Below, one piece after another: positions 1-64,000 of a stretch of 64,000 bases of DNA. Within the stretch, counting starts at the first letter, position 1. Each line of letters starts with the position of its first letter. This DNA is from Phycisphaerales bacterium. GTDB lineage: Bacteria > Planctomycetota > Phycisphaerae > WQYP01. The notes under the pieces are model-generated. The model did no database searches and was not told the origin of the DNA. It worked only from the letters and a program-made list of their open reading frames with translations. The stretch covers positions 31,404 through 95,403 of the forward strand of contig DAIDJN010000026.1 of NCBI GenBank assembly GCA_027451365.1, in the 5' to 3' direction. The translations under genes and the position numbers were made by a program.

Positions 1-51
1 AGGTGGTCGCCGCGGCTTGCATGCCGGCGGTGCGATGCCCCGGCCGGGCGC

Positions 52-88
52 AAAAAAACGGGGCAACCGGTCCATACCGGCCGCCCCG
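52..88 (-). terminator. Rho-independent terminator downstream of clpC
   Basis: Minus-strand GC-rich hairpin: 59-64 pairs with 83-88 and 67-70 with 77-80, with a 2x2 internal loop and a 6-nt loop. It is followed by a U7 run (A7 at 52-58 on +). It lies about 40 nt after the clpC stop. Confidence 0.65.
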
Positions 89-129
89 CTGGAGAAGCAA
101 TTGTTGTTGCCTGAAGTCACACGCCCTTG

Positions 130-2643
130 TCAGGTGGCGTTGGCGGCCCCGCCCACCGGCGCATCGACCTCCGCGGGAGGCGGCGGAGTTTTGGGGACCA
201 CGGTAAACCGCAGTGCCTCGCCATCGCGGTCAATACGGATCAGCGACACCTCTTTGTATTCACCGCGGAGGATGGATTCTGAAAGCGGGTCTTCCAGATA
301 CTGTTCAATGGCACGACGCAATGGCCGGGCACCAAAGTCCGGGTTGTAGCCCTTTTCAATCAGGAAGTCGTGGGCGGCGGAGGTGGTTTCCAGACTGATA
401 CCCTGTTCCACCAGCCGACGCGTCACCTTCTTGATTTCAATATCAATGATATTGTAAAGGTTTTCGCGGCTTAGCGGCCGGAAAATGATTGTGTCATCCA
501 GTCGGTTGATAAACTCCGGCCGGAAGAACTTCTCAACTTCGCGCAGCAGGCCTTTTTTCATGGATTCAAAGGATTTTTCTTCATCACGTTTTCCGTAACC
601 GAATCCCTGAATGCCGCCGCTCTTGATCAAGTCCGCACCGATGTTGCTGGTCATGATCAGGATGACGTTTTTGAAGTCCACGATGCGGCCGACATTGTCG
701 GTCAGGCGGCCTTCTTCCATGATCTGGAGAAGCATGTTGAACACATCAGGATGTGCTTTTTCAATTTCATCCAGCAGCACCACGGCATACGGCTTGCGGC
801 GAATACGTTCGGTGAGTTGGCCGCCTTCTTCGTAACCGACATACCCCGGAGGAGCGCCGACCAGGCGGCTGACATTGTGTTTTTCCATATATTCAGACAT
901 ATCGATCTGAATAAGTGACGCTTCATTGCTGAACAGGAATTCGGCGATGGCCTTGGAAAGCAGCGTCTTGCCGACACCCGACGGGCCAAGAAACAGGAAG
1001 GTTCCCATCGGACGGTTCGGATCCTTGAGGCCCGAACGTGCGCGACGGATGGAGCGTGACACGGCCTTGATTGCGTCATCCTGGCTGATGACCCGTTTAT
1101 GGAGTTCGGCCTCCAGTTCCAGCAACCGTGAAGCTTCGGCTTTTTCCAGACGGGTCAGCGGTACGCCGGTCATGCGGCTGACAACTTCAGCCACCACTTC
1201 CTCATCGACTACGCCATCCACTTCCTTGGCTTGTTCGCGCCATTTGCGATGTTCTTCATCCTTCTTGCGACGAAGCCCTTCCGCCTGATCGCGCAGTTCG
1301 GCGGCGCGTTCATAATCGGCATTTTTGACCGCTTCATCCTTTTCCAGAGTCAGACGTTCAATCTGCTCTTCAATTTCGGAAAGGTTGGGCGGCTTGGTCA
1401 TGCTCTTCAACCGCACACGGGCACCCGCCTCGTCAATCACGTCAATCGCCTTGTCGGGCAGACAACGGCCCGTGATGTACCGTGTGGAAAGTTCCACGGC
1501 GGACCGCAGCGCCTCTTCGGTGATCTGCACGCGGTGATGGGCTTCGTAGCGGTCGCGAAGACCCTTTAGAATTTCGACGGTTTCCTCTTTATTGGGCGGT
1601 TCCACGACAACCGTCTGGAAACGCCGCTCAAGGGCGCCATCTTTTTCCACGTACTTGCGATATTCATCCAGCGTGGTGGCACCAATGCACTGAATTTCGC
1701 CACGCGCCAGTGACGGCTTAAGTACGTTGCTCGCATCAATGGCGCCTTCCGCACCGCCGGCACCAACCAGCGTGTGAAGTTCGTCAATAAACAGGACCAC
1801 ATTTTTGGCCCGGCGGACTTCATTCATGACGGCCTTGATGCGTTCTTCAAACTGACCGCGGTATTTGGTGCCCGCGACCATCATGGCAAGGTCCAGCACG
1901 ACAATACGTTTGTCCAGAAGAATTTCCGGCACATCGCCGGAAATGATTTTCTGCGCCAGCCCTTCCACAATGGCGGTTTTACCAACGCCCGCCTCGCCAA
2001 GCAAGACGGGATTATTTTTTGTGCGGCGGCATAACACCTGAATAACCCGTTCGATTTCATTGGCGCGGCCAATGACGGGGTCCAGTGCCCCTTCGCGGGC
2101 AAGTTCCGTCAGGTCGCGACCGAAGGAATCAAGTGCCGGCGTGCGGGACTTTGACTTGGCTTCACCCTTTTCGGTGGCTGCGCCGCTGGCACCTTCAGAT
2201 TCCACACCCGCGCCCAGCAGATTCAGCACTTCTTCGCGCACCTCTTCAAGCTTCAGCCCAAGGTTCATAAGTACCTGCGCGGCAACGCCATCGCGTTCGC
2301 GAAGAAGCCCCAGAAGCAGATGTTCAGTGCCGACATAGTTGTGCCCCAGATTGTGGGCCTCTTCAATGGCATATTCGATGACCTTTTTAGCGCGCGGTGT
2401 CTGGGGAAGCCGGCCCATGGTAACCATATCCGGCCCGCTTTTAACAAGTTTTTCGACTTCCAGTCGCACTTTCCGAAGGTCAATGTCCAGATTCTTAAGA
2501 ACTGTCGCGCCGACGCCGGAACCTTCCTTGACCAGACCAAGAAGGATATGCTCGGTCCCGATATATTCATGGTTAAACCGCTGGGCCTCCTGATTGGCCA
2601 GCGCCATGACTTTACGGGCGCGATCTGTGAAACGTTCGTACAT
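130..2643 (-). CDS. clpC: ATP-dependent Clp protease ATP-binding subunit ClpC
   Basis: ORF 130..2718. Two Clp_N repeats ([19 protein letters not shown]...). Two Walker A motifs ([17 protein letters not shown]). UVR-like linker ([16 protein letters not shown]). The longest ORF starts at TTG; I moved the start to ATG 2643 ([10 protein letters not shown]), which has GGAG about 8 nt upstream. Confidence 0.95.
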
Positions 2644-3144
2644 AAAATACTCCTGCAAGCCCTTGTAGGGCGGGATCTTTCTATCCCAAGGGATTGTACG
2701 AAGGGAGTGGTCAAACAATCAAGCCCGACCCATTCCATGTCGTACAACCATCGGTTTATTATCGGCCAAAACAAGCGAGAAGGGTAAGGGCAAGGACAAA
2801 AATGAATTTGCCACACGCACCAGGCCATGCGAACCGGCGATCTTCGGCATTGCGAACCACATTCGCGGGCTGCGCAAAAAAACACGCTATTTACGACATC
2901 TGCGGATTTTCCACGCGATTCTTAACTTCTTCCACCTTATGTCATTCAAATGGTTGGACCGCTCGTTGAATCATTTACTACGGCAACACTCGCGCCATGT
3001 CAATGGATACATGCCGTTGTTTTACGCAAAACTTGAATCGATGCAAACGCTTGCCTGAATCGATAATTCAAGCGGCTGGTCGCCCCACTTAAAAATGTGC
3101 CTCGCCAAATGCTCATAAATCTGGTGCTGGATCGATCCGGTCGC

Positions 3145-6100
3145 CTATTCATGTCCCCCGGCCTGTGCGGCCTGCATGGCCTTGATCATATTGATGACCT
3201 GCTGGCGAATTTGCCGCTGAATGTGGCCGAGTTGCTTGATCTGTTTTCCCACCGCCTGCTTGTGAACCGGATCAGCCTTTTGCATGGCATGCAACTGAAC
3301 GGTGGCGGCATTCACCTGATTCTGGACAATCCGCAGCAGCTTAAGCTGGGCGACCGGGGGGATAAGCGGGGGCTTGCCTCCACCACCACCGCCACCACCG
3401 CCGCCACCGTGCTGGTCGACGTGCATCTGTTCCTTCAGAGAATTGATGATGTCCTTAAGCCCCATGATGGCCGCGTTCTGTTCGGCAATCAGGTCTGCTG
3501 TGGCCTGCGCGGTGCCGAAGGTCTGACTTGCGAGTTTCATGTTGCCCGCGATTCGCCGATTCATCCAGACAATAACCGGGGCCTTATCCGCCAGTTTCAC
3601 GCTCAGGCCGTCAAGCAGGTGAATCAGATGTACCTGCACCTGTCCATCTGCCTGTAATTGCAGCATATCCGGTCGCATGATCATGCCACGGGCCTGCTTC
3701 CGCTGCCGGATGGCGACCGCACTGGATTGCAAAGCGGACTGGATTTTCAAAATATGCTGATATTCCTTTTTGATTCCGGCAAGCTGTTGAAGTTGCTTTT
3801 TATTTTGTGCGTTCTTCAGCGCTTTTTGCAATTCCTTCAGCGCGTGTTTCAGATCAGCCAAAGCGATAACCTGCCGCTGTACCGCCAACGGCTGATGCGG
3901 ATGAATCAGCCATCCGGTGGCCTTACCCATCATATCCGCGGCACCATGCAGCCAGGCCGGGGCTTCACCGGTATGCACGCTTCGGGCGGCTTTGTGAGCC
4001 ACGTTCAGCGTGTCAAGTTGCAGGCGGCTTTCATCATTTGCCAGGGGTGCCAGCGCTGCAGCGGACGCATCTGGAGCGGCATGGCCCGTATTTACTTCCG
4101 TCGCCCGTTGCCGTTTGATTAACTGCTTCACCAGTGCGATCAGGGCCTTAAGGCGGTTAATCCGGCTTTGCAGTGACCGGCCCTGTTCTTTTTGCAGAGC
4201 CGAAAGCATTTTTTTCAGCCCCTTTGCCGCCTGCCCCTGGTTGCCCGCCGCAGCCTGCATCCGGTTCAGCGCCGCGTTGCGCCCGGCCAGCCGCATGGCA
4301 TCGCTGATGGAATATTTCTGTGCAAGTTGCGCAGCTTGGGCAAGCGCCTTGGACATGCCCGGGTTCTTAGCGGCAGTCTGTTGTGCGGCCTTATTGAGTT
4401 GCCGCGAAAGCTGATCCATTTTGCCCGCCAAATTACGTTGTTGCGCCGCTAGTGCGGCGGCTTGTGCTTTAAGTTTCGCGGGCAACTGGTCCGGATTCTG
4501 ACCCAGCGTTTGTTTTGCGAGATTTTTCAGCTCCTGTTCCAGTTTCTGCTGCTGATGCAGCAGATGCAGTGTTTTCGCTTCCAACGATGCGAACTGACCC
4601 GCGGCGCCCAGCCGGGCGAGCAATTTCTGCATTACGGAAATTGCATTTTGCTGATGGCCAAAGGCCCGACCGGCATCGGCCTGGGCATGGGCGGCACCCG
4701 ATGGCTTTTGTGCCGCCTGGGCCGCTTTGTCCAGGCGATCCGCGGCATGGGGCATGGTGCGAGCGCCGACGGGCTTCATCAGCGAAGCGGCCAGTGCAGC
4801 CAGTTTCCCCGGAGCTGAAGTCTCAAGATTATTCCGTTTGGCAATTCGCGCAATGCCTGCCAGTGTCCTGGCAATGGAAGCGGCGCGTTGCGCCTCGGAT
4901 GCCTGCTTCTGGCCAAGGGCCGCCAACGCCTGCTGCTGTGCCGGAGTGGTTTTACCCGCCGCGCCAATGGCCTGCTGAATGGATTTGGTCTGGGCGGCCG
5001 TTTCCTGTTGCCGCCTTAGGAGCGCGGCCAGCGCCTGGCGAACCTGCCGCAGGTCGGCGCGCAGCTCGCGTTCAATATCCGCGCGGCTGCGGATGCTTAT
5101 CAACAATCGTCTGGACCGCACCAGCGGATGCACCAGCGTTTTGCCATTGGCAAGCCGACGGGAGTAATTGTCACGCACCTGTGCGAAAATGCTGATTGCA
5201 TCTCCCGGTTTCAGGGCAAGACTTGCAAGTTTCCATTGAAATTCCGCCACACCGTTGACGCTGCGCGTAGCCGGGTCATAATTGACTTTCCGCCATGAAA
5301 GAGGAAACCGGAAAAGTGGCGCGGCCTTGGCCGGCGCATCGACCCGCCCGCCGGCCAGATACACGCTTTTCAGGCCCAGATCATCGGTCGCACGTATTTG
5401 CAGGTGAATAACCGCATCCGGAGACGCCTCCACCGAATGGCGCGGTCGCGTAATGCGAACCTGGGGTAATGCGTCCGGAATCACCTGTATGTTCACCAGG
5501 CCGCCACGGCGGTTTTGCATGGAATCCGCATCGGTCATTATCAGCCGCGCGTTAAACGAAGTACTGGCAATAAACGAAAGCTCCCCGCGGTGCGGGCCGA
5601 TATTTTTTTCCGTCGCATTTAATCCCGACAGCGGCTTTCCGGTAAGCGGGTTGGCCAGAATAAACGAAGGCTTGGCCGCCAGCGGCTCGTCGCCGCGAAA
5701 AGACAGAGTCACATGCGAGCCGACAATCGCCTGGGCGCGATGCGAAAACAGGTCAATGACAGTCGGCGGAATGCCCGCCGCATACGCCGGTGGCATGATG
5801 ATCGCCTGCAGGCTGACAAAGGTCGGACGCGGCACAATCCGTATCGTCGTCGGCGGTTCATTTGAATCATCTCCGGCGACGGCGCGCAGCGTCAATTGAT
5901 GGCCATGCGGAAGAATGACCGCTTCAAACAGATTGCCATGCGACTTTCCCTGCCAGACCATCATGACTGCGGGCAGCCGCCGGCCATTCTGGCGCAATTC
6001 CAGCCAGACGCGCAGATGCGGAGAAAAGCCTTTCGTCACTTTTGCAGCGACTGTCAGGGCATCGCCCCGCGGCCAGATTCTGGGCGGGCCGCTGTTTGTC

Positions 6101-6693
6101 CAGTACAAATGCACATGCGTTTTAAGCGGCCAGGGGTGGTGCCCCAGCGGATCGGTCCATCTTAGCATCGCCAGGCGAGCCCCGGCGGGTACCGCGATTG
6201 CAATCAGAACGATTGCCGCCAGTTCCACCAGAGCAATCATGCCCATTTTCCAGACCGGCTTCCAATTCAACGCGCCGGCGAAATTTAACTGGCGAGCGCT
6301 GTTTTCGGCGGCCGCAATCGCCTGCCCGGCCATGGCGTTGCCCCGAAGTTCCCGCCGCTTGAGAAAATCCACCGCGGAAAGAATTTCATCTTCCGTCATG
6401 GATGCCGATATTTCCACCCGTGAGGCCAGCAATGAATCTGGAATGGGGCGGCGGATGCGCAGGACCTGCCGCACGGCCAGCGCCACGACTGCCGTCGCCG
6501 CCAGCAGCAGCAGCACCAGCCGCAGTATTCCGGGGAAATGTAACAGGTAATCGGCGAATGTCAGCAGGAGAACCAACCACAGAACGGCGGAAACAACCAG
6601 CCCCACCGCATGAAGCCCCAGCATCAGCCGCAGGCGTTGACGCAATTGGGCAATCCGCTCAAGAAGGGATGTCTGGTTCTGCAACATGGTCAT
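3145..6693 (-). CDS. Large membrane-anchored coiled-coil protein, last gene of the MoxR/VWA operon (possibly DUF4175-like)
   Basis: 1182-aa ORF. N-terminal hydrophobic helices (LHAVGLVVSAVLWLVLLLTF, ILRLVLLLLAATAVVALAV). Beta-rich middle region. About 550 aa of A/Q/K/L-rich sequence that looks like coiled coil. G11 tract near the C-terminus. Its start is 15 nt after the upstream gene's stop. Confidence 0.8.
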   Translation of the reverse strand: MTMLQNQTSLLERIAQLRQRLRLMLGLHAVGLVVSAVLWLVLLLTFADYLLHFPGILRLVLLLLAATAVVALAVRQVLRIRRPIPDSLLASRVEISASMTEDEILSAVDFLKRRELRGNAMAGQAIAAAENSARQLNFAGALNWKPVWKMGMIALVELAAIVLIAIAVPAGARLAMLRWTDPLGHHPWPLKTHVHLYWTNSGPPRIWPRGDALTVAAKVTKGFSPHLRVWLELRQNGRRLPAVMMVWQGKSHGNLFEAVILPHGHQLTLRAVAGDDSNEPPTTIRIVPRPTFVSLQAIIMPPAYAAGIPPTVIDLFSHRAQAIVGSHVTLSFRGDEPLAAKPSFILANPLTGKPLSGLNATEKNIGPHRGELSFIASTSFNARLIMTDADSMQNRRGGLVNIQVIPDALPQVRITRPRHSVEASPDAVIHLQIRATDDLGLKSVYLAGGRVDAPAKAAPLFRFPLSWRKVNYDPATRSVNGVAEFQWKLASLALKPGDAISIFAQVRDNYSRRLANGKTLVHPLVRSRRLLISIRSRADIERELRADLRQVRQALAALLRRQQETAAQTKSIQQAIGAAGKTTPAQQQALAALGQKQASEAQRAASIARTLAGIARIAKRNNLETSAPGKLAALAASLMKPVGARTMPHAADRLDKAAQAAQKPSGAAHAQADAGRAFGHQQNAISVMQKLLARLGAAGQFASLEAKTLHLLHQQQKLEQELKNLAKQTLGQNPDQLPAKLKAQAAALAAQQRNLAGKMDQLSRQLNKAAQQTAAKNPGMSKALAQAAQLAQKYSISDAMRLAGRNAALNRMQAAAGNQGQAAKGLKKMLSALQKEQGRSLQSRINRLKALIALVKQLIKRQRATEVNTGHAAPDASAAALAPLANDESRLQLDTLNVAHKAARSVHTGEAPAWLHGAADMMGKATGWLIHPHQPLAVQRQVIALADLKHALKELQKALKNAQNKKQLQQLAGIKKEYQHILKIQSALQSSAVAIRQRKQARGMIMRPDMLQLQADGQVQVHLIHLLDGLSVKLADKAPVIVWMNRRIAGNMKLASQTFGTAQATADLIAEQNAAIMGLKDIINSLKEQMHVDQHGGGGGGGGGGGKPPLIPPVAQLKLLRIVQNQVNAATVQLHAMQKADPVHKQAVGKQIKQLGHIQRQIRQQVINMIKAMQAAQAGGHE

Positions 6694-6708
6694 GAAGCGT
6701 TTCCCGCG

Positions 6709-9156
6709 TTAAATTAAACCGGCCCGTTTGCGAACAATCCATTCTACCGTCAGAAGTGCTATTAAAAGAATCAGCGCAATTGGCTTGTTCCAGATTTGAT
6801 GATTCTGGCGCCACACTGTTTCCAGGCTGCGGTCGGGTATCAGCGATTCGAGTGAGGCAAGCTGCGGCGGCCGCACCAGTTTTCCCCCGGTCAGCAGGGC
6901 CATCTGCCGCAGGCCGGTGGTGTTCACCCGCGGATTGTCAAATTCCATATCCGGTATGATCGCCCGTATCCGCAGACTGTTGACCTTTCCCGGCAGTGTT
7001 CCGGCGGCCGCTGAAAGGGTATAGGTGCCGACGCTCCAGGGCGTAAAAAGCCCCTCAAATAAATGATTCCCGGCACCTACTGGCGAAAGCAGCACGTTTC
7101 CGGCGGTGGTACCCCCGGCAACGGTCAGCCGTACTGAAACGGGCATCTGGGCAGCCAGCGCGCCATGCACTCGCAAATAGACGCGAGCGCTGTGACCGAT
7201 ATCAATTTGCGGTGAAGAACTGCGCAGTTCCAGGCGTCGTCCGCCACCAAATACGCGCGACCGCGCCAGCTCTCGCACCATTTCCAGCCAGTAGCTTTTA
7301 TAAAGAGGTCCGCCATGATAATACCGCCAGCGCCAGGTGTCGTTAATGGCGGAAAACATGGTGCGACCAGCGCCATACCGCCCCATTACCACAAGCGGCA
7401 TCGGGCGACCGTCGATCTGATAACCAGGCAAATTAGCCAGCACCATCGCACTGGGTTTAAGGCCGGCCACCGGAATAAAGGAATACAACGGTTCAAGGTT
7501 GGCCACCTGCCGAAGATTTTCGGATTCTCTGGCAAAAAATTCGAACAGCGGACTTAGCCGGCCGGCCGCCGTCAGGTGCAATTCAAAAGGCCGATTGGGC
7601 GGCGGGGCCATGCGCGGGTCGGCCGGGTTACCTGGAATAATCGGAAGAAGTCTGGCCAGCGGACTGTTGCGATAGGCGAACGGAGAATACTGATGGCCGG
7701 CAATCATGCCGAATCCGCCGCCCATTCGTCCGACGAACCGCAGAATGATTTTATCCTGTGCGGCGGAAAAATAATCCGGATCCACATCTCCGAGCAGAAA
7801 CACATCATACCGGTCCATCTGGGCCTGGGTATCAGGAAAATGGTTGATCGGAAGATTCCCTTCCTGCGCAAAATTGTTATCGGCCGAAAGGAGCAGGCAA
7901 CTGATTTGCGTGGTTTTTTCCCGCATCAGGTCGTTTTTCAGATAGCGGTATTCCCATCTTGGATAGCCATCTACATACAATACACGAATCTTCGCCTTCA
8001 CAACCCGCGTATCCACCGGGCCGGCCTGATTGCCGCGCCGGGTAATCTGCCCCGGAACCGGATCCATCTTCACAGCCAGGCGATAATTGCCGGGCTTTTT
8101 CGGGTGAAACACAAGACTGAATGCGACGCGCTTCATGCCCGGCAGAATATGCAGCGTGCGTGCCAGCAGTTGGCGCGGCTTGCCCGGCTGATTTTTTGGT
8201 GGCAGTTCCAGCAGCCGCACCGTGGTGACCAGGGCCGCGTGCGCACCTGTGGCCTGCACAAAACCGCGCACCGCCACGGGGTCCTGCACAAACGCCTGGC
8301 GCGGGGCCTGTACCTGTTGCAGCGCCAGGTCAAAGGGCGTCCGCTTCTGGCCTATGGGAATGGTGAACACCGGAACCGCTCGCTGGCGGGCCAGCCGCGC
8401 GACCGGTCCCGGCGGCGACCCGGGCGTGGACCGGCCATCGGTCAGCAACAGCACCGCGCTGACCGGTCTTCCCCGCTGTTCATCCAAGATTCCACGCACC
8501 ACGCGCGGCACATCCGTGGAATTGCCCGTTGGTTTGAGCGCCGCAAGTTTCACCAGCAGCGCCGCCAACTGACGTCGGCTGGTCGCCTGTCCCAGCAGTC
8601 GGGCGCGGCTTGAACCGGTATAGACCGCGATGGTCTGCCGGTTGGCCAGGCGGCCCAACCACCCGGCATCCGCCTGCATCAGCAGATGGCTGGCAATGGC
8701 ATAGCGGCTGGGCGGCCGCCCGCGGGCCTGCAGCGGAACCATATGCAGACCGCCTGTGGCATTCGTCGGTGACGGCGATTGCAGCAGATGAATTAATTTG
8801 AGCATGGCCGCATTCTGATAGGTGTCGCGCAGTGTCATGGAAAGGGAGTGGTCCACCCATATTGCCACGGTGCCCGGCGTCCGCACGCTTTTACTGGCCA
8901 CCAGCATGGGTCGCCCCAGCAGCAGCACCACCAGGGCCAGCACAACTGCACGCAAGGTTGCCATGGTTCGTTTCAGTCGCGGGCTGGCGCTTTGTCCGCG
9001 GTAACTCCACCAGCCTAAGGCCGCCAGCAGCGCCATGCCGCCAGCCAAAATCCAGGGGTTTGGTGTCGCCAGCGCCCAATGATAAGACATGCCGCCATGG
9101 TTCGGCCCGGTCGGGCTGAATCCAAAAAGAAAATGTGTGATCCAATCCATCATCAT
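6709..9156 (-). CDS. Membrane protein with a VWA domain (MIDAS DxSxS) and a GATase1-like C-terminal domain
   Basis: 815-aa ORF. Two N-terminal TM helices. VWA signatures: VAIWVDHSLSM (DxSxS), AVLLLTDGRSTPG, VPVFTIPIG. IRVLYVDGYPRWEYRYLKN is typical of BatA/B-associated GATase1-like domains. Operon context. Confidence 0.8.
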   Translation of the reverse strand: MMMDWITHFLFGFSPTGPNHGGMSYHWALATPNPWILAGGMALLAALGWWSYRGQSASPRLKRTMATLRAVVLALVVLLLGRPMLVASKSVRTPGTVAIWVDHSLSMTLRDTYQNAAMLKLIHLLQSPSPTNATGGLHMVPLQARGRPPSRYAIASHLLMQADAGWLGRLANRQTIAVYTGSSRARLLGQATSRRQLAALLVKLAALKPTGNSTDVPRVVRGILDEQRGRPVSAVLLLTDGRSTPGSPPGPVARLARQRAVPVFTIPIGQKRTPFDLALQQVQAPRQAFVQDPVAVRGFVQATGAHAALVTTVRLLELPPKNQPGKPRQLLARTLHILPGMKRVAFSLVFHPKKPGNYRLAVKMDPVPGQITRRGNQAGPVDTRVVKAKIRVLYVDGYPRWEYRYLKNDLMREKTTQISCLLLSADNNFAQEGNLPINHFPDTQAQMDRYDVFLLGDVDPDYFSAAQDKIILRFVGRMGGGFGMIAGHQYSPFAYRNSPLARLLPIIPGNPADPRMAPPPNRPFELHLTAAGRLSPLFEFFARESENLRQVANLEPLYSFIPVAGLKPSAMVLANLPGYQIDGRPMPLVVMGRYGAGRTMFSAINDTWRWRYYHGGPLYKSYWLEMVRELARSRVFGGGRRLELRSSSPQIDIGHSARVYLRVHGALAAQMPVSVRLTVAGGTTAGNVLLSPVGAGNHLFEGLFTPWSVGTYTLSAAAGTLPGKVNSLRIRAIIPDMEFDNPRVNTTGLRQMALLTGGKLVRPPQLASLESLIPDRSLETVWRQNHQIWNKPIALILLIALLTVEWIVRKRAGLI

Positions 9157-9243
9157 CTATTGCCTGTTTCTGCGAATCATGTTTGTTTTAAGTTCGGCGT
9201 ACATTAATTTCATCCATACTGGCAATGCCGCATACGATGCGCA

Positions 9244-11478
9244 TCAGGCCGCTTTTGCCGGCGCAAGCTGATACCGCGAAAATGCCCGCGCCGCCAGCGC
9301 TTCGGCCGCCAGTACCGCCAGCGCCAGGTACAGCAGGTTGTGGCCGGCATTGCCGCCGCCGGCCGCCAGCGCCGGCTGTGCCGCCGCCAGCGATTTGGGG
9401 TTTTCCAGAATATTCGTCTGATGAATCCGCAAAATGGCCGCTACCCGAGCCGCGGGCGTATGCCGCACATCCGCCCAGCGGGCATCCACGTTGACCGCGG
9501 CGAGCGCCGGACTTCCAGCCGGCCCGTAGAGACCGGCGACTGGAATGGGCGGGCTTTGGAGTCGCGGCTGTCCGCCGATGAGTTTTCTGGTAAGGGCCAG
9601 TGAATCATGGCGAGGGCCAGCCCAGGTGCCGGCCGCAAAGTGGGTCGGCAGATTGAGTCTATCCCCCACCCGCAGATTCCGTGACGCTTCCCGATTGGCG
9701 AGCGTATAAAAGAAAAGCCGGTGCATATAGGCTGGAAACGCCGGCTGCGCGGGAAAATCTGTCCATTGCGTATCCGCACTGATGGCCCAAAGCAATACTT
9801 TGCCATGTCCGATGTTCCGCTCCACCAGCGCCGGGGCACCATTGGCGAAATAAAGCAGTGTGCGGGCCACCACACTGGCTTGCGGCCGCAGCACCACATA
9901 TTGCCGGGTCGCCACATCTGCCAAGCCGGTGTGTACACCGCTTTTTTCGGCGGCCAGAAATGCCGTTACGACCGGATTCATCGATCGTGAAAGATCAAAC
10001 CCCAGTGTGCGCCCTCCCCCTGCCTCGCCGGACCGGGTTACGGACATAAGCGAGCCGATCGCCGCGGGCAGCAAACCCTTGACACCGGCCCCCAGCGCAT
10101 CGGTCCATTCCATACCGTTGGTATCCGGCCCGGGGTAAATGATCAACAGGCCGCCCGCGGACACAAACTGCCTCAACCGGCCGGCCAGGCGAGGTCCGGG
10201 GGGCGGCAGATCGCTGAGAACGACTGATTGAAAATGTTTGAGGGATTGATCCGGCAGTTCCAGATCGCCAATTCGCGTCGGCTTGAAAATATTATTCCGC
10301 CGGAACGGGGCCAGCGCCGCACCCAGCCATGCCGTGCTCGCCAGACGGCCCGAAGCCGGATCACCCGGACGGCCGTCCACCAGCAGCACCGGAATATTCT
10401 TCACCGCGGTCGCCACAAATCGGCGGGTATTGTCCGCGGGCAAAGCATCTGGTGAAAGCCGGGCGGTAATCGCCAGTGGACCGGCCAGCGGAACCTTCTG
10501 ATTCAGCAGCGCTTCACCCGTTACCACCCGCCCCGGTGGAAGCGTGTGTAAAACGGTCTGGCCGGCCGGCGTGGAATTCAGGAAAAAACGCAGGACCACA
10601 TCATGACCAGCCGCGGCGGCCGCATTGAAAAGTGCGTATTTTACAGCCAGCGGCTGATTCACCAGCACTACGGGATGCCCCGGCTGTAAATCAGTAATGG
10701 CCATGTTTTGCGCCGAGCGATGGCCCACATCAATAATCCGCAAATGGGCGCCCAAGTGCCGGATCGCCGCCACCAGCGCCGCCAGCCGCTGGCGCAATAC
10801 AGAATGAGTTCCATCAATGGAACCGAAATTGTTTGCCGCGTCATCGGTTATCAACAGCACGGTGCGCGATCGGTTGCGGGTTTTGTTTTTCTTCACGATA
10901 GCCAGCGCCTGCTCCAGACCGGTCGTCAAATCTTCCCCGGCTTGCGACACCTTCTGATTCCGCACCTGCCCGATGAGCAGCGCCGACGGCAATTCGGGCC
11001 GAGGCGCCAGTGAAACGGCATTGTGCGACGCATTGATAATGGCAACGCGGCCAATGTCCGAATCGCTTTGCAGCCAGGCGATCAGCAGCCTTTTAGCGCG
11101 GTGAAACGGAGTGCTCCCTCCATGCGGATGCAGCCCCATGGGATAGGCATTATTCAGCACCACCACCGTCAGCCGTTGTGAATTACCCAGCAGCGGCGCC
11201 AAGGCTGCGCCAACCGGCGTAAACTGAGCAATGGCCGCCGCCAGCAGCAGCAGCGCCAGCACACGCAGCAAAAGCAGAAGCCAGCGTTGCATCTTGAGCC
11301 GCCGCACATTTCGCCGCATCGCGGCCAGCAGAAATTCCATCGCGGCCCAGTTTTTCAGCCTGAACCGCCGGCGGTTAAGCAGATGAATAACCACGGGAAT
11401 GGAAGTAGCCGCGGCCCCGGCGGCAAACAGCCACGGGGAAACAAACGGCAGCAGCGCCAGGGGGATATCCGGGTGCAA
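9244..11478 (-). CDS. BatA-like protein (aerotolerance-regulator N-terminal double-TM domain, degenerate VWA, GATase1-like domain)
   Basis: 744-aa ORF. N-terminus LALLPFVSPWLFAAGAAATSIPVVIHLLNRRRFR matches the BatA N-terminal domain pattern. RTVLLITDDAANN and IPVLLVDGRPGD motifs. TTG start with GGAGG about 11 nt upstream. Confidence 0.8.
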   Translation of the reverse strand: MHPDIPLALLPFVSPWLFAAGAAATSIPVVIHLLNRRRFRLKNWAAMEFLLAAMRRNVRRLKMQRWLLLLLRVLALLLLAAAIAQFTPVGAALAPLLGNSQRLTVVVLNNAYPMGLHPHGGSTPFHRAKRLLIAWLQSDSDIGRVAIINASHNAVSLAPRPELPSALLIGQVRNQKVSQAGEDLTTGLEQALAIVKKNKTRNRSRTVLLITDDAANNFGSIDGTHSVLRQRLAALVAAIRHLGAHLRIIDVGHRSAQNMAITDLQPGHPVVLVNQPLAVKYALFNAAAAAGHDVVLRFFLNSTPAGQTVLHTLPPGRVVTGEALLNQKVPLAGPLAITARLSPDALPADNTRRFVATAVKNIPVLLVDGRPGDPASGRLASTAWLGAALAPFRRNNIFKPTRIGDLELPDQSLKHFQSVVLSDLPPPGPRLAGRLRQFVSAGGLLIIYPGPDTNGMEWTDALGAGVKGLLPAAIGSLMSVTRSGEAGGGRTLGFDLSRSMNPVVTAFLAAEKSGVHTGLADVATRQYVVLRPQASVVARTLLYFANGAPALVERNIGHGKVLLWAISADTQWTDFPAQPAFPAYMHRLFFYTLANREASRNLRVGDRLNLPTHFAAGTWAGPRHDSLALTRKLIGGQPRLQSPPIPVAGLYGPAGSPALAAVNVDARWADVRHTPAARVAAILRIHQTNILENPKSLAAAQPALAAGGGNAGHNLLYLALAVLAAEALAARAFSRYQLAPAKAA

Positions 11479-11562
11479 GTGTATCAGGGCCTCCAGCAGT
11501 TAAACTTTCCTAAAACCATTTTCCTTCCGCTCCGGCGGCCTTGGCCCCCACAATGCGGGGAC

Positions 11563-12489
11563 CTATTTCATGCGGCTTTCGCGCGAAGCCAGAAAGCCCG
11601 GTAAAGACACATCCAGCGGCACGCTGGTGTCCACCTGCACGTAATCCACATGAAGCTGGTGGCAGGCGGTGCGGATTTCCTCCGTATGGCGGCGCAGTTC
11701 CTCCAGGTATGCTTCACGCAGAGCCTGAGGTTCGACAATAATTTCCGCCGGCGCCTCGATGCCCTTGAACATGGTGGTGGTGCGAAAAGGGAATTCCAGT
11801 TCCTCATGATCAAGCACCTGAAGCACGATCACATCATGCCGCCGATATCGCAAATGACGAATTCCTTTGATCATTTTCGCGGGATCATCAAACAGATCAC
11901 TGATGAAAATAATCAGGCTGCGGTGACGGACTTCCTCGGCCACGGCGTCTAAAATAAGCCCGGCGTCCGTTTTGGCATCGCCCACTGTGGTGGTCAGTTC
12001 ATCAATTAAAATGCGCCACTGTCGCGGGTTGTTGGATGGCCGAATCAGCCGCCGTATTTTGGAATCAAAAATCGCCAGACCCGCGCTGTCCTGCTGGTGC
12101 AGCGCCACATAGGCCATGCTTGCGGCAATGCTGATGGCATGGTCAAACTTTCGCCATTGCGGATTCGCCTCTCCGGCGAAGTTCATGGAAGTGGACGCAT
12201 CCACCACCAGCATCACCTGAAGATTGGTTTCCTCTTCATATTGCTTGATGTAATGCCGATCTGTGCGGCCGAATACTTTCCAGTCAATGTATTTGATGTC
12301 ATCGCCGGTGGAATAGGGCCGATGCTGGGCGAATTCAATTGAAAAGCCCTTGTACGGGGATCGGTGCATTCCGGTCACAAAGCCTTCGACTATCAGCCGG
12401 GCGCGAATATCCAGTGCGCCTATTTTGGCCAGCGTGCGCGGGTCAAGATACCGGCGGTAATCTGTTTTCTGCGCTTCGGGCGTGACCAT
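11563..12489 (-). CDS. DUF58 family protein (VWA-like, MoxR partner)
   Basis: 308 aa. The motifs HRSPYKGFSIEFAQHRPYSTGDDIKYIDWK and MLVVDASTSMNF (DxSxS) are classic for DUF58. It lies directly downstream of MoxR. Confidence 0.9.
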   Translation of the reverse strand: MVTPEAQKTDYRRYLDPRTLAKIGALDIRARLIVEGFVTGMHRSPYKGFSIEFAQHRPYSTGDDIKYIDWKVFGRTDRHYIKQYEEETNLQVMLVVDASTSMNFAGEANPQWRKFDHAISIAASMAYVALHQQDSAGLAIFDSKIRRLIRPSNNPRQWRILIDELTTTVGDAKTDAGLILDAVAEEVRHRSLIIFISDLFDDPAKMIKGIRHLRYRRHDVIVLQVLDHEELEFPFRTTTMFKGIEAPAEIIVEPQALREAYLEELRRHTEEIRTACHQLHVDYVQVDTSVPLDVSLPGFLASRESRMK

Positions 12490-12576
12490 GATGGTGTTCC
12501 TGCGGAAAATTCCAACTGCGGCGGCGAATCAATCGCCAAACTTGACCGGCCCGGCACGCCGTACCCCGTTCGTCGG

Positions 12577-13677
12577 CTAACTCGCCACCGGAGCCTGCGT
12601 GAACACTTTGGGCAGTCCGGCGGTGACGGCCGGACCGTCCGGTTCGCGCGGCGTTTGTTCAATTAACATGCGGATAATGTCATCCGAACGAATTCCTTCG
12701 GCCTCGGCATTGAAGTTGGTCAGGACGCGGTGACGCAGTGTGGGAAACGCCACGTTGCGGATATCTTCCGTGCTGACATGGTACCGGCCGTGCAACAAGG
12801 CCCGTGCCTTGCCCGCCATTACAAGATATTGCGAGGCCCGCGGTCCGGCCCCCCAGGCGACATAATCCTTCACAAATTTCGGCGCATCTTTCTGCGATAC
12901 GCGCGTCTGTCGTGTCAACTTAAGCGCATAACGAATCACATGGTCCGCCACGGGCACCTTGCGCACCAGTTCCTGAAGATTCATGACTTCCTGTGCAGAA
13001 AGCACAGGTTCGATCATGACCTGCCGCGGGGCCGTGGTCAGCCGCACGATATCAAATTCTTCCTGTTCGGTCGGGTAATTCACCAGTACGTTGAACATGA
13101 ACCGGTCCAGCTGCGCTTCAGGCAGCGGATAGGTGCCTTCTTGTTCAATCGGGTTCTGTGTCGCCATCACAAAAAACGGCTCGGGCAGCCGCCGCTGCAC
13201 ACCACCCGCCGTCACCTGATGCTCCTGCATGGCTTCCAGAAGTGCGGCCTGCGTTTTCGGCGGGGTACGGTTGATTTCGTCGGCCAGAACCGCATTGGCA
13301 AATATCGGGCCTTTGACATACCGCAACGACCGCTGGCCGGTGGCGCGGTCTTCTTCAATGACTTCGGTACCTGTAATATCCGAAGGCATCAGATCGGGTG
13401 TGAATTGAATGCGGTTGAAACTTAAATTCAGGGATTTTGCCAGAGTGGAAATGAGCAGCGTTTTGGCGAGGCCCGGCACGCCCACCAGCAGACAGTGGCC
13501 GCGGCAGAACAGCACCACCAGCAGTTCTTCTATCACCTGACTTTGGCCTACAATAACTTTGGCCAGCTCTGTTTTTAGCCGGGCGCAGCTTTCCTGAAGC
13601 TTTTTAACCGCGGCCAATTCATCACTGCTAAGAACCAGATCGGTTGACTGGGGAACATCTGAAGCCGGCTCGGTCAC
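12577..13677 (-). CDS. moxR: MoxR-family AAA+ ATPase
   Basis: 366 aa. [33 protein letters not shown] (Walker A), [22 protein letters not shown] (Walker B / sensor). GTG start preceded by AAGGAG 7 nt upstream. Confidence 0.93.
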
Positions 13678-14318
13678 GTCACGTCTCCTTATTTCTATAT
13701 TGCGCAGACCGGGCGCAGGCCCGGCGGGGAATCTTTCTCCGCTTAGTTTAGTTGCCGGCGGCGGTTTTGTCTTGCGGAATAAAAATTAAACCCGCTTTGG
13801 GTACCCCGCACCGAGCCGCCGGGGCCACCTTCACCTGCGCGCCATTACTTAAATTCAGCGTAACGGTGCAGGGTGCCATTTCCTTTCCCGCAGCGCTGAC
13901 AGGGATGGAAAGTGTTACTGACAACTGAAATAAATTTGTCCCGCGGCCGGTCACCGGCCGAACCCACGCCCGTGGTGGGCACCATCATGCAATTCACCCG
14001 CTCTGCGGCCGCGGAAGAGGCAGGAGGCCAATTCCTGAGTATATTGGGGGGTACCGCATATCGCCGTTTCTTTTTTCGTGACCGGTGCCCAAGGCTCCGC
14101 CGCAGTTTGAAAATACGCCGGACCGCGTGATACGGCAAATCCCTAGCCTGTCTGCCAGAAAAATCCGGATTGCCGTCAGATCGCCAGAGCCTATGCTGCT
14201 AATGAAAGGTCAGGTGACGGCGATGGCCTATCGCCGTGTAACCACCCAGGCCCGCGGCAGGCATGCGTGCGCTATGGCAAACTGGAAATGGCATGCCTTG
14301 AAGCCAAGGAGATTCGTC

Positions 14319-17099
14319 ATGACCGTCGTAGTTGAACCTGGAAATAAAACTGTTGTGGCCACCAGTGTGGATCCTGCCCATGATTTGTGGCATGGCGGCA
14401 AACATCCGCTGCGGCCATTTTTTGCGCCGGGAAATATCGCACTGGTGGGTGCCACGGACCGACCGGGCAGTGTGGGCCGCGCGATATTGCGGAATCTGGT
14501 GGACAGTTCATTCGGCGGGGCGGTGTTTCCGGTGAATCTGAAAAAAGGCAGCGTCATGGGAATTCGCGCTTATCCGCGCCTGAAGGATTTGCCTGAACCG
14601 GCGGATCTGGCCGTCGTGGTAACGCCGGCGGCCGGCGTTCCGCAGACGATCGAAGAATGCGGCAACGCCGGCATCCGCAACGCGGTGGTGATCTCCGCCG
14701 GATTTAAGGAGACCGGACCGGCGGGGGTGGAACTGGAAAAGCAATTGCTGGCCACGGCACGGGCGCAGAATATCCGCATCATCGGGCCGAATTGTCTAGG
14801 GGTCATGTGTCCGCCGGCGGGACTTAACGCCACTTTCGCCCATGCGATGGCGGGGGCTGGAACGGTCGGGTTTATAAGTCAAAGCGGCGCATTGTGCACA
14901 GGCGTACTGGACTGGAGCCTTCGCGAACGGGTAGGATTCAGTGCGTTTATAAGCATCGGTTCAATGCTGGATGTGGACTGGGGAGACCTCATTGACTATT
15001 TGGGAGATGACCCGCGCACGCGCAGCATCGTGATTTATATGGAGAGTATTGGCGACGCCCGGTCGTTTTTGTCCGCCGCGCGCGAAGTAGCGCTATCGAA
15101 ACCAATTATTGTGATCAAGGCCGGTCGCACCGATGCGGCGGCCAAAGCAGCTGCATCGCACACCGGATCGCTGGCCGGCAGCGACGACGCCATGGAAGCG
15201 GCATTCCGCAGGGTGGGTGTGTTGCGCGTGGATACCATAGAGGACCTGTTTGCCATGGCCGATGTGCTGGGCAAGCAGCCGCGCCCGGGGGGCAAACGCC
15301 TGACGATCATCACCAATGCCGGCGGCCCTGGTGTGCTGGCCACCGACGCGCTGGTGCGCGGAGGTGGCGAACTGGCCCAACCTGAAGCCGAAACAATTGC
15401 CCGGCTTAATGAATGCCTTCCCGCCGCATGGAGCCACGGGAATCCAATTGATATTCTGGGCGACGCCGACCCGGCCCGCTACGCACAAAGCCTTCATATC
15501 GCACTTAACGATACGGAATCTGATGGTGTTCTGGTGGTGCTGACCCCCCAGGCCATGACCGACCCCACGCGTACGGCTGATGAATTGCTGGCGGCCGCGG
15601 GCACAACAAAAAAGCCGGTTCTAGCCAGTTGGATGGGTGGTGCCGAAGTGGCCGCCGGCGCACAGCGGTTAAGCGAACGCGGCATTCCGAATTTTTTATA
15701 TCCGGACAGTGCGTCACGCGCTTTTAATTACATGTGGCGATACAGCTATAATCTGCGGGGAATTTATGAAACGCCGATACTGCCTGCGCAAAATCACCGG
15801 GCGGATACGGCCATTGCCGCAGTGGATTTAATAATTAAAAAAGTGCGCGGAGAAGGCCGCGTTATTCTGACGGAATTTGAAGCCAAGGAGGCACTGGCCG
15901 CGTATGGCATTCCGGTGGTGCCGACGCGGATTGCCGAAACCGGCGAGCAGGCGGCCCAATTTGCAGCCGGCATCGGTTTTCCGGTTGTGCTGAAACTTCA
16001 TTCGCACACCATCACCCATAAAACGGAGGTGGGTGGCGTACAGTTGAATCTGCGGTCTGAAGCGAATGTGCGGGACGCATTCAGTCGGATTGCGGATTGC
16101 GTTGCCGAAAAGGCCGGGCGGCAACACTTTCAGGGTGTCACGGTTCAGCCGATGATTCAAACCGATGGTTATGAAATTATTCTGGGCAGCACAGTGGACC
16201 CGCAGCTTGGCCCGGTAATCGTATGCGGAGCCGGCGGGCAACTGGTGGAGGTAATGCGCGACCGCGCCCTGGCTCTGCCGCCGCTGACCAGCACCCTGGC
16301 CCGCCGCATGATGGAACAGACACGCATAGCGCAGGTATTTGCCGGCGTGCGGGGCCGGCCACCGGTGGACACGCGCGCCCTTGAACAACTGATTGTCGGG
16401 TTCAGTCAACTGGTGGTAGGGCATCCGTGGATCCGGGAAATAGATATTAATCCGCTGCTGGTTTCGCATGAACGCATTCTGGCACTGGATGCGCGCATCG
16501 TGCTGCATCCGCTGGAGATGTCGGCCGAACATTTGCCGCGGCCGGCTATCCGCCCCTATCCGGCCCAATACATTCGATCGGTAAGGTCCAATGACGGCCA
16601 AGCGATGACAGTGCGTCCCATCCGTCCGGAAGATGAACCGCTGCTGGTGGAATTTCACCGCCAGCTTTCCGAACGAACCGTGCAATTGCGCTATATGGGT
16701 ACGCTGGGCTTTGACGCCCGGACCATGCACGACCGACTGATCCGCCGTTGCTTTAATGATTATGACCGTGAAATTGCGCTGGTGCTGGAATACCAGGACC
16801 CGGCCACGCGGGCACCGGCCATTGTCGGCGTGGGGCGCCTGAGCCGTAAGGCCGCGGCGACCACCGCGCAAGTTTCCATGCTGATAGCCGATGCCTGGCA
16901 GAACCGCGGACTGGGAACCCGTCTGCTGGAAGCGATGCTGGATGTGGCAAAACAGGAGCGGATGACTCGGCTGGTTGCTGAAATTCTTCCGGGCAATTTT
17001 CCGATGCAGCGGCTGGTCGGCAAACTGGGTTTTACCGTTTCCAGTTCACCCGCTGGCGACCCGGTGATCGCGTCGCTGGATTTGCCAACCACGGACTGA
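14319..17099 (+). CDS. pat: Pat-like protein acetyltransferase (ADP-forming acetyl-CoA synthetase-like domains fused to a C-terminal GNAT)
   Basis: ORF 14085..17099. CoA-binding motif ([22 protein letters not shown]), succinyl-CoA-synthetase-like and ATP-grasp regions, and a C-terminal GNAT ([19 protein letters not shown]). Start moved to ATG 14319 (MTVVVEPG), which has AAGGAG 7 nt upstream. Confidence 0.88.
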
Positions 17100-17381
17100 A
17101 TTCAGACTGCGCCTGAACCGGTAAGTCCAGGGAATGATCGGGCATCGCAAGGATATCCGTGTGGCCGCGCCCGGGCATTTGCGTGAGAAGCGATAGCCGC
17201 TGCAAGGCAACCCTGGTGCTCTGTTGCAGCCATAAATCAGGATAGACAGGGCACGGGTGCTCAAGCATTAAGATGGAGCGCTTTGATGGTCACAAAATAA
17301 CGGGGCGTCATGAGGAGCCGGGACAGACCTGCGTCTGGCGGAAGCGAAGTCCGGCAGGTCAATAGGACAACGTCCGCGAAG

Positions 17382-18113
17382 TTAATCTTCATCGTCTTCA
17401 GATGATTCCCGATCGGCCAGTTCGCCGACCGCTTCCCGACCGACCAGGCCACTTTCCAGCATTCGGGCATATTCAATGCAGTATTTGGCCCAGGGTGTGG
17501 CTTCCAGACGGGCGCGGCTGATGATTTTGCCGGTTCCGGCGCAGACGCCATAGGTGCCATCTTCAATGCGGCCGATGGCTTCGTGAATTTCCCGCAACAT
17601 CTGGCGTTCGCTTTCGATCAGGCCAAGTGTGAATTCCTGCTCGAAATTATCAGTGCCGACATCGGCCATGTGCATGGGACTGGATGAATGGTTGTCCTGA
17701 TTTTTGAACGCCTCGTTTTCCATCGAGCCGACATCACCGAGAATTTCCCGCCGTTTTTCCAGAAGCAATTCACGAAAATGTTCCAGATCGGCCTTGGTGA
17801 GTTTCGGTTCCACATGCACTGTTTTCCCGTTCACCGGGCCAACTGGGAGGTGGGCACGTTTAAGAATGGCACCTTTGCCATTCACAGAAGCCTTTCCCGC
17901 TTTACTGGCGGCCTTCACCTGTGAACCGCGCGGCTGTGACGCAGCTTTTCGCACTTTGGCAACGCGCACACGTGGATTGGATTTGACTGGTTTGGCGGCC
18001 CGACCAACTGATTTAACGGATGCCGTCTTGCGAACTGGCTTGGATCCGTTTTTGATCGACGCCTTTGCCCGCCGGGAGAGTTTGCCGGTAGCGAGCTTGT
18101 GTTTGACTGCCAT
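17382..18113 (-). CDS. DksA/TraR-family protein with a lysine-rich N-terminal extension and a two-Cys finger
   Basis: 243 aa. The C-terminal half matches DksA (LEHFRELLLEKRREIL..., DNFEQEFTLGLIESERQMLREIHEAIGRIEDGTYGVC...RLEATPWAKYC). The first 100 aa or so are K/R/A-rich. Confidence 0.85.
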   Translation of the reverse strand: MAVKHKLATGKLSRRAKASIKNGSKPVRKTASVKSVGRAAKPVKSNPRVRVAKVRKAASQPRGSQVKAASKAGKASVNGKGAILKRAHLPVGPVNGKTVHVEPKLTKADLEHFRELLLEKRREILGDVGSMENEAFKNQDNHSSSPMHMADVGTDNFEQEFTLGLIESERQMLREIHEAIGRIEDGTYGVCAGTGKIISRARLEATPWAKYCIEYARMLESGLVGREAVGELADRESSEDDED

Positions 18114-18218
18114 GGAGACTCCAACAACGTTTATGTTCGCTTTTGATCAACAGACTTTACGGGAAGTCCTTTTTCCACCACCCGCCCCGCCGATCCGCGG
18201 AATCGGGCAAGATTGGGT

Positions 18219-18247
18219 AGAATATCGGCTTTCGGAATTCAAGTCAA
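18219..18247 (-). promoter_or_regulatory. Candidate sigma70-like promoter for the dksA-like gene
   Basis: Minus strand reads TTGACT (18247-18242), a 17-nt spacer, then TATTCT (18224-18219). It lies about 100 nt upstream of the start at 18113. Confidence 0.4.
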
Positions 18248-18487
18248 TTGATTCTTTTTGAAATTTCGGACGAAAGAGGTCAAAAAAACGCCCATACGGA
18301 CAAGGAACGCGGGGTGGCGCATGTTCGGCTCGGCATGGACGCCCCATCGGCAGCGGCTCGCGATCCGGTCTTTGGTGAGAACAGCCCGGGCTGGCAAAAT
18401 GAATCTTCCATGGCCACGGTTATCAGACGTTGTCACACCCACCCCAAGCGAAATCAGGCCCACGCGAAATCGGGCGATTTGCGGCGT

Positions 18488-19606
18488 CTATTTTTTTTCA
18501 AGGAGGCCAGTGGTGCGCCGAATCATTAATTCTGACTTGCTGATAACCTCATGAACCGGCGCTTTTTCCGGCTGGCCGATCAGACGTTGTGCGGCGACAC
18601 AGGCATACCTGCCAAGCTCGCGAACAGGCTCGGCCACGGTGGTCAGTCCGATGCGACTGTGGCCGGTCATGGGCAAATTCCCCAAGCTGACAACGCCGAC
18701 ATCTTCCGGCACGCGAATGCCCATGGCATCCAGCCGTTCCAGCACAGCCAGCGCCAGCCCGTCGTTCCCGACGAACAGCCCGTCCGGGTGGCGCTCACCG
18801 GGCGAGAAAAGCTTTTTCAGAGGTTCCAGGGCCTGCTCAATGTTAAAATCAGACGGGTATTGCACAATCCATTTCGGATGAATGATGACGGAATGATCCT
18901 TCAGCGTACGAATCAGCATGTCCATACACGCGGCATGCATGGCCAGCGGGTAATGCTGCCCGAGGTACGCCACATTGCGGTGGCCGCTTTGCACCAGGTG
19001 AGCTGTGGCGAGCCGCGCCGCTTCGCTGCGGTTCCAGACCACATGGCTTACTTCCGGGCAATCCAGCGGATAGTCGCCCACAAATACCAGCGGAATGCCC
19101 GCATTCAACACTCGTTCATAGACATGCCTCTGCCCGGCCAGCGGCTGGCAGATCACCGCATCGTCCCGCCGTTCAATTGCCGCCGCAAGTTCGCGCTCCT
19201 GGCGTTCCGGACTGCCAACGTGCACGCCGATAAATGGTGTATAGCGGCGGACATCCAGACTTTCATACAAGCCCTGCAGCAACCAGTCGCACCAGTTATA
19301 AGCCAGATTGGCCACGATCAGGGATATGACACCCGAATGCTGCCGCCGCAGGCTTTGGGCCATCCGGTTTGGAACGTAGTTGAGCTTTTTCGCGGCTTCC
19401 TCCACCCGCCGGGCGGTGGCCGGGGAAATACGGAATCTTTGTGCCTCGCCGCGAAGCACCGTGGAAACCGTGTTCTTGGAAAGTCCGAGCTTTTTGGCCA
19501 GGTCGTCCGCTGTTGGCGGCCGGGGCCGCCGGACAATCCGCAATGGAGCCGGATTACCCGCGGGCGACGGGCCATCGGGGATGGTCGAATCAGGTCGATT
19601 GCTCAT
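18488..19606 (-). CDS. LacI-family transcriptional regulator
   Basis: 372 aa. HTH motif DLAKKLGLSKNTVSTVLRG...VEEAAKKLNYVPNRMAQSLR, followed by a periplasmic-binding-protein-like sugar-binding fold. Confidence 0.9.
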   Translation of the reverse strand: MSNRPDSTIPDGPSPAGNPAPLRIVRRPRPPTADDLAKKLGLSKNTVSTVLRGEAQRFRISPATARRVEEAAKKLNYVPNRMAQSLRRQHSGVISLIVANLAYNWCDWLLQGLYESLDVRRYTPFIGVHVGSPERQERELAAAIERRDDAVICQPLAGQRHVYERVLNAGIPLVFVGDYPLDCPEVSHVVWNRSEAARLATAHLVQSGHRNVAYLGQHYPLAMHAACMDMLIRTLKDHSVIIHPKWIVQYPSDFNIEQALEPLKKLFSPGERHPDGLFVGNDGLALAVLERLDAMGIRVPEDVGVVSLGNLPMTGHSRIGLTTVAEPVRELGRYACVAAQRLIGQPEKAPVHEVISKSELMIRRTTGLLEKK

Positions 19607-19915
19607 ACACTAGCTCCATATACATATATAGTCTTAAATTTCATTACGGGTGGACTGTTCCGCGGACAATCGTATTCCGGCTTCCTCCAGCCCGGACGAC
19701 CCCGCCACCGCATCGGATTGGCCGCCGGTTTCACCGAACGCCCCGCGCCAGCGTGCACAAACAGGAAACATTGTGACGTATTTTCCGCTGTTTGCAACTG
19801 CAATGGAACTCTCAACATGCGGTTTTCTTCGATATTTTGTCATGCAGTTTGTACAGCAAGGCGCTGTGATATGGTCCGGCAAACCGCCCCGAATCCCTGT
19901 GGGCGGAGCCTGAGG

Positions 19916-20719
19916 TCAGGAATTATCCGGACGCGACCGGCGAACCGGAAATGCCGGATTCCGATTCCTTTTTATTTTTAACGGCTTCACGGGACCAAGA
20001 AGTTCATCCAGATCCAGGCCGGTAAGGTCCGGCGTGTGAGGCATAACGGATTTTTCTGGCTGGAGTGGTGTTTTTTTTGCCCTGTGGCGGCGGACCGATT
20101 CGCCGGGTGCATCGGGTGCGGCGCTTCGAGTGGATTCTTCCGCTCCGGCTTCGGGCGCTTGCGGCACTTCGGCGGAGGTTTGTGTACCGGCAAAGCCGAA
20201 CTGCTCCAGCCAGTAACGGGTGTTCGGCGACATAGTATCCCCACCGGGTGACCTGCCGGCCGGCGGAGCCTTTTGCACGCCGGCCACCCGTGGCGCGGGT
20301 TTTCCACCACCTTTGGATTTGCCGCTTCCAGCCCCCTGCCGTCGCAACAAGTCGCGCAGAAATGCCTCGGCGGTTTCCGCGATCACACGTTCGCCGCGAG
20401 CCTGATGCAATACAGCTTTGTCCGAGCTGACCACACGCAGGCCGCGTCCGGTCGGATTGCGGTCGCGGAATTCGCGCACCAGCCGGGCTATCATGGGGTC
20501 GGCCTTGGCGCCGCTGCCCGGGAAAACAAAATTTAGATCGGGAAATTCATCCGCGTGAGGTTCGTTCGGCTTGCGCACGCCATCCATGACCAGAACAATT
20601 TTACCCTGGGCATGGCCGCACCACTGGCACAAAGTTCGCAGCGACACCGGGCCGCCGCCATCCAGAAGTTTACCCGCCGCATAAAGGCAGTTATATGCAT
20701 CTACAATTGTAACCATCAC
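19916..20719 (-). CDS. NYN/YacP-like (DUF901) predicted RNA-binding nuclease-fold protein with a disordered tail
   Basis: 267 aa. Its pattern parallels YacP: IVDAYNCLY, KIVLVMDG, FVFPGSGAKADPMIARLV, LRVVSSDKAV. Low-complexity C-terminal half. Confidence 0.6.
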   Translation of the reverse strand: MMVTIVDAYNCLYAAGKLLDGGGPVSLRTLCQWCGHAQGKIVLVMDGVRKPNEPHADEFPDLNFVFPGSGAKADPMIARLVREFRDRNPTGRGLRVVSSDKAVLHQARGERVIAETAEAFLRDLLRRQGAGSGKSKGGGKPAPRVAGVQKAPPAGRSPGGDTMSPNTRYWLEQFGFAGTQTSAEVPQAPEAGAEESTRSAAPDAPGESVRRHRAKKTPLQPEKSVMPHTPDLTGLDLDELLGPVKPLKIKRNRNPAFPVRRSRPDNS

Positions 20720-20824
20720 AATTGCTCGCGCGTTTCAGCGGGTTAAGTCGCTCCGGCGGGCCGACCGGAATTTTCCGGCCGGGATCAGGGGCGAACATTA
20801 TTGCGGCATCCGGCCTTCTGCGGG

Positions 20825-22120
20825 TCAAACACCCGCATGATAAACCACATGGCCGCCTTTAATTGTATACCGCACCCGGCCACGGAGCGGCCGGCCGGCA
20901 AACGGCGTGTTGTGGCTGCGGCTTTGCGTGTTTTGGGCTGTTAAAGTCCAGATTTCATCCGGATTAAAAACTGTAATATCCGCCACCATTCCGCGCCCCA
21001 AAGTTCCGCGGTCGGTCCGGCGGATGATGCGGGCGGGATTCACCGTCATTTTTTCAATCAGCTTCAGCCAGGAAAGTTTTCCGCTGTGCACCAGCGCCTC
21101 GGCATACAGCGGTAGTGCGGTTTCCAGGCCGGTAATACCGAAGGGGGCTTTATCAAATTCCAGGTCTTTTTCTTCGCGGGCGTGCGGGGCGTGGTCGGTG
21201 GCCAGACAATCTATAGTGCCGTCCACCACGCCTTGAATACATGCGGCCACATCCGCCTGGCCGCGCAGAGGCGGGTTCATTTTAAAGTGCGTGTTATAGT
21301 CATTGCAGGCCTCATCGGTCAGCAGCAGGTGATGCGGCGCAACTTCCGCGGTGACTGCCTGTCCATTTTGGCGTGCCTGCCGCACAAGGTCTACCGCACC
21401 GGCGGTGCTGATATGCTGAACATGGTATCGAGCGCCAATGCGTCGGTTAAGTTGCAGATCACGGGCAATCATCAGTTCTTCAGCGACTGCCGGTATTCCG
21501 CCAAGCCCCAGCCGCAACGCGACCGTGCCGGCATTCATGGAACCGCCGCCAAGCGCAGGCTCTTCACAATGCTGACTGATTAAGGCATCAATCATTTTGA
21601 CATATTGCAGGGCCTTGGCCATGACCGCCGCGGAAGCCACACCCACACCATCATCACTGAAGCCAACGGCACCGGCTTCGTGCATCAGCATAATTTCCGC
21701 CAGCTCCGCCCCTTGGCGTCCCTTGGTTATCGCCCCGAAAGGAAATACATCACACAAGCCGGCCTTTCCCGCCTGGGTCAGAACAAATTCAATCTGTGTG
21801 TCTGTATCCAGTGCCGGCGTGGTGTTGGGCATGCAGCAGACAGTCGTGAATCCGCCGGCTACCGCGGCGTGCGAACCGGTGGCGATTGTTTCCTTATATT
21901 CCTGGCCCGGTTCGCGAAAATGAACGTGAATGTCCAATAGACCGGGCGAAACAAAGCAGCCTGCGGCATCCAACACACGGGCATCGGGCGCGGCCGTGCG
22001 CAAACCAGACCCGGCGGCGGCAATGTGCCCGTCCACAAGCAGCAGGTCCTCCTTGCGTTCCCGCAGGGCAATCGGGTCCAGAAGAGTGCCATTGATAATA
22101 AGAAGCTGGTCTGGATTCAT
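20825..22120 (-). CDS. pyrC: Dihydroorotase
   Basis: ORF 20825..22150. Motifs GLLDIHVHFREPG, DCLATDHAPH and FGITGLET. ATG 22120 (MNPDQLLIINGTLLDP) chosen as the start. Confidence 0.93.
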   Translation of the reverse strand: MNPDQLLIINGTLLDPIALRERKEDLLLVDGHIAAAGSGLRTAAPDARVLDAAGCFVSPGLLDIHVHFREPGQEYKETIATGSHAAVAGGFTTVCCMPNTTPALDTDTQIEFVLTQAGKAGLCDVFPFGAITKGRQGAELAEIMLMHEAGAVGFSDDGVGVASAAVMAKALQYVKMIDALISQHCEEPALGGGSMNAGTVALRLGLGGIPAVAEELMIARDLQLNRRIGARYHVQHISTAGAVDLVRQARQNGQAVTAEVAPHHLLLTDEACNDYNTHFKMNPPLRGQADVAACIQGVVDGTIDCLATDHAPHAREEKDLEFDKAPFGITGLETALPLYAEALVHSGKLSWLKLIEKMTVNPARIIRRTDRGTLGRGMVADITVFNPDEIWTLTAQNTQSRSHNTPFAGRPLRGRVRYTIKGGHVVYHAGV

Positions 22121-22716
22121 GGCTAAAAGTATACGAGACCTTGGCCCCAAGGGCGAGTATCGCGGTATGGCGTGGTGTGGCGTCTTTCATATTTGCGCCG
22201 CGGCCGGTAACCAAGGCTTTTGGAATAAGCCCGCCTGTATATGGTCCGCCATAATCGCAAACGCGCTCAAGAGGCGGCGTGGGTCAGTTCACTTAACCGA
22301 GCTGAACCAGTGGTTGAGTCTGCCAAAATGCCGGAATGTATTCACTTGTTAAACAGCCGGATGCTGTGCTTCGCAGTGTTTCGCCGTTTTTGGTTCGGGG
22401 CGCGGTTCGTCCGGTTTTGGCGAACCGGCGTGTTCGTCCATAACAGTTATAAAGGTGAACGTGGTCAATAAGGGCGGCGGGTAAAAAAAATGACCACCCC
22501 GGCGATCTTAAACGAACTGGCAATGCATCGCCCGCCTTGAACGAACCGCTTCGCTTGAACATGGGGTGCTGCGCTTCAAGTTTTTCTTCAGTATGGGCGG
22601 CGGGCGACGGTATCGGATGAATGGGCAGCAAAGAAGGTGCATTGACTTGGTAGGCCGCGGATGCCAGTGTATGATTCAAATTACCGAAGCAAGGTCGGCC
22701 TTTCTCAAGGCAGTTT

Positions 22717-23565
22717 ATGGTCGCACTGGATAAACAATTTGACCACCACCACGGCACCAAGCCGCGAAGTTGCGGCCGCTGGCGCAATAAGTCTTGGCAG
22801 GCTGGAAAAACTCCTGGTCGCCGGACCGCAGACAGCTTGTTTGCCCGTCGTGACGATAAATCCATTTCCTCCAATACCTCCTGTGCGAATGAAATAATTT
22901 ATTGCGGCTATCGCTTTGATCCCGAGACGCAGCTTTATTACGTCCGCAATCGGACCTACAACTCCGCACTTGGCCGCTGGATTCAACGTGATCCGATTGG
23001 GTACAAGGGTGGGATTAATTTGTATGGGGATGTGGAAGGCGGTCCGGCGGGGGCGGCGGATGCAACGGGTTTGCAGGTTTACATCGGCCCGGGATCGGGC
23101 TGGCCGCAAGGGTCGGCATCGGGGGTTGGGGCTTATACCCAAGAACTCCAATGGCAGTATATTCAATGGTGGCAAGAGGGAAATCAACTTTCTTCGGAAA
23201 TGATGTCGGGGTTTCTTTCGCAGCAGTTTGCCAAGACCGGCGATAACGCGGGTTTGGCTTTCGAGAAATTCGCTGGCGAACTGAAATCTGATCCACGCTA
23301 CCGCGCGGCGGCGCAGACGCATATTCAGCAAATGGCGATTAAATATGGCAAGCCCGGCGTATTCTTATTGTGGCCGAAAATTCCGCCGAAGGGAAAATTT
23401 TTCCTTTTGAAACTCAAGGCCACCAACGCACAATACGCCTCAAATTATTTCTTTGGCACTCCGTTGCCGCAATTTGCTGGCTCGCTCGGCGTGGCACATA
23501 TTGGATATCTGGGCGGTGTCATGATTATAAAAGGGTGCCCCGGGCACCTGCACTGGAAGGTTTAG
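22717..23565 (+). CDS. RHS repeat-associated core-tip protein with a variable C-terminal domain (orphan polymorphic-toxin module 1)
   Basis: 282 aa. NEIIYCGYRFDPETQLYYVRNRTYNSALGRWIQRDPIGYKGGINLYGDV is the terminal RHS core signature (YDxxTGLYY.R.RYYDP..GRF...DPIG..GG.NLY.Y). It is followed by DATGL and about 165 aa with no motif I recognise. No YD-repeat shell lies upstream. Confidence 0.75.
   Translation: MVALDKQFDHHHGTKPRSCGRWRNKSWQAGKTPGRRTADSLFARRDDKSISSNTSCANEIIYCGYRFDPETQLYYVRNRTYNSALGRWIQRDPIGYKGGINLYGDVEGGPAGAADATGLQVYIGPGSGWPQGSASGVGAYTQELQWQYIQWWQEGNQLSSEMMSGFLSQQFAKTGDNAGLAFEKFAGELKSDPRYRAAAQTHIQQMAIKYGKPGVFLLWPKIPPKGKFFLLKLKATNAQYASNYFFGTPLPQFAGSLGVAHIGYLGGVMIIKGCPGHLHWKV
22838..23035. 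repeat. RHS-core homology block, copy 1 (paralogous to 25569-25769)
   Basis: Hand alignment of 22860-23035 against 25594-25769 gives 21 mismatches in 176 nt. Similarity is looser for about 20 nt upstream. Divergence is abrupt after the block. Confidence 0.9.
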
Positions 23566-23571
23566 GCTGAA

Positions 23572-23727
23572 ATGATGGAAGGCAACTGGTACCACTATAT
23601 CAGCGACTGGTTTGATAATCAGGAGCCGGTCTATCACGCAGGGTACGTTCTCCAGGGCCAATTTGGTTTCAAGCCCTATTACCATCAAATGTTATGGTAC
23701 GATTCGTTCCATGGATCGCTTAAATAG
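23572..23727 (+). CDS. Aromatic-rich 51-aa microprotein, candidate immunity or partner of toxin module 1
   Basis: The ATG lies 6 nt after the module-1 stop. Translation: MMEGNWYHYISDWFDNQEPVYHAGYVLQGQFGFKPYYHQMLWYDSFHGSLK. It falls below the ORF-track length cutoff. No SD seen. Confidence 0.35.
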   Translation: MMEGNWYHYISDWFDNQEPVYHAGYVLQGQFGFKPYYHQMLWYDSFHGSLK

Positions 23728-23832
23728 GCGGGCACGTTAGATGGAAGCTGGGCGTTGTCCTGACGGTATTTCGGTTTTGCGCAAGCCACGGGAATCGCGT
23801 CTTGCCAGTCGCAATGTTTCCTTTGGAGGCAC

Positions 23833-24432
23833 GTGGTGAATACGACCGGTCCGGTTAACAGCCAGTCTGGAAAAGGTGAGGGTGTCGCCTCGGCACCTCG
23901 GTTTGGTGCTTCCATTTGGATAGCGTTTATACGAGTATTCAACATGATTCTGTGGGCGGCAATTATCTTTATCCTGATCCTGTCTGCCATGATGTCCGGG
24001 GCTGTTGTCTGGTGCCTCAACAACCGTGCCAAGGAGGTCGAAGTGGTGTCCGGCCAATACAGGGGGCGTATTGTGAAGGCTGAAATCTGTTGCGATGAAG
24101 TGCCCGTGGGCGACTGGGTGCCGCTGTCGGCGGGAACCGTCAGGCGGCTTAACGCGGCCGTTCTAGTGCCCCGCCCCTTGGAAACGACTATTGCGGGTGG
24201 TGAGACGCTTGCGTTGCGACTTGTTTTTGCCGACGGTTATACAGTTGACCTCCCGGCATATTTCGGCTATTCGGCGCTGTGGCTATTTGCAAACAATCCG
24301 AATGGGGTTTTTACGGCCCCGAGGTGCCGATCCTACGTTTGCGCCGGGCGTATGGAACTGCAACCATTGTCGCCCTCGCAGGCACGCATCGTGCAAAAAG
24401 TTCAGGACGAGACTGTCGGGCCGATATTCTGA
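23833..24432 (+). CDS. Single-pass membrane protein, hypothetical (candidate immunity)
   Basis: 199 aa. GTG start with GGAGG just upstream. TM helix IWIAFIRVFNMILWAAIIFILILSAMMSGAVVW. Same strand as the toxin modules. Confidence 0.55.
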   Translation: MVNTTGPVNSQSGKGEGVASAPRFGASIWIAFIRVFNMILWAAIIFILILSAMMSGAVVWCLNNRAKEVEVVSGQYRGRIVKAEICCDEVPVGDWVPLSAGTVRRLNAAVLVPRPLETTIAGGETLALRLVFADGYTVDLPAYFGYSALWLFANNPNGVFTAPRCRSYVCAGRMELQPLSPSQARIVQKVQDETVGPIF

Positions 24433-24506
24433 TTGATACCGAGCGGTGACACTGCCTGTGGGCTGATCGCCGCAATACTTAAGGCAATGTAAATGCTGGT
24501 TCAAAC

Positions 24507-25202
24507 ATGATCGTTAGCCACTGGGCGTTAATCGGGCGTTCCCTCCGCAGCACGGTGCTCACCGGCTTATTGGCGGCGCTGTTTCTGTTCAACGCATACA
24601 CCGGCTACACCAAATTCGACATTCGATTGGGCGAATTATTGCTGGCCTTGGCTTGGCCTTGGGTGGCCGCATGGGTGCTTCGCCGCCAGCGGGCCAAATT
24701 GCGGGTTAGTCTTCGGGCTGCAGTTGTAACATTGGCCGCCTTGAGCTCCATTTTGACCGCTGCTTTGACCGTCGCGGCGCTGGCGGCAAGATGCGTCGGC
24801 AAGGCGGCTGGATCGGGAGCCTCATCCGGGGCAATCTTGCTGCTTGGGAGTGCGGCAGGACTTTGGGTTGTGGGCTTAGGCCGCCGCAAGCCGATCGCGC
24901 CGACCGGCTTGCGTTCTTGGCTCGCCATGGCCGCGATACTCAATGCGGCGCTGATCGCTTTTCGATTGCCGCGGCTTTCCGCGGCATTGCTGGGCTATTT
25001 CATGTGCAGCGTGGCAATTCTTGCGACCGATCCCGCTGCACAAGTGGCCGTTGGATTGCGGAAGAAAATTCCGCACTGTCGCGTCCCGAGGCGGGTGCTC
25101 ACGCTATTGGCCCGTACTTGTCTGCTTGTGGTTTGCCTGATTGCGACGACAGCGATTTTCTTCATTCTCATCAATTTATTGAGTTATGATTATTCGTTAT
25201 GA
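24507..25202 (+). CDS. Multi-pass membrane protein, hypothetical
   Basis: 231 aa with about 6 hydrophobic helices (LTGLLAALFLFNAY, LLLALAWPWVAAWVL, VVTLAALSSILTAALTVAALA, LLVVCLIATTAIFFILINLL). Lies inside the RHS-tip island. Confidence 0.5.
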   Translation: MIVSHWALIGRSLRSTVLTGLLAALFLFNAYTGYTKFDIRLGELLLALAWPWVAAWVLRRQRAKLRVSLRAAVVTLAALSSILTAALTVAALAARCVGKAAGSGASSGAILLLGSAAGLWVVGLGRRKPIAPTGLRSWLAMAAILNAALIAFRLPRLSAALLGYFMCSVAILATDPAAQVAVGLRKKIPHCRVPRRVLTLLARTCLLVVCLIATTAIFFILINLLSYDYSL

Positions 25203-25423
25203 AGACCATTGCGGTTCAGGTGCGGCGTACAAAGGCGGAGTGTTCCAGCGAGTGCAAGTCTCGCCCCGGTAAAGGTTGTTGCGACTAGGAAGCTATCCAA
25301 GCGGAGGCGAAAGGAAAATCCATCTTCCGCAGTCGGCTGATTACCCCAGTTTGCCGACTGTTGCGCAATCTGGATTTTTTTGGCAACAGGCGACACATTT
25401 TCGGTACCCGGTCCGAGAAAATA

Positions 25424-25452
25424 TTTACCGCGAATTTGAATAAGGGTATAAT
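25424..25452 (+). promoter_or_regulatory. Candidate sigma70-like promoter for toxin module 2
   Basis: TTTACC (25424-25429), a 17-nt spacer, then TATAAT (25447-25452). The first in-frame ATG after it is at 25505. Confidence 0.4.
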
Positions 25453-25504
25453 CCAAGTTGGAACAGCTCGAAAAGGAATCGCGCGTTTGGTTGCAACTGA
25501 CGAA

Positions 25505-26278
25505 ATGTTTTCGGAATGCTTGCTTGCCAGCCAAAGCCCCCGGCGGCAGAATTGTGGTGCAGACATCCTGTCTGCCCGTCGTCCTCGCGATACATCCATT
25601 TCCTCCAATACCTCCTGTGCCAATGAAATAATCTATTGCGGCTACCGCTTTGATTCTGAATCGCAGCTTTATTACGTCCGCAATCGGACATACAACCCCG
25701 CCCTTGGCCGTTGGATTGAGCGTGATCCGATCGGGTATGCCGGCGGAATTAATTTGTATGGGTATGTGGGAGGTGGTTCAGCGTGCGAGACGGATCCGAG
25801 CGGCGAGTTGAGCGGTTTCTGGCGCTGGGATTTCTGTTTCGCTGCTTGCATAGACGACAACGACCCAATACATTTCATCCTCGCGCGGATACTGGCCACA
25901 CTGGCGGGCGTTCAGTTGCCGAAATCGTTTGTCGCGAGACTTGCTACTGCGGTGGGTGACGTTAAATTTGCGAATGCTCTGGGGAGGCCGATCGCGGGTG
26001 CATCTAGATTTACGACCATTCCGAGCGTCCTATCTCATCAACTGGAACTCGGAGGCCGCAATGTATTGCGAGCGTTTGGCCGCTTTGCCGCACCTTTTGA
26101 CGTGGCGTATGGGCTGCTGCTGGCGCAAGTCGAATCCTGGTGCGGGTATTACTGCTGTTCGCACACTGTGTATAATCCAACCACCGGAAATATTCTAGTG
26201 GATATTCGCAACGAGGGTTCGGCGAATTCCGGCTCAGACTCCGGGAGTGATTACAGTAACATGGTGGTGGTGCCCTAA
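25505..26278 (+). CDS. RHS repeat-associated core-tip protein with a variable C-terminal domain (orphan polymorphic-toxin module 2)
   Basis: The ORF is open from 25361. The ATG at 25505 follows the predicted promoter. NEIIYCGYRFDSESQLYYVRNRTYNPALGRWIERDPIGYAGGINLYGYV, then DPSGE, then about 155 aa unrelated to module 1 (hydrophobic, with a CGYYCC cluster). Confidence 0.75.
   Translation: MFSECLLASQSPRRQNCGADILSARRPRDTSISSNTSCANEIIYCGYRFDSESQLYYVRNRTYNPALGRWIERDPIGYAGGINLYGYVGGGSACETDPSGELSGFWRWDFCFAACIDDNDPIHFILARILATLAGVQLPKSFVARLATAVGDVKFANALGRPIAGASRFTTIPSVLSHQLELGGRNVLRAFGRFAAPFDVAYGLLLAQVESWCGYYCCSHTVYNPTTGNILVDIRNEGSANSGSDSGSDYSNMVVVP
25569..25769. repeat. RHS-core homology block, copy 2
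   Basis: See copy 1. It has the same reading frame and the same motif order. Confidence 0.9.
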
Positions 26279-26280
26279 CG

Positions 26281-26676
26281 ATGCAAATTGTGCCGCTCAA
26301 CATTGACTTTCCATTGCCCCGTAGCAGCATCGAACTGCCATTTTTCCCGAGTAAACGGCGCAATGTTCGATGGCTGATCCAAAGGCAATTGATCGCCAGA
26401 AATCCGCTGGATGTTGCATTGCGGTGGAGCCGGGCGGGCGAACTGGGCGGTTATCATGCGATTGTTGGCCCAATGGCGGCGGAATGTATGGGCTGGAAGA
26501 ACAGTCTTTTCGTGCCGGAAGATCCATTGAAGTTCATCCTTTATGAGAAATATAGCGTCGATACGGAGGCAGTTTCGTTCCTGACCAGAATTTATAAAAT
26601 ATTTAACGTACCAACCCCCGAAATGTCGGAGCTTTATGGCGAGTTTATCGCCATGCTTCGCCAATGCACCGCTTGA
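26281..26676 (+). CDS. Candidate immunity protein of toxin module 2
   Basis: 131 aa. The ATG starts 2 nt after the toxin stop (taacgATG). Soluble-looking sequence (…SELYGEFIAMLRQCTA). Preferred over the antisense 189-aa ORF because of this coupling. Confidence 0.55.
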   Translation: MQIVPLNIDFPLPRSSIELPFFPSKRRNVRWLIQRQLIARNPLDVALRWSRAGELGGYHAIVGPMAAECMGWKNSLFVPEDPLKFILYEKYSVDTEAVSFLTRIYKIFNVPTPEMSELYGEFIAMLRQCTA

Positions 26677-26806
26677 GGGTGAGAGCTCGCGCCAATGTTT
26701 GAACGCTCGATGTTGAGGATTAGAAAATATCTCAAAACAGTGTATCGATGCTGGCGGCGATACCACAATAATCCGCAGGCCAATTGAATGATGCCAAGGT
26801 AGTAGC

Positions 26807-27082
26807 ATGACTTTTTCGCTTACCTCACCAGAATGCCGCGGCATTTGCTCAGCCAGCCCGGAGTGCGTTCCACCTGACGCATGGACGCAGAAAATGGTGC
26901 CGGCCCAGTGGGCAGATGTTTTCTGGTTCGTAAATCCAGGATATTTATTTTTTGCTCCATTGAGTCACTCCATTAAAAGTTGTGGTTTTCAAGTCACTGT
27001 CGCGGTGGGCGTCGTGGCTGGTGCGGCGGTCGTCGTGGCTGTTTCTTTTCGGGCGAGACGCCCGACCCCCGAGGTGTTTTGA
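26807..27082 (+). CDS. Hypothetical small protein with a C-terminal hydrophobic segment
   Basis: 91 aa. VTVAVGVVAGAAVVVAVSF, then RARRPTPEVF. Its 3' end is the first copy of a 57-bp direct repeat. Weak support. Confidence 0.3.
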   Translation: MTFSLTSPECRGICSASPECVPPDAWTQKMVPAQWADVFWFVNPGYLFFAPLSHSIKSCGFQVTVAVGVVAGAAVVVAVSFRARRPTPEVF

Positions 27083-27090
27083 CCTGCGGC
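27034..27090. repeat. 57-bp direct repeat, copy 1
   Basis: Sequence cgtggctgtttcttttcgggcgagacgcccgacccccGaggtgttttgacctgcggc. Identical to 27362-27418 except for one base. Confidence 0.95.
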
Positions 27091-27361
27091 ATGTGTTTCA
27101 CTGAATTTAGCTGTTGATTCCATGCCTTCTGACGGGATATTGGCGGCGTATTCTGGTATGAAAGTTTATCCGCCTCCGCTGTGGTCTTTTACAACTAACG
27201 GCGATCAACGAACAGAAAAATAGAGTTCCCGCCAATTTGCTCATGGAAACAAAATATGTGGAATCTGTGGATTGGTTTATTCCGGTGCGTCTTTGTTTCG
27301 TGGTGATGACCAATGGCTTCCGGTTATGCGATATCCAGCGTCCTGGGCGGTGAACGCGGAC

Positions 27362-27418
27362 CGTGGCTGTTTCTTTTCGGGCGAGACGCCCGACCCCCAA
27401 GGTGTTTTGACCTGCGGC
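27362..27418. repeat. 57-bp direct repeat, copy 2
   Basis: Same 57-mer with G>A at one position. In the frame used by copy 1 there is a stop 9 nt upstream, so this copy is not the end of an ORF. Confidence 0.95.
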
Positions 27419-27773
27419 CAAAGTGGCTGTCTGCCGCCAGCGTTGCGTTGCTTACATCGCGTGCCAATACTCATATGCCAATGCCCCCAGGTCACCGGGT
27501 ATCTGATTTACTTATCCATAAACTTCCGCCTGATAACCGTTCATTGGGATGCGGGGCGAACAAATGGGGGCGATATGCTCTTATATAGAATCGCTATGCG
27601 ATTAACGGGGCCGCAAATCAGGTCATTTGCCGATCGCCAAAAAGTGGCGATACCCTGGCATTTCTGCAATCAGGAATTGATTGTCGGCATCCGATCCGGC
27701 CGTTATAATTTATTTAATAAAGTTTACCAGCCCGCTTGGGGGCTGATTCTGGCGGTTATGAAGGAAGAAACTT

Positions 27774-29603
27774 ATGTTTCGCAATTGTCTTAAGGGCCTG
27801 TTTCTAGTCATGGTGTCTGGTTTGTTTGCCGGGGCAAATGCCGCCGCCGCGCCGGCCTGGCATATGGTAAAAGGCCGCCTCACCACGCCGTGGGATAAAG
27901 ATGTCAACCCGGCGCACGACTGGGTGCATTATCCGCGGCCGCAGATGGTGCGCACTCAATGGAAGAACCTGAACGGATTGTGGCATTATTCGATTGTCGG
28001 CAAACATGCAGCCGAGCCGCGCCAATATCAGGGCCGGATTCTTGTGCCGTTTCCGGTGGAGTCCGCACTATCCGGCGTGGCCGAAAACATTGGTGCGGGC
28101 CAACAAATCTGGTATCAACGGACGTTTACGTTGCCGGCCGCGTGGAAACATCAACAGATTCTGCTGCATTTCGGTGCCGCAAACTGGCGGACCCGAGTGT
28201 GGGTGAATGGCCAAAAAGCGGGCAGCCACAAGGGCGGCTATGACGCGTTTACCTTCAATATAACCAAAGACCTTAAATCAAGTGGAACGCAACTCATAAC
28301 GGTAAGCGTGTGGAATCCGGTGGATAAGGGCCGGCAGCCCATCGGCAAACAGCGCCTGCATCCGGGCGGTATTTTCTACACCGCTTGCTCGGGTATCTGG
28401 CAGACGGTTTGGCTGGAACCGGTGCCTGCGGCGTACATCAAGTCCCTGCGAATTGTGCCACATGTGGATCAGGGCAATGTGACAGTCACCGTTCATGCCG
28501 CTGGTGGCACCGCGACGGTTGTGGTACTAAACGGCGCGCAACCGGTGGGTCACGTGACCGGCAAAGCAGGCCGGCCGCTTGTGGTGCCGATTCCTCGTGC
28601 CAAATTATGGTGGCCCAACCGGCCTTTTTTATACAATCTGGACGTAACCCTTAAATCCGATGGCAGAACAGATGAGGTACAAAGTTACTTTGGAATGCGC
28701 AAGATTTCGATCGGTCCGGACCGCCGCGGCGTGCTGCGCATATTGCTGAATAATAAGTTCGTTTTTGAGCGCGGCCTGCTGGACCAAGGCTACTGGCCGG
28801 ATGGAATATATCTGGCACCGACGGACAAGGCGCTGCGTTTTGATATTCAGGAAAGCAAGGCGCTCGGCTTTAACATGTGCCGCAAACACCAGAAGGTGGA
28901 ACCGGCACGCTGGTATTACTGGTGCGACAGGCTTGGTTTTCTGGTATGGCAGGACATGCCTGCGGCCTTTTACTCTAAAAAAGGACCATCAACCAAAGTT
29001 GAAACGCAATACCGTCATGAATTAACCCGCATGATCCAGCAGCACGAAAATGACACCTGTATCATTGGATGGACGCCCTTTAATGAAGGGTGGGGGCAGT
29101 ATGACACCCATGCCATCGTGGCCTTGATTCATCAACTGGATCCTTCCCGGCTGATTGATGATGCCAGCGGCTGGGTGGACAAAGGCGCAGGCGACATTCG
29201 CGATACCCACCACTATCCAACGCCTTGGTGCCGCCTGCCGGGAAAACACCGCGCTTCGATTGATGGCGAATTTGGCGGATTGGGCCTGGCGGTTCGCGGC
29301 CATTTATGGCAGAAGAAATTTTTTCAATACCAAGGTTTCAAAACGCCTCAGGCGGAACTGATTCGATTCAGGCAGCTTTGGCGCGAAGTCTGGGGCATGG
29401 AAAAGGATCCGGGGGTCATTACAGCCACGCCGGGCGTTGCGAAAACACCCTGGTGGGCCAAAGGGCGCGGAATGTCCGGCGCGGTGTATACGCAAACTAC
29501 AGATTGCGAAGGAGAAATTAACGGCATGATGACCTATGACCGCCGCGTTATAAAAATGCCGGTAAAAGCGGTAAACGCCGCTGTCAGAAACGTGAAGAAA
29601 TAG
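27774..29603 (+). CDS. Secreted glycoside hydrolase family 2 protein
   Basis: 609 aa. Signal peptide MFRNCLKGLFLVMVSGLFAGANAAAAP. GH2 sugar-binding signature ILLHFGAANWRTRVWVNGQKAGSHKGGYDAFTFNIT. TIM-barrel motif WTPFNEGWGQ. Confidence 0.85.
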   Translation: MFRNCLKGLFLVMVSGLFAGANAAAAPAWHMVKGRLTTPWDKDVNPAHDWVHYPRPQMVRTQWKNLNGLWHYSIVGKHAAEPRQYQGRILVPFPVESALSGVAENIGAGQQIWYQRTFTLPAAWKHQQILLHFGAANWRTRVWVNGQKAGSHKGGYDAFTFNITKDLKSSGTQLITVSVWNPVDKGRQPIGKQRLHPGGIFYTACSGIWQTVWLEPVPAAYIKSLRIVPHVDQGNVTVTVHAAGGTATVVVLNGAQPVGHVTGKAGRPLVVPIPRAKLWWPNRPFLYNLDVTLKSDGRTDEVQSYFGMRKISIGPDRRGVLRILLNNKFVFERGLLDQGYWPDGIYLAPTDKALRFDIQESKALGFNMCRKHQKVEPARWYYWCDRLGFLVWQDMPAAFYSKKGPSTKVETQYRHELTRMIQQHENDTCIIGWTPFNEGWGQYDTHAIVALIHQLDPSRLIDDASGWVDKGAGDIRDTHHYPTPWCRLPGKHRASIDGEFGGLGLAVRGHLWQKKFFQYQGFKTPQAELIRFRQLWREVWGMEKDPGVITATPGVAKTPWWAKGRGMSGAVYTQTTDCEGEINGMMTYDRRVIKMPVKAVNAAVRNVKK

Positions 29604-29776
29604 GCCGCGGGGCAAATGTCCGTATAAAAACTCCCGCCGGAAAAAGGGGTATCCTGTCCGCTGACAAAGTGAAGCCGCGGCAGACTGAGAATTCAACTTC
29701 CCCGCGGTTCACAGCGCACTATAATTCGGATGCGTTGCGCATGTTGATTTTGCGCGGCATTGGGAAATAGTTGCTG

Positions 29777-30595
29777 ATGAAGCCGCTTCATATAGACCAC
29801 GCCACACTTGAACTGCCCCGCCTTCCCGCGGCGTTTGAGGCGATGCGCGTATTGCATTTGTCTGACCTGCATCTGACCCACTGGATTCCCCGCATGGAAA
29901 AAACGCGCAAAGCGCTAAGCGAACTGCGGCCGGACCTGGCGGTCATTACCGGCGACCTGGGGCACCGGAGCTGGCGATGGAGGCAGTCTTTGCCGGCTGT
30001 TTTGCGGCTTTTAGAACCGATTCATGCACCGCTGGGCACCTATTTTATTTTGGGTAATCATGATTCACCGCAGCTTGGCGCTGAACTTAGCCGCCACGGA
30101 ATGCGGATGTTGACCAATGAATCGGTAGTGCTGACGCGGCGCGGACAGCGCGTGGCGCTGATTGGGCTGGCCCAACACAAGCGGATTGATACCGATATTC
30201 CCGCAGCCCTGACCCATACGCGAACGAATGATTTCAAGCTGATGCTGATGCACTATCCGGACCTGATTTTTGCCGCCGGGGCGGCGGGTGCCGATGTCTG
30301 CCTTGCGGGCCATACCCATGGCGGGCAAATATGTTATCCGGATGGCAGCCCGATTATGGGGCACGATGCACTTTCGCCGCAACAGTGCAGTGGCGTTCAT
30401 AAAATCAATGGGACATGGCTTGTGGTGAATCGGGGTGTGGGCAAGGCGGGGGTGCGGCTGCGGTTGTTTTGCCCGCCACACGCGATTCTTTTGACGTTTA
30501 CCCGCGGTTGGCGGAGTGCGGAACGCTCCGAAATATCTGAAGATACGAAGACAGATTCCGCGACACGGCAAGTCAGTGCAGCAGCACCGCGCTGA
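29777..30595 (+). CDS. Metallophosphoesterase (YaeI-like)
   Basis: Motifs LHLSDLHL, TGDLGH, LGNHD and AGHTHGGQ. ATG 29777 chosen; the longest ORF starts at TTG 29771. Confidence 0.85.
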   Translation: MKPLHIDHATLELPRLPAAFEAMRVLHLSDLHLTHWIPRMEKTRKALSELRPDLAVITGDLGHRSWRWRQSLPAVLRLLEPIHAPLGTYFILGNHDSPQLGAELSRHGMRMLTNESVVLTRRGQRVALIGLAQHKRIDTDIPAALTHTRTNDFKLMLMHYPDLIFAAGAAGADVCLAGHTHGGQICYPDGSPIMGHDALSPQQCSGVHKINGTWLVVNRGVGKAGVRLRLFCPPHAILLTFTRGWRSAERSEISEDTKTDSATRQVSAAAPR

Positions 30596-31523
30596 TGGTC
30601 AGGGCGCCAAACACCAGTCCAACCAGACCATTGACCGTCATAAAGGCCAGGTTGACGCGCGAAATATCATTTGGCTTTACCAGTGATTGTTCCAACACAA
30701 GCAGCAAGGCGACCGCCGCCAGGCCAATCCAGAACAGCGGGCCAAGGAGAATCCCCCCCATCCAGCCAGTACCAAAGGCAGTCAGTGCCAATAACGTCAT
30801 CAGATGGCACGACCTGGAGACCCACAATGCCCGGCCAATTCCCAACTTTGCGGGAATGGAAAATAATTTTTCCGCGCGATCTACCTCCATATCCTGAAGC
30901 GCGTAAAGAATATCAAAGCCGACTGTCCAGAAAGTAACCGCCGCACCAAGCCACAGAATTTGCGCATCAATCACCGGTCCATGCGGGGGGACAATCGCTA
31001 TCCAGGCGCTGATCGGTGCCAGCCCCAGCGATGTTCCCAGAAAAAAATGACAGAGCCATGTAAACCGCTTGGTCAGGCTGTAACCGGCAATCCAGACCAG
31101 CACCGGAACCGCCAGAATCAGCGGATAAATGTTATTCAGGAACAGATAAAACAGACCGCTTGCACCCACGAACAAAAGCCCGGTCAAAATCAGTAACCCG
31201 GTCATGAATGGCGCGGATATCTGGCCGGTGACGCTGGGGCGGCGGGCGGTTCGTGGATTGCGCGCATCAAGGTCCCGGTCCGCCAGACGGTTGAAGGTCA
31301 TGGCAAAGGTGCGAGCCGCCACCATGCACAAGACTATCAGCCCCAGGCGCGTCCAGCCCGGCCAGAGAAGTCCGATGCGCCGGGCGGCCAGAAACGTGCC
31401 GATCAGGGCAAATGGCATGGCAAAAATAGAATGCGAAAATTTAATCAGTTCAAGAAACGTTCGCACACGACTGGCCAAAGATAGCCGCTCACCAGTAGGA
31501 ACGGTGCTGGGGGTAATCGTCAC
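30573..31523 (-). CDS. UbiA-family aromatic polyprenyltransferase (4-hydroxybenzoate polyprenyltransferase / MqnP-like)
   Basis: Motifs FNRLADRDLDARNPRTARRP and YALQDMEVDRAEKLFSIPAKLG, plus about 8 TM helices. The longest ORF (ATG 31616) overlaps ubiX by 97 nt. GTG 31523 forms a GTGA start/stop overlap with ubiX and has GGAGG about 9 nt upstream. Confidence 0.85.
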   Translation of the reverse strand: MTITPSTVPTGERLSLASRVRTFLELIKFSHSIFAMPFALIGTFLAARRIGLLWPGWTRLGLIVLCMVAARTFAMTFNRLADRDLDARNPRTARRPSVTGQISAPFMTGLLILTGLLFVGASGLFYLFLNNIYPLILAVPVLVWIAGYSLTKRFTWLCHFFLGTSLGLAPISAWIAIVPPHGPVIDAQILWLGAAVTFWTVGFDILYALQDMEVDRAEKLFSIPAKLGIGRALWVSRSCHLMTLLALTAFGTGWMGGILLGPLFWIGLAAVALLLVLEQSLVKPNDISRVNLAFMTVNGLVGLVFGALTISAVLLH

Positions 31524-32182
31524 GATGTGGAATCCTCCGGTCGCGGATTGGACCTGGCTGGTATGGATGTATCCGCATTCACCGGCGCGCCGGCACCGGC
31601 CCAGCGGATTTTCCACGGGTGTGCCACCTTTAATAGATCCAACACGCGCCCGGCCACCATGGTCACCAGATCATCGATCGACTGCGGATTCATATAAAAT
31701 CCGGGACTGGCTGGACAAATGATGGCACCCGCTTCGGTGGCCTGCACCATATTCCGCAGTTCAATTAATCCCAGCGGCATCTCGCGATGCAGAATAATAA
31801 GCGGACGGCGTTCCTTGAGCACAACCTGCGCGGCGCGGGTAATAAGATTATCGCCGATGCCGTGGGCGATTTGGGCAAGTTTGTTGCTTGAACAGGGCGC
31901 GACCACCATGCCGTACGTCTGGAAAGAACCGGATGCGACACAGGCACCCACATCATTGGCGGGCAAGGAGATTATTTCCCCGCGGGTCGGTTGGTCCAGC
32001 AGCCGCTGGCAGTCCGGGGTTTCCAGGCCAAGCTCATCATGAATCAGGCGACGGCCCGCCGGTGAAATAATCAGATACACGCGGATACCCGGCTGGTTAA
32101 GCCCCTGCAGTATCCGCCGGGCGTAGATGGCACCGGAAGCCCCGGTTACCGCCACAATTATATTTCGCATTTCAGTCGTCAT
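31520..32182 (-). CDS. ubiX: Flavin prenyltransferase UbiX
   Basis: 220 aa. IIVAVTGASGAIYARRIL, APCSSNKLAQIAHGIGDNLITRAA and ILHREMPL are typical of UbiX/Pad1. Confidence 0.9.
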   Translation of the reverse strand: MTTEMRNIIVAVTGASGAIYARRILQGLNQPGIRVYLIISPAGRRLIHDELGLETPDCQRLLDQPTRGEIISLPANDVGACVASGSFQTYGMVVAPCSSNKLAQIAHGIGDNLITRAAQVVLKERRPLIILHREMPLGLIELRNMVQATEAGAIICPASPGFYMNPQSIDDLVTMVAGRVLDLLKVAHPWKIRWAGAGAPVNADTSIPARSNPRPEDSTS

Positions 32183-32197
32183 TATGGCCGTTTCCAG

Positions 32198-32536
32198 TCA
32201 ACTCATGCCAGCTTGTTCAAGTTCTTCTTCTGCGGTAAGTTCGGTTTCCAGAACGCCAAACTGGTTGAACCAGTCGTAAATATGGGGATGATTCAAAAAA
32301 TCATTGCCATATTGCAGTCGCAGCGGACTGGAAAAATCGATTCCGGCACAGTCGCGCAAATGATCCAGCAGTGTCATGCTGGCGAAAAACCAGCCGGGTT
32401 TAATCACGTCCGGCAGACGGGCGCAATAAATCGCGAGATTTTCTGATCCGACCACCTGGCGGCAGCGGCGGCATCGCCAGGAACAGCGGACAATTCGCCG
32501 CATGATCGGTTCAACTTCCTCCGTCCGCTTACGCAT
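32198..32536 (-). CDS. Hypothetical protein between ubiE and ubiX
   Basis: 112-aa ORF, 15 nt upstream of ubiX. The N-terminal third is R/C-rich and may not be translated; an alternative ATG lies at 32377. Acidic C-terminus. No motif recognised. Confidence 0.4.
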   Translation of the reverse strand: MRKRTEEVEPIMRRIVRCSWRCRRCRQVVGSENLAIYCARLPDVIKPGWFFASMTLLDHLRDCAGIDFSSPLRLQYGNDFLNHPHIYDWFNQFGVLETELTAEEELEQAGMS

Positions 32537-33347
32537 GGCGCACCCCGCGGTAGCAATAGCAGACCCCCATGGTTAAACCATGGGCCTGTACGTCCGTCAG
32601 GCCGGCGCTGCGCATGCGGCTGGTCATTTGATCGCAACTGATGAAAGTGTTCACGCTTTCCGGCAGATAGTGATAGGCTCCGCTTTTATCACCGCTTATT
32701 AACGTTGCGGTGCGCGGCAGAACCCGCCGGAAGTAAAAGTTATACAACCCGCGCAGCACGGGGTTGGCCGGCAGGGAAAATTCCAGAATTATCAGACGTC
32801 CGCCTGGCCGCAGAACGCGATAAAATTCATCCACGGCCGCACCCCAGTCGGCGACATTGCGAATGCCGAAGGCAATGGAAACCACATCCACACTTTGGGT
32901 TTGCAGCGGCAGGCGAAGGGCGTCGCCTTCAAAGAACTTTATGCGGCTGGCATTCAGTCCGTGGGCAGTAGCTTTTTTGACCGCCCCCTGCAGCATGGCG
33001 TGGCAAAAATCAATTCCCAGAACCTTGCGCGGTCCGGCGCGTTCAAACGCAAGGGATAAATCGCCGGTGCCGCAGGCAATGTCAGCCACAATTTCAGTGG
33101 GTTGCACACCCGCCAGCCGCACGGCCACTTTGCGCCAATGCTGATCGATCCAGAGGGAATGCAGGTGATTGTTAAGATCATAGGAACCGGCAATGGCGGT
33201 GAACATACGATTTACGCGGGCGGCCTTATCCACAACCAGATGCGGATTGGCCAAATCGCCCTGCGACCAGGCAGGCCCGGCGGCTGGCGCAGCGGGCGAG
33301 CCGATGGGGGTGGAAGATTCAGCAATCGGATGCAGAGTTTCAGTCAT
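32529..33347 (-). CDS. ubiE: Demethylmenaquinone/ubiquinone C-methyltransferase (UbiE/MenG)
   Basis: Motifs VNRMFTAIAGSYDLNNHLHSLWIDQHWRK, VADIACGTGDL and FGIRNV. ATG 33347 chosen; the longest ORF begins at GTG 33362. Confidence 0.9.
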   Translation of the reverse strand: MTETLHPIAESSTPIGSPAAPAAGPAWSQGDLANPHLVVDKAARVNRMFTAIAGSYDLNNHLHSLWIDQHWRKVAVRLAGVQPTEIVADIACGTGDLSLAFERAGPRKVLGIDFCHAMLQGAVKKATAHGLNASRIKFFEGDALRLPLQTQSVDVVSIAFGIRNVADWGAAVDEFYRVLRPGGRLIILEFSLPANPVLRGLYNFYFRRVLPRTATLISGDKSGAYHYLPESVNTFISCDQMTSRMRSAGLTDVQAHGLTMGVCYCYRGVRHA

Positions 33348-33703
33348 GTTGGCGGCCGACACCTTTCATTTTGGCGGTCTATACCCGCAATTCAATTATA
33401 TACCGTTAACGCGGTTCTGGCACATAAACCGGGCGGTAATGGGCAAGGCGGAGTGCAAAAGTATTTTCGGGTGGCTGGGCCACTGAGTCCTGTGCCGGAC
33501 CGGCAACTGGCAGCGCCCCGTTTAGGTTGGTTAAGACCAGGAACACCGATGATATAGCGGAAACACAATACCCTGTCGTGCCGGGCGGCGCAGGCGCAAA
33601 TAACGCCAGGAAAGCCTTTGCCACGCCACAACCCAAGGTGGCTCAGGCTCCGGGCCGGACTTCTGACGGGACAAGCGATGGTTGCGGCCGCCGCATTGAA
33701 GCG

Positions 33704-33738
33704 AAAAAGGGGAACGCGGCTGATCCACGTTCCCCTTT
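33704..33738 (-). terminator. Terminator hairpin downstream of the PEP-CTERM phosphoesterase gene
   Basis: Perfect 11-bp stem (33706-33716 pairs with 33728-33738) with an 11-nt loop. On the minus strand the GGGGAACG/CGTTCCCC core is followed by TTTTTCGC. Confidence 0.6.
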
Positions 33739-33813
33739 GTATTGGTTATCCGCCTGGTCGAAGCCACAAGAGTAAATTCACCAGTAGACCGAACCGCGGC
33801 GGCTGGCGCATTT

Positions 33814-34938
33814 TCAGGCCACGCGACGGCGGCGGAACAGCAGGCACGTCAGGCCGATACCAAACAGACACAATGCCGCGGGTTCCGGCGTAACAGTGGT
33901 GAACTGGCCGTTATTGTAAGCAAGGTCTGAAGCGGTGGCGCTGGCACCGGCGTAACCAGACCCATACATATCTTCAATTGTTCGCAAAAAATTGTAATGA
34001 TTTACATTCTGATTGGATGTGCCGGCCTGAATCAGCGACGGGTCACCTGCCATGACAGTCAGAATCTGGTTGCTGGCTTCCACATAATCGTTTTCATCCC
34101 ACGTCACGATCAGCAGACTGTTGTGAGTTTTGGCCCACGTCACGTAGTTGGCCATCTGGGTTTTAAGAAAATTATCGGTATTGGCGATGCGGACCGCTGT
34201 TGAACTTCCGTCGTGGCCGTCGTCGATGGTGTTGGGAATGACCAGCGAAACCTTCGGCAAACTGGAAAAGTCCGTGCCCTGCCAGTTGACGTTGGTAAAA
34301 GGTTGATCCGCCGACAGCGGCAATTGATTCCCGGTTGGATTGGTGGCCACCCAATTCACCACGGGGTCATGCCGCCGGGCATAACCGGTGGTCATGGCCG
34401 CTCCGGTTGTGGCGTTATCAATGGTGCTGATATTGACATTGCCGTTGGAATCCACCGGCAGGTTCTCCGCATATTGGGTGAAAGACACATTCGCGGCGGC
34501 AAGCTCGGAGCCAAGGTTGGCACCGGTAAACGGAAGACTGGTGAAATTATTGAAATTGGTTGAACTGGGAAACGCATCGCCGCTGTAATTGGCACCGGGG
34601 CCAAAATTCAGCGGATTGGCGGCTGTACCGTTGGCATCGTTTATGCCCTGATTCCCACCGGCAAAAAAATCGAGGTAATTCGGCTGACTGGGATGTTCGA
34701 CACCATGGGAATTGGTGAAAACCAGAGCGCCGTTCAACAGTGTATTGTTGATGTAAGGCGCATCCGTGGTATCGCCAACGACCTGATCATAATTTGCGTT
34801 TTCCTCCATCACGACGACCACATGCGCAGGCTGGGGTATTCCGGCGGGAACCGATGCCCGCGTCTGTGCCGCCAGGCCGCCGACAACGGCAATAGCCGCC
34901 AGCGAAATAAATTGCGGAATGGATTTGCGTAAGCTCAT
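33814..34938 (-). CDS. Phosphoesterase-family protein (PLC / acid phosphatase-like) with a PEP-CTERM anchor
   Basis: Motifs VVVVMEENANYDQVVG and HPSQPNYLDFFAGGNQG. C-terminus VTPEPAALCLFGIGLTCLLFRRRRVA is a PEP-CTERM. Start ATG 34938 (MSLRKSIPQFISLAAIAVVG signal) has AAGGAG upstream. Confidence 0.8.
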   Translation of the reverse strand: MSLRKSIPQFISLAAIAVVGGLAAQTRASVPAGIPQPAHVVVVMEENANYDQVVGDTTDAPYINNTLLNGALVFTNSHGVEHPSQPNYLDFFAGGNQGINDANGTAANPLNFGPGANYSGDAFPSSTNFNNFTSLPFTGANLGSELAAANVSFTQYAENLPVDSNGNVNISTIDNATTGAAMTTGYARRHDPVVNWVATNPTGNQLPLSADQPFTNVNWQGTDFSSLPKVSLVIPNTIDDGHDGSSTAVRIANTDNFLKTQMANYVTWAKTHNSLLIVTWDENDYVEASNQILTVMAGDPSLIQAGTSNQNVNHYNFLRTIEDMYGSGYAGASATASDLAYNNGQFTTVTPEPAALCLFGIGLTCLLFRRRRVA

Positions 34939-35155
34939 AAAAACTCTCCTTGAAAACAACATACCCTTCCGCGGAGGGCAACTGGCTGCCAGTTGCGCCA
35001 AAATCCGGACCGGAAGTTGCATGATGCTCGCATGGGTTTGCTAATCCCTGATGAGCAAATGGTTGGTTAAAATTTAATTTTTAGAGCGCGCCAATTCGAC
35101 ATTGGCAATTGCGGCGAGCCTGTTGCATCGCCTTGAGAAGAAAGGATGCGCCGGT

Positions 35156-35470
35156 TCAGGGCGGCGGCGAATTTAACTTTGGCGACGTCGGAGCCGGAGG
35201 AAGCGGAAACGCCGGTGGCGGCGCGCCATTAATTTCATAATGCCCTTCCGGACCGTAATAAACCGGGCCATAACCCGATTGGCCCAGATACCAACCGCTG
35301 CCCTGCACATATTGCGGTTGCGGGTGTGCGGTCCAGTCCGCAGGTTGCGAACTGCTTGCAGCCTGTTGAGACTGGCAGCCCGCCAGCAGCAGTGTGACTG
35401 AAAACAACACGACAGCCACCATTGAATGGCTGGAACATTGATTTGGCAGGAAAGACGCGTTCGAATTCAT
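35156..35470 (-). CDS. Small Pro/Tyr/Gly-rich lipoprotein
   Basis: Lipobox LLLAGC after a hydrophobic segment. Start ATG 35470 has GGAG upstream. Mature part is QPQYVQGSGWYLGQSGYGPVYYGPEGHY...PPPAFPLPPAP. Confidence 0.6.
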   Translation of the reverse strand: MNSNASFLPNQCSSHSMVAVVLFSVTLLLAGCQSQQAASSSQPADWTAHPQPQYVQGSGWYLGQSGYGPVYYGPEGHYEINGAPPPAFPLPPAPTSPKLNSPPP

Positions 35471-35633
35471 GATCGTCTCCATTTTATTCAGGCATATGAC
35501 ACCCGCCACCGCCGAAGGGATCAGGTCGCCACAAAAACCTGAAAGTCCGGGGTGGCGCTATACCACCCCGGACTTTATTGTAGACAACGGAACCCCGGAA
35601 GTCGCCTGGCCAGATGAGATGACCGGTGCGGAA

Positions 35634-36098
35634 TCAGCGGCGATCGCCACCGCGATGCCAGCCGCCAAATCGCTGGAAGCGACCACCGTCGCGGTCGCCA
35701 CCGCGCCATTGCGGCCGACCGCGCCAGCCGTCACGATCTCCCCAATTCCAGCCTGTATGGAAAACCACCAGCGGTCTGGGTTGATAGTAGACCGGTGCCG
35801 GTGGCGGACAGTAGGCCGGTGGCGAATAGACGGGCTGGGAATAGACCGGTTGAGGCGCCGGCACGTATTGCGGAGCGTAAACCGGTTGAGGCGCCGGCGA
35901 ATAATAGACGGGTGCCGGCGCATAATAAACCGGCGCGGGCCGGAAAATGGGCACGCCGACGTTAATACCGAACCGGAAGCCGTCCGCTTTGGCGGGTGAA
36001 CTGATTGCAACAGCACCGGCGGCCGCCAGACCGATAGCAGCCAATTTCATGCCTGCAAGTTTGCCGCCCATGATTGACGATGTTTTCTGCCAGAACAT
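35634..36098 (-). CDS. Secreted PVYY-repeat protein with an RGG/W-rich tail
   Basis: ATG 36098 has AAGGAG 6 nt upstream. Signal peptide ...MKLAAIGLAAAGAVAISSPAKA. Repeats PAPVYYAPAPVYYSPAPQPVYAPQYVPAPQPVYSQPVYSPP. Tail WRGRPQWRGGDRDGGRFQRFGGWHRGGDRR. Confidence 0.65.
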   Translation of the reverse strand: MFWQKTSSIMGGKLAGMKLAAIGLAAAGAVAISSPAKADGFRFGINVGVPIFRPAPVYYAPAPVYYSPAPQPVYAPQYVPAPQPVYSQPVYSPPAYCPPPAPVYYQPRPLVVFHTGWNWGDRDGWRGRPQWRGGDRDGGRFQRFGGWHRGGDRR

Positions 36099-36441
36099 AA
36101 ATAGCTCCTTTATAAAAAAGCTGTTCCAAACCTCTGGCGAAGGCTGCCGGCCGGTGGCCGGAATTCACTTCAACCTTCCAAGGTATCATACGCACCAATT
36201 TGTTAATAGTTTCAAAATGTTATTATTTTTATTTTGAATTCTTTATACTGTATAAAATTACATAACTTATCGAAAATAATACCCTAAAACGTTAAATATT
36301 ATCGTTTTTATAAATAATAAGAGTGTCGGACATTCAATTTTGTACTGGCGGTTTCGCAACCACGGCGGTTATACTGCCTTTTCAAAAATGTACTGGTCAA
36401 CTGGCGTTAAAGCGAATTAACAGGCTTCGGCAGGAGTTTTT
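36099..36441. promoter_or_regulatory. Divergent intergenic region with a strongly AT-rich core (about 36190-36340)
   Basis: Runs such as ttattatttttattttgaattctttatactgtataaaattacataacttatcgaaaataata stand out in an otherwise GC-rich window. The region lies between divergent genes (the PVYY protein and acs). Confidence 0.45.
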
Positions 36442-38397
36442 ATGAGCACCACCGGCGGCATCGAATCCACACTTCAGGAACAGCGTTCCTTCCCGCCCGC
36501 ACCGGAATTTACTGCACAGGCAACAATTAAAACACAGGCCGAATTTGACCTGCTGTATCGCAAATCAATTGATGATCCGGAGACATTCTGGAAAACGCAG
36601 GCAAACGCGTTGCTTTGGGCAAAACCGTTTGATCGTGTGCTTGATTGGAGCAACCCCCCTTTCGCCCGCTGGTTCATCGGCGGAAAAATGAATATCTCGG
36701 CCAATTGCCTGGATCGGCATATTGCGGCGGGAAAAGGCTCCAAGACCGCTCTGCTATGGGAAGGGGAGCCGGGCGACCGCAAGGCACTGACATACAGCGA
36801 ACTCCACCGCGACGTCTGTCGCCTGGCCAACGCCATGACCACCGCCGGAATTCAAGAAGGCGACCGCGTAGCCATCTACATGCCCATGATTCCCGAAGCG
36901 GTCGTGGCGATGCTGGCATGCGCACGGCTGGGACTGGTGCATACCGTGGTGTTCGGCGGCTTTTCCGCTGAATCGCTGGCGGATCGCGTGAACGACGCCA
37001 AAGCCGTGGCCGTGATTACCGCGGACGGCGGATTCCGCCGGGGCAAAATCGTGGAACTGAAAAAGAATGTGGATGCGGCGCTGCTGAAAACACCTTCGGT
37101 GAAGCATTGCATTGTGGTGAAGCGCACCGGCCAAAGCGTGGAAATGAAAGCGGGACGCGATATCTGGTACGCCGATTTCGTCGCCCGGGCGGACGAAAAC
37201 GCCGCCCCCGCAGCGCTGGACAGTGAACATCCGCTTTTTATTCTGTACACCAGCGGCACCACCGGCAAGCCCAAGGGAGTCGTGCATTCCACGGCCGGTT
37301 ATCTGCTGGGCGCGGCAATGACATGTAAATATATATTCGATTTAAAAGATAATGATGTGTACTGGTGCACCGCGGATATCGGCTGGGTGACCGGACACAG
37401 CTACATGGTGTATGGACCACTGGCGTGCGGGGCCACCGTGGTGATGTATGAAGGCGCGCCAAACCATCCTGATTGCGGCCGATTCTGGGACTTGATTCAA
37501 CGGTATAAAGTCAGCGTGTTTTATACCGCCCCCACGGCCATACGCGCTTTTGTAAAATGGGGCGACGAATACCCCAATCAATACAATCTTAAATCGCTGC
37601 GGCTGCTGGGAACCGTCGGCGAACCGATCAACCCCGAAGCCTGGATGTGGTACCACCGCGTGATTGGCGGCGGGCGATGTCCCATCGTGGACACCTGGTG
37701 GCAGACGGAAACCGGCGCAATCATGTGTTCCCCCATGCCGGGCATTACCGCGACAACCCCCGGCAGCTGCGCGATCCCGTTTTTCGGTGTGGACCTGGCC
37801 GTCGTAGACCGTCAGGGCAATGAGCTTCCCGCCAACACCGGTGGCTATCTGGTGATTCGCAAGCCGTGGCCCAGCATGTTGCGCGGTGTATATGGCGACG
37901 ACCAGCGGTTCCGCCAGCAATATTGGCGGGACATTCCGCCGTTTTATTTCACCGGTGACGGCGCCCGCCGCGATGAAAAAGGTTTTTTCTGGGTCATGGG
38001 CCGCGTGGATGATGTGGTCAATGTTGCCGGCCACCGGCTGGGCACGATGGAAGTGGAAAGTGCCCTGGTCGCGCATGCCAGCGTAGCCGAAGCCGCGGTG
38101 GTGGGCCGGCCCGATGAACTCAAGGGTCAATCGCTTTGCGCGTTTGTGACGCTCAAGGCCGGCCGCGCGCCGGATGACAAGCTTAAGGATGAATTAAAAG
38201 CCTGGGTCACGAAAGAAATAGGCGCGATTGCCCGCCCGGATGAATTGCGTTTCACGGAAGGCCTCCCCAAGACGCGATCGGGCAAAATTATGCGTCGGCT
38301 GTTGCGCGACATTGCCGCCGGTAAAGAGTCCGTTGGAGATACCAGCACGCTTGAAGACTACAGTGTGCTGGCCAGCCTGCGGGCGGACCAGGAATAA
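36442..38397 (+). CDS. acs: Acetyl-CoA synthetase (AMP-forming)
   Basis: 651 aa. Motifs [19 protein letters not shown] and the C-terminal [17 protein letters not shown]. Confidence 0.97.
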
Positions 38398-38513
38398 GGC
38401 CCTGTTCGCGCCGCGCAGCGCAAGCCGCGGATAAACCGAAATTCAAGCCATATATCACCAGTCAGGCACACGGCAGTGACCACAAAAATATTCGCGCCAT
38501 GCCGCGCGGAATT

Positions 38514-39671
38514 TCAACTTTCCAAAGTCGCCGTCGGCGTTCGGGTACCTGATTGCACAGCCGCCGTGGCTGTGTAGAAATGCCGCAACTTGGTGGACAT
38601 GTAGCCCACCTGGTGAAACGTAAGTTTGGACGTTCGAAAAAGGCGCACGGGCTTTCTCCGCCGCAACGTCATCACCAGCACACGCATTTCCGTTCGCTGT
38701 GTATGCCCTGCGTTGACCGTTTGGACTGTAAAATGGAGAATCTCTTCGGCCGGCCAGCGTTGCGTGCGGCCAAGCGGCCAAGGCCTGATTTTCAGGCTGA
38801 ATTCTTCCGGTGTGGCCACCAGCAGCAGGGTGCGAAACTCTCCAAGAATCAGCAGTCCAAGGCCCGCCGCCGCCACCAGCATCGGTAGAACCATCCAGAT
38901 GAGGAACTTGCCGTGCGGCGAATAATTCAGAAAATAGATGACAGGAACAAGCGAAAACCCGATGAGAATCGATGCCCATCCGCTGGTCGGCATGATCTTT
39001 TTAAGTTCCATTACCAGCAGCCGGTCCGTGGCGACCACAGTTAGGCGCTTATCCGGTGGCGGGGCCGGATAATCCCACAAATCCGCCGCTTCAGCCACGG
39101 GAAGGCCCGCCATGGGAGCCGCCGCACCGGACGCCATGGTGGAATTGATACAATCAACTTGCAGTTCTAAAATTCGCTCGACCGCGGCCCCCATGCTGCG
39201 AAGCGCCGGCTCTGGCCCACGGACAAGAATAAGCGGCTTGCCCGTCGTACGCCTGACCGCGAAAAGCCAATTACCCTTATCATCTGCGGCCGGCGAAAGC
39301 CGCGCGTCAATTAGTTCGTTTCGATCCAGACTGATCGGCTTTCCCCACGCGCGGCTGCCTTGTTTTATGGTCAGAGCCGCAGATCGAATGGTCACAGACA
39401 CCGGTGAGAAGCGCCGCCCCTGGGCTCTGATAATGCTGGCCAAGGCCACTACCAGCACGATGCCGGCCTTTACAATAAAAGCCGTATCTACAATGTGCCT
39501 TTGACTGATAAAAAAGATTCCTGCCGCCAGCGCGAAGTACAGGATTGCATGTTTCATAGGCCCCAATGATTTCCATGGAGATAGAGCCACTTTTTGTGGC
39601 GGAAAAATATATTGCACACCGCCCGGAAATTCCCTTACGCGCACGTCGCTAATAGTCGTATCAGTGGGCAT
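38514..39671 (-). CDS. Membrane protein with an internally duplicated (2 TM + beta-rich) module
   Basis: 385 aa. Two hydrophobic pairs (ILYFALAAGIFFIS/AGIVLVVALASII and ILIGFSLVPVIYFL/IWMVLPMLVAAAGLGLLILG). Each pair is followed by a similar beta-like segment. Confidence 0.65.
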   Translation of the reverse strand: MPTDTTISDVRVREFPGGVQYIFPPQKVALSPWKSLGPMKHAILYFALAAGIFFISQRHIVDTAFIVKAGIVLVVALASIIRAQGRRFSPVSVTIRSAALTIKQGSRAWGKPISLDRNELIDARLSPAADDKGNWLFAVRRTTGKPLILVRGPEPALRSMGAAVERILELQVDCINSTMASGAAAPMAGLPVAEAADLWDYPAPPPDKRLTVVATDRLLVMELKKIMPTSGWASILIGFSLVPVIYFLNYSPHGKFLIWMVLPMLVAAAGLGLLILGEFRTLLLVATPEEFSLKIRPWPLGRTQRWPAEEILHFTVQTVNAGHTQRTEMRVLVMTLRRRKPVRLFRTSKLTFHQVGYMSTKLRHFYTATAAVQSGTRTPTATLES

Positions 39672-40330
39672 GCGAATTCCTCGGTCGACCCAAAATATTT
39701 GTGTTACCGGAAGCGGCCACTTTATCCCGCTTCACCGCGCCGCACAACCACACAAACGCGCACCTGACCGAGGCACCAAGCTGCGATGCAAATAGCGCGG
39801 AAACAATCTTGACGGTATCACTGATTTTGCGGATCCGCCTGGACTGGGCAATTTTTCATGGCCGCCTTGTTGCTGAGCTGCGTGAGCCGCAATGGCCAGG
39901 GAGTTCGCAGTTCATGTACAACGGCTGGAACCCCCAATAAAAGGCCGAATTTATGGCAAAATCTACCGAAGTAAATGTATCACGGTGAGGCGAGAGGAGT
40001 ATACTTTAATGCCAGTTCGGGCACTATGCAGGCATATCTTTCGATGGTTGCACAGTCGCACAAAACCCGAACAGAATTATTCCGCTTTTACGAATAAAAT
40101 CATAAACAAACGCCCCATAAACGAAAAATTGTCGATTTGCCGCTGAACCTCTAAAGTTTTTGCATCAATTGCAATATCGAAGCGTTAGAATCGGGGGAAG
40201 GGAGTTAATTCCCGGTAACCGAAACACTGAATCGGGTGTAGTACCAGACAGTGATAAAAATTTAGCTCGTAGCTGGCTGTGTGGGCCGGCTCGAGTGAAG
40301 CGAAAAATGATTGGATTCATGGAGAGCCTT

Positions 40331-41377
40331 ATGAACACGAGCAACCGTCGAACCGTGGCGCAAGAGTTTTTTTCTACCATCTCGGCCACCCGCGGCACCC
40401 AACGTGCTGGCGGTTTTACGCTAATTGAATTGCTGGTTGTGATTTCAATTATTGCGCTTCTTATTTCGCTGCTTCTGCCCGCATTGGCCACGGCTAAACG
40501 ACAGGCTGAAACCGTGGCATGTTCCAGCAATGAACGCCAGCTTGTGATTACGCTTCAGGAATATGTGCAAACAAACGACGGGTTCTTCCCGCTTAACGGC
40601 ATTCTGTTCCCGCATCCGGCAAGATATGCGCCATACAAGGGTGCGGGGGCATCTGATCCGCAAGATGCCGCCACTGCTCAAATCTGGAACAATACCCAAG
40701 ACTGGAAACTGACCTTCGGCGCGCTGTACCCGTTCCTCAGCAAAACACCCATGGGTCAATATGCCGCCGCGGCGGGAGGGACCAGTGGCGGAAGCGGATC
40801 GGGAACTGGCGGGACCGCAGCCGGTTCCACACCGCCAAGTCTAAATCCGGCGGTAAATTCCTTCGCCAGAATTTTCATGTGCCCGGCCGACTTGGGAAAC
40901 CGCACCAATCCTCAGGCCCTTACCATGTCCAGCAATTGGCAGACCGTGCAAGTGGGGCCGCAAGGCAGCGGCGGGTATTGGAGCTATTCGATCAATTCCC
41001 TTCTGAACTCGCAATCGGGAACGCTGACGGCTATTTTCGGCTCCAATCCAGATGGCACACCCGCCACACCGTGGGGTTACCCCATGCGGGCGGCCACGAT
41101 CACCAATCCAAAATTCGCGGTATTTCTTGAAGAATCCGCCACTAAATCGTCATTCAATGATGAAGTGCTTGACCCGCCGGCGTTTAATCCGACGGACAAA
41201 CTCACCACCCGACATGAAGGCGGCGGCAACATTGGCTTCTGGGATGGCCATGTGGAACTGGTCCCCGGCGCGGAATACAATAACGTTCCGCAGGTGGGCC
41301 AGGGCGCGGGTACGGTTACCGCAGATATCGCCATGGAACAGCCGGTCGTTCGCTGGTTCTTCCCCAACGGCCAATAA
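40331..41377 (+). CDS. DUF1559-type prepilin-like protein (type II secretion N-terminal cleavage/methylation motif, H-X9-DG C-terminal motif)
   Basis: GFTLIELLVVISIIALLISLLLPAL and the C-terminal HEGGGNIGFWDGHV. The ORF is open from 40160. ATG 40331 has GGAGAG upstream; ATGs at 40307 and 40319 are also possible. Confidence 0.85.
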   Translation: MNTSNRRTVAQEFFSTISATRGTQRAGGFTLIELLVVISIIALLISLLLPALATAKRQAETVACSSNERQLVITLQEYVQTNDGFFPLNGILFPHPARYAPYKGAGASDPQDAATAQIWNNTQDWKLTFGALYPFLSKTPMGQYAAAAGGTSGGSGSGTGGTAAGSTPPSLNPAVNSFARIFMCPADLGNRTNPQALTMSSNWQTVQVGPQGSGGYWSYSINSLLNSQSGTLTAIFGSNPDGTPATPWGYPMRAATITNPKFAVFLEESATKSSFNDEVLDPPAFNPTDKLTTRHEGGGNIGFWDGHVELVPGAEYNNVPQVGQGAGTVTADIAMEQPVVRWFFPNGQ

Positions 41378-41802
41378 CCGCTCGGGCAACTGCGGTATAT
41401 CCGCATGAATAAAAACTGCGCGACCAACGGGCGCGGATTATTCATCGGTGCCCCGCGCATACAAAGGGCGCACCGTCCTTTCGCAGAGCCAACAGTCAGC
41501 TTGACAGCCAATATTTTTTAAGCCGCCGAGCGCTGTCACAACAGTATGTCAGGGTTGACCAGTAATCCCGGCGTTTCCAAGTGTGTCATTTGTGAAACAG
41601 TTTTCATAAAATTTTGCCGCGACAAACCACTGGTCCCATAATAAGTCGCTTTTACACCATCTACTAAGCAGAAGCCCGCGCCCACCAGACGCTGTCAGAT
41701 AATATTGCCCGCCCCGGTATCCGAAGGCCAGATTGATTTGCTATAATATACTTACCTTCACTTAAGTTGTCGAAAGTTTCTGGCGATGCGGAGTACATAA
41801 CG

Positions 41803-43227
41803 ATGGCGGATAAAATTTCCCACTTATTTTTGGGTTGCGGTAAATTGTTGCCCCCTGCGGCCGTGCTGCTACTTGCCGCTCTCCCGGCAGCCGCCTTCGC
41901 CGATACGCTCAACATTAACGGTGTTCTGCCCGCGGCGGCGGATCAACCGCAAATCAACGCGGTCCTGAGATCCACCGCCAACGGCCCGGATCTTACGACA
42001 TCAGGCGGATATTATACCATTCAAGCCTTTCTGGATTCCGGTACCAGCGGCATTCTGCTGTCCAACAGCACCTGGAACGCATTGGGCCTGGGAACCAGCA
42101 CAGCGAGTGGCTCCAGCGCATCGCCGGTGGTTTTTCATGATGTCGCCATCGGCGGAACCAATCCCTACTACGTTTCGACGCCTTATTATCTGGCGACAGC
42201 ACCTTTCAGTATAAATACCGATCAGAATCTGGGTGGAACGCCGCCACCACAAAACGCCTTCGGCAACACCATTGGCCCGGTGCAACTGGAACTTAGCGAA
42301 TCGCCTAATCCACTAAGCTACCTGACGGGTCCAATTGACATCATGGGGGCACCGGTGATGCAGGGCAATGTAACGGTTATGGATATCGGCCCAGCCAATA
42401 ATTTTGCCAGCCTCACCAATCCGGGCGAAACTCAAACCTATATTTACAGCCCCAACACGCTGTACGCGCCTGCCACAATTAACACCAATCCGGGGATTGT
42501 ACCCACGAAATATCATGTGCAGATGAGTTACGCCTCATTCGCACAATTCACTTCCACCACCCCCACCGGTGCCACCGGTCCAACACTGGCTGATAACCCG
42601 TTTATTGGAGCCAACCCTGTTGCGGCCTTTAACGGTACACCACAGGCCAACAGTCCCCCCGGAGTTACGATTGCCTTTAACGGAAAAAGCGCCACTGGCA
42701 GCTTCCTTTTTGACACCGGCGCGGCGGCCTCTTTTATCTCTCAGGCCATGGCTGCCAAGCTCGGTGTCGCCTATACCGCCGGCACTTATGAAAGCAACAA
42801 CCCCTCCCTTATTTCCACTGTCACCGGCCAACCATTGGCCAATCAATTCACTATTTCTGTTTCCGGCGCTGGCGGAGCGCTGGTCACCGCAGCTGGCTTT
42901 TACCTGGATTCTCTTTCGCTGCAAACCACAGAAGGCACCACTATTTCCTTCAACAGCGCACCAGTTCTGGTGCAGGATGTCACCGTCACGGATCCAACCA
43001 CCCTTAAATCCCTCACCTTGGATGGCGATCTGGGCATGAACTTTTTTGAACCCAGTTCCACCACCGACTTAAGCCAGATCAACGCCGCGCCCTTTAACTG
43101 GGTCACCATCGACCAGCCCAACGGCCTACTCGGACTGACGCCCGTTCCGGAACCGGCATCCGCACTTTTACTCATCGGCCTTGTGCCGCTGCTGCGCCGG
43201 AGAGCATTCCAGAAAATGCCCCGCTGA
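41803..43227 (+). CDS. PEP-CTERM protein with two retropepsin-like (D-S/T-G) aspartic protease-like domains
   Basis: Signal peptide LLPPAAVLLLAALPAAAFA. AFLDSGTSGILLSNSTWNALGL ... IDIMGAPVM in the first half. FLFDTGAAASFISQAMAAKLGV ... LDGDLGMNFF ... VTIDQPNGLLGL in the second half. C-terminus VPEPASALLLIGLVPLLRRRA. Confidence 0.7.
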   Translation: MADKISHLFLGCGKLLPPAAVLLLAALPAAAFADTLNINGVLPAAADQPQINAVLRSTANGPDLTTSGGYYTIQAFLDSGTSGILLSNSTWNALGLGTSTASGSSASPVVFHDVAIGGTNPYYVSTPYYLATAPFSINTDQNLGGTPPPQNAFGNTIGPVQLELSESPNPLSYLTGPIDIMGAPVMQGNVTVMDIGPANNFASLTNPGETQTYIYSPNTLYAPATINTNPGIVPTKYHVQMSYASFAQFTSTTPTGATGPTLADNPFIGANPVAAFNGTPQANSPPGVTIAFNGKSATGSFLFDTGAAASFISQAMAAKLGVAYTAGTYESNNPSLISTVTGQPLANQFTISVSGAGGALVTAAGFYLDSLSLQTTEGTTISFNSAPVLVQDVTVTDPTTLKSLTLDGDLGMNFFEPSSTTDLSQINAAPFNWVTIDQPNGLLGLTPVPEPASALLLIGLVPLLRRRAFQKMPR

Positions 43228-43325
43228 TTCCGCACATGATGTCGCAGGGCCGATTGGTCGCGTCCTTGAACTTAGCCCGTAAATCCTTTCAGGACCGGCG
43301 GAACCGGCCCAAGGCTCAAATCCTC

Positions 43326-43355
43326 CGCCGTGCCCCTGTCCATCGGGGCACGGCG
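43326..43355 (+). terminator. GC-rich hairpin downstream of the PEP-CTERM protease-like gene
   Basis: 11-bp perfect stem (43326-43336 pairs with 43345-43355) with an 8-nt loop. No U tract follows. Confidence 0.4.
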
Positions 43356-43431
43356 CGTTCGATTCCCAAAGCAGTCAGCGGTATACTTATTTAAACCTGA
43401 TTCAGGTTAAATTCCGGAAAGGACCCGCTTC

Positions 43432-43992
43432 ATGGCTGACATGACACCGCAACCCGTTAACCCCAACGATGAATATGACCTGACGCCGCCGTCGGCGGCA
43501 AGCTCAACTGTCCAGCCCGCAACTGCGTCCGGGCCGGCCACATCGCCAGCGGCGGACCGCAATGTGCGGCAAACCGCATCGGCCCCCGCCGGAGACCCCA
43601 ATGCTGCCGAAACCGCCGCCAAAGCGGAAGCCGCCGCGGCCGCGGCGCTGGCAGATGCGGAAGACATTCGTGAAAACAGGGCACTTGCATCCGTGGCCTA
43701 CATGGGGCCGCTGGTTCTGGTGCCGCTGATTTTTGGCCGTACATCGCCATTTGTACGGCATCATACCAATCAGGGATTTCTTCTGTTTGTGGCGGAAATA
43801 TTTGTCTGGGCGGCGTTGCAGGCGCTGGCCATTCCCGCTCTGGTTATTCCGCCGTTGCCGCCATTACTGGGCCTGACGGCGTTTGTGGCATGGATCGCAT
43901 TTTTTGTATTTTCACTTCGCGGTCTGGCGAGTGCACTTAATGGGCATCGCAGCGAAGTGCCCATCATTGGAATTCATAAAGTGGTCGAATGA
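43432..43992 (+). CDS. DUF4870-like membrane protein with a low-complexity N-terminus
   Basis: 186 aa. ALASVAYMGPLVLVPLIFGRTSPFVRHHTNQGFLLFVAEIF and further TM helices. Confidence 0.6.
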   Translation: MADMTPQPVNPNDEYDLTPPSAASSTVQPATASGPATSPAADRNVRQTASAPAGDPNAAETAAKAEAAAAAALADAEDIRENRALASVAYMGPLVLVPLIFGRTSPFVRHHTNQGFLLFVAEIFVWAALQALAIPALVIPPLPPLLGLTAFVAWIAFFVFSLRGLASALNGHRSEVPIIGIHKVVE

Positions 43993-44040
43993 TCCCATCG
44001 CGGCAATTCGGTTTCACCGCCCGCCAGGAGGCTAAACACC

Positions 44041-45048
44041 GTGCCCCCCCATCACTGGTTTGATTGCCACCTGGACTTGGCCTATCTGGCCCAGAATGGC
44101 CGCGATATGCTGCGCGAACCACCCGGTCCCGATGCTCCCGGCGGGCCGGGCGCCGTCACGCTCAGGTCCCTTCGGCTTGGAGGCGTGACCCGCGCGGCGG
44201 CCACCATTTTTGTGCAGCGGCGCGGGCCGGATGCTGACGGCCAGAATGTGGATGGACCATGGTGCTGGTCAGATCCTGATGAAGCCCATCGCGTGAGTCT
44301 GGCCCAATTCGATATTTACGACAACTGGCGAACACATAATTATATTTATATACCAAAACTTGATCGCCACGCCGCGCCCCTGGAAATACTGATTTTAATT
44401 GAAGGCGCAGCGGGAATCCGCTCTGTTGACGACCTGCAGCTGTTTTACCGCCGCGGCGCCCGGCTGCTGGCACTGACCTGGGTGGATGGCACCCGCTGGG
44501 CGGGCGGTGATCAATCCGGTGGCGACATCACCGCGGAGGGCCGCGGCCTGATTGCCGCGGCCGACGACCTGGCCATGGTACATGATGCTTCACATTTGTC
44601 CGAGGCGGCCTTCTGGACGCTATTGGCCACCGCACGGCGACCCGTTATTGCGTCGCACAGCAATTGCCGATCATTGCTGCCCGGGAAAAAACATCCCGAG
44701 CGGCATCTATCAGACCCGCAAATTCAGGCACTGGCCAGCGCGGGCGGAATGATCGGACTGAATTTGTTCAGCAATTTCCTGGCATCCGGCCGCCCTGCCA
44801 CCTTGGCCGACGCGATCGCCCATTTGCAGCATATTGTCGAACTTACGGGCCGAACAGATATCATCGGTCTGGGGTCGGATATGGACGGCGGATTCACCGC
44901 GGATAAGTTGCCCGCGCCGCTGCGCCGGCCAGCGGACCTTGAACTCCTGACTGACGCATTGCATGCAGTTGGCTTTTCCGATGAGCATATCCGGGGCTTC
45001 CGGCACGAAAACTGGGAACGCTTTTTTACTGGTGCCGGTCTTATTTAA
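44041..45048 (+). CDS. Membrane dipeptidase (peptidase M19 family)
   Basis: 335 aa. FDCHLDLAY, LLALTWVDGTRWAGG, VHDASHLSE, ASHSNCRSL...RHLSD and GLGSDMDGG are M19-like. GTG start. Confidence 0.75.
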   Translation: MPPHHWFDCHLDLAYLAQNGRDMLREPPGPDAPGGPGAVTLRSLRLGGVTRAAATIFVQRRGPDADGQNVDGPWCWSDPDEAHRVSLAQFDIYDNWRTHNYIYIPKLDRHAAPLEILILIEGAAGIRSVDDLQLFYRRGARLLALTWVDGTRWAGGDQSGGDITAEGRGLIAAADDLAMVHDASHLSEAAFWTLLATARRPVIASHSNCRSLLPGKKHPERHLSDPQIQALASAGGMIGLNLFSNFLASGRPATLADAIAHLQHIVELTGRTDIIGLGSDMDGGFTADKLPAPLRRPADLELLTDALHAVGFSDEHIRGFRHENWERFFTGAGLI

Positions 45049-45253
45049 TGCCGCGCCAGTTTACCAGCGGCCACGGCCCGGTTTATTTAACGCGCGGTCC
45101 TGAATTCGGCGATCTTGAGCAATCTTGAGCAATCGTGCGCAAACCATGTTGCCGCGGTACCGGGCGTCCATTTCTCCCAGGGCCAAATGGCCAAGCCGCG
45201 GAAACTACTGCGTCAATCAAGTCCCCTTGCTTCAGGCCGATGAACGCAATGGC

Positions 45254-46078
45254 TTATGGCGTTGGAATCGGCAAAGGCGGCAATTGCTCGGCCTGGCGTA
45301 CTTTGTTGGTCCGTGCAAAAACACCCGGCACTTTGGCTGCGGCGACAATCGCGACATGCCCGTCACCAAAAATGATGCTCATATCTGTACCCATTAAACG
45401 CAAATGGGGTCTTGAATACATCACAATATCCCAAGCCCCGGCGTTACTTGTCATCCCCTTGCCGACATACACAAAATCGGAATGGCCGCTCAAATGGCGG
45501 CGTATCCAATTGACATCGGTCGCATCTCCAGACGGTATCACCAGTGGCGGACGCCCGTCTAAGGGAGAAACCAGATTGATCGGCCGAATTTTATCGGTGG
45601 CCAAAAGTGTGGCCATATCCGGCGGGAATTGCGCATTATGATTCTGCGCATACAGAATACACTGTTGCCAAATGCCCCTCTCATCGGCCATGAGGAACGC
45701 CTTGGTGGCGAGGGTCTTGGCTCGCGCCAGCGACGGTATCAAAATAGCCAGCAGCAGCCCCCACAGCACCACCCCCGCCACGCCGACCACGGCTCCCGCG
45801 ATGGCTGTGCCGCGCGGCTCTTTGCGCAAGCCAAACAGACTCAGAATGAGGCCTGGCAATAGGAAAATAATTGTAAATAATCCCAGCACCGAACAGATCA
45901 ACCCGATGATGCCCAGTGTGTTACCCCTGGCCGGTTGCGGAGCGGCCGAGCCAAATCGGGGAGCCGACGCCTGCACGGTGGCGCTGGCGGCACAACGTGG
46001 ACAAATGACCGCAGCGCCAACTGGCGGCGGCGGACCAGCGGGTGTAAATTCTTTACCGCAACCGGCACAGGTAACCAT
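45254..46078 (-). CDS. Zinc-ribbon / DUF4190-like / pilin-like fusion membrane protein
   Basis: 274 aa. N-terminal CAGCGK...CPRC. Two TM helices (GIIGLICSVLGLFTIIFLLPGLILSLFGL, AIAGAVVGVAGVVLWGLLLAILIP). Pilin-helix-like SLARAKTLATKAF. C-terminal IIFGDGHV. Confidence 0.6.
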   Translation of the reverse strand: MVTCAGCGKEFTPAGPPPPVGAAVICPRCAASATVQASAPRFGSAAPQPARGNTLGIIGLICSVLGLFTIIFLLPGLILSLFGLRKEPRGTAIAGAVVGVAGVVLWGLLLAILIPSLARAKTLATKAFLMADERGIWQQCILYAQNHNAQFPPDMATLLATDKIRPINLVSPLDGRPPLVIPSGDATDVNWIRRHLSGHSDFVYVGKGMTSNAGAWDIVMYSRPHLRLMGTDMSIIFGDGHVAIVAAAKVPGVFARTNKVRQAEQLPPLPIPTP

Positions 46079-46147
46079 GTGTTGTCTCCAGAAAAAGGCG
46101 TTACCGAGTCCACCATCCAGCCGGACACACGTTCGGCATGAAGAAAG

Positions 46148-46906
46148 CTACTTCAATGGCGCGTCCGATTCGGGTTCCCGGACCGGGCGAATATCGTGTG
46201 GCTGAATGCCCAGCATCTGCAACAGGTTCTGTTCGTTGTAATGCGTCGAAATTTTTCCATAATAAATCAGGGCCGCCACCGACGCGGCACCGGCAAACAG
46301 GCCTGAAACGTGAGCCAGATGGTCAATTGAACCACCACCACTCAAAAGGCCGAGCAGGTCCATCGCCAGAAAGAATAGAATGACCCAGTAGCAGGCCAGA
46401 TTTTTTTCGCCGAACTTGATAATGAACACATAAAAGCACCTGGCTTCGTTCAGCGGATAGAGTATCAGGAACGCTCCCATGATGCCCATAATTGCGCCCG
46501 AAGCCCCCAGTGTCGCCATAGGCGGCCCAAGCAGCAACGATACAATATTGGCAAAAATACCGGTGCCAAAATAAATCGCCAGAAAACCCAGATGTCCAAG
46601 TCGTGCATTGACAGCATTGCCGAAGAGCCACAAAAAGAACATGTTGCCCAGCAAATGCAGCCAGCCCTCATGCACAAATATCGCCCCCACCAATTGTGTC
46701 GGGCGGAAATGGCCCGGTTCAAGAATCAGATCATCAATGACATGGCCGGGCTGATCGCCGGCATATTGGCCCACAATTTCGCCATGGGAAATAGTGAAGT
46801 TAAATGATGCCCTTTGTTCCCAGCGCCGCAATGATGGGAACAAAGACACACTGATCAGACAGGTCAGCAGAATCAGCGCCCAGTTGGCCAGCGGCCAGCG
46901 GTGCAT
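46148..46906 (-). CDS. Rhomboid-family intramembrane serine protease
   Basis: Motifs HEGWLHLLGNMFFLWLFG, GASGAIMG and a later His (IDHLAHVSG). ATG 46906 chosen; the longest ORF begins at GTG 46918. Confidence 0.88.
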   Translation of the reverse strand: MHRWPLANWALILLTCLISVSLFPSLRRWEQRASFNFTISHGEIVGQYAGDQPGHVIDDLILEPGHFRPTQLVGAIFVHEGWLHLLGNMFFLWLFGNAVNARLGHLGFLAIYFGTGIFANIVSLLLGPPMATLGASGAIMGIMGAFLILYPLNEARCFYVFIIKFGEKNLACYWVILFFLAMDLLGLLSGGGSIDHLAHVSGLFAGAASVAALIYYGKISTHYNEQNLLQMLGIQPHDIRPVREPESDAPLK

Positions 46907-47090
46907 GGGAACGTCCACCAGAAATGGCAGGAACAGAAAAATTGTGAGGCTCCAACTTCCGCGTCTTAGGTTTCAACAGTCAAAAGGAACCGAGACTGTA
47001 CTCTTACGGATGCAATGTCACAAGCCATGGATCTGAAATTGCGATAAAGCCGCCCCGCCCGATGTGGCGAGTGCCGTCAATCCAGTTTTC

Positions 47091-47129
47091 GATCCATGTA
47101 AATCATCCATGTGAATGATCCATGTGCCC
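47091..47129. repeat. 13-bp tandem repeat x3 (core ATCCATGT)
   Basis: Units gatccatgtaaat / catccatgtgaat / gatccatgtgccc. Cores start at 47092, 47105 and 47118, an exact 13-bp period. The array lies about 185-215 nt upstream of the rhomboid start. Confidence 0.9.
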
Positions 47130-47243
47130 CCGTGTTATACCCCGCATCATTGCCTAAGCGCAGGCCAACCCCTGGCAGCGAAACTGGTACTGAACTTTTC
47201 GGCTCTCCCCGCTCCCTCCATCTGGTAAGGAACGGGCGACGTG

Positions 47244-47846
47244 TCAGGCCCCGACCACATCAGGCCCGGCGTGTTTTGCCGCCATACCCACATGCGCCTG
47301 GGGCGCATGTTGTTCAGCCACGGCCGGGACCGGTGAATGCACTTCATAAAGCAGAAAATCGTGAGTGCCGACACGGGCTATAAGCACCAGGACCTCAGGC
47401 GACGTATCCATATGCCGGGCCGCATGAATTTTAACCGCACGGCTGGCCCCGTTTTTGTGCAGCATGTCCACGGAAATCAGCGATTCATGGCCGGTGGCCT
47501 CATGACGCAGGGGCTGGCGAAACGCCCGGGAAACCATCCGGTAGAGTTCGTCTAAACTGTGAATGTGATGGGCATCCCGCGATGCACTGGATATACCCAG
47601 AACCCGCATCGCTTCAGGAGCGTCGAGACGCGGCGCGGTATCCACCGCATGATGTAATTTCTGGTGGAATCGGGCCACACATGCCCCAAAGGTTTCCCCC
47701 ATCACCTGGGCGTCGGGAATGTGCACTTTCTTGCCGCAGGCCGAACAGGTAACTGGCCGGCGCAACAGGCTTTTAAGGGCTTCCGTAACGCCCGAAGACT
47801 GCATGGGGGCCAGACAATGCACACAGCGTGGGAAATGGGTTTCCAT
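47244..47846 (-). CDS. Hypothetical zinc-ribbon protein
   Basis: ORF 47244..47933. ATG 47846 (METHFPRCVHC...CSACGK) has GGAG about 9 nt upstream. No further motif recognised. Confidence 0.45.
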   Translation of the reverse strand: METHFPRCVHCLAPMQSSGVTEALKSLLRRPVTCSACGKKVHIPDAQVMGETFGACVARFHQKLHHAVDTAPRLDAPEAMRVLGISSASRDAHHIHSLDELYRMVSRAFRQPLRHEATGHESLISVDMLHKNGASRAVKIHAARHMDTSPEVLVLIARVGTHDFLLYEVHSPVPAVAEQHAPQAHVGMAAKHAGPDVVGA

Positions 47847-48220
47847 GATGCCAACTCCTGCAATTCCTGTTTGACCATCTCTCCCGTAGGCAATTTGAAT
47901 CGGTTGCCACGTCGGATGATGTCTTGAATCCACAAGACACCCAATATTTACTTTTTTTACAGGCGCGCCAGTTTTTCAGATACGGCAGAGTTGCAAAAAC
48001 GCGCCCGAGCGAGCTTCCGTCTAAACATATCCTACATCATGGTTCATGGCATTTCAAGCTACACAACTATAAAAAAGGGAATGCCGACCGCCACCCGACG
48101 CTGTTGGGAAATAGAATCTTCTATTATCGGCAGCAGACGATAAGCCGCCGAAGGGCAGCGCCAGCCATAACGCCATTCAACAGTCAATTCCCAGGTTAAT
48201 TGGGTTCGAAAATGCCCCTT

Positions 48221-48544
48221 TCAGCCCGGTCCGCTCCATTTCCAATCCACATGTGGGGCCTTGGTCATGGCCTTGGCCGCCTGATACAAGCATTCCTGGC
48301 ACACCAGAACATCCAGCCGGTCCGGATGGGACCAGCGGTCCATGGAAGCCGGCAAGTTGATCCGCAGGCAAAGCGTACAGGCATATTTTCCATCCAGCGA
48401 CCGCTTTTCCCGCAATGCCCGCTCCAGGCATGGCAGGCAGATTGCCGAACCATGGTGTCCTTCCACCATGGCGGATTGCCCATCCCATTCGCCGTGGCAA
48501 AAATCGCAACAAATGACAATTTCCGTGCCCACGGGCTTTTGCAT
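48221..48544 (-). CDS. Hypothetical protein with two ClpX-type-like C4 zinc ribbons
   Basis: ATG 48544 has GGAGAG 7 nt upstream. CDFCHGEW...SAICLPCLERA and CTLCLRI...LVCQECLYQA. Confidence 0.5.
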   Translation of the reverse strand: MQKPVGTEIVICCDFCHGEWDGQSAMVEGHHGSAICLPCLERALREKRSLDGKYACTLCLRINLPASMDRWSHPDRLDVLVCQECLYQAAKAMTKAPHVDWKWSGPG

Positions 48545-48753
48545 GGCAAAGCTCTCCAAAAAATGATCGTCTGCCTTCCCGGCTGTATTCAGACCGGAAG
48601 GCCTCACGAATGAAAACGGTTACCCGCCGGTGGCGTTACTCCGGTACCGCAGATGGCAGCCGCTTGGCAGCCACTGATTGGTAAGTGTATGGCATCACAC
48701 TCAAATTACCTGTATTATACCTTGATTGTTCAATGCGAGAGGAACTTATATCC

Positions 48754-49161
48754 ATGGCCGAATCAACCTTTCAGGCATCTATTGTAACCCCCGAATCCGT
48801 ATTGCTGGAAACCCAGGCAAATTTTGCCGTGGTCCCGGCTGACGACGGCCTGCTTGGGGTACTGACACACCATGCCCCGTTTATTACACGAATGAAACCG
48901 GGCGTTCTAAAGCTCACAAGTCCCGATGGCGTTTACCGGTTTGCCGTCACCGGTGGTTACGCCCAGATGCAGGACAATATCCTAACCGTGCTGACTGATG
49001 ACGCAATTGCTGAATCCGCCGTCAACCCTGAACTAATTTCCGCCGAAGATGCCAAGGCTCAGGCCATGCCATCGGAAACCGATCTACAAACGCGCAAGCG
49101 AAAAGCGGCCCTTGCACGGGTGGAGGCCCTGCGAGCATTGGCCGCCATCGGTGATGAATAG
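48754..49161 (+). CDS. atpC: F0F1 ATP synthase epsilon subunit
   Basis: 135 aa. FQASIVTPESVLLETQANFAVVPADDGLLGVLTHHAPFITRMKPGVLKL, followed by a helical C-terminal domain. The ATG at 48754 has a GAGAGGA sequence upstream. Confidence 0.85.
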   Translation: MAESTFQASIVTPESVLLETQANFAVVPADDGLLGVLTHHAPFITRMKPGVLKLTSPDGVYRFAVTGGYAQMQDNILTVLTDDAIAESAVNPELISAEDAKAQAMPSETDLQTRKRKAALARVEALRALAAIGDE

Positions 49162-49439
49162 CCATCGGTTTGTGCCGTCTGGCCATTAACAGATGCCACG
49201 CAGGGGAAAGGCAACCGAAGAAACGCCATAAGCCGTGAATTTTGCGGCGGATCCGCACTGAGAACTGGCGGCATGGTCGTACTGCTTTGGATGGTTGGCA
49301 GGCATTGCCAGCGGCGCGCGGAAAGGCATTTGGGCGGGCATGTGGGCACATTCACAAACAGTTCTATCGAACCAGACGGTCGGCCGCTCAGGCGTCGCAA
49401 CAAGCACAAAATCTTGCCAGGCACCTGAGTTGACCGCCT

Positions 49440-50834
49440 TCAGGGTTCCTCACTGATATCATGGTTTTGCCCCGGATAGCGCCCGGGATAGCGCCCCGGG
49501 CGGCCGCTCCGGTACGGGTGGTGCAAAAAATCCTGATTTTCGGAATCCGCAGACTGACCGCCCTCATCAAAAGTCTCCGGCGACTCATCTGATGGGCGGG
49601 CAACGGGTTGGGGAGCAGCCGCGTGCGTATCCGGATCGTCAGCCACATCACCGGACAACGCCGGGCTGTGGCCGGTACCGGACGGCTTAGGCGGCGGCGT
49701 ACCGTCGGGCGGCGTATCGGACGGGCCTGAAGAATCGTTACCGTCCTGATCATCAGCGTCGGCCTTTGCGGCACGGGCACGATTGCGGTCCGCTAAAGTG
49801 GTCAGAATCACACCAAGCACATACAGCAGAAGCAGTGGAATAAAAATGCACAGGAACGTAAAGAAGTCCGGCGTGGGTGCCAGGAAGACCGCCAGCAGAG
49901 CCAATGCCATAACGGCGTAGCGCCACATCTGGCGGAATTGAGCGGCCTTTACTATGCCGATTTTCGTCAGAATCAGCATCACCATCGGCAATTCAAACGA
50001 CACTCCGAAGATCAGCGCCATAATTGTCGCAAAACTTAAATATTCGCTAAGTGTCGGCAACGGAGAAAACAGCGCGTCGGCCGGCTGCGCCCGCAAGGTC
50101 AGTGTGCGGCCGGCCACATGAATGCGCACCTGGCTGGTGCGCGCGTTGAACCACATGGCCACCGTGTGTTTCGGGAAATGCGTCGGATCGCTTTTGGCCA
50201 TGGGAATCAGGAGCGGCTTAATCTGGTCGCCGGTCGGCAGCGCATTGACATGAATTCCGGCCATGTGTGTTCCGAAGACGGATTTTTCCAGACCATACGG
50301 TTTGACCTGGGGGACCTGAATGGTCAGATTAAAGCTGATAATAAACTTCAGAAGGACGGGCAGAACCAGAAAGAAAAAGAACGCCACACCCAGCAGAAAC
50401 AGGCCGATACTAGGCCCAATATATTTATATATAACGCGCCGTTCGCGTACGAAAAGCCCGGCGGCCACAAATCTCCAGACCTGATAAATAATCCACGGGC
50501 TTGCCACCACCAGGCCGGCCTTAAAACCGGTCATCAGGTAGGAAATAATTGAACCGGTCGTTTTATGGTAATACAACTGAACCGGAAAACCACCCCAGCG
50601 GAGAGCCAGCAGATAGGGCTGATAAATGGCGTTGATAATTGTGTCGGAAAAAATCAGACAGATGGACACGCCCACCATGGCACCCATCAGCGCCAAAATA
50701 ACCCGTTTGCGCAGCTCCCCAAGGTGGTCGCCGAACGACATCACCGGAAGGTCCGCCTCCCGCCGATCGGCCGGCGTTTCGCCGATTTTTCGTCCGCGAT
50801 TAAAATTGGAAACAATATCATTCCACAAAGCCAT
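49440..50834 (-). CDS. tatC: Twin-arginine translocase subunit TatC (with a loop insertion and a long C-terminal tail)
   Basis: Motifs FGDHLGELRKRV, WRFVAAGLFVRERR and LSEYLSFATIMALIFGVSFELP. 464 aa, versus the ~258 aa I recall for E. coli TatC. Confidence 0.88.
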   Translation of the reverse strand: MALWNDIVSNFNRGRKIGETPADRREADLPVMSFGDHLGELRKRVILALMGAMVGVSICLIFSDTIINAIYQPYLLALRWGGFPVQLYYHKTTGSIISYLMTGFKAGLVVASPWIIYQVWRFVAAGLFVRERRVIYKYIGPSIGLFLLGVAFFFFLVLPVLLKFIISFNLTIQVPQVKPYGLEKSVFGTHMAGIHVNALPTGDQIKPLLIPMAKSDPTHFPKHTVAMWFNARTSQVRIHVAGRTLTLRAQPADALFSPLPTLSEYLSFATIMALIFGVSFELPMVMLILTKIGIVKAAQFRQMWRYAVMALALLAVFLAPTPDFFTFLCIFIPLLLLYVLGVILTTLADRNRARAAKADADDQDGNDSSGPSDTPPDGTPPPKPSGTGHSPALSGDVADDPDTHAAAPQPVARPSDESPETFDEGGQSADSENQDFLHHPYRSGRPGRYPGRYPGQNHDISEEP

Positions 50835-50900
50835 AGTACTCTCGCCGTTGTAAGGTTGCGAATCCGCCCCGCCGGGAGCGGATGGGCGGGTCCGCCACGG

Positions 50901-51614
50901 TCAGGTTGCCTGCACCGGTTCAACTTTTCCATCCGCCAGACGGACAATACGGTCCGCCCGATTGGCGACGGCCGCGTCATGGGTGACGAGCAGAATACTC
51001 TGATTGCGCTGCTCGTGCAGCCTTCCCAGCAAATCCATAATGGCCTGGCCGGTACGGGGGTCCAGGTTGCCCGTCGGCTCATCGGCCAGGAGAACCGCCG
51101 GATCGTTTATAAGGGCACGGGCAATTGCCACCCGCTGGCGCTCACCGCCCGAAAGCTCCGCAGGCCGGTGCGAAAGCCGTTTTGAAAGGCCCAATTCGCC
51201 CAGCAGTTCCAGCGCTTCGGTTTTCCGCGGGCGCGCCCGCAAAATGGCGCTGTACCAGGGCGCGCCGACCATGGCGGGCAGCAACACGTTTTCCAACACA
51301 TTTAATTCAGGCAACAGATGGTACAACTGGAACACAAACCCAAACGATCGGTTGCGCAGCAGATGCCGCCGCGACCGGCTCAGGCCGGAAACCAGTTCAC
51401 CGCCGAAAACCACCGCGCCGGAATCGCAGGTTTCCAGCATGCCGGCTATGTGCAGCAGCGTGCTTTTCCCGGAACCGGACGATCCGGTCAGGGCCACAAA
51501 TTCACCTTTTCCCACGCGCAGTGAAGCGCCGCAAAGCACCTGAATTTCCGCCGGTCCTGTGCGAAATGTTTTATGTATATCTGTCAATTCAAGCAGCGTT
51601 TCGCCGGTATTCAT
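50901..51614 (-). CDS. ABC transporter ATP-binding protein (LolD/MacB-type)
   Basis: Motifs GSSGSGKSTLL, LSGGERQRVAIARAL and LLADEPTGNLD. ATG 51614 has GGAGG upstream. Confidence 0.9.
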   Translation of the reverse strand: MNTGETLLELTDIHKTFRTGPAEIQVLCGASLRVGKGEFVALTGSSGSGKSTLLHIAGMLETCDSGAVVFGGELVSGLSRSRRHLLRNRSFGFVFQLYHLLPELNVLENVLLPAMVGAPWYSAILRARPRKTEALELLGELGLSKRLSHRPAELSGGERQRVAIARALINDPAVLLADEPTGNLDPRTGQAIMDLLGRLHEQRNQSILLVTHDAAVANRADRIVRLADGKVEPVQAT

Positions 51615-51707
51615 GCCTGCCTCCATTCGGACAGGCCGCCAGGGAGCCGGGCGCGTTGGCGCGACGGGGAACCGCGGGCAAGCCGGGCCGGTGAAAGACA
51701 CAACGCA

Positions 51708-53414
51708 TTATTCATAACGCAGCGCCTCCACTGGATCCTGCCGGGCGGCAATCATCGCCGGGATAAGGGCGCCAATCAGGCCGGCGGCAATGGCCAGCAC
51801 CACGATAATCAGCACGGCGTGCGGATCTACCTGGTCGGGTATGCGCGAAAACACATAAATTTTCCGGTTCCAGATTGAAATACCGAAATACCGCCACAGG
51901 AAATCGTCATGAATCTGATTGTCATAGCAAACGAATAAAACGCCGCCCACCAGGCCGGGAAGGGCGCCCGCCGCGCTGATCAGCAATCCGTAAAGCACAA
52001 ATATGCTGCCCACACCCGTCTCACTGCCGCCAATCGCCTTGATAATGCCTATGTCGCGGGTTTTATCCCGCACAATCATGAAAAATATAAGAAAAATCAC
52101 CACCACCACCACCAGGCTCATCAGGCCCAGCAGAAATGTGATCAGGTCGCGTTCCTTGTCCACCGCGTGAATGAATTCCGCCTGCATCTGATCCCATGTT
52201 TTAACCTTTACCGAGGCCATCAGAAGTTGCGGATGATCGCGCTCAAAACGATCCACCACTTTTTCAATCGCCTGCCGCGCCGCGAGCACCGCCGCCGGAT
52301 TGCCATCGTTCCGCACACGCACTTGAATCTGGCTGCAGCGGGCCGACCGCACACCGCCATTCAAAAGGTCCTGCTGCTGCATGAAGGCCATTTTCTGGAC
52401 CACTTTGAACGGCGCATAGACCGTGCGACGATCCACCGTGAACACTTTGGTATGCGAGTCGTCCACAATCATGAAGCGACGGCTTTGCGGCGTGGTCAGG
52501 GTACCCTTCAGCGTCACCGGTACCACCGTCAGAATCACCGGCGCAAAACGCACCACCTGCGGACGATGATAGTGCCCGAAGCGGTCGCGGCTGTAAAAGC
52601 CCATATCCACGCCGACAATCAATCCATTTTTCGGCTCCGCTTTTACCGTGCCATACCGATAAATTGCCTGCTGCGGCGGTTTGAAGGTCGGGGCCGGCGG
52701 CTGGAGCGCTGCCATCAGCGAAGCACCGGTTGCATAGGCTGCTTTTGGCGGCAAACCGAGCGCAAACTGCAGATCGCGATCCGCTCGGTCCAGTCGGTAA
52801 ACCGCCTGCTGAAAATCTTCGTGGGCAATAACCCGCCAATGTTCGCGCATACCGGCGAACCAGGCGTTTGCCGGCAGCGGCGGCATCGCCAGAAGCTTCT
52901 TCTGCCGGCGTTTCTCCACCTTCAGCGCCTGCTGATAAAGTCTGTTGGCACGGGTCACAAGCTGCCGCCCGGTTACCGGGAAGCCGCCCGCGCTCAGGTC
53001 GGCAACCGCCTGGCGCGGTGCCTTAAATTGCCAGAACAGGCTTTGGCGGAAATCCGTAACCCTGCACTTGCTGGCAGGGTCAATTCCCACAATTTGCACA
53101 GGGCGGTTATCGCCCCATTCCGGCAGATTCAACAGACCATACGCCGTAATCACCGGTGTGCTTGCCGCCACCTGCGGCAGGGCGTTTATAGCAGCCTGCA
53201 ATTTCCGATAATGGCCGAATCCGGCCATATCCGAGGATTCAATCACCACATCGCCCATCAGTCCACGCCCGGCATCGCGCACGCGGTTCACAAAACCGGT
53301 CATGATGCTGTTGACAATAATCAGCATCATCACGCACAGCCAGACGGCCAGAATCGGAAATGTGACAATGCCCTTCCGGGTCAGATAGCGAAAGCAGAGA
53401 AAAAGTTTGTACAT
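51708..53414 (-). CDS. ABC transporter permease, LolC/E (FtsX-like) family with a large periplasmic domain
   Basis: 568 aa. N-terminal FRYLTRKGIVTFPILAVWLCVMMLII. C-terminal FtsX-type helices (IGIIKAIGGSETGVGSIFVLYGLLISAAG...). Adjacent to the ATPase gene. Confidence 0.85.
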   Translation of the reverse strand: MYKLFLCFRYLTRKGIVTFPILAVWLCVMMLIIVNSIMTGFVNRVRDAGRGLMGDVVIESSDMAGFGHYRKLQAAINALPQVAASTPVITAYGLLNLPEWGDNRPVQIVGIDPASKCRVTDFRQSLFWQFKAPRQAVADLSAGGFPVTGRQLVTRANRLYQQALKVEKRRQKKLLAMPPLPANAWFAGMREHWRVIAHEDFQQAVYRLDRADRDLQFALGLPPKAAYATGASLMAALQPPAPTFKPPQQAIYRYGTVKAEPKNGLIVGVDMGFYSRDRFGHYHRPQVVRFAPVILTVVPVTLKGTLTTPQSRRFMIVDDSHTKVFTVDRRTVYAPFKVVQKMAFMQQQDLLNGGVRSARCSQIQVRVRNDGNPAAVLAARQAIEKVVDRFERDHPQLLMASVKVKTWDQMQAEFIHAVDKERDLITFLLGLMSLVVVVVIFLIFFMIVRDKTRDIGIIKAIGGSETGVGSIFVLYGLLISAAGALPGLVGGVLFVCYDNQIHDDFLWRYFGISIWNRKIYVFSRIPDQVDPHAVLIIVVLAIAAGLIGALIPAMIAARQDPVEALRYE

Positions 53415-53497
53415 TCAGATTCCAGATATTAACGCCGACGGCCGCCGCAGCCCGGCCCGCAGGCCGAACGGCTTCTGCATTCAAGGCCGCCCCCGAC

Positions 53498-55069
53498 CTA
53501 AGGCAACGGTGCCGAACCTTGCGCCGTGGTTCCGGTGGCCGGGGTACCGGCCGATTGCGGCTTAAGCAGCGGAAACAACACGACATCCCGAATACTGGTG
53601 CGGTTCACCAGCAGCATGATCAGCCGATCAATGCCGATTCCCAGGCCGCCCGCGGGCGGCATTCCATGGCCGAGCGCGGTTATAAAGTCGGTATCCATGC
53701 GTGCCATGGAATCTTCCTCTTTTAATCCGGCCAACTGGGCGGAGAACGTTTCATGCTGCACGAACGGATCGTTCAGTTCGGTATAGGCATTGGCCAGTTC
53801 CATGCCGGCGACATAAAGTTCAAACCGCTGGGCGATCGCCGGGTTGTCCGGCTTGCGGCGCGTCAGCGGGCAAAGGCCCGCGGGGTAATCAAAAATAAAC
53901 ACCGGCTGATCCAGCCCATACAGGCTCGGTTCAGCCAGACGTGCAAACAACTCGCCCACCAGGACGGCGGAATCCTTTTTGTCGATTTCCGCCACATGGT
54001 GTTTCGCGGCTGCAGCGCGCACGCCGGGTTCATCCAGCATGTCCACTCCAACCTGGCGCTGAAACAGCTCGCCGTAACTGATACGCTGGAACGGCGGCGA
54101 AAAGTCGATCATGCGGTCGCCGTAGGGAAGTTTAACACTCTGTGACGCTACGGGCGCGTCATTACCGGTGGTGGCGTTCCGGTTAAAGAGCTGTCGCCGC
54201 CGGTCCGCCGCCAGGTCGACAATCAGACTTTCGGTTAATTCCATCATTCCCGCCAGATCGCTGTATGCCTGATAGAGTTCCATCATGGTGAATTCAGGAT
54301 TATGCCGGGTATCAATTCCCTCGTTGCGGAAATTGCGGTTGATTTCAAATACCCGTTCCATGCCGCCCACCAGCAGCCGCTTGAGATAAAGCTCCGGGCT
54401 GATACGGAGGAAAAGGTCGGTATCCAAAGCATTGTGATGCGTTATAAAAGGCCGCGCCGCCGCCCCGCCGGCGATGGATTGCATCATGGGCGTTTCGACC
54501 TCAATAAAATCCCTCTGATGCAGAAACGCGCGGATCGACTGGACAATTCTGGATCGCGCCGCAAACACTTCCATCGATTCCGGGTTTGCGGCCAGATCCA
54601 GATAACGCTGCCGGTAGCGGAGTTCCGTATCCGCCAGGCCGTGAAATTTATCAGGCAATGGCAGCATTGCCTTGGCCGCCAGACCGAATTGATCCGCCCA
54701 GATTGTAATTTCGCCGGTTTTGGTATGCCCCACCTTCCCCGAAAACCAGGCAATATCACCGAGTTCCAGCAGTTTGGCCTTTTCCCAGTCGGACGCCAGA
54801 AGCTGTTTGGCAACGCCTACCTGCATTCGGCCGGCGGAATCAGAGATTGTGATGAAAATCAGCTTCCCAATATCGCGCAGCAGGACAATTCGACCGGCAA
54901 TTTTCGCCTGCGGGCCGCCATCGTGTGGCGTTTCAGGCGTATGCAAAGCCCGCGCCCCGGCTGTGCTTATAAGACCATCCACCCGCTGACCGAACGGATC
55001 CACACCCGCAGCGCGCCACTTTTCCAGCCGCAACTGACGATCCTTGAACTGGGGGTTTTCCGTGAACAT
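53498..55069 (-). CDS. lysS: Lysine--tRNA ligase (class II)
   Basis: 523 aa. Motifs RQRYLDL, FIEVETPMM, FRNEGIDTRHNPEFTMMELYQAY and GLGIGIDRLIMLL. Confidence 0.95.
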   Translation of the reverse strand: MFTENPQFKDRQLRLEKWRAAGVDPFGQRVDGLISTAGARALHTPETPHDGGPQAKIAGRIVLLRDIGKLIFITISDSAGRMQVGVAKQLLASDWEKAKLLELGDIAWFSGKVGHTKTGEITIWADQFGLAAKAMLPLPDKFHGLADTELRYRQRYLDLAANPESMEVFAARSRIVQSIRAFLHQRDFIEVETPMMQSIAGGAAARPFITHHNALDTDLFLRISPELYLKRLLVGGMERVFEINRNFRNEGIDTRHNPEFTMMELYQAYSDLAGMMELTESLIVDLAADRRRQLFNRNATTGNDAPVASQSVKLPYGDRMIDFSPPFQRISYGELFQRQVGVDMLDEPGVRAAAAKHHVAEIDKKDSAVLVGELFARLAEPSLYGLDQPVFIFDYPAGLCPLTRRKPDNPAIAQRFELYVAGMELANAYTELNDPFVQHETFSAQLAGLKEEDSMARMDTDFITALGHGMPPAGGLGIGIDRLIMLLVNRTSIRDVVLFPLLKPQSAGTPATGTTAQGSAPLP

Positions 55070-55212
55070 GCGTACCTTTTTTCCAAATGGCCGCCAATAT
55101 CAACCGGGACAAGCCAAGCCGTGTATTGTAGCCGGACGGCGGACGGCTGAAAATGATTCGGAAAAACCGGCAACGCACAACCGGAAGCATAATGAAGGTG
55201 GCAAGCCTGCCG

Positions 55213-56295
55213 TTATTTTGCGGATGGCTCCGGCCGGGCGGCCGGTTCACCTCGGGGCACGCCATTTGTGGACTCAAGGCGGCCGAAAATCATGCGACCC
55301 GCCGAAGTTTGTACGGCATTGGTCACCAGAAGATCAATCTCATGACCGACTCGGTCGCGGGCCCCTTCCACGACGACCATTGTCCCGTCTTCCAGATAGC
55401 CCACACCCTGCGCCGGCCCCTCACCTGGTTTCACGATTTTCAGTCGCATCATTTCGCCGGGCAGTGCGGCGGGTTTAAGTGCATTGGCCAGATCATTAAT
55501 GTTGATCACCGGCAGCCCCTGCAGCGTGGCGATTTTATTCAGGTTAAAGTCGTTGGTGACCAGCCGCCCGTTTTCCTGCTGCGTCAATGCCAGAAGCTTC
55601 TGGTCCACACCCTGAAGTCCCGACGCACGCAGTGTGCCATCCCAAATATGAAGCTCAAGTTTCCCCAAGGACTGCAACCGTTGCAACACATCCAGCCCGC
55701 GTCGGCCCCGGCCGCGTTTGAGTTTGTCGCCTGAATCCGCAACCGTCTGAAGTTCATTGAGCACAAACCGCGGCACGATCAGGCGGCTTTCAAACACACC
55801 AGTGGCCGCAATATCCGCAATCCGGCCGTCGATGATGACACTGGTGTCCAGAATAAAGGGCCGCGAGCCACGCATCGCCCGGCTGAATTCCACATAAGGA
55901 ATAATGAACCGGAAGTCATCGCGGGTCTGCAGAATAAACGAAACCGACACATAACAGCAGATCAGACCAATCAACAGTTTCAACCCGGTAATGACCGATT
56001 GATTCAGATAGGCGGTATCCGACTTTATAAAAATATTCGCCACCTGCTGAATCAGGTATCCCAGCGCCAGCGAGACCAATATGCCCACCAGAACGCCAAA
56101 AAACAGGCCGGACATCGCCGTCAGGTTTTTCTTTTTGAAAAGAAAGTCCGCCAGAATAACGCCTATGGCCACCACCACCGCACTGAACATCGCCACCCAT
56201 GGCCAGACGCCATTTCCCACATTAAGCGACAGATACGCCATCGCCACCGCGGTGACCAGCGCCAGAAATAAAAACCGCAGAATATTAAGAACCAT
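55213..56295 (-). CDS. PIN/TRAM-domain membrane protein (YacL-like)
   Basis: 360 aa. Four N-terminal TM helices. PIN motif (ILDTSVIIDGRIADI). TRAM motif (GVGYLEDGTMVVVEGA). Confidence 0.85.
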   Translation of the reverse strand: MVLNILRFLFLALVTAVAMAYLSLNVGNGVWPWVAMFSAVVVAIGVILADFLFKKKNLTAMSGLFFGVLVGILVSLALGYLIQQVANIFIKSDTAYLNQSVITGLKLLIGLICCYVSVSFILQTRDDFRFIIPYVEFSRAMRGSRPFILDTSVIIDGRIADIAATGVFESRLIVPRFVLNELQTVADSGDKLKRGRGRRGLDVLQRLQSLGKLELHIWDGTLRASGLQGVDQKLLALTQQENGRLVTNDFNLNKIATLQGLPVININDLANALKPAALPGEMMRLKIVKPGEGPAQGVGYLEDGTMVVVEGARDRVGHEIDLLVTNAVQTSAGRMIFGRLESTNGVPRGEPAARPEPSAK

Positions 56296-56584
56296 GGCAA
56301 CTCCATCTGGACCAATTCCCCAAGTGCTTGAATTCCCAATATCCGTCAGCTTCTAAGGCGCGCCAGCACCCGGGAGAATTTGATACGGCTATTCTATCGT
56401 CAAGTGGTCAAAATGGACAAACAACGCACCCGCACGCGGGAATAATTTTAACCCGTTTGCGCGGATTGCAGGCTGTCATTTCGTCCAAACCGAATCATCT
56501 GGCCGCAGACCGACTTGAGATTCCGCTTCCCATCCGGTTCCCCGCTGCGCCGGGAAAAAGGCCGCTCCCCGACACCACACATGC

Positions 56585-57613
56585 TTAAGATGGCCGGTTC
56601 CCGCCAGTAGGCAAAATGCCGGGAACCACCTGCCCGGCCGGAGGTGATGTCAAAATAATTGTCACCGGTGTATGCGGCCGGTAACGCAGATCCGCCACCA
56701 GGATAATCAGCACCAGCGGCAGATAAATCACACTGGCCAGAAAAACCCGCCGGGCATTCTGCCGCGTTTTTTCGCGCCTCAACCGCAGGGAAAGGTAGAC
56801 CATCACCATACCCAGCGCCAGTGCGGCTGCGCCAAACCATGGCCCGGCAAAACCAAAGAAGCAGGCGGCCGTGGCAACAGGAATTAACAGCGCACTGTAA
56901 AGAATCATCATGCGGCAGGTCACCTGACCGCTGGCATCCACCACCGGCAACATGCGAAAGCCGCCGTGGGAATAGTCGTCCCGGTACATCCATGCCAGCG
57001 CTAGAAAATGGGGTATCTGCCATACAAACAGCAGCAGGCCGAGAATAAGTGCTGGCAGCCCAATTCGTCCTGTCGCCGCGGTATATCCCATCATGGGTGG
57101 AATCGCCCCGCAAATCGCGCCGACCAGTGTATTAAGTGTTGAAATGCGCTTCAACGGCGTGTACACAAAAGCGTATAATGCCAGATTGGTCAAGCCCAGC
57201 AGCGCAGTAAGCGAGTTTACGCCGAAATACAAAAGTGCCAATCCGGATACGGCGGTGAAAATTGCGAAAAATATCGCCGTGGAAGGCAGCATTCGCCCCG
57301 CCGGAAGGGGTCTTTCGCGAGTGCGGTTCATCAGGCCGTCCGGCCTGATTTCCAGCACCTGATTCAGGGCCGACGCACTCCCGGCAACCAGCCAGGTTCC
57401 CGCCGCCACCAGCGCCAGAATCCACAGGCGCACATGGCCATCGGCACCAGTCACATATCCGACTACCGTGGTAATGACTACCATGGCGGTCAGACGCACC
57501 TTGGCCAGCGTGAAAATGTCCTTGCAGAGCATTGAGACTCGCGCCGGCGTGCTGGGCTGATCCGCGGGATTCGTCGGGACCGGCAAAACGGGCATTTCTG
57601 TCATGCTGCGCAT
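56585..57613 (-). CDS. ctaB: Protoheme IX farnesyltransferase (heme O synthase)
   Basis: 342 aa, UbiA superfamily. LAKVRLTAMVVITTVVGY, NQVLEIRPDGLMNRTRERPLPAG and YRDDYSHGGFRMLPV. Confidence 0.9.
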   Translation of the reverse strand: MRSMTEMPVLPVPTNPADQPSTPARVSMLCKDIFTLAKVRLTAMVVITTVVGYVTGADGHVRLWILALVAAGTWLVAGSASALNQVLEIRPDGLMNRTRERPLPAGRMLPSTAIFFAIFTAVSGLALLYFGVNSLTALLGLTNLALYAFVYTPLKRISTLNTLVGAICGAIPPMMGYTAATGRIGLPALILGLLLFVWQIPHFLALAWMYRDDYSHGGFRMLPVVDASGQVTCRMMILYSALLIPVATAACFFGFAGPWFGAAALALGMVMVYLSLRLRREKTRQNARRVFLASVIYLPLVLIILVADLRYRPHTPVTIILTSPPAGQVVPGILPTGGNRPS

Positions 57614-58403
57614 CAGTTTTTATTGATTCCGCTACCTGTCCAGGGCCGCACCATATGCAAAGCCACGCGCCCTGCGCCCGCGCACCCGAATACTGCATTG
57701 TAGAAGTTTTTCCCTGCCACGTCCAATCGGGAAAGTGGCGCAGAGGCCTTGGGGCCTTGGAGATTTGGGGATTTAGGCCTCCGCGCTCTGGCGGAACCGG
57801 ATGTAAGCCTCTCGACTTATCATAAACCACCGGTTGATCTGGTTGACCGATGCGACGGTGTCCGCGTTTAAGAATCGCGGCTTGTCGGCATTGATATTTG
57901 TCGGCAGCACGCCCAAGAATCCCAAGACCGATTTTTTCCCTTTCGTAAAGTTACATCATTCCGTTTCAGGCGTTCGGCCGCAGGTAAGGATCACGACAAC
58001 TCGGCGGTCTTTACATCTTTCACAAGAGAAAAATCAGACTCCGGGCGGCAGGGTAACATGGCTATAAGCTAGATATTGCATGTCGCGCCCGCTTGTGCGC
58101 AGCGTACCAAGAGGCCGTTGGTAGAATGTTTCTGGAGCATTTTATGTGGCGAATTACTGATAGATTCGTGTTGAAATCGGCCGTTGCATTGCTTTATTTT
58201 GATCGTACAATTCTGAACGTTCGTGAGAAAGACAACGCAACAATAGCAATTAAGTGCTTTGTCACAACCGGATGTTCGGGCTGGCCGGGAATCCGGCGTT
58301 TCCAGAGGTGTCGTTGGCGAGGCAGTGTTCCTGAAATTTTGCTCTGACAAGGCGCTAATTATTTCGGCCCGCTGAAAACGTTTCAATTCTGAATGCGTGA
58401 AGT

Positions 58404-59420
58404 TCAAATTTCATCGCGAACACTGGAAAAGGACGGAAACCGAGGCACGCCGCCATCGGAAAGTTCCTGGTAGCGGAACAGGACCGTGGCACCGACGGGC
58501 GGAGGGTTCTCACGTTCCAAGTCGGAAAAGCCGGTGCCGATAGAAAATTCCGTGCCATCAGCCAGTCGCACCAGCAAGGCTCCCAGGCGGCCTTTGTGCC
58601 GCCCCGTGCCGGCCTGGTGGGCCACGACAACAGCCTCATCATCGCGGAAGGATTTCACTTTCAGGAGCGTGGCCGAGCGGCCGACGACGTACATGGACTG
58701 CGGCTGGCGAAGCATCAGGCCCTCACCACCAAGGGATTCAATGCGGGTGAGTTCTTCCTTCAAGGCCGACAGTCCGGTGCACCGGGTGTGGAGATGAACC
58801 GCGGCATGCGAAAGAGAGGGCAAGGACTGCAACGCTTTCAGACGGTCTTCAAATGTCCCGGGTTGGGAGGGAGCATCAAAGATCAGGAACCGAAGCTGTT
58901 TCCAGTGATCTGATTTATCCTGGCGGCGGACAATGGAAACGGTTTTCTGAAACGACTTGCGAGCCAGAAATAATTCGCCATCCAGGGGGTGCGAGGGCAA
59001 GCCGCTGATGAACCAATCCGGGGCATGGTAAAGATTACCTAAGCGGGAGAGAAACTGTTTGCCGTCCCAGTATGCCCGAACGCCATCCAGTTTTTCAGAC
59101 ATCCACCAGTCTGTGGGATCCAGTTGGCCGTCCCAAGGCTCCGCAAGCAGCACCGGTGCGCCGGGGTGCGCCGCGCCCGAGGGAACGGACCGCCCGTCGG
59201 TGGTGGACGGCGGCGTGAAGGCCCCGCCGATGCGGGCTTCCTCCGCTGCGTCGGAGCGCAGTTTTCGCAGGTGCTTGCAGGTGCGCTTTTCGATCGGCTT
59301 GGATTGATTCCGCCACGCCGGGCACGAACAGGAGTAAACGCCGCCCGTGTTCTTAAGCTCGTAGGGCTTCGCCCCGGAACCTTGCATAAAGTACGATTCG
59401 CCGTCTGCTAAATCCACCAT
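58404..59420 (-). CDS. ATP-dependent DNA ligase (minimal LigE-like NTase+OB) with an N-terminal SWIM-type zinc finger
   Basis: Motif I SEKLDGVRAYWDG, then LDGELF, FLIFDAP, GGEGLMLRQP...LLKVK and the C-terminal RFPSFSSVRDE. The N-terminus CSCPAWRNQSKPIEKRTCKH fits CxCx(n)CxH. ATG 59420 chosen; the longest ORF starts at TTG 59438. Confidence 0.85.
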   Translation of the reverse strand: MVDLADGESYFMQGSGAKPYELKNTGGVYSCSCPAWRNQSKPIEKRTCKHLRKLRSDAAEEARIGGAFTPPSTTDGRSVPSGAAHPGAPVLLAEPWDGQLDPTDWWMSEKLDGVRAYWDGKQFLSRLGNLYHAPDWFISGLPSHPLDGELFLARKSFQKTVSIVRRQDKSDHWKQLRFLIFDAPSQPGTFEDRLKALQSLPSLSHAAVHLHTRCTGLSALKEELTRIESLGGEGLMLRQPQSMYVVGRSATLLKVKSFRDDEAVVVAHQAGTGRHKGRLGALLVRLADGTEFSIGTGFSDLERENPPPVGATVLFRYQELSDGGVPRFPSFSSVRDEI

Positions 59421-59816
59421 GAATAAAGATAGTATCAAGTGTAATTAATGGCGTAAAGCGGCGGCGTAACTGACGTAAAGTGGAGGTTCGCTAAATTTTC
59501 CGGACGCGTCTGAACCCTGTTTTCACCTGGCATGTTTGCCGCACCACTGCGCCGCCATAAAAGAATTCAACGCCGCCGACACTTCCGGCTGCGAACGGGC
59601 CGCGTCCCGCATATGAAAAAGCAAATCGAATTCGCCCGGAAAAAAGACCCTGCTTTTTGAATGGGAACCGGCCCATGATGCGCAAAACTATAAATATTGG
59701 TACAATCGCCGAAGCGGCTCAGGCACAGGCGGCGCTGGCCCAGCCGTTCGGAAGTTTGAATTTTTCGGGTATAAAACCTGGCATTCGCAACGCGATGCAA
59801 ATGAGAGTTGGCCGAT

Positions 59817-60197
59817 ATGCTAAAATGCGGAGAATGCGGGGTTACAATATCTGATGCAGAGGCTAAAAATCCGCTGGACGGCCGTAAGTTATGTATCGCT
59901 TGCTTTGCGCGGTGGAGTATGACGCACCAAGTCCCGGTGCCGGCGGGCACAGCCATTCCGGATTATTCCGTGATCCGGTTGGTTGGCGGTGCCATGCGCG
60001 CTATTGGTGTTCTTGCAGCGGGCATGGGTGGAGCGGCGTTGTTGGCCGACATTGCAATGCATTTTCTTGGCGTAAACAACATTCCCACGCTGGTGTTGGC
60101 CTGCATATACGGGGTTTTGTTTGGCACGGCTCTGGCTGTTGCCGGCGAACTGTTGCTGATACTTCGCGATGTAACGCGAAAATATTTGCGCCGGTGA
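59817..60197 (+). CDS. Hypothetical zinc-ribbon membrane protein
   Basis: MLKCGECG...CIAC, followed by two TM helices (AIGVLAAGMGGAALLADIAM, LVLACIYGVLFGTALAVAGELLLIL). Confidence 0.5.
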   Translation: MLKCGECGVTISDAEAKNPLDGRKLCIACFARWSMTHQVPVPAGTAIPDYSVIRLVGGAMRAIGVLAAGMGGAALLADIAMHFLGVNNIPTLVLACIYGVLFGTALAVAGELLLILRDVTRKYLRR

Positions 60198-60319
60198 ATT
60201 TATCCGCAGCCGACATTTTACCCTGTAGGGAAACCCGCGTTGCATACGACTAAAATCATGCATTGGCGGCAATCGGCTGGCCGCGGCACTGCTTTCAGGA
60301 CCAGACTTAGGAGCACAGA

Positions 60320-60841
60320 ATGACCAACAGCGTAAAACAGGAACTGGCGGATTTCGGTTCAGGCTGCTTCTGGGGCACCGAAGCTGTGTTCCGCAAAGTT
60401 GCCGGTGTGCTGGATGTAAAAGTCGGCTATGAAGGCGGCGAGTTGGCCAACCCGACCTATCGGGAGGTCTGCACCGATACCACCGGCCACGCCGAGGTGG
60501 TGCAAATTACATTTAATCCGGCGGTGGTCAGTTATGCCCAACTGCTGAACATCTTTTTTGAAAATCATGATCCAACCACCCCCAACCAGCAAGGCCCGGA
60601 CTACGGTTCGCAGTACCGCAGCGTGGTGTTTTACCATTCGCCCGAACAGCAGAAACTTGCCGAGGCGGAAAAGGCCTTGCGCGATAAAAGCGGAGATTAC
60701 GTGGGACCCATTGTGACACACATTGAACCTGCCCGAGCATTTTATCCCGCGGAAGAATACCACCAGCGATACTTTGAAAAACAGGGGGTGAACTATTCCT
60801 GTCACCTGGGCAACGGCAAAAAAACCAGCCGCAGGAGTTAA
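60320..60841 (+). CDS. msrA: Peptide-methionine (S)-S-oxide reductase MsrA
   Basis: 173 aa. Motifs GSGCFWGTEAVF, GHAEVVQITFNP and DPTTPNQQGPDYGSQYRS. Confidence 0.95.
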   Translation: MTNSVKQELADFGSGCFWGTEAVFRKVAGVLDVKVGYEGGELANPTYREVCTDTTGHAEVVQITFNPAVVSYAQLLNIFFENHDPTTPNQQGPDYGSQYRSVVFYHSPEQQKLAEAEKALRDKSGDYVGPIVTHIEPARAFYPAEEYHQRYFEKQGVNYSCHLGNGKKTSRRS

Positions 60842-61298
60842 TGTGAAAAGCCGGCATGCAAAGGCGTTACCACAATATATTTATGGGAATTGCCCAGCAG
60901 CAGATCCACCACTGATTCCTGTTCCTGCATTGTCTCTATTTCCCGCCGGGCCAGCGGCCAAAGCGCGTGCAGAGCCATGCGTCCCACAAAATGGGATGCA
61001 ATAGCCGGAAGAACCATGATTCCCGCGGAACCAGTAAGCAGAAATCGCGACGGTTGGCGAAGGCTATTTATGGCGGCCCTGTGCGCACGGCTCGGTTCCG
61101 GCACAAACTGTATTTCGTCAATAGCGATCGGTCCATCCAACCGGGTTAGAAATCCCTCCGGGTCTGCCTGGGCGAATGCCCGCACAGCACCTGCAATAGC
61201 GTGCTTTTCCCAGCCTGGCGCGACCCTTGGATATAGACTGTGGGCCTGTCGGCCAGAGCGGCCTCTATGAAACTGCTGACTGCGCGACGAATCAACAT
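60838..61298 (-). pseudogene. Frameshifted and 3'-truncated AAA+ ATPase (DUF4143-family type)
   Basis: N-terminal frame: MLIRRAVSSFIEAALADRPTVYIQGSRQAGKSTLLQ. A frame change occurs near 61190-61200. The second frame reads ...DPEGFLTRLDGPIAIDEIQFVPE...RFLLTGSAG...GRMALHALWPLARREIE and stops at 60838. The total is about 160 aa, where I recall this family being around 400 aa. Confidence 0.7.
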
Positions 61299-61611
61299 AA
61301 AGGCGTTGCAACCCTTAATATGGTGTAATTTCAACCACATAGTGGCTGAAATTCGTTTTTTATGGTTGAATTTCAGCCGAAACTAAACCGGGTTTCCAGC
61401 AGGCGCGTTCAATGTTGTGGAAGTGGTATCTTGCGGCTTTAACTGCCATTACCGCATCGCAGAGTTATAACGCCCGCTCTATTGCCGCTGTGCAGCAATT
61501 GGCACGCGGCCTGTTTTGCGGATATTCTGGTCCGCCCGGGCGAATGATTCTGGGCCAGCGTACCGGCAACGCGAATGGTCTGGTTTCACCGCCATGGTTC
61601 GGAGAATGTGT

Positions 61612-62577
61612 ATGGCCGATGTGCCGCTGGTATCCGTTGTTATTCCAACCTACAACAGCCCGGACTATCTTATTCAGACTCTGGAAACTGTGCTGGCCCA
61701 AACCTTTACAAATTATGAAATAGTCATCATTAATGATGGCAGCACCGACAACACCGCCGCGCGGCTGGAACCTTATAAGGACCGGATTCGCCTGATTACG
61801 CAGCCCAATGGCGGCATTGGCGTGGCGCGCAACCGCGGCATCGATGAAGCCCGTGGAAAATATGTCGCGCTGCTGGACCATGACGACCTGTGGATGCCCG
61901 AAAAGCTGCGATTTCAGGTGGATTTTTATCAGCGGCATCCGGAATGTTCCATGGTGGTGGTGCCGCACAGCAATACCGATTCACCCAATGAAAAATGTTA
62001 TAACCTCAAACTGGCCAGACGGAACGGCGGCCTGATAAACCGCCCGCTGAAGGAAGCAAGGCGTTCGCACAATCGGCTGATTATGCAGACTTCCGGAATT
62101 ATGTTTGAGAAAGCCCGCGCCGACGGCCTGCGTTTTGAAACCCGCCGCGGCTGCATGGAAGATGTCCCGTTTTTTCTGGGCATGTTCGGTCGCGGACCGG
62201 TGGGCGTGGCGGGTGACAAGCCGCTGATGCTTTATCGGCGGCACACCGGCAGTTATTCCCAGCGCGCGGACTTCTGGTTTGAAGGCATGAAAAGGCTGCG
62301 GGAACTTGACGCCCAGGGGCGCTTCCATGAAATAACCGGTGTCAACCGCACGGACCTGGATAAACGACTGGCGGTGATGGCGCAAAAATTCGCGGTTATC
62401 GTCAAAAACATCGGCTGCTTTTCAGAAGCGATGGAGATGTACCGCGCCGAAAAGCCATTTCAGTTGCGGCAGAGGCAATTCGGCTTTCTGATCGCCTTTC
62501 CCGTGCGGGTCTGGCTGGCGAAATGGAAAACCGGTGGAAAACGCCATCGGCCTGCGAGTGCCTTAAAATCAGATTGA
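61612..62577 (+). CDS. Glycosyltransferase family 2
   Basis: VSVVIPTYNSPDYLIQTLETVLAQTFTNYEIVIINDGSTDNT and LDHDDLW. ATG 61612 has GGAG 7 nt upstream. Confidence 0.88.
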   Translation: MADVPLVSVVIPTYNSPDYLIQTLETVLAQTFTNYEIVIINDGSTDNTAARLEPYKDRIRLITQPNGGIGVARNRGIDEARGKYVALLDHDDLWMPEKLRFQVDFYQRHPECSMVVVPHSNTDSPNEKCYNLKLARRNGGLINRPLKEARRSHNRLIMQTSGIMFEKARADGLRFETRRGCMEDVPFFLGMFGRGPVGVAGDKPLMLYRRHTGSYSQRADFWFEGMKRLRELDAQGRFHEITGVNRTDLDKRLAVMAQKFAVIVKNIGCFSEAMEMYRAEKPFQLRQRQFGFLIAFPVRVWLAKWKTGGKRHRPASALKSD

Positions 62578-62582
62578 AGACT

Positions 62583-63500
62583 ATGAACAGGCCGCTCTAT
62601 ATTGGCGGCGGAAAAGGATTGAACTTGATGCGTAAACTATGGAAATCGTTCTCTTTGCAACTTCCACCCCGGCGCAAGGATATAAACAGGAGCGCCGAGA
62701 AGCTCGGCGGAACGGCTGCCAATATCCTGCGCACAAATCAGGAACTCTTTCTGATCAAGCTGCTAAAATCAGAGCGGTATCAGGACCCGCGACGGCTGGC
62801 CCACTTTGAACATCAGGTTTATTCCCAGAATGGCGAAGACGGTATTCTGGCGGAAATATTTAAACGCGTCGGCGCGACCAGCCGCACGTTTGTGGAAATC
62901 GGCGTTGGCGACGGACGGGAAAACAACACCGCAATGCTTCTTGCGGGCGGCTGGAGCGGATTATGGCTGGAAGGGGACCGAAAATGTGCCAGCGCTATCC
63001 GCAATCATTTTGCGGCGCTGTTGACCTCCGGTAAACTCAAATTGACGGAAGGATTTATTACCGCGGAAAATGTCTCCGGCATGCTGGCCCAGGCGGGCAC
63101 GCCTGTGGAAATGGATCTGCTGTCCGTGGATATAGACCGTAATACCTATTACATCTGGGAAGCCCTGGCAGAATATAAGCCGCGTGTGCTGGTGGTTGAA
63201 TACAATGCCACCATGCCTGCGAGCCTGGACTGGAAGGTGGAATATCGCGCCAACGAGTGGTTTGACGGAAGTTTTTATTATGGTGCCAGCCTGAAGGCCT
63301 ATGAACTGCTGGGGCGGAAACGCGGATATACTCTGGTGGGCTGCGACCTGTGCGGTGTAAACGCTTTCTTTGTACGCGATGACCTGATGGGAGACAGATT
63401 TTCCGGGCCATTTACCGCGGAAAATCATTATGAACCGCCGCGTTACTGGCTCATCCGAACCCTGGGACATCCGCGCGGTTTCGGCGAATTCCACAAATAG
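62583..63500 (+). CDS. Putative SAM-dependent methyltransferase (FkbM-like)
   Basis: YSQNGEDGILAEIFKRVGATSRTFVEIGVGDGRENNT is a pattern seen in FkbM-type methyltransferases of glycan clusters. The ATG at 62583 follows the GT2 stop. Confidence 0.55.
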   Translation: MNRPLYIGGGKGLNLMRKLWKSFSLQLPPRRKDINRSAEKLGGTAANILRTNQELFLIKLLKSERYQDPRRLAHFEHQVYSQNGEDGILAEIFKRVGATSRTFVEIGVGDGRENNTAMLLAGGWSGLWLEGDRKCASAIRNHFAALLTSGKLKLTEGFITAENVSGMLAQAGTPVEMDLLSVDIDRNTYYIWEALAEYKPRVLVVEYNATMPASLDWKVEYRANEWFDGSFYYGASLKAYELLGRKRGYTLVGCDLCGVNAFFVRDDLMGDRFSGPFTAENHYEPPRYWLIRTLGHPRGFGEFHK

Positions 63501-63538
63501 GCCCGGCGATCAGCCATTTCACGTTGCGCACGCTTAAA

Positions 63539-64000
63539 TCAGCGCGGTTTCGCCGCCTCAAGAACCATCATTTCGGCCAATTGTTCAAACGACACGCGAG
63601 GCCGCCACCCCAACTCCCGCAGACGCTGCGGATCGGATACGAGCCGGGGATATTCCGCGCGGAAACCCGGAATGGCTCGCACATAACTCCGCCAGTCTCG
63701 CCCAATGCAGGCAAAACATGCTGCGACCCATTCTTCAATTGTTAGCCCGATTCCCGAGCCGATGACCGCTTCATGAACCGTGTCCTGATTCACCAGAGCA
63801 TAAATGGCCGCCGCCGTGTCGCCGGCAAATGTCCATTCCTTGGCTACAGCCAGATCGCCGATTTCAATAACCTTTTGGGTTCCGGCCGCGATCGCGGCCA
63901 CTCCGGAAGCGACCATCTGGCTGACATGCCTTGGCGACCGAAGCGGACTTTCATGATGGAACAGATATCCCACATATGTCCGGATTTTCAGGGATCGATA
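63539..64000 (-). CDS. gmd: GDP-mannose 4,6-dehydratase-like NAD-dependent dehydratase (C-terminal part; gene continues beyond the window)
   Basis: GYLFHHESPLRSPRHVSQ parallels the GILFNHESPRRG motif. C-terminal DPQRLRELGWRPRVSFEQLAEMMV. The frame stays open to position 64000. Confidence 0.75.
   Translation of the reverse strand, partial: YRSLKIRTYVGYLFHHESPLRSPRHVSQMVASGVAAIAAGTQKVIEIGDLAVAKEWTFAGDTAAAIYALVNQDTVHEAVIGSGIGLTIEEWVAACFACIGRDWRSYVRAIPGFRAEYPRLVSDPQRLRELGWRPRVSFEQLAEMMVLEAAKPR

Follow-up and report, generated by a model that had tools for sequence, protein, structure and literature searches.

The window analysed here, a 64-kb stretch of DNA from a Phycisphaerae (Planctomycetota) genome, contains an orphan-only island of ~4.8 kb (22537-27327) with two Rhs C-terminal cassettes (Table 1), which we read as a lineage-specific variant of orphan Rhs cassettes, predicted to be expressed on their own. 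With a probability of about 0.65, such self-expressed cassettes form a lineage-wide family whose members probably provide immunity, act as toxin-antitoxin-like addiction modules and serve as a recombination reservoir. Their plan is shared: a promoter-like unit is followed by the cassette's own start and a short non-Rhs leader, a tip of ~63 residues, and a variable toxin domain with one or more protective genes. In the lineage, full-length rhs genes are few in comparison with truncated rhs 3' ends, which are scattered over the chromosome. Starts and promoter-like sequences are conserved, toxin and partner co-vary, and matching full-length genes occur in relatives; transcription, toxicity, protection and recombination of the cassettes we infer from the sequences.

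Table 1. Features of the orphan Rhs island, with positions in the 64-kb window.
Feature	Positions	Strand	Parts or basis
Upstream unit of module 1 ('type A'), island left end	22537-22716	+	conserved in other loci
Module 1 ORF (ORF1), 282 aa	22717-23565	+	leader 22717-22884, Rhs tip 22885-23073, CT1 23074-23565
TAG stop and in-frame 51-codon ORF	23563-23727 (stop 23563-23565; ORF 23572-23727)	+	same frame as ORF1
Candidate immunity ORF, 199 aa, one N-terminal membrane helix	23833-24432	+	position shared with L068
231-aa ORF of multi-pass membrane appearance	24507-25202	+	long hydrophobic Ala/Leu-rich stretches by inspection
Group II intron remnant (degraded 5' part, D1-D4)	25222-25391	+	RF02003, spacer 5' of module 2
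Promoter-like site TTTACC-17-TATAAT (25424-25452) and short 5' leader of module 2	25424-25486	+	island promoter scan
Module 2 ORF (ORF2), 263 aa from TTG 25487	25487-26278	+	leader 25487-25615, tip 25616-25807, CT2 25808-26278; 305 aa as longest ORF (25361-26278)
Cognate partner of CT2, 131 aa, presumed immunity protein	26281-26676	+	2 nt past ORF2 stop
Right-end element of the island	26886-27327; with repeat, to 27418	none	conserved in L079/L080

Of the Rhs core, both large ORFs retain no more than the C-terminal ~63 residues. In the profile check proposed with the first-pass annotation, ORF1 and ORF2 matched TIGR03696 with 61.3 and 66.5 bits, above the cut-off of 32.5 bits, and only positions 12-76 of the 76 in the model were covered. 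Both ORFs also align with the very C-terminal end (~60 residues) of Rhs/Tc cocoons of known structure, e.g. residues 1090-1140 of 1152 in 8h8a, 1059-1120 of 1121 in Tse5 and 631-689 of 690 in YenC2, and the module 1 tip corresponds to residues 1903-1965 of a related full-length Rhs protein (tblastn). The autoproteolytic Asp pair is complete in both ORFs at a spacing of 23 residues (D92/D115 in ORF1, D80/D103 in ORF2), and the DxxG[L/E] motif reads DATGL in ORF1 and DPSGE in ORF2. The N-terminal parts of the two proteins are related (E 6e-41) whereas their C-terminal domains are not (E 2.7), which, with the profile matches, bears out the initial description of an Rhs core end and a DxxG-L/E motif followed by unrelated C-terminal sequence. 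At the DNA level the repeat (22828-23061 and 25559-25795) is ~85% identical. The longest identical runs between the two tips are 28 nt, a length that would be marginal for RecA-dependent exchange and counts against our preferred reading.

The island lies between pyrC (dihydroorotase) and a GH2 gene, a position confirmed by profile searches of the ORFs. Its GC content is 53.3% compared with 56.4% for the window, which places it ~1.9 SD under the average 4.8-kb window and at the low extreme of such windows or close to it (minimum 52.9%); the AT-richness pointed out earlier is real and modest. A tblastn search of the 64 kb with a related full-length Rhs of 2147 aa gave two matches, 22885-23073 and 25619-25819, and no others. 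Pfam searches of ~40 further ORFs of the window identified housekeeping genes only; PAAR, VgrG, T6SS, integrase and transposase were all absent. No shell, secretion or mobility gene is present within 22.7 kb upstream or 37 kb downstream of the island, in agreement with the original observation that the 64 kb hold no YD-repeat body, PAAR/VgrG, secretion gene, integrase or transposase.

Both ends of the island recur elsewhere. The type A unit is ~90% identical to the region 5' of the first cassette in L079/L080 and is also found in L081 and L077; it contains a terminator-like hairpin with a T-run (22562-22578) and a hairpin across an SD-like AAGG (22698-22711) immediately 5' of the ATG. In L079/L080, where the island lies in a different chromosomal context, its right end matches the right-end element with 83-92% identity, and a further copy is present at a contig end in L021. 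A 57-nt direct repeat with a GGGCG-AGA-CGCCC hairpin occupies 27034-27090 and 27362-27418. The intron remnant scores 20.6 bits with RF02003, under the gathering score of 49; its part 25222-25316 is 79% identical to 12016-12106 of L008, a segment that overlaps a bona fide RF02003 match (12040-12177, 85 bits, E 3e-19) located just 3' of a full-length rhs locus.

A census of 159 tips, from the window and 83 loci of related MAGs, comprises 122 orphans, 9 tips within full-length ORFs and 28 truncated at the end of a contig. An in-frame MVA-type start is present in at least 85 of the orphans; the remainder mostly carry close variants, among them MVSNAW, MVRNAD and MVTLNS. The start of nearly all orphans is ATG-GTC-GCN-YTN-AAY-GAR (MVA[L/I]NE), with promoter-like sequence 5' of it, and the start motif [ATC]TGGTYGCNNTNAAYGAR was found 48 times on the cassette strand versus 0 on the opposite strand. 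In module 2 the conserved start is TTG 25487, which is also the start chosen by the gene caller (P0001, begins MVATDEMF). Hexamers resembling -35 and -10 elements lie 35-45 nt 5' of the start in every leader family. The site in module 2 is a joint top site of the island scan, with 10/12 matches, and stands at the same distance from the start as in other cassettes; the plausible promoter first proposed for this module is borne out as a promoter-like sequence, and module 1 also has such a sequence (TTGGTA-17-TATGAT, 22647-22675), both being conserved in other genomes. The island contains 7 promoter-like sites against 4.9 +/- 2.3 in shuffles, which is no excess, and the case for these predicted promoters is made by conserved position, not by statistics.

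The closest 120 proteins, almost all of 180-530 aa and from Phycisphaerae/Planctomycetota MAGs, have leader and tip in common and differ in their C-terminal domains. Full-length rhs genes of 2100-2480 aa with the same tip are present in related MAGs, some with orphans directly 3' of them, and there are separate orphan-only arrays of up to 7 cassettes. Orphan-only islands amid housekeeping genes are common (L077, L078, L079/L080, L081, L083, L030, L048 and L068), and the expectation that an orphan would normally follow straight after a full-length rhs gene fails in this lineage. Across at least 10 unrelated leader families the frame is open from the start into the tip in all, the chance of which is estimated from base composition at ~0.07 per family. 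In seven copies compared, variable sites at codon positions 1/2/3 number 16/16/16 in the leader (dN/dS 0.62) and 12/8/31 in the tip (dN/dS 0.12), and dS is 0.17 in the leader versus 0.59 in the tip. The tip is under purifying selection at the protein level, while the leader is free of protein-level constraint and could be untranslated or conserved for a nucleic-acid role; its RNA/DNA folding was nothing unusual (z -1.3 to +0.3).

The C-terminal domain of module 2, CT2, belongs to a family of 90 representative clusters in which it is C-terminal in all, and some members sit on Rhs-repeat proteins of 805-1440 aa. Every family-invariant residue is kept in CT2, and its AlphaFold2 model is all-helical (pLDDT 85), with no recognisable fold or catalytic motif. 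Homologues of the 131-aa partner are encoded directly 3' of CT2 homologues in L083, L082 and L029, with identities of 87%, 32% and 25%; CT2 itself is 87%, 45% and 40% identical at these loci, so that partner divergence tracks toxin divergence. The CT2 family and the co-varying partner make a convincing case for the prediction that module 2 is an intact toxin/immunity pair.

CT1, the corresponding domain of module 1, has no homologue in an index of 5.8 billion proteins and no family; the sole homologue found is in L068 (36% identity, E 4e-18). The small ORFs initially placed 2-6 nt 3' of each large ORF do lie at such spacings (6 and 2 nt), and that of module 2 is the partner described above, but the 51-aa ORF is better seen as part of the toxin. 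Since it shares the frame of ORF1, and since L068 8259-8830 is collinear with CT1 and the 51-aa ORF across differently placed stops (absent at the TAG position, present 9 and ~50 codons further on), we interpret it as the C-terminal tail of CT1, severed by the TAG; its assignment as a separate immunity gene was rejected on the same grounds. The 199-aa membrane ORF is the better and a likely candidate for the immunity gene of module 1: it has no Pfam or NCBIfam match, and a homologue (ORF 9078-9656; 24% identity, E 3e-4) lies 3' of the CT1 homologue in L068. The 231-aa ORF likewise matches no Pfam or NCBIfam family and may encode an accessory or further immunity protein; L068 and L083 have hydrophobic ORFs of apparently multi-pass type in the corresponding place, and no similarity to them was detected.

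It is unlikely that the 260-280-aa proteins are themselves exported or delivered as toxins that need no cocoon, the tip having no use beyond self-cleavage or attachment to an unknown carrier. The protease of the tip acts inside the cocoon shell, and in solved structures the 63-residue tip is the end of a cocoon of 600 to >1200 residues. Short effectors of this kind would fit the conserved starts and promoter-like sequences, the intact ORFs of most copies, the selection on orphan tips with both catalytic Asp retained, and the great numerical excess of short over long forms in protein databases; however, the N-termini have by sequence no signal peptide or hydrophobic segment, and the leader, with no constraint on its protein sequence, is an improbable targeting domain. 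Pfam found no secretion genes nearby in the 64-kb window, and the same tips and relatives of CT2 occur on full-length Rhs proteins, the known delivery form. The first-pass annotation had offered a remote reservoir or short stand-alone effectors as its two options. The full-length rhs genes with the same tip in relatives fit the reservoir, and the orphans, as a class with their own starts and promoter-like sequences, fit expression on their own; the options are not exclusive, and a role of the short proteins as delivered effectors would be conjecture.

We also consider it improbable that the cassettes are inert debris, i.e. decaying remnants of past C-terminal displacement that keep starts and promoters by descent only and have no present function. 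Decay is suggested by the stop in the module 1 toxin, the interruption of its L068 homologue as well, leader evolution without codon bias, the dead group II intron piece in the spacer and the lack of promoter enrichment over shuffles. Against this, 74 of the 78 complete orphan ORFs keep at least 60 aa past the tip (fewer than 60 in only 4), with a median of 175 aa, and the low dN/dS of the tip points the same way. The start motif and open frame are kept over many unrelated leader families and many MAG species, CT2 has lost none of its invariant residues, and the partner keeps its position even where its identity falls to 25-32%.

Very unlikely, too, is an integron-like mobile system lacking a recombinase of its own. 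In it, X (upstream region, start and leader) and H (tip) would act as direct repeats, circles (X-H-CT-immunity) would loop out and return to any rhs gene or array through one crossover in H, and the conserved island ends would mark a larger mobile unit. Such looping would explain X before every displaced fragment and the differing junctions: a motif search placed X directly 5' of rhs fragments of every length (6-485 aa ahead of the tip), several fragments of 300-540 aa carry it with MV-type starts of variant sequence, and the point of joining differs in the leader as well as in the Rhs part. The leader is conserved as nucleotides, the same left and right ends stand at a different chromosomal site in L079/L080, and a precedent for repeats between the genes of immunity arrays exists in rAID-1 of Bacteroidales (10.1101/471110). 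However, repeat and Pfam searches of the 64-kb window found no recombinase, terminal inverted repeats or target-site duplication, leader folding is ordinary, the circles and their movement would be conjecture, and arrival at new sites amid housekeeping genes is unexplained by homologous recombination.

If the cassettes are self-expressed, as we prefer, each would be transcribed and translated by itself, so that its immunity gene stays expressed and would protect the cell from kin delivering the same toxin. Where the toxin is intact, as predicted for module 2, the pair would also form a toxin-antitoxin-like addiction module stabilising the cassette. The conserved tip of ~190 nt would offer homology for recombination onto a full-length rhs gene elsewhere, changing the delivered toxin; a matching gene in the source organism is predicted from its relatives. 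In module 1 a nonsense mutation would already have removed part of the toxin, and the module may be drifting towards an immunity-only state.

The orphan rhs-CT/rhsI modules of Enterobacterales, reportedly described by Jackson in 2009 and Koskiniemi in 2014, likewise combine an rhs core fragment with a DPxGL region, a variable toxin domain and a small immunity ORF, and are likewise thought to derive from C-terminal displacement and to serve as immunity repertoire and toxin reservoir. They lie directly behind full-length rhs genes, whereas no shell lies within 22 kb of the present island and orphan-only islands are the common state in the Phycisphaerae lineage. Translation initiation signals are generally absent from the related orphan cdiA-CT fragments (Poole et al. 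2011, PMC3150448); classical orphan Rhs modules usually have neither a start codon nor a promoter-like sequence of their own, whereas the Phycisphaerae fragments have a conserved start, a non-Rhs leader and a promoter-like unit. In Salmonella Typhimurium, internally expressed Rhs-CT/RhsI pairs act as type II toxin-antitoxin modules (Starsta et al. 2020, PMC7043789). There too, tip and immunity gene are expressed without the shell, from a promoter just 5' of the DPxGL region and in main as well as orphan copies, and selfish maintenance is suggested in both, expression being predicted here. The Salmonella P2 promoter and CTG/ATG starts lie inside conserved rhs coding sequence, whereas in Phycisphaerae the promoter-like site and start form a separate non-Rhs unit and the fragment junction is variable.

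The rAID-1 elements of Bacteroidales have a 5' XerD-like recombinase and mainly immunity genes (Ross et al. 2019, 10.1101/471110). They share with the island the character of orphan immunity arrays, a GC content below that of the surroundings, repeats between genes and a location away from toxin delivery loci; unlike them, the island has no recombinase, and in most cassettes the toxin ORF with its Rhs tip is still intact. Stand-alone toxin cassettes are also part of polymorphic toxin systems (Zhang et al. 2012, PMC3482391), similar in that separate C-terminal toxin domains recombine with full-length toxin genes; that description is general and includes neither a conserved autonomous start and leader nor dispersed orphan-only islands. 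Orphan Rhs modules are already known, and it is their own start, leader and promoter-like unit that set the Phycisphaerae cassettes apart.

The island lies between pyrC and a GH2 glycosidase gene and carries, on the plus strand, the ORFs listed by the first-pass annotation (table below). They form two modules, each headed by a long ORF (ORF1 and ORF2) that encodes a non-Rhs leader, the last ~63 residues of an Rhs core (the tip) and a C-terminal domain (CT1 and CT2, respectively). ORF1 is followed by ORFs of 51, 199 and 231 aa, and ORF2 by an ORF of 131 aa. The TTG chosen for ORF2 by the gene callers is also the start conserved in relatives. Both ORFs match NCBIfam TIGR03696 (Rhs-associated core) with 61.3 bits for ORF1 and 66.5 bits for ORF2 against a cut-off of 32.5, which upholds their assignment as Rhs fragments; the matches cover only positions 12-76 of the 76 in the model, and Pfam gave zero matches for either ORF, including RHS_repeat and YD-shell. 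Residues 44-106 of ORF2 align with the last ~60 residues of solved Rhs/Tc cocoons, namely 8h8a (1090-1140 of 1152), Tse5 (1059-1120 of 1121), YenC2 (631-689 of 690) and TcdB2-TccC3 (2132-2190 of 2191). Two Asp residues, 23 positions apart (D92/D115 with DATGL in ORF1, D80/D103 with DPSGE in ORF2), are what we take, from published structures, to be the autoproteolytic catalytic residues. The N-terminal parts up to the cleavage motif are related between the two ORFs (E 6e-41), and the 155-165 residues after it are unrelated (E 2.7). The DNA of 22828-23061 and that of 25559-25795 share ~85% identity, the longest stretch without a mismatch being 28 nt. Both ORFs have the content of an orphan module, that is, a core fragment with the DPxGL region followed by a variable C-terminal domain.

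Features of the island and its surroundings (window positions)
Feature	Position	Strand	Remarks
pyrC	20825-22150	-	dihydroorotase models, E ~1e-143
Upstream unit, module 1	22537-22716		shared with other islands
Terminator-like hairpin with T-run	22562-22578		opens the upstream unit
Promoter-like site, module 1	22647-22675	+	TTGGTA-17-TATGAT
Hairpin GCCTT-TCTC-AAGGC	22698-22711		covers SD-like AAGG
ORF1	22717-23565	+	282 aa
51-codon ORF	23572-23727	+	same frame as ORF1
199-aa ORF	23833-24432		one N-terminal membrane helix; candidate immunity gene
Group II intron D1-D4 fragment, degraded	25222-25391	+	in the spacer
ORF2	longest reading from 25361; TTG start 25487	+	263 aa from TTG, MVATDEMF
Promoter-like site, module 2	25424-25452	+	TTTACC-17-TATAAT
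131-codon ORF	26281-26676	+	begins 2 nt past the CT2 stop
Right-end element	26886-27327		shared with other islands
57-nt duplicate	27034-27090 and 27362-27418		98% identical; GGGCG-AGA-CGCCC hairpin
Possible small lipoprotein-like ORF	~27107-27243	-	MSKLAGTLFFCSLIAVSC..., in right-end element
GH2 glycosidase gene	27774-29603		other flank of the island
PEP-CTERM-tagged phosphoesterase	33814-35022	-	
N-terminal-methylation (pseudopilin-like) protein	40160-41377	+	

A full-length Rhs protein of 2147 aa with the same tip, encoded by a related MAG (4256-10699 of L008; L numbers denote related loci fetched for comparison), was used as a tblastn query against the window. It matched at 22885-23073 and 25619-25819 only, that is, at the two tips (query residues 1903-1969), and no Rhs shell was found in the 22.7 kb before the island or the 37 kb after it, as had been noted from the sequence. 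About 40 further ORFs of the window are ordinary chromosomal genes according to Pfam. They encode, among others, a ClpB-like protein, a BatA/VWA/DUF58/MoxR set, acetyl-CoA synthetase-GNAT, DksA, LacI, NYN-domain and metallophosphoesterase proteins, UbiA/UbiX/UbiE, Acs, TatC, rhomboid, an ABC/FtsX pair, LysRS, PIN, an ATP-dependent ligase and MsrA. No PAAR, VgrG, T6SS, integrase, transposase or recombinase domain was detected among these ORFs, in agreement with the first-pass annotation, which saw no PAAR/VgrG, secretion gene, integrase or transposase in the 64 kb. The island was also described as visibly more AT-rich than its flanks; the difference is real and modest. GC content is 53.3% in the island and 56.4% in the window as a whole; among 4.8-kb windows the island falls ~1.9 SD under the mean and ranks lowest or close to it (minimum 52.9%). 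The pyrC and GH2 flank genes occur in none of the fetched loci, which were searched for an empty site or synteny, and relatives of the GH2 gene in metagenomes are at most 50% identical with no pyrC nearby. The window also encodes a PEP-CTERM-tagged and a pseudopilin-like protein, and exosortase genes (EpsH/EpsI) adjoin an Rhs-tip island in L078 (12105-13978); such genes are ordinary for the phylum and relevant if export routes are sought.

Nearly all of the best 120 protein matches to ORF2 are 180-530 aa long, and the named ones among them derive from Phycisphaerae/Planctomycetota MAGs. Dozens of the matches share the tip and the 45-57 residues before it, with N-terminal sequences MVALDKQFDHHHGTKPRSCGRWRDESWQAGKSPGRRTADILSARRPRDTSISSNTSC (ORF1 type) or MVATDEMFSECLLASQSPRRQNCGADILSARRPRDTS... 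(ORF2 type), and continue into C-terminal domains that are unrelated. A scan of GTDB representative genomes for the tip gave 272 matches, and the 76 loci fetched all belong to Planctomycetota/Phycisphaerae MAGs. Individual genomes hold many loci, JA4.bin8 at least 14 and WY1.bin118 at least 13. The window and 83 loci, chosen for containing a tip, hold 159 tips, comprising nine in ORFs with at least 1000 aa upstream of the tip (full-length, 2100-2480 aa), 28 tips cut by contig ends and 122 truncated fragments (orphans), so that orphans exceed full-length genes by ~13:1 in these tip-selected loci. The classical arrangement, with an orphan directly behind a full-length gene, is found in L007, L009, L010, L018 and L060, while L030 (seven cassettes ~2.2 kb apart), L048, L055 and L068 are orphan-only arrays. 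Exact protein look-up yielded five loci that are orphan-only islands, with two to four cassettes each and housekeeping genes on their borders: L077 (GH88 and histidine kinase), L079/L080 (GH35), L081 (PolA and K+ channel), L083 (LepA) and L078 (a rhamnogalacturonan-lyase-like gene and exosortase genes). An orphan-only locus had appeared to be a departure from the norm; these islands and arrays in relatives indicate that it is the usual state in this clade.

Two peculiarities of the collected loci may be recorded here. In L003 (~6700-6800), L040, L053, L056 and L058, the "YCGY" of the tip is followed by a variable insert of 13-40 residues that leaves the frame open, for example CGY-PDTNRVSTDIETGLS-DPEAELYY. 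The N-termini of several full-length Rhs proteins (L008 4259-, L017, L022, L010 3890- and L060 4289-) are of low complexity, with 10-15 His after PNPNPN, ~50 Gly or ~20 Pro in a row, and neither a PAAR nor any other known delivery domain was recognised in them.

Nearly every orphan ORF starts with M-V-A-(L/I/V/F)-(N/D/A)-E-(K/Q/N), whatever the length of the Rhs fragment, which ranges from 6 to 485 aa before the tip in a motif search and is longer with variant starts. The MVA-type start is in frame in at least 85 of the 122 orphans, near-variants (MVSNAW, MVRNAD, MVTLNS, MVVADE and MLAINE) occur in most of the others, and the motif is absent from full-length Rhs proteins. In the DNA of the loci, the corresponding motif [ATC]TGGTYGCNNTNAAYGAR was counted 48 times on the strand of the cassettes and not once on the opposite one. 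Stop codons sit just upstream of the start, which is often preceded by SD-like GAGG or GGAA, and in each leader family -35/-10-like hexamers, the -10 being of TAnAAT type, are found 35-45 nt upstream. A promoter of its own had been proposed for module 2, and its promoter-like site at the conserved position is consistent with this; module 1 likewise has one. Both sites are among the three best plus-strand matches in a scan of the region, the total number of matches not being above that in shuffles; these promoter calls are consensus matches backed by conserved position only.

The upstream unit of module 1 is 90% identical to that preceding the first cassette of L079/L080 and is also present in L081 and L077. 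A second upstream type, TTGCAC-N17/18-TAGAAT with a TTG start, precedes the same leader in L078 and L079; since differing upstream types stand before one leader, the conserved coding unit begins exactly at the start codon. The hairpin over the SD-like AAGG, 6 nt before the module 1 ATG, is conserved throughout the 'type A' upstream units (L077, L079 and L081) and may restrict translation of the toxin ORF. The conserved ATG/TTG start, SD-like sequence and promoter-like hexamers set these cassettes apart from the usual signal-less orphans. The predicted promoter and start signals for shell-independent expression are conserved and lie outside the rhs sequence.

The join between leader and Rhs varies on both sides, and in some relatives the leader is ~45 residues longer (...SCVKFNNRQS...FIDHCSLIFERSA) and joins Rhs at DAYGNTLIF. 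In an alignment of seven related DNA copies of the ORF1-type unit, the leader (57 codons) has 16/16/16 variable sites at codon positions 1/2/3 (dN/dS 0.62, dS 0.17) and the adjacent tip (49 codons) has 12/8/31 (dN/dS 0.12, dS 0.59). The tip is under purifying selection at the protein level, even in orphan copies, and the leader is not. At least ten unrelated leader families have a frame that is open all the way from the conserved start to the tip; for a random stretch of 68 codons of this GC content, the chance of being open, estimated from base composition, is ~7%. Some long leaders are non-protein repeats, GGTTACA heptamers and TGATCA palindromes. Tandem GGTTACA and repeated TGATCA/CATTGATCA palindromic motifs stand just before the Rhs junction in L013 (14-340), L058 (9803-10130), L003 (6496-6800) and L064 (9767-10090). 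These repeats look non-coding or protein-binding and read through by chance.

The simplest reading is that the leader is a translated linker supplying only a start, and recent spread or exchange between copies may maintain the similarity of leaders. It is not the N-terminus of a full-length Rhs protein left by internal deletion ('mini-Rhs'): the full-length Rhs proteins of relatives begin with MAANLNNCQ, MSYQPNNPY, MSKCPQPK and similar sequences and contain no MVALNE-like peptide. A role of the leader as nucleic acid is conceivable, although its predicted folding is unremarkable. As a structured RNA it was rejected, its folding energies being no better than those of shuffles (z +0.3 to -1.3), and the only Rfam family detected was that of the intron remnant in the spacer. 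A compensated frameshift in the leaders of the database proteins P0024 and P0030, considered from the protein sequences, was not adopted, as the codons do not agree with a simple shift. Searches with leader patterns gave no confirmed locus in GTDB representative genomes, and the leader DNA pattern had no match in JGI metagenomes. A leader-only profile recovered two proteins, against at least 25 leader-bearing proteins known from the same database; the word-index collection of candidates appears to miss short Arg-rich queries, making absence there weak evidence, and this outcome is treated as a limit of the index and not as a result.

Module 2 seems to be intact. With CT2 as the query, a full HMMER scan over 1.84 billion representative proteins gave 90 clusters, 51 of them at E <= 1e-10, and the match always lies at the extreme C-terminus of the carrier protein. 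Several of the longer carriers are true Rhs-repeat proteins, such as P0128 (1440 aa), P0171 and P0183 (1177 aa), the last comprising DUF6531, eight RHS repeats and a YD shell. In most family members a DPxG motif precedes the domain, which contains four invariant or nearly invariant Cys in two CxxxC pairs and conserved NDP, PK and E, all present in CT2 of the window. An AlphaFold2 model (32 sequences) is all-helical and confident (pLDDT 84.9), and no PDB neighbour was found (best E 4.3). From its carriers, conserved residues and the model without a PDB neighbour, CT2 is an unnamed Rhs-linked domain of putative toxin type. The 131-aa ORF lies directly 3' of CT2 homologues in three loci, and its divergence tracks that of CT2, the partner and CT2 identities being 87% and 87% in L083, 32% and 45% in L082, and 25% and 40% in L029. 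A cognate immunity gene would be expected to show such parallel divergence, and the 131-aa product is presumed to be the immunity protein, a predicted pairing that accords with the one originally proposed and places a small immunity ORF directly downstream in this module.

Module 1 is in a damaged state, with a truncated CT1. No homologue of CT1 was found in an index of 5.8 billion proteins, and the sole relative found (36% identity over 131 aa, E 4e-18) is encoded in L068, with matches to the 51-aa ORF (46%) and then the 199-aa ORF (24%, E 3e-4) behind it. The translation of 8259-8830 of L068 is collinear with CT1 plus the 51-aa ORF; the TAG at 23563-23565 of the window corresponds to Ser in L068, whose own stops come 9 and ~50 codons further on. 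One continuous similarity with two different interruptions suggests an ancestral CT1 of ~220 aa. The small ORF behind ORF1 had been regarded as a separate partner; lying in the ORF1 frame and collinear with L068 across differing stops, the 51-aa ORF is rejected as an immunity gene and is most probably the severed tail of CT1. The 199-aa ORF, weakly conserved in L068, is the better candidate for the immunity gene of module 1. The 231-aa ORF after it has long hydrophobic stretches and, by inspection, a multi-pass membrane look; it has no detectable relatives, and no similarity was found to the hydrophobic ORFs, likewise of multi-pass appearance, at the same place in L068 and L083.

The right-end element recurs, with 83-92% identity, at the right end of the L079/L080 island, which has other neighbours (GH35 and an RDD protein) and other cargo (three cassettes). 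Copies are located at 11983-12455 of L079, 11970-12310 of L080 and, as a piece at a contig end, 11426-11529 of L021. Within the island, leader and tip occur as repeats, and upstream units are common to several islands; neither inverted ends nor a target duplication was found. The intron fragment in the spacer matches RF02003 at 25246-25391 with 20.6 bits, below the gathering score of 49, and no RF00029 match was found in the window. Its 25222-25316 part is 79% identical to 12016-12106 of L008, which overlaps a bona fide RF02003 match (12040-12177, plus strand, 85 bits) right after a full-length rhs locus. A D5-D6 match to RF00029 (53.7 bits) is located inside the orphan array of L048, on the opposite strand (7116-7195, minus). 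With two gathering-level matches in 10 loci (145 kb), group II introns are rejected as a regular part of the cassettes; they seem to enter such loci occasionally.

The best-supported reading, as far as sequence comparison goes, is that the island consists of orphan-only Rhs C-terminal cassettes of a lineage-specific kind with their own expression signals. What the data show is the cassette anatomy, the lack of a shell in the window, a start and upstream unit common to the family, purifying selection on tips, an intact pair of CT2 and its partner, a truncated CT1, and matching full-length rhs genes in related genomes. The cassettes would be transcribed and translated on their own, keeping the immunity genes on. 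Where the toxin is intact, the pair would behave as a toxin-antitoxin-like addiction module, and the tip would offer homology for exchange with full-length rhs genes. In Salmonella, Rhs tips expressed from a promoter inside the gene have been shown to act in a toxin-antitoxin-like manner (PMC7043789), and exchange between orphans and full-length rhs genes is the classical reservoir model (PMC3150448).

In content the cassettes agree with the orphan rhs-CT/rhsI modules of Enterobacterales, having a fragment, a variable domain and a partner. Unlike classical orphans, they are not behind a full-length rhs gene but are flanked by pyrC and GH2, and the usual lack of initiation signals is not seen. 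Compared with full-length Rhs cocoons, there are no YD/RHS repeats and no N-terminal delivery region, and the leaders are unrelated to the N-termini of such proteins in relatives. The signals differ from those of the toxin-antitoxin-like Salmonella tips in lying outside the rhs sequence and not inside it, and in being predicted. Repeats between cassettes are common to the island and to Bacteroidales AID/rAID-1 arrays (10.1101/471110); however, in contrast to rAID-1 and integrons, no 5' XerD-like tyrosine recombinase or integron integrase was detected among the ~40 ORFs scanned, so that the island is not rAID-like in the strict sense. Generic polymorphic-toxin 'stand-alone cassettes' are also among the closest known systems. 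The literature searched for Rhs in Planctomycetes/Phycisphaerae yielded nothing describing this pattern. Orphan cassettes and their independent expression would hardly surprise specialists; new, and deserving further work, are the conserved portable start/leader unit, the orphan excess and the scattering over islands whose ends are shared.

Three other, less likely explanations remain. Circulation of cassettes without a recombinase, to which the shared right-end element and the repeats may be relevant, overlaps with the main account. Free-standing delivered effectors would share the Rhs tip and the variable domains, and would stand here in a window with no detected secretion gene. Inert debris would fit the truncated CT1 of module 1, and has to be weighed together with purifying selection on orphan tips and an intact-looking module 2. 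An extended form of the account by orphan-only cassettes appears rather unlikely as a whole: Rhs tips would be autonomous cassettes, in which a portable promoter-start(MVA[L/I]NE)-leader unit is fused at arbitrary points to rhs 3' fragments, multiplied to dozens of copies per genome and lodged between housekeeping genes in islands with conserved ends, looping out without a recombinase and re-entering by crossover at the tip, and acting as addiction modules and as a toxin library for the few full-length rhs genes.

Orphan toxin/immunity modules are usually seen as silent leftovers behind the gene that once used them, and to our knowledge interbacterial toxin systems have barely been studied in Planctomycetota. 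Here, the leftovers far outnumber the complete genes, sit far from them and have in common a start and a promoter-like unit not seen in classical orphans. If cassette circulation is true, it would represent a new route for the shuffling of polymorphic toxins. If the cassettes are expressed, the start/leader unit would be a practical marker for new toxin and immunity domains, CT1 being without a family and CT2 without a name, and the toxin-antitoxin action found for Salmonella Rhs tips would also hold in a distant phylum, achieved there by other genetic means. Many proteins of Planctomycetota annotated as 'RHS repeat-associated core domain protein' would then be parts of self-expressed toxin-immunity pairs and not delivered effectors.
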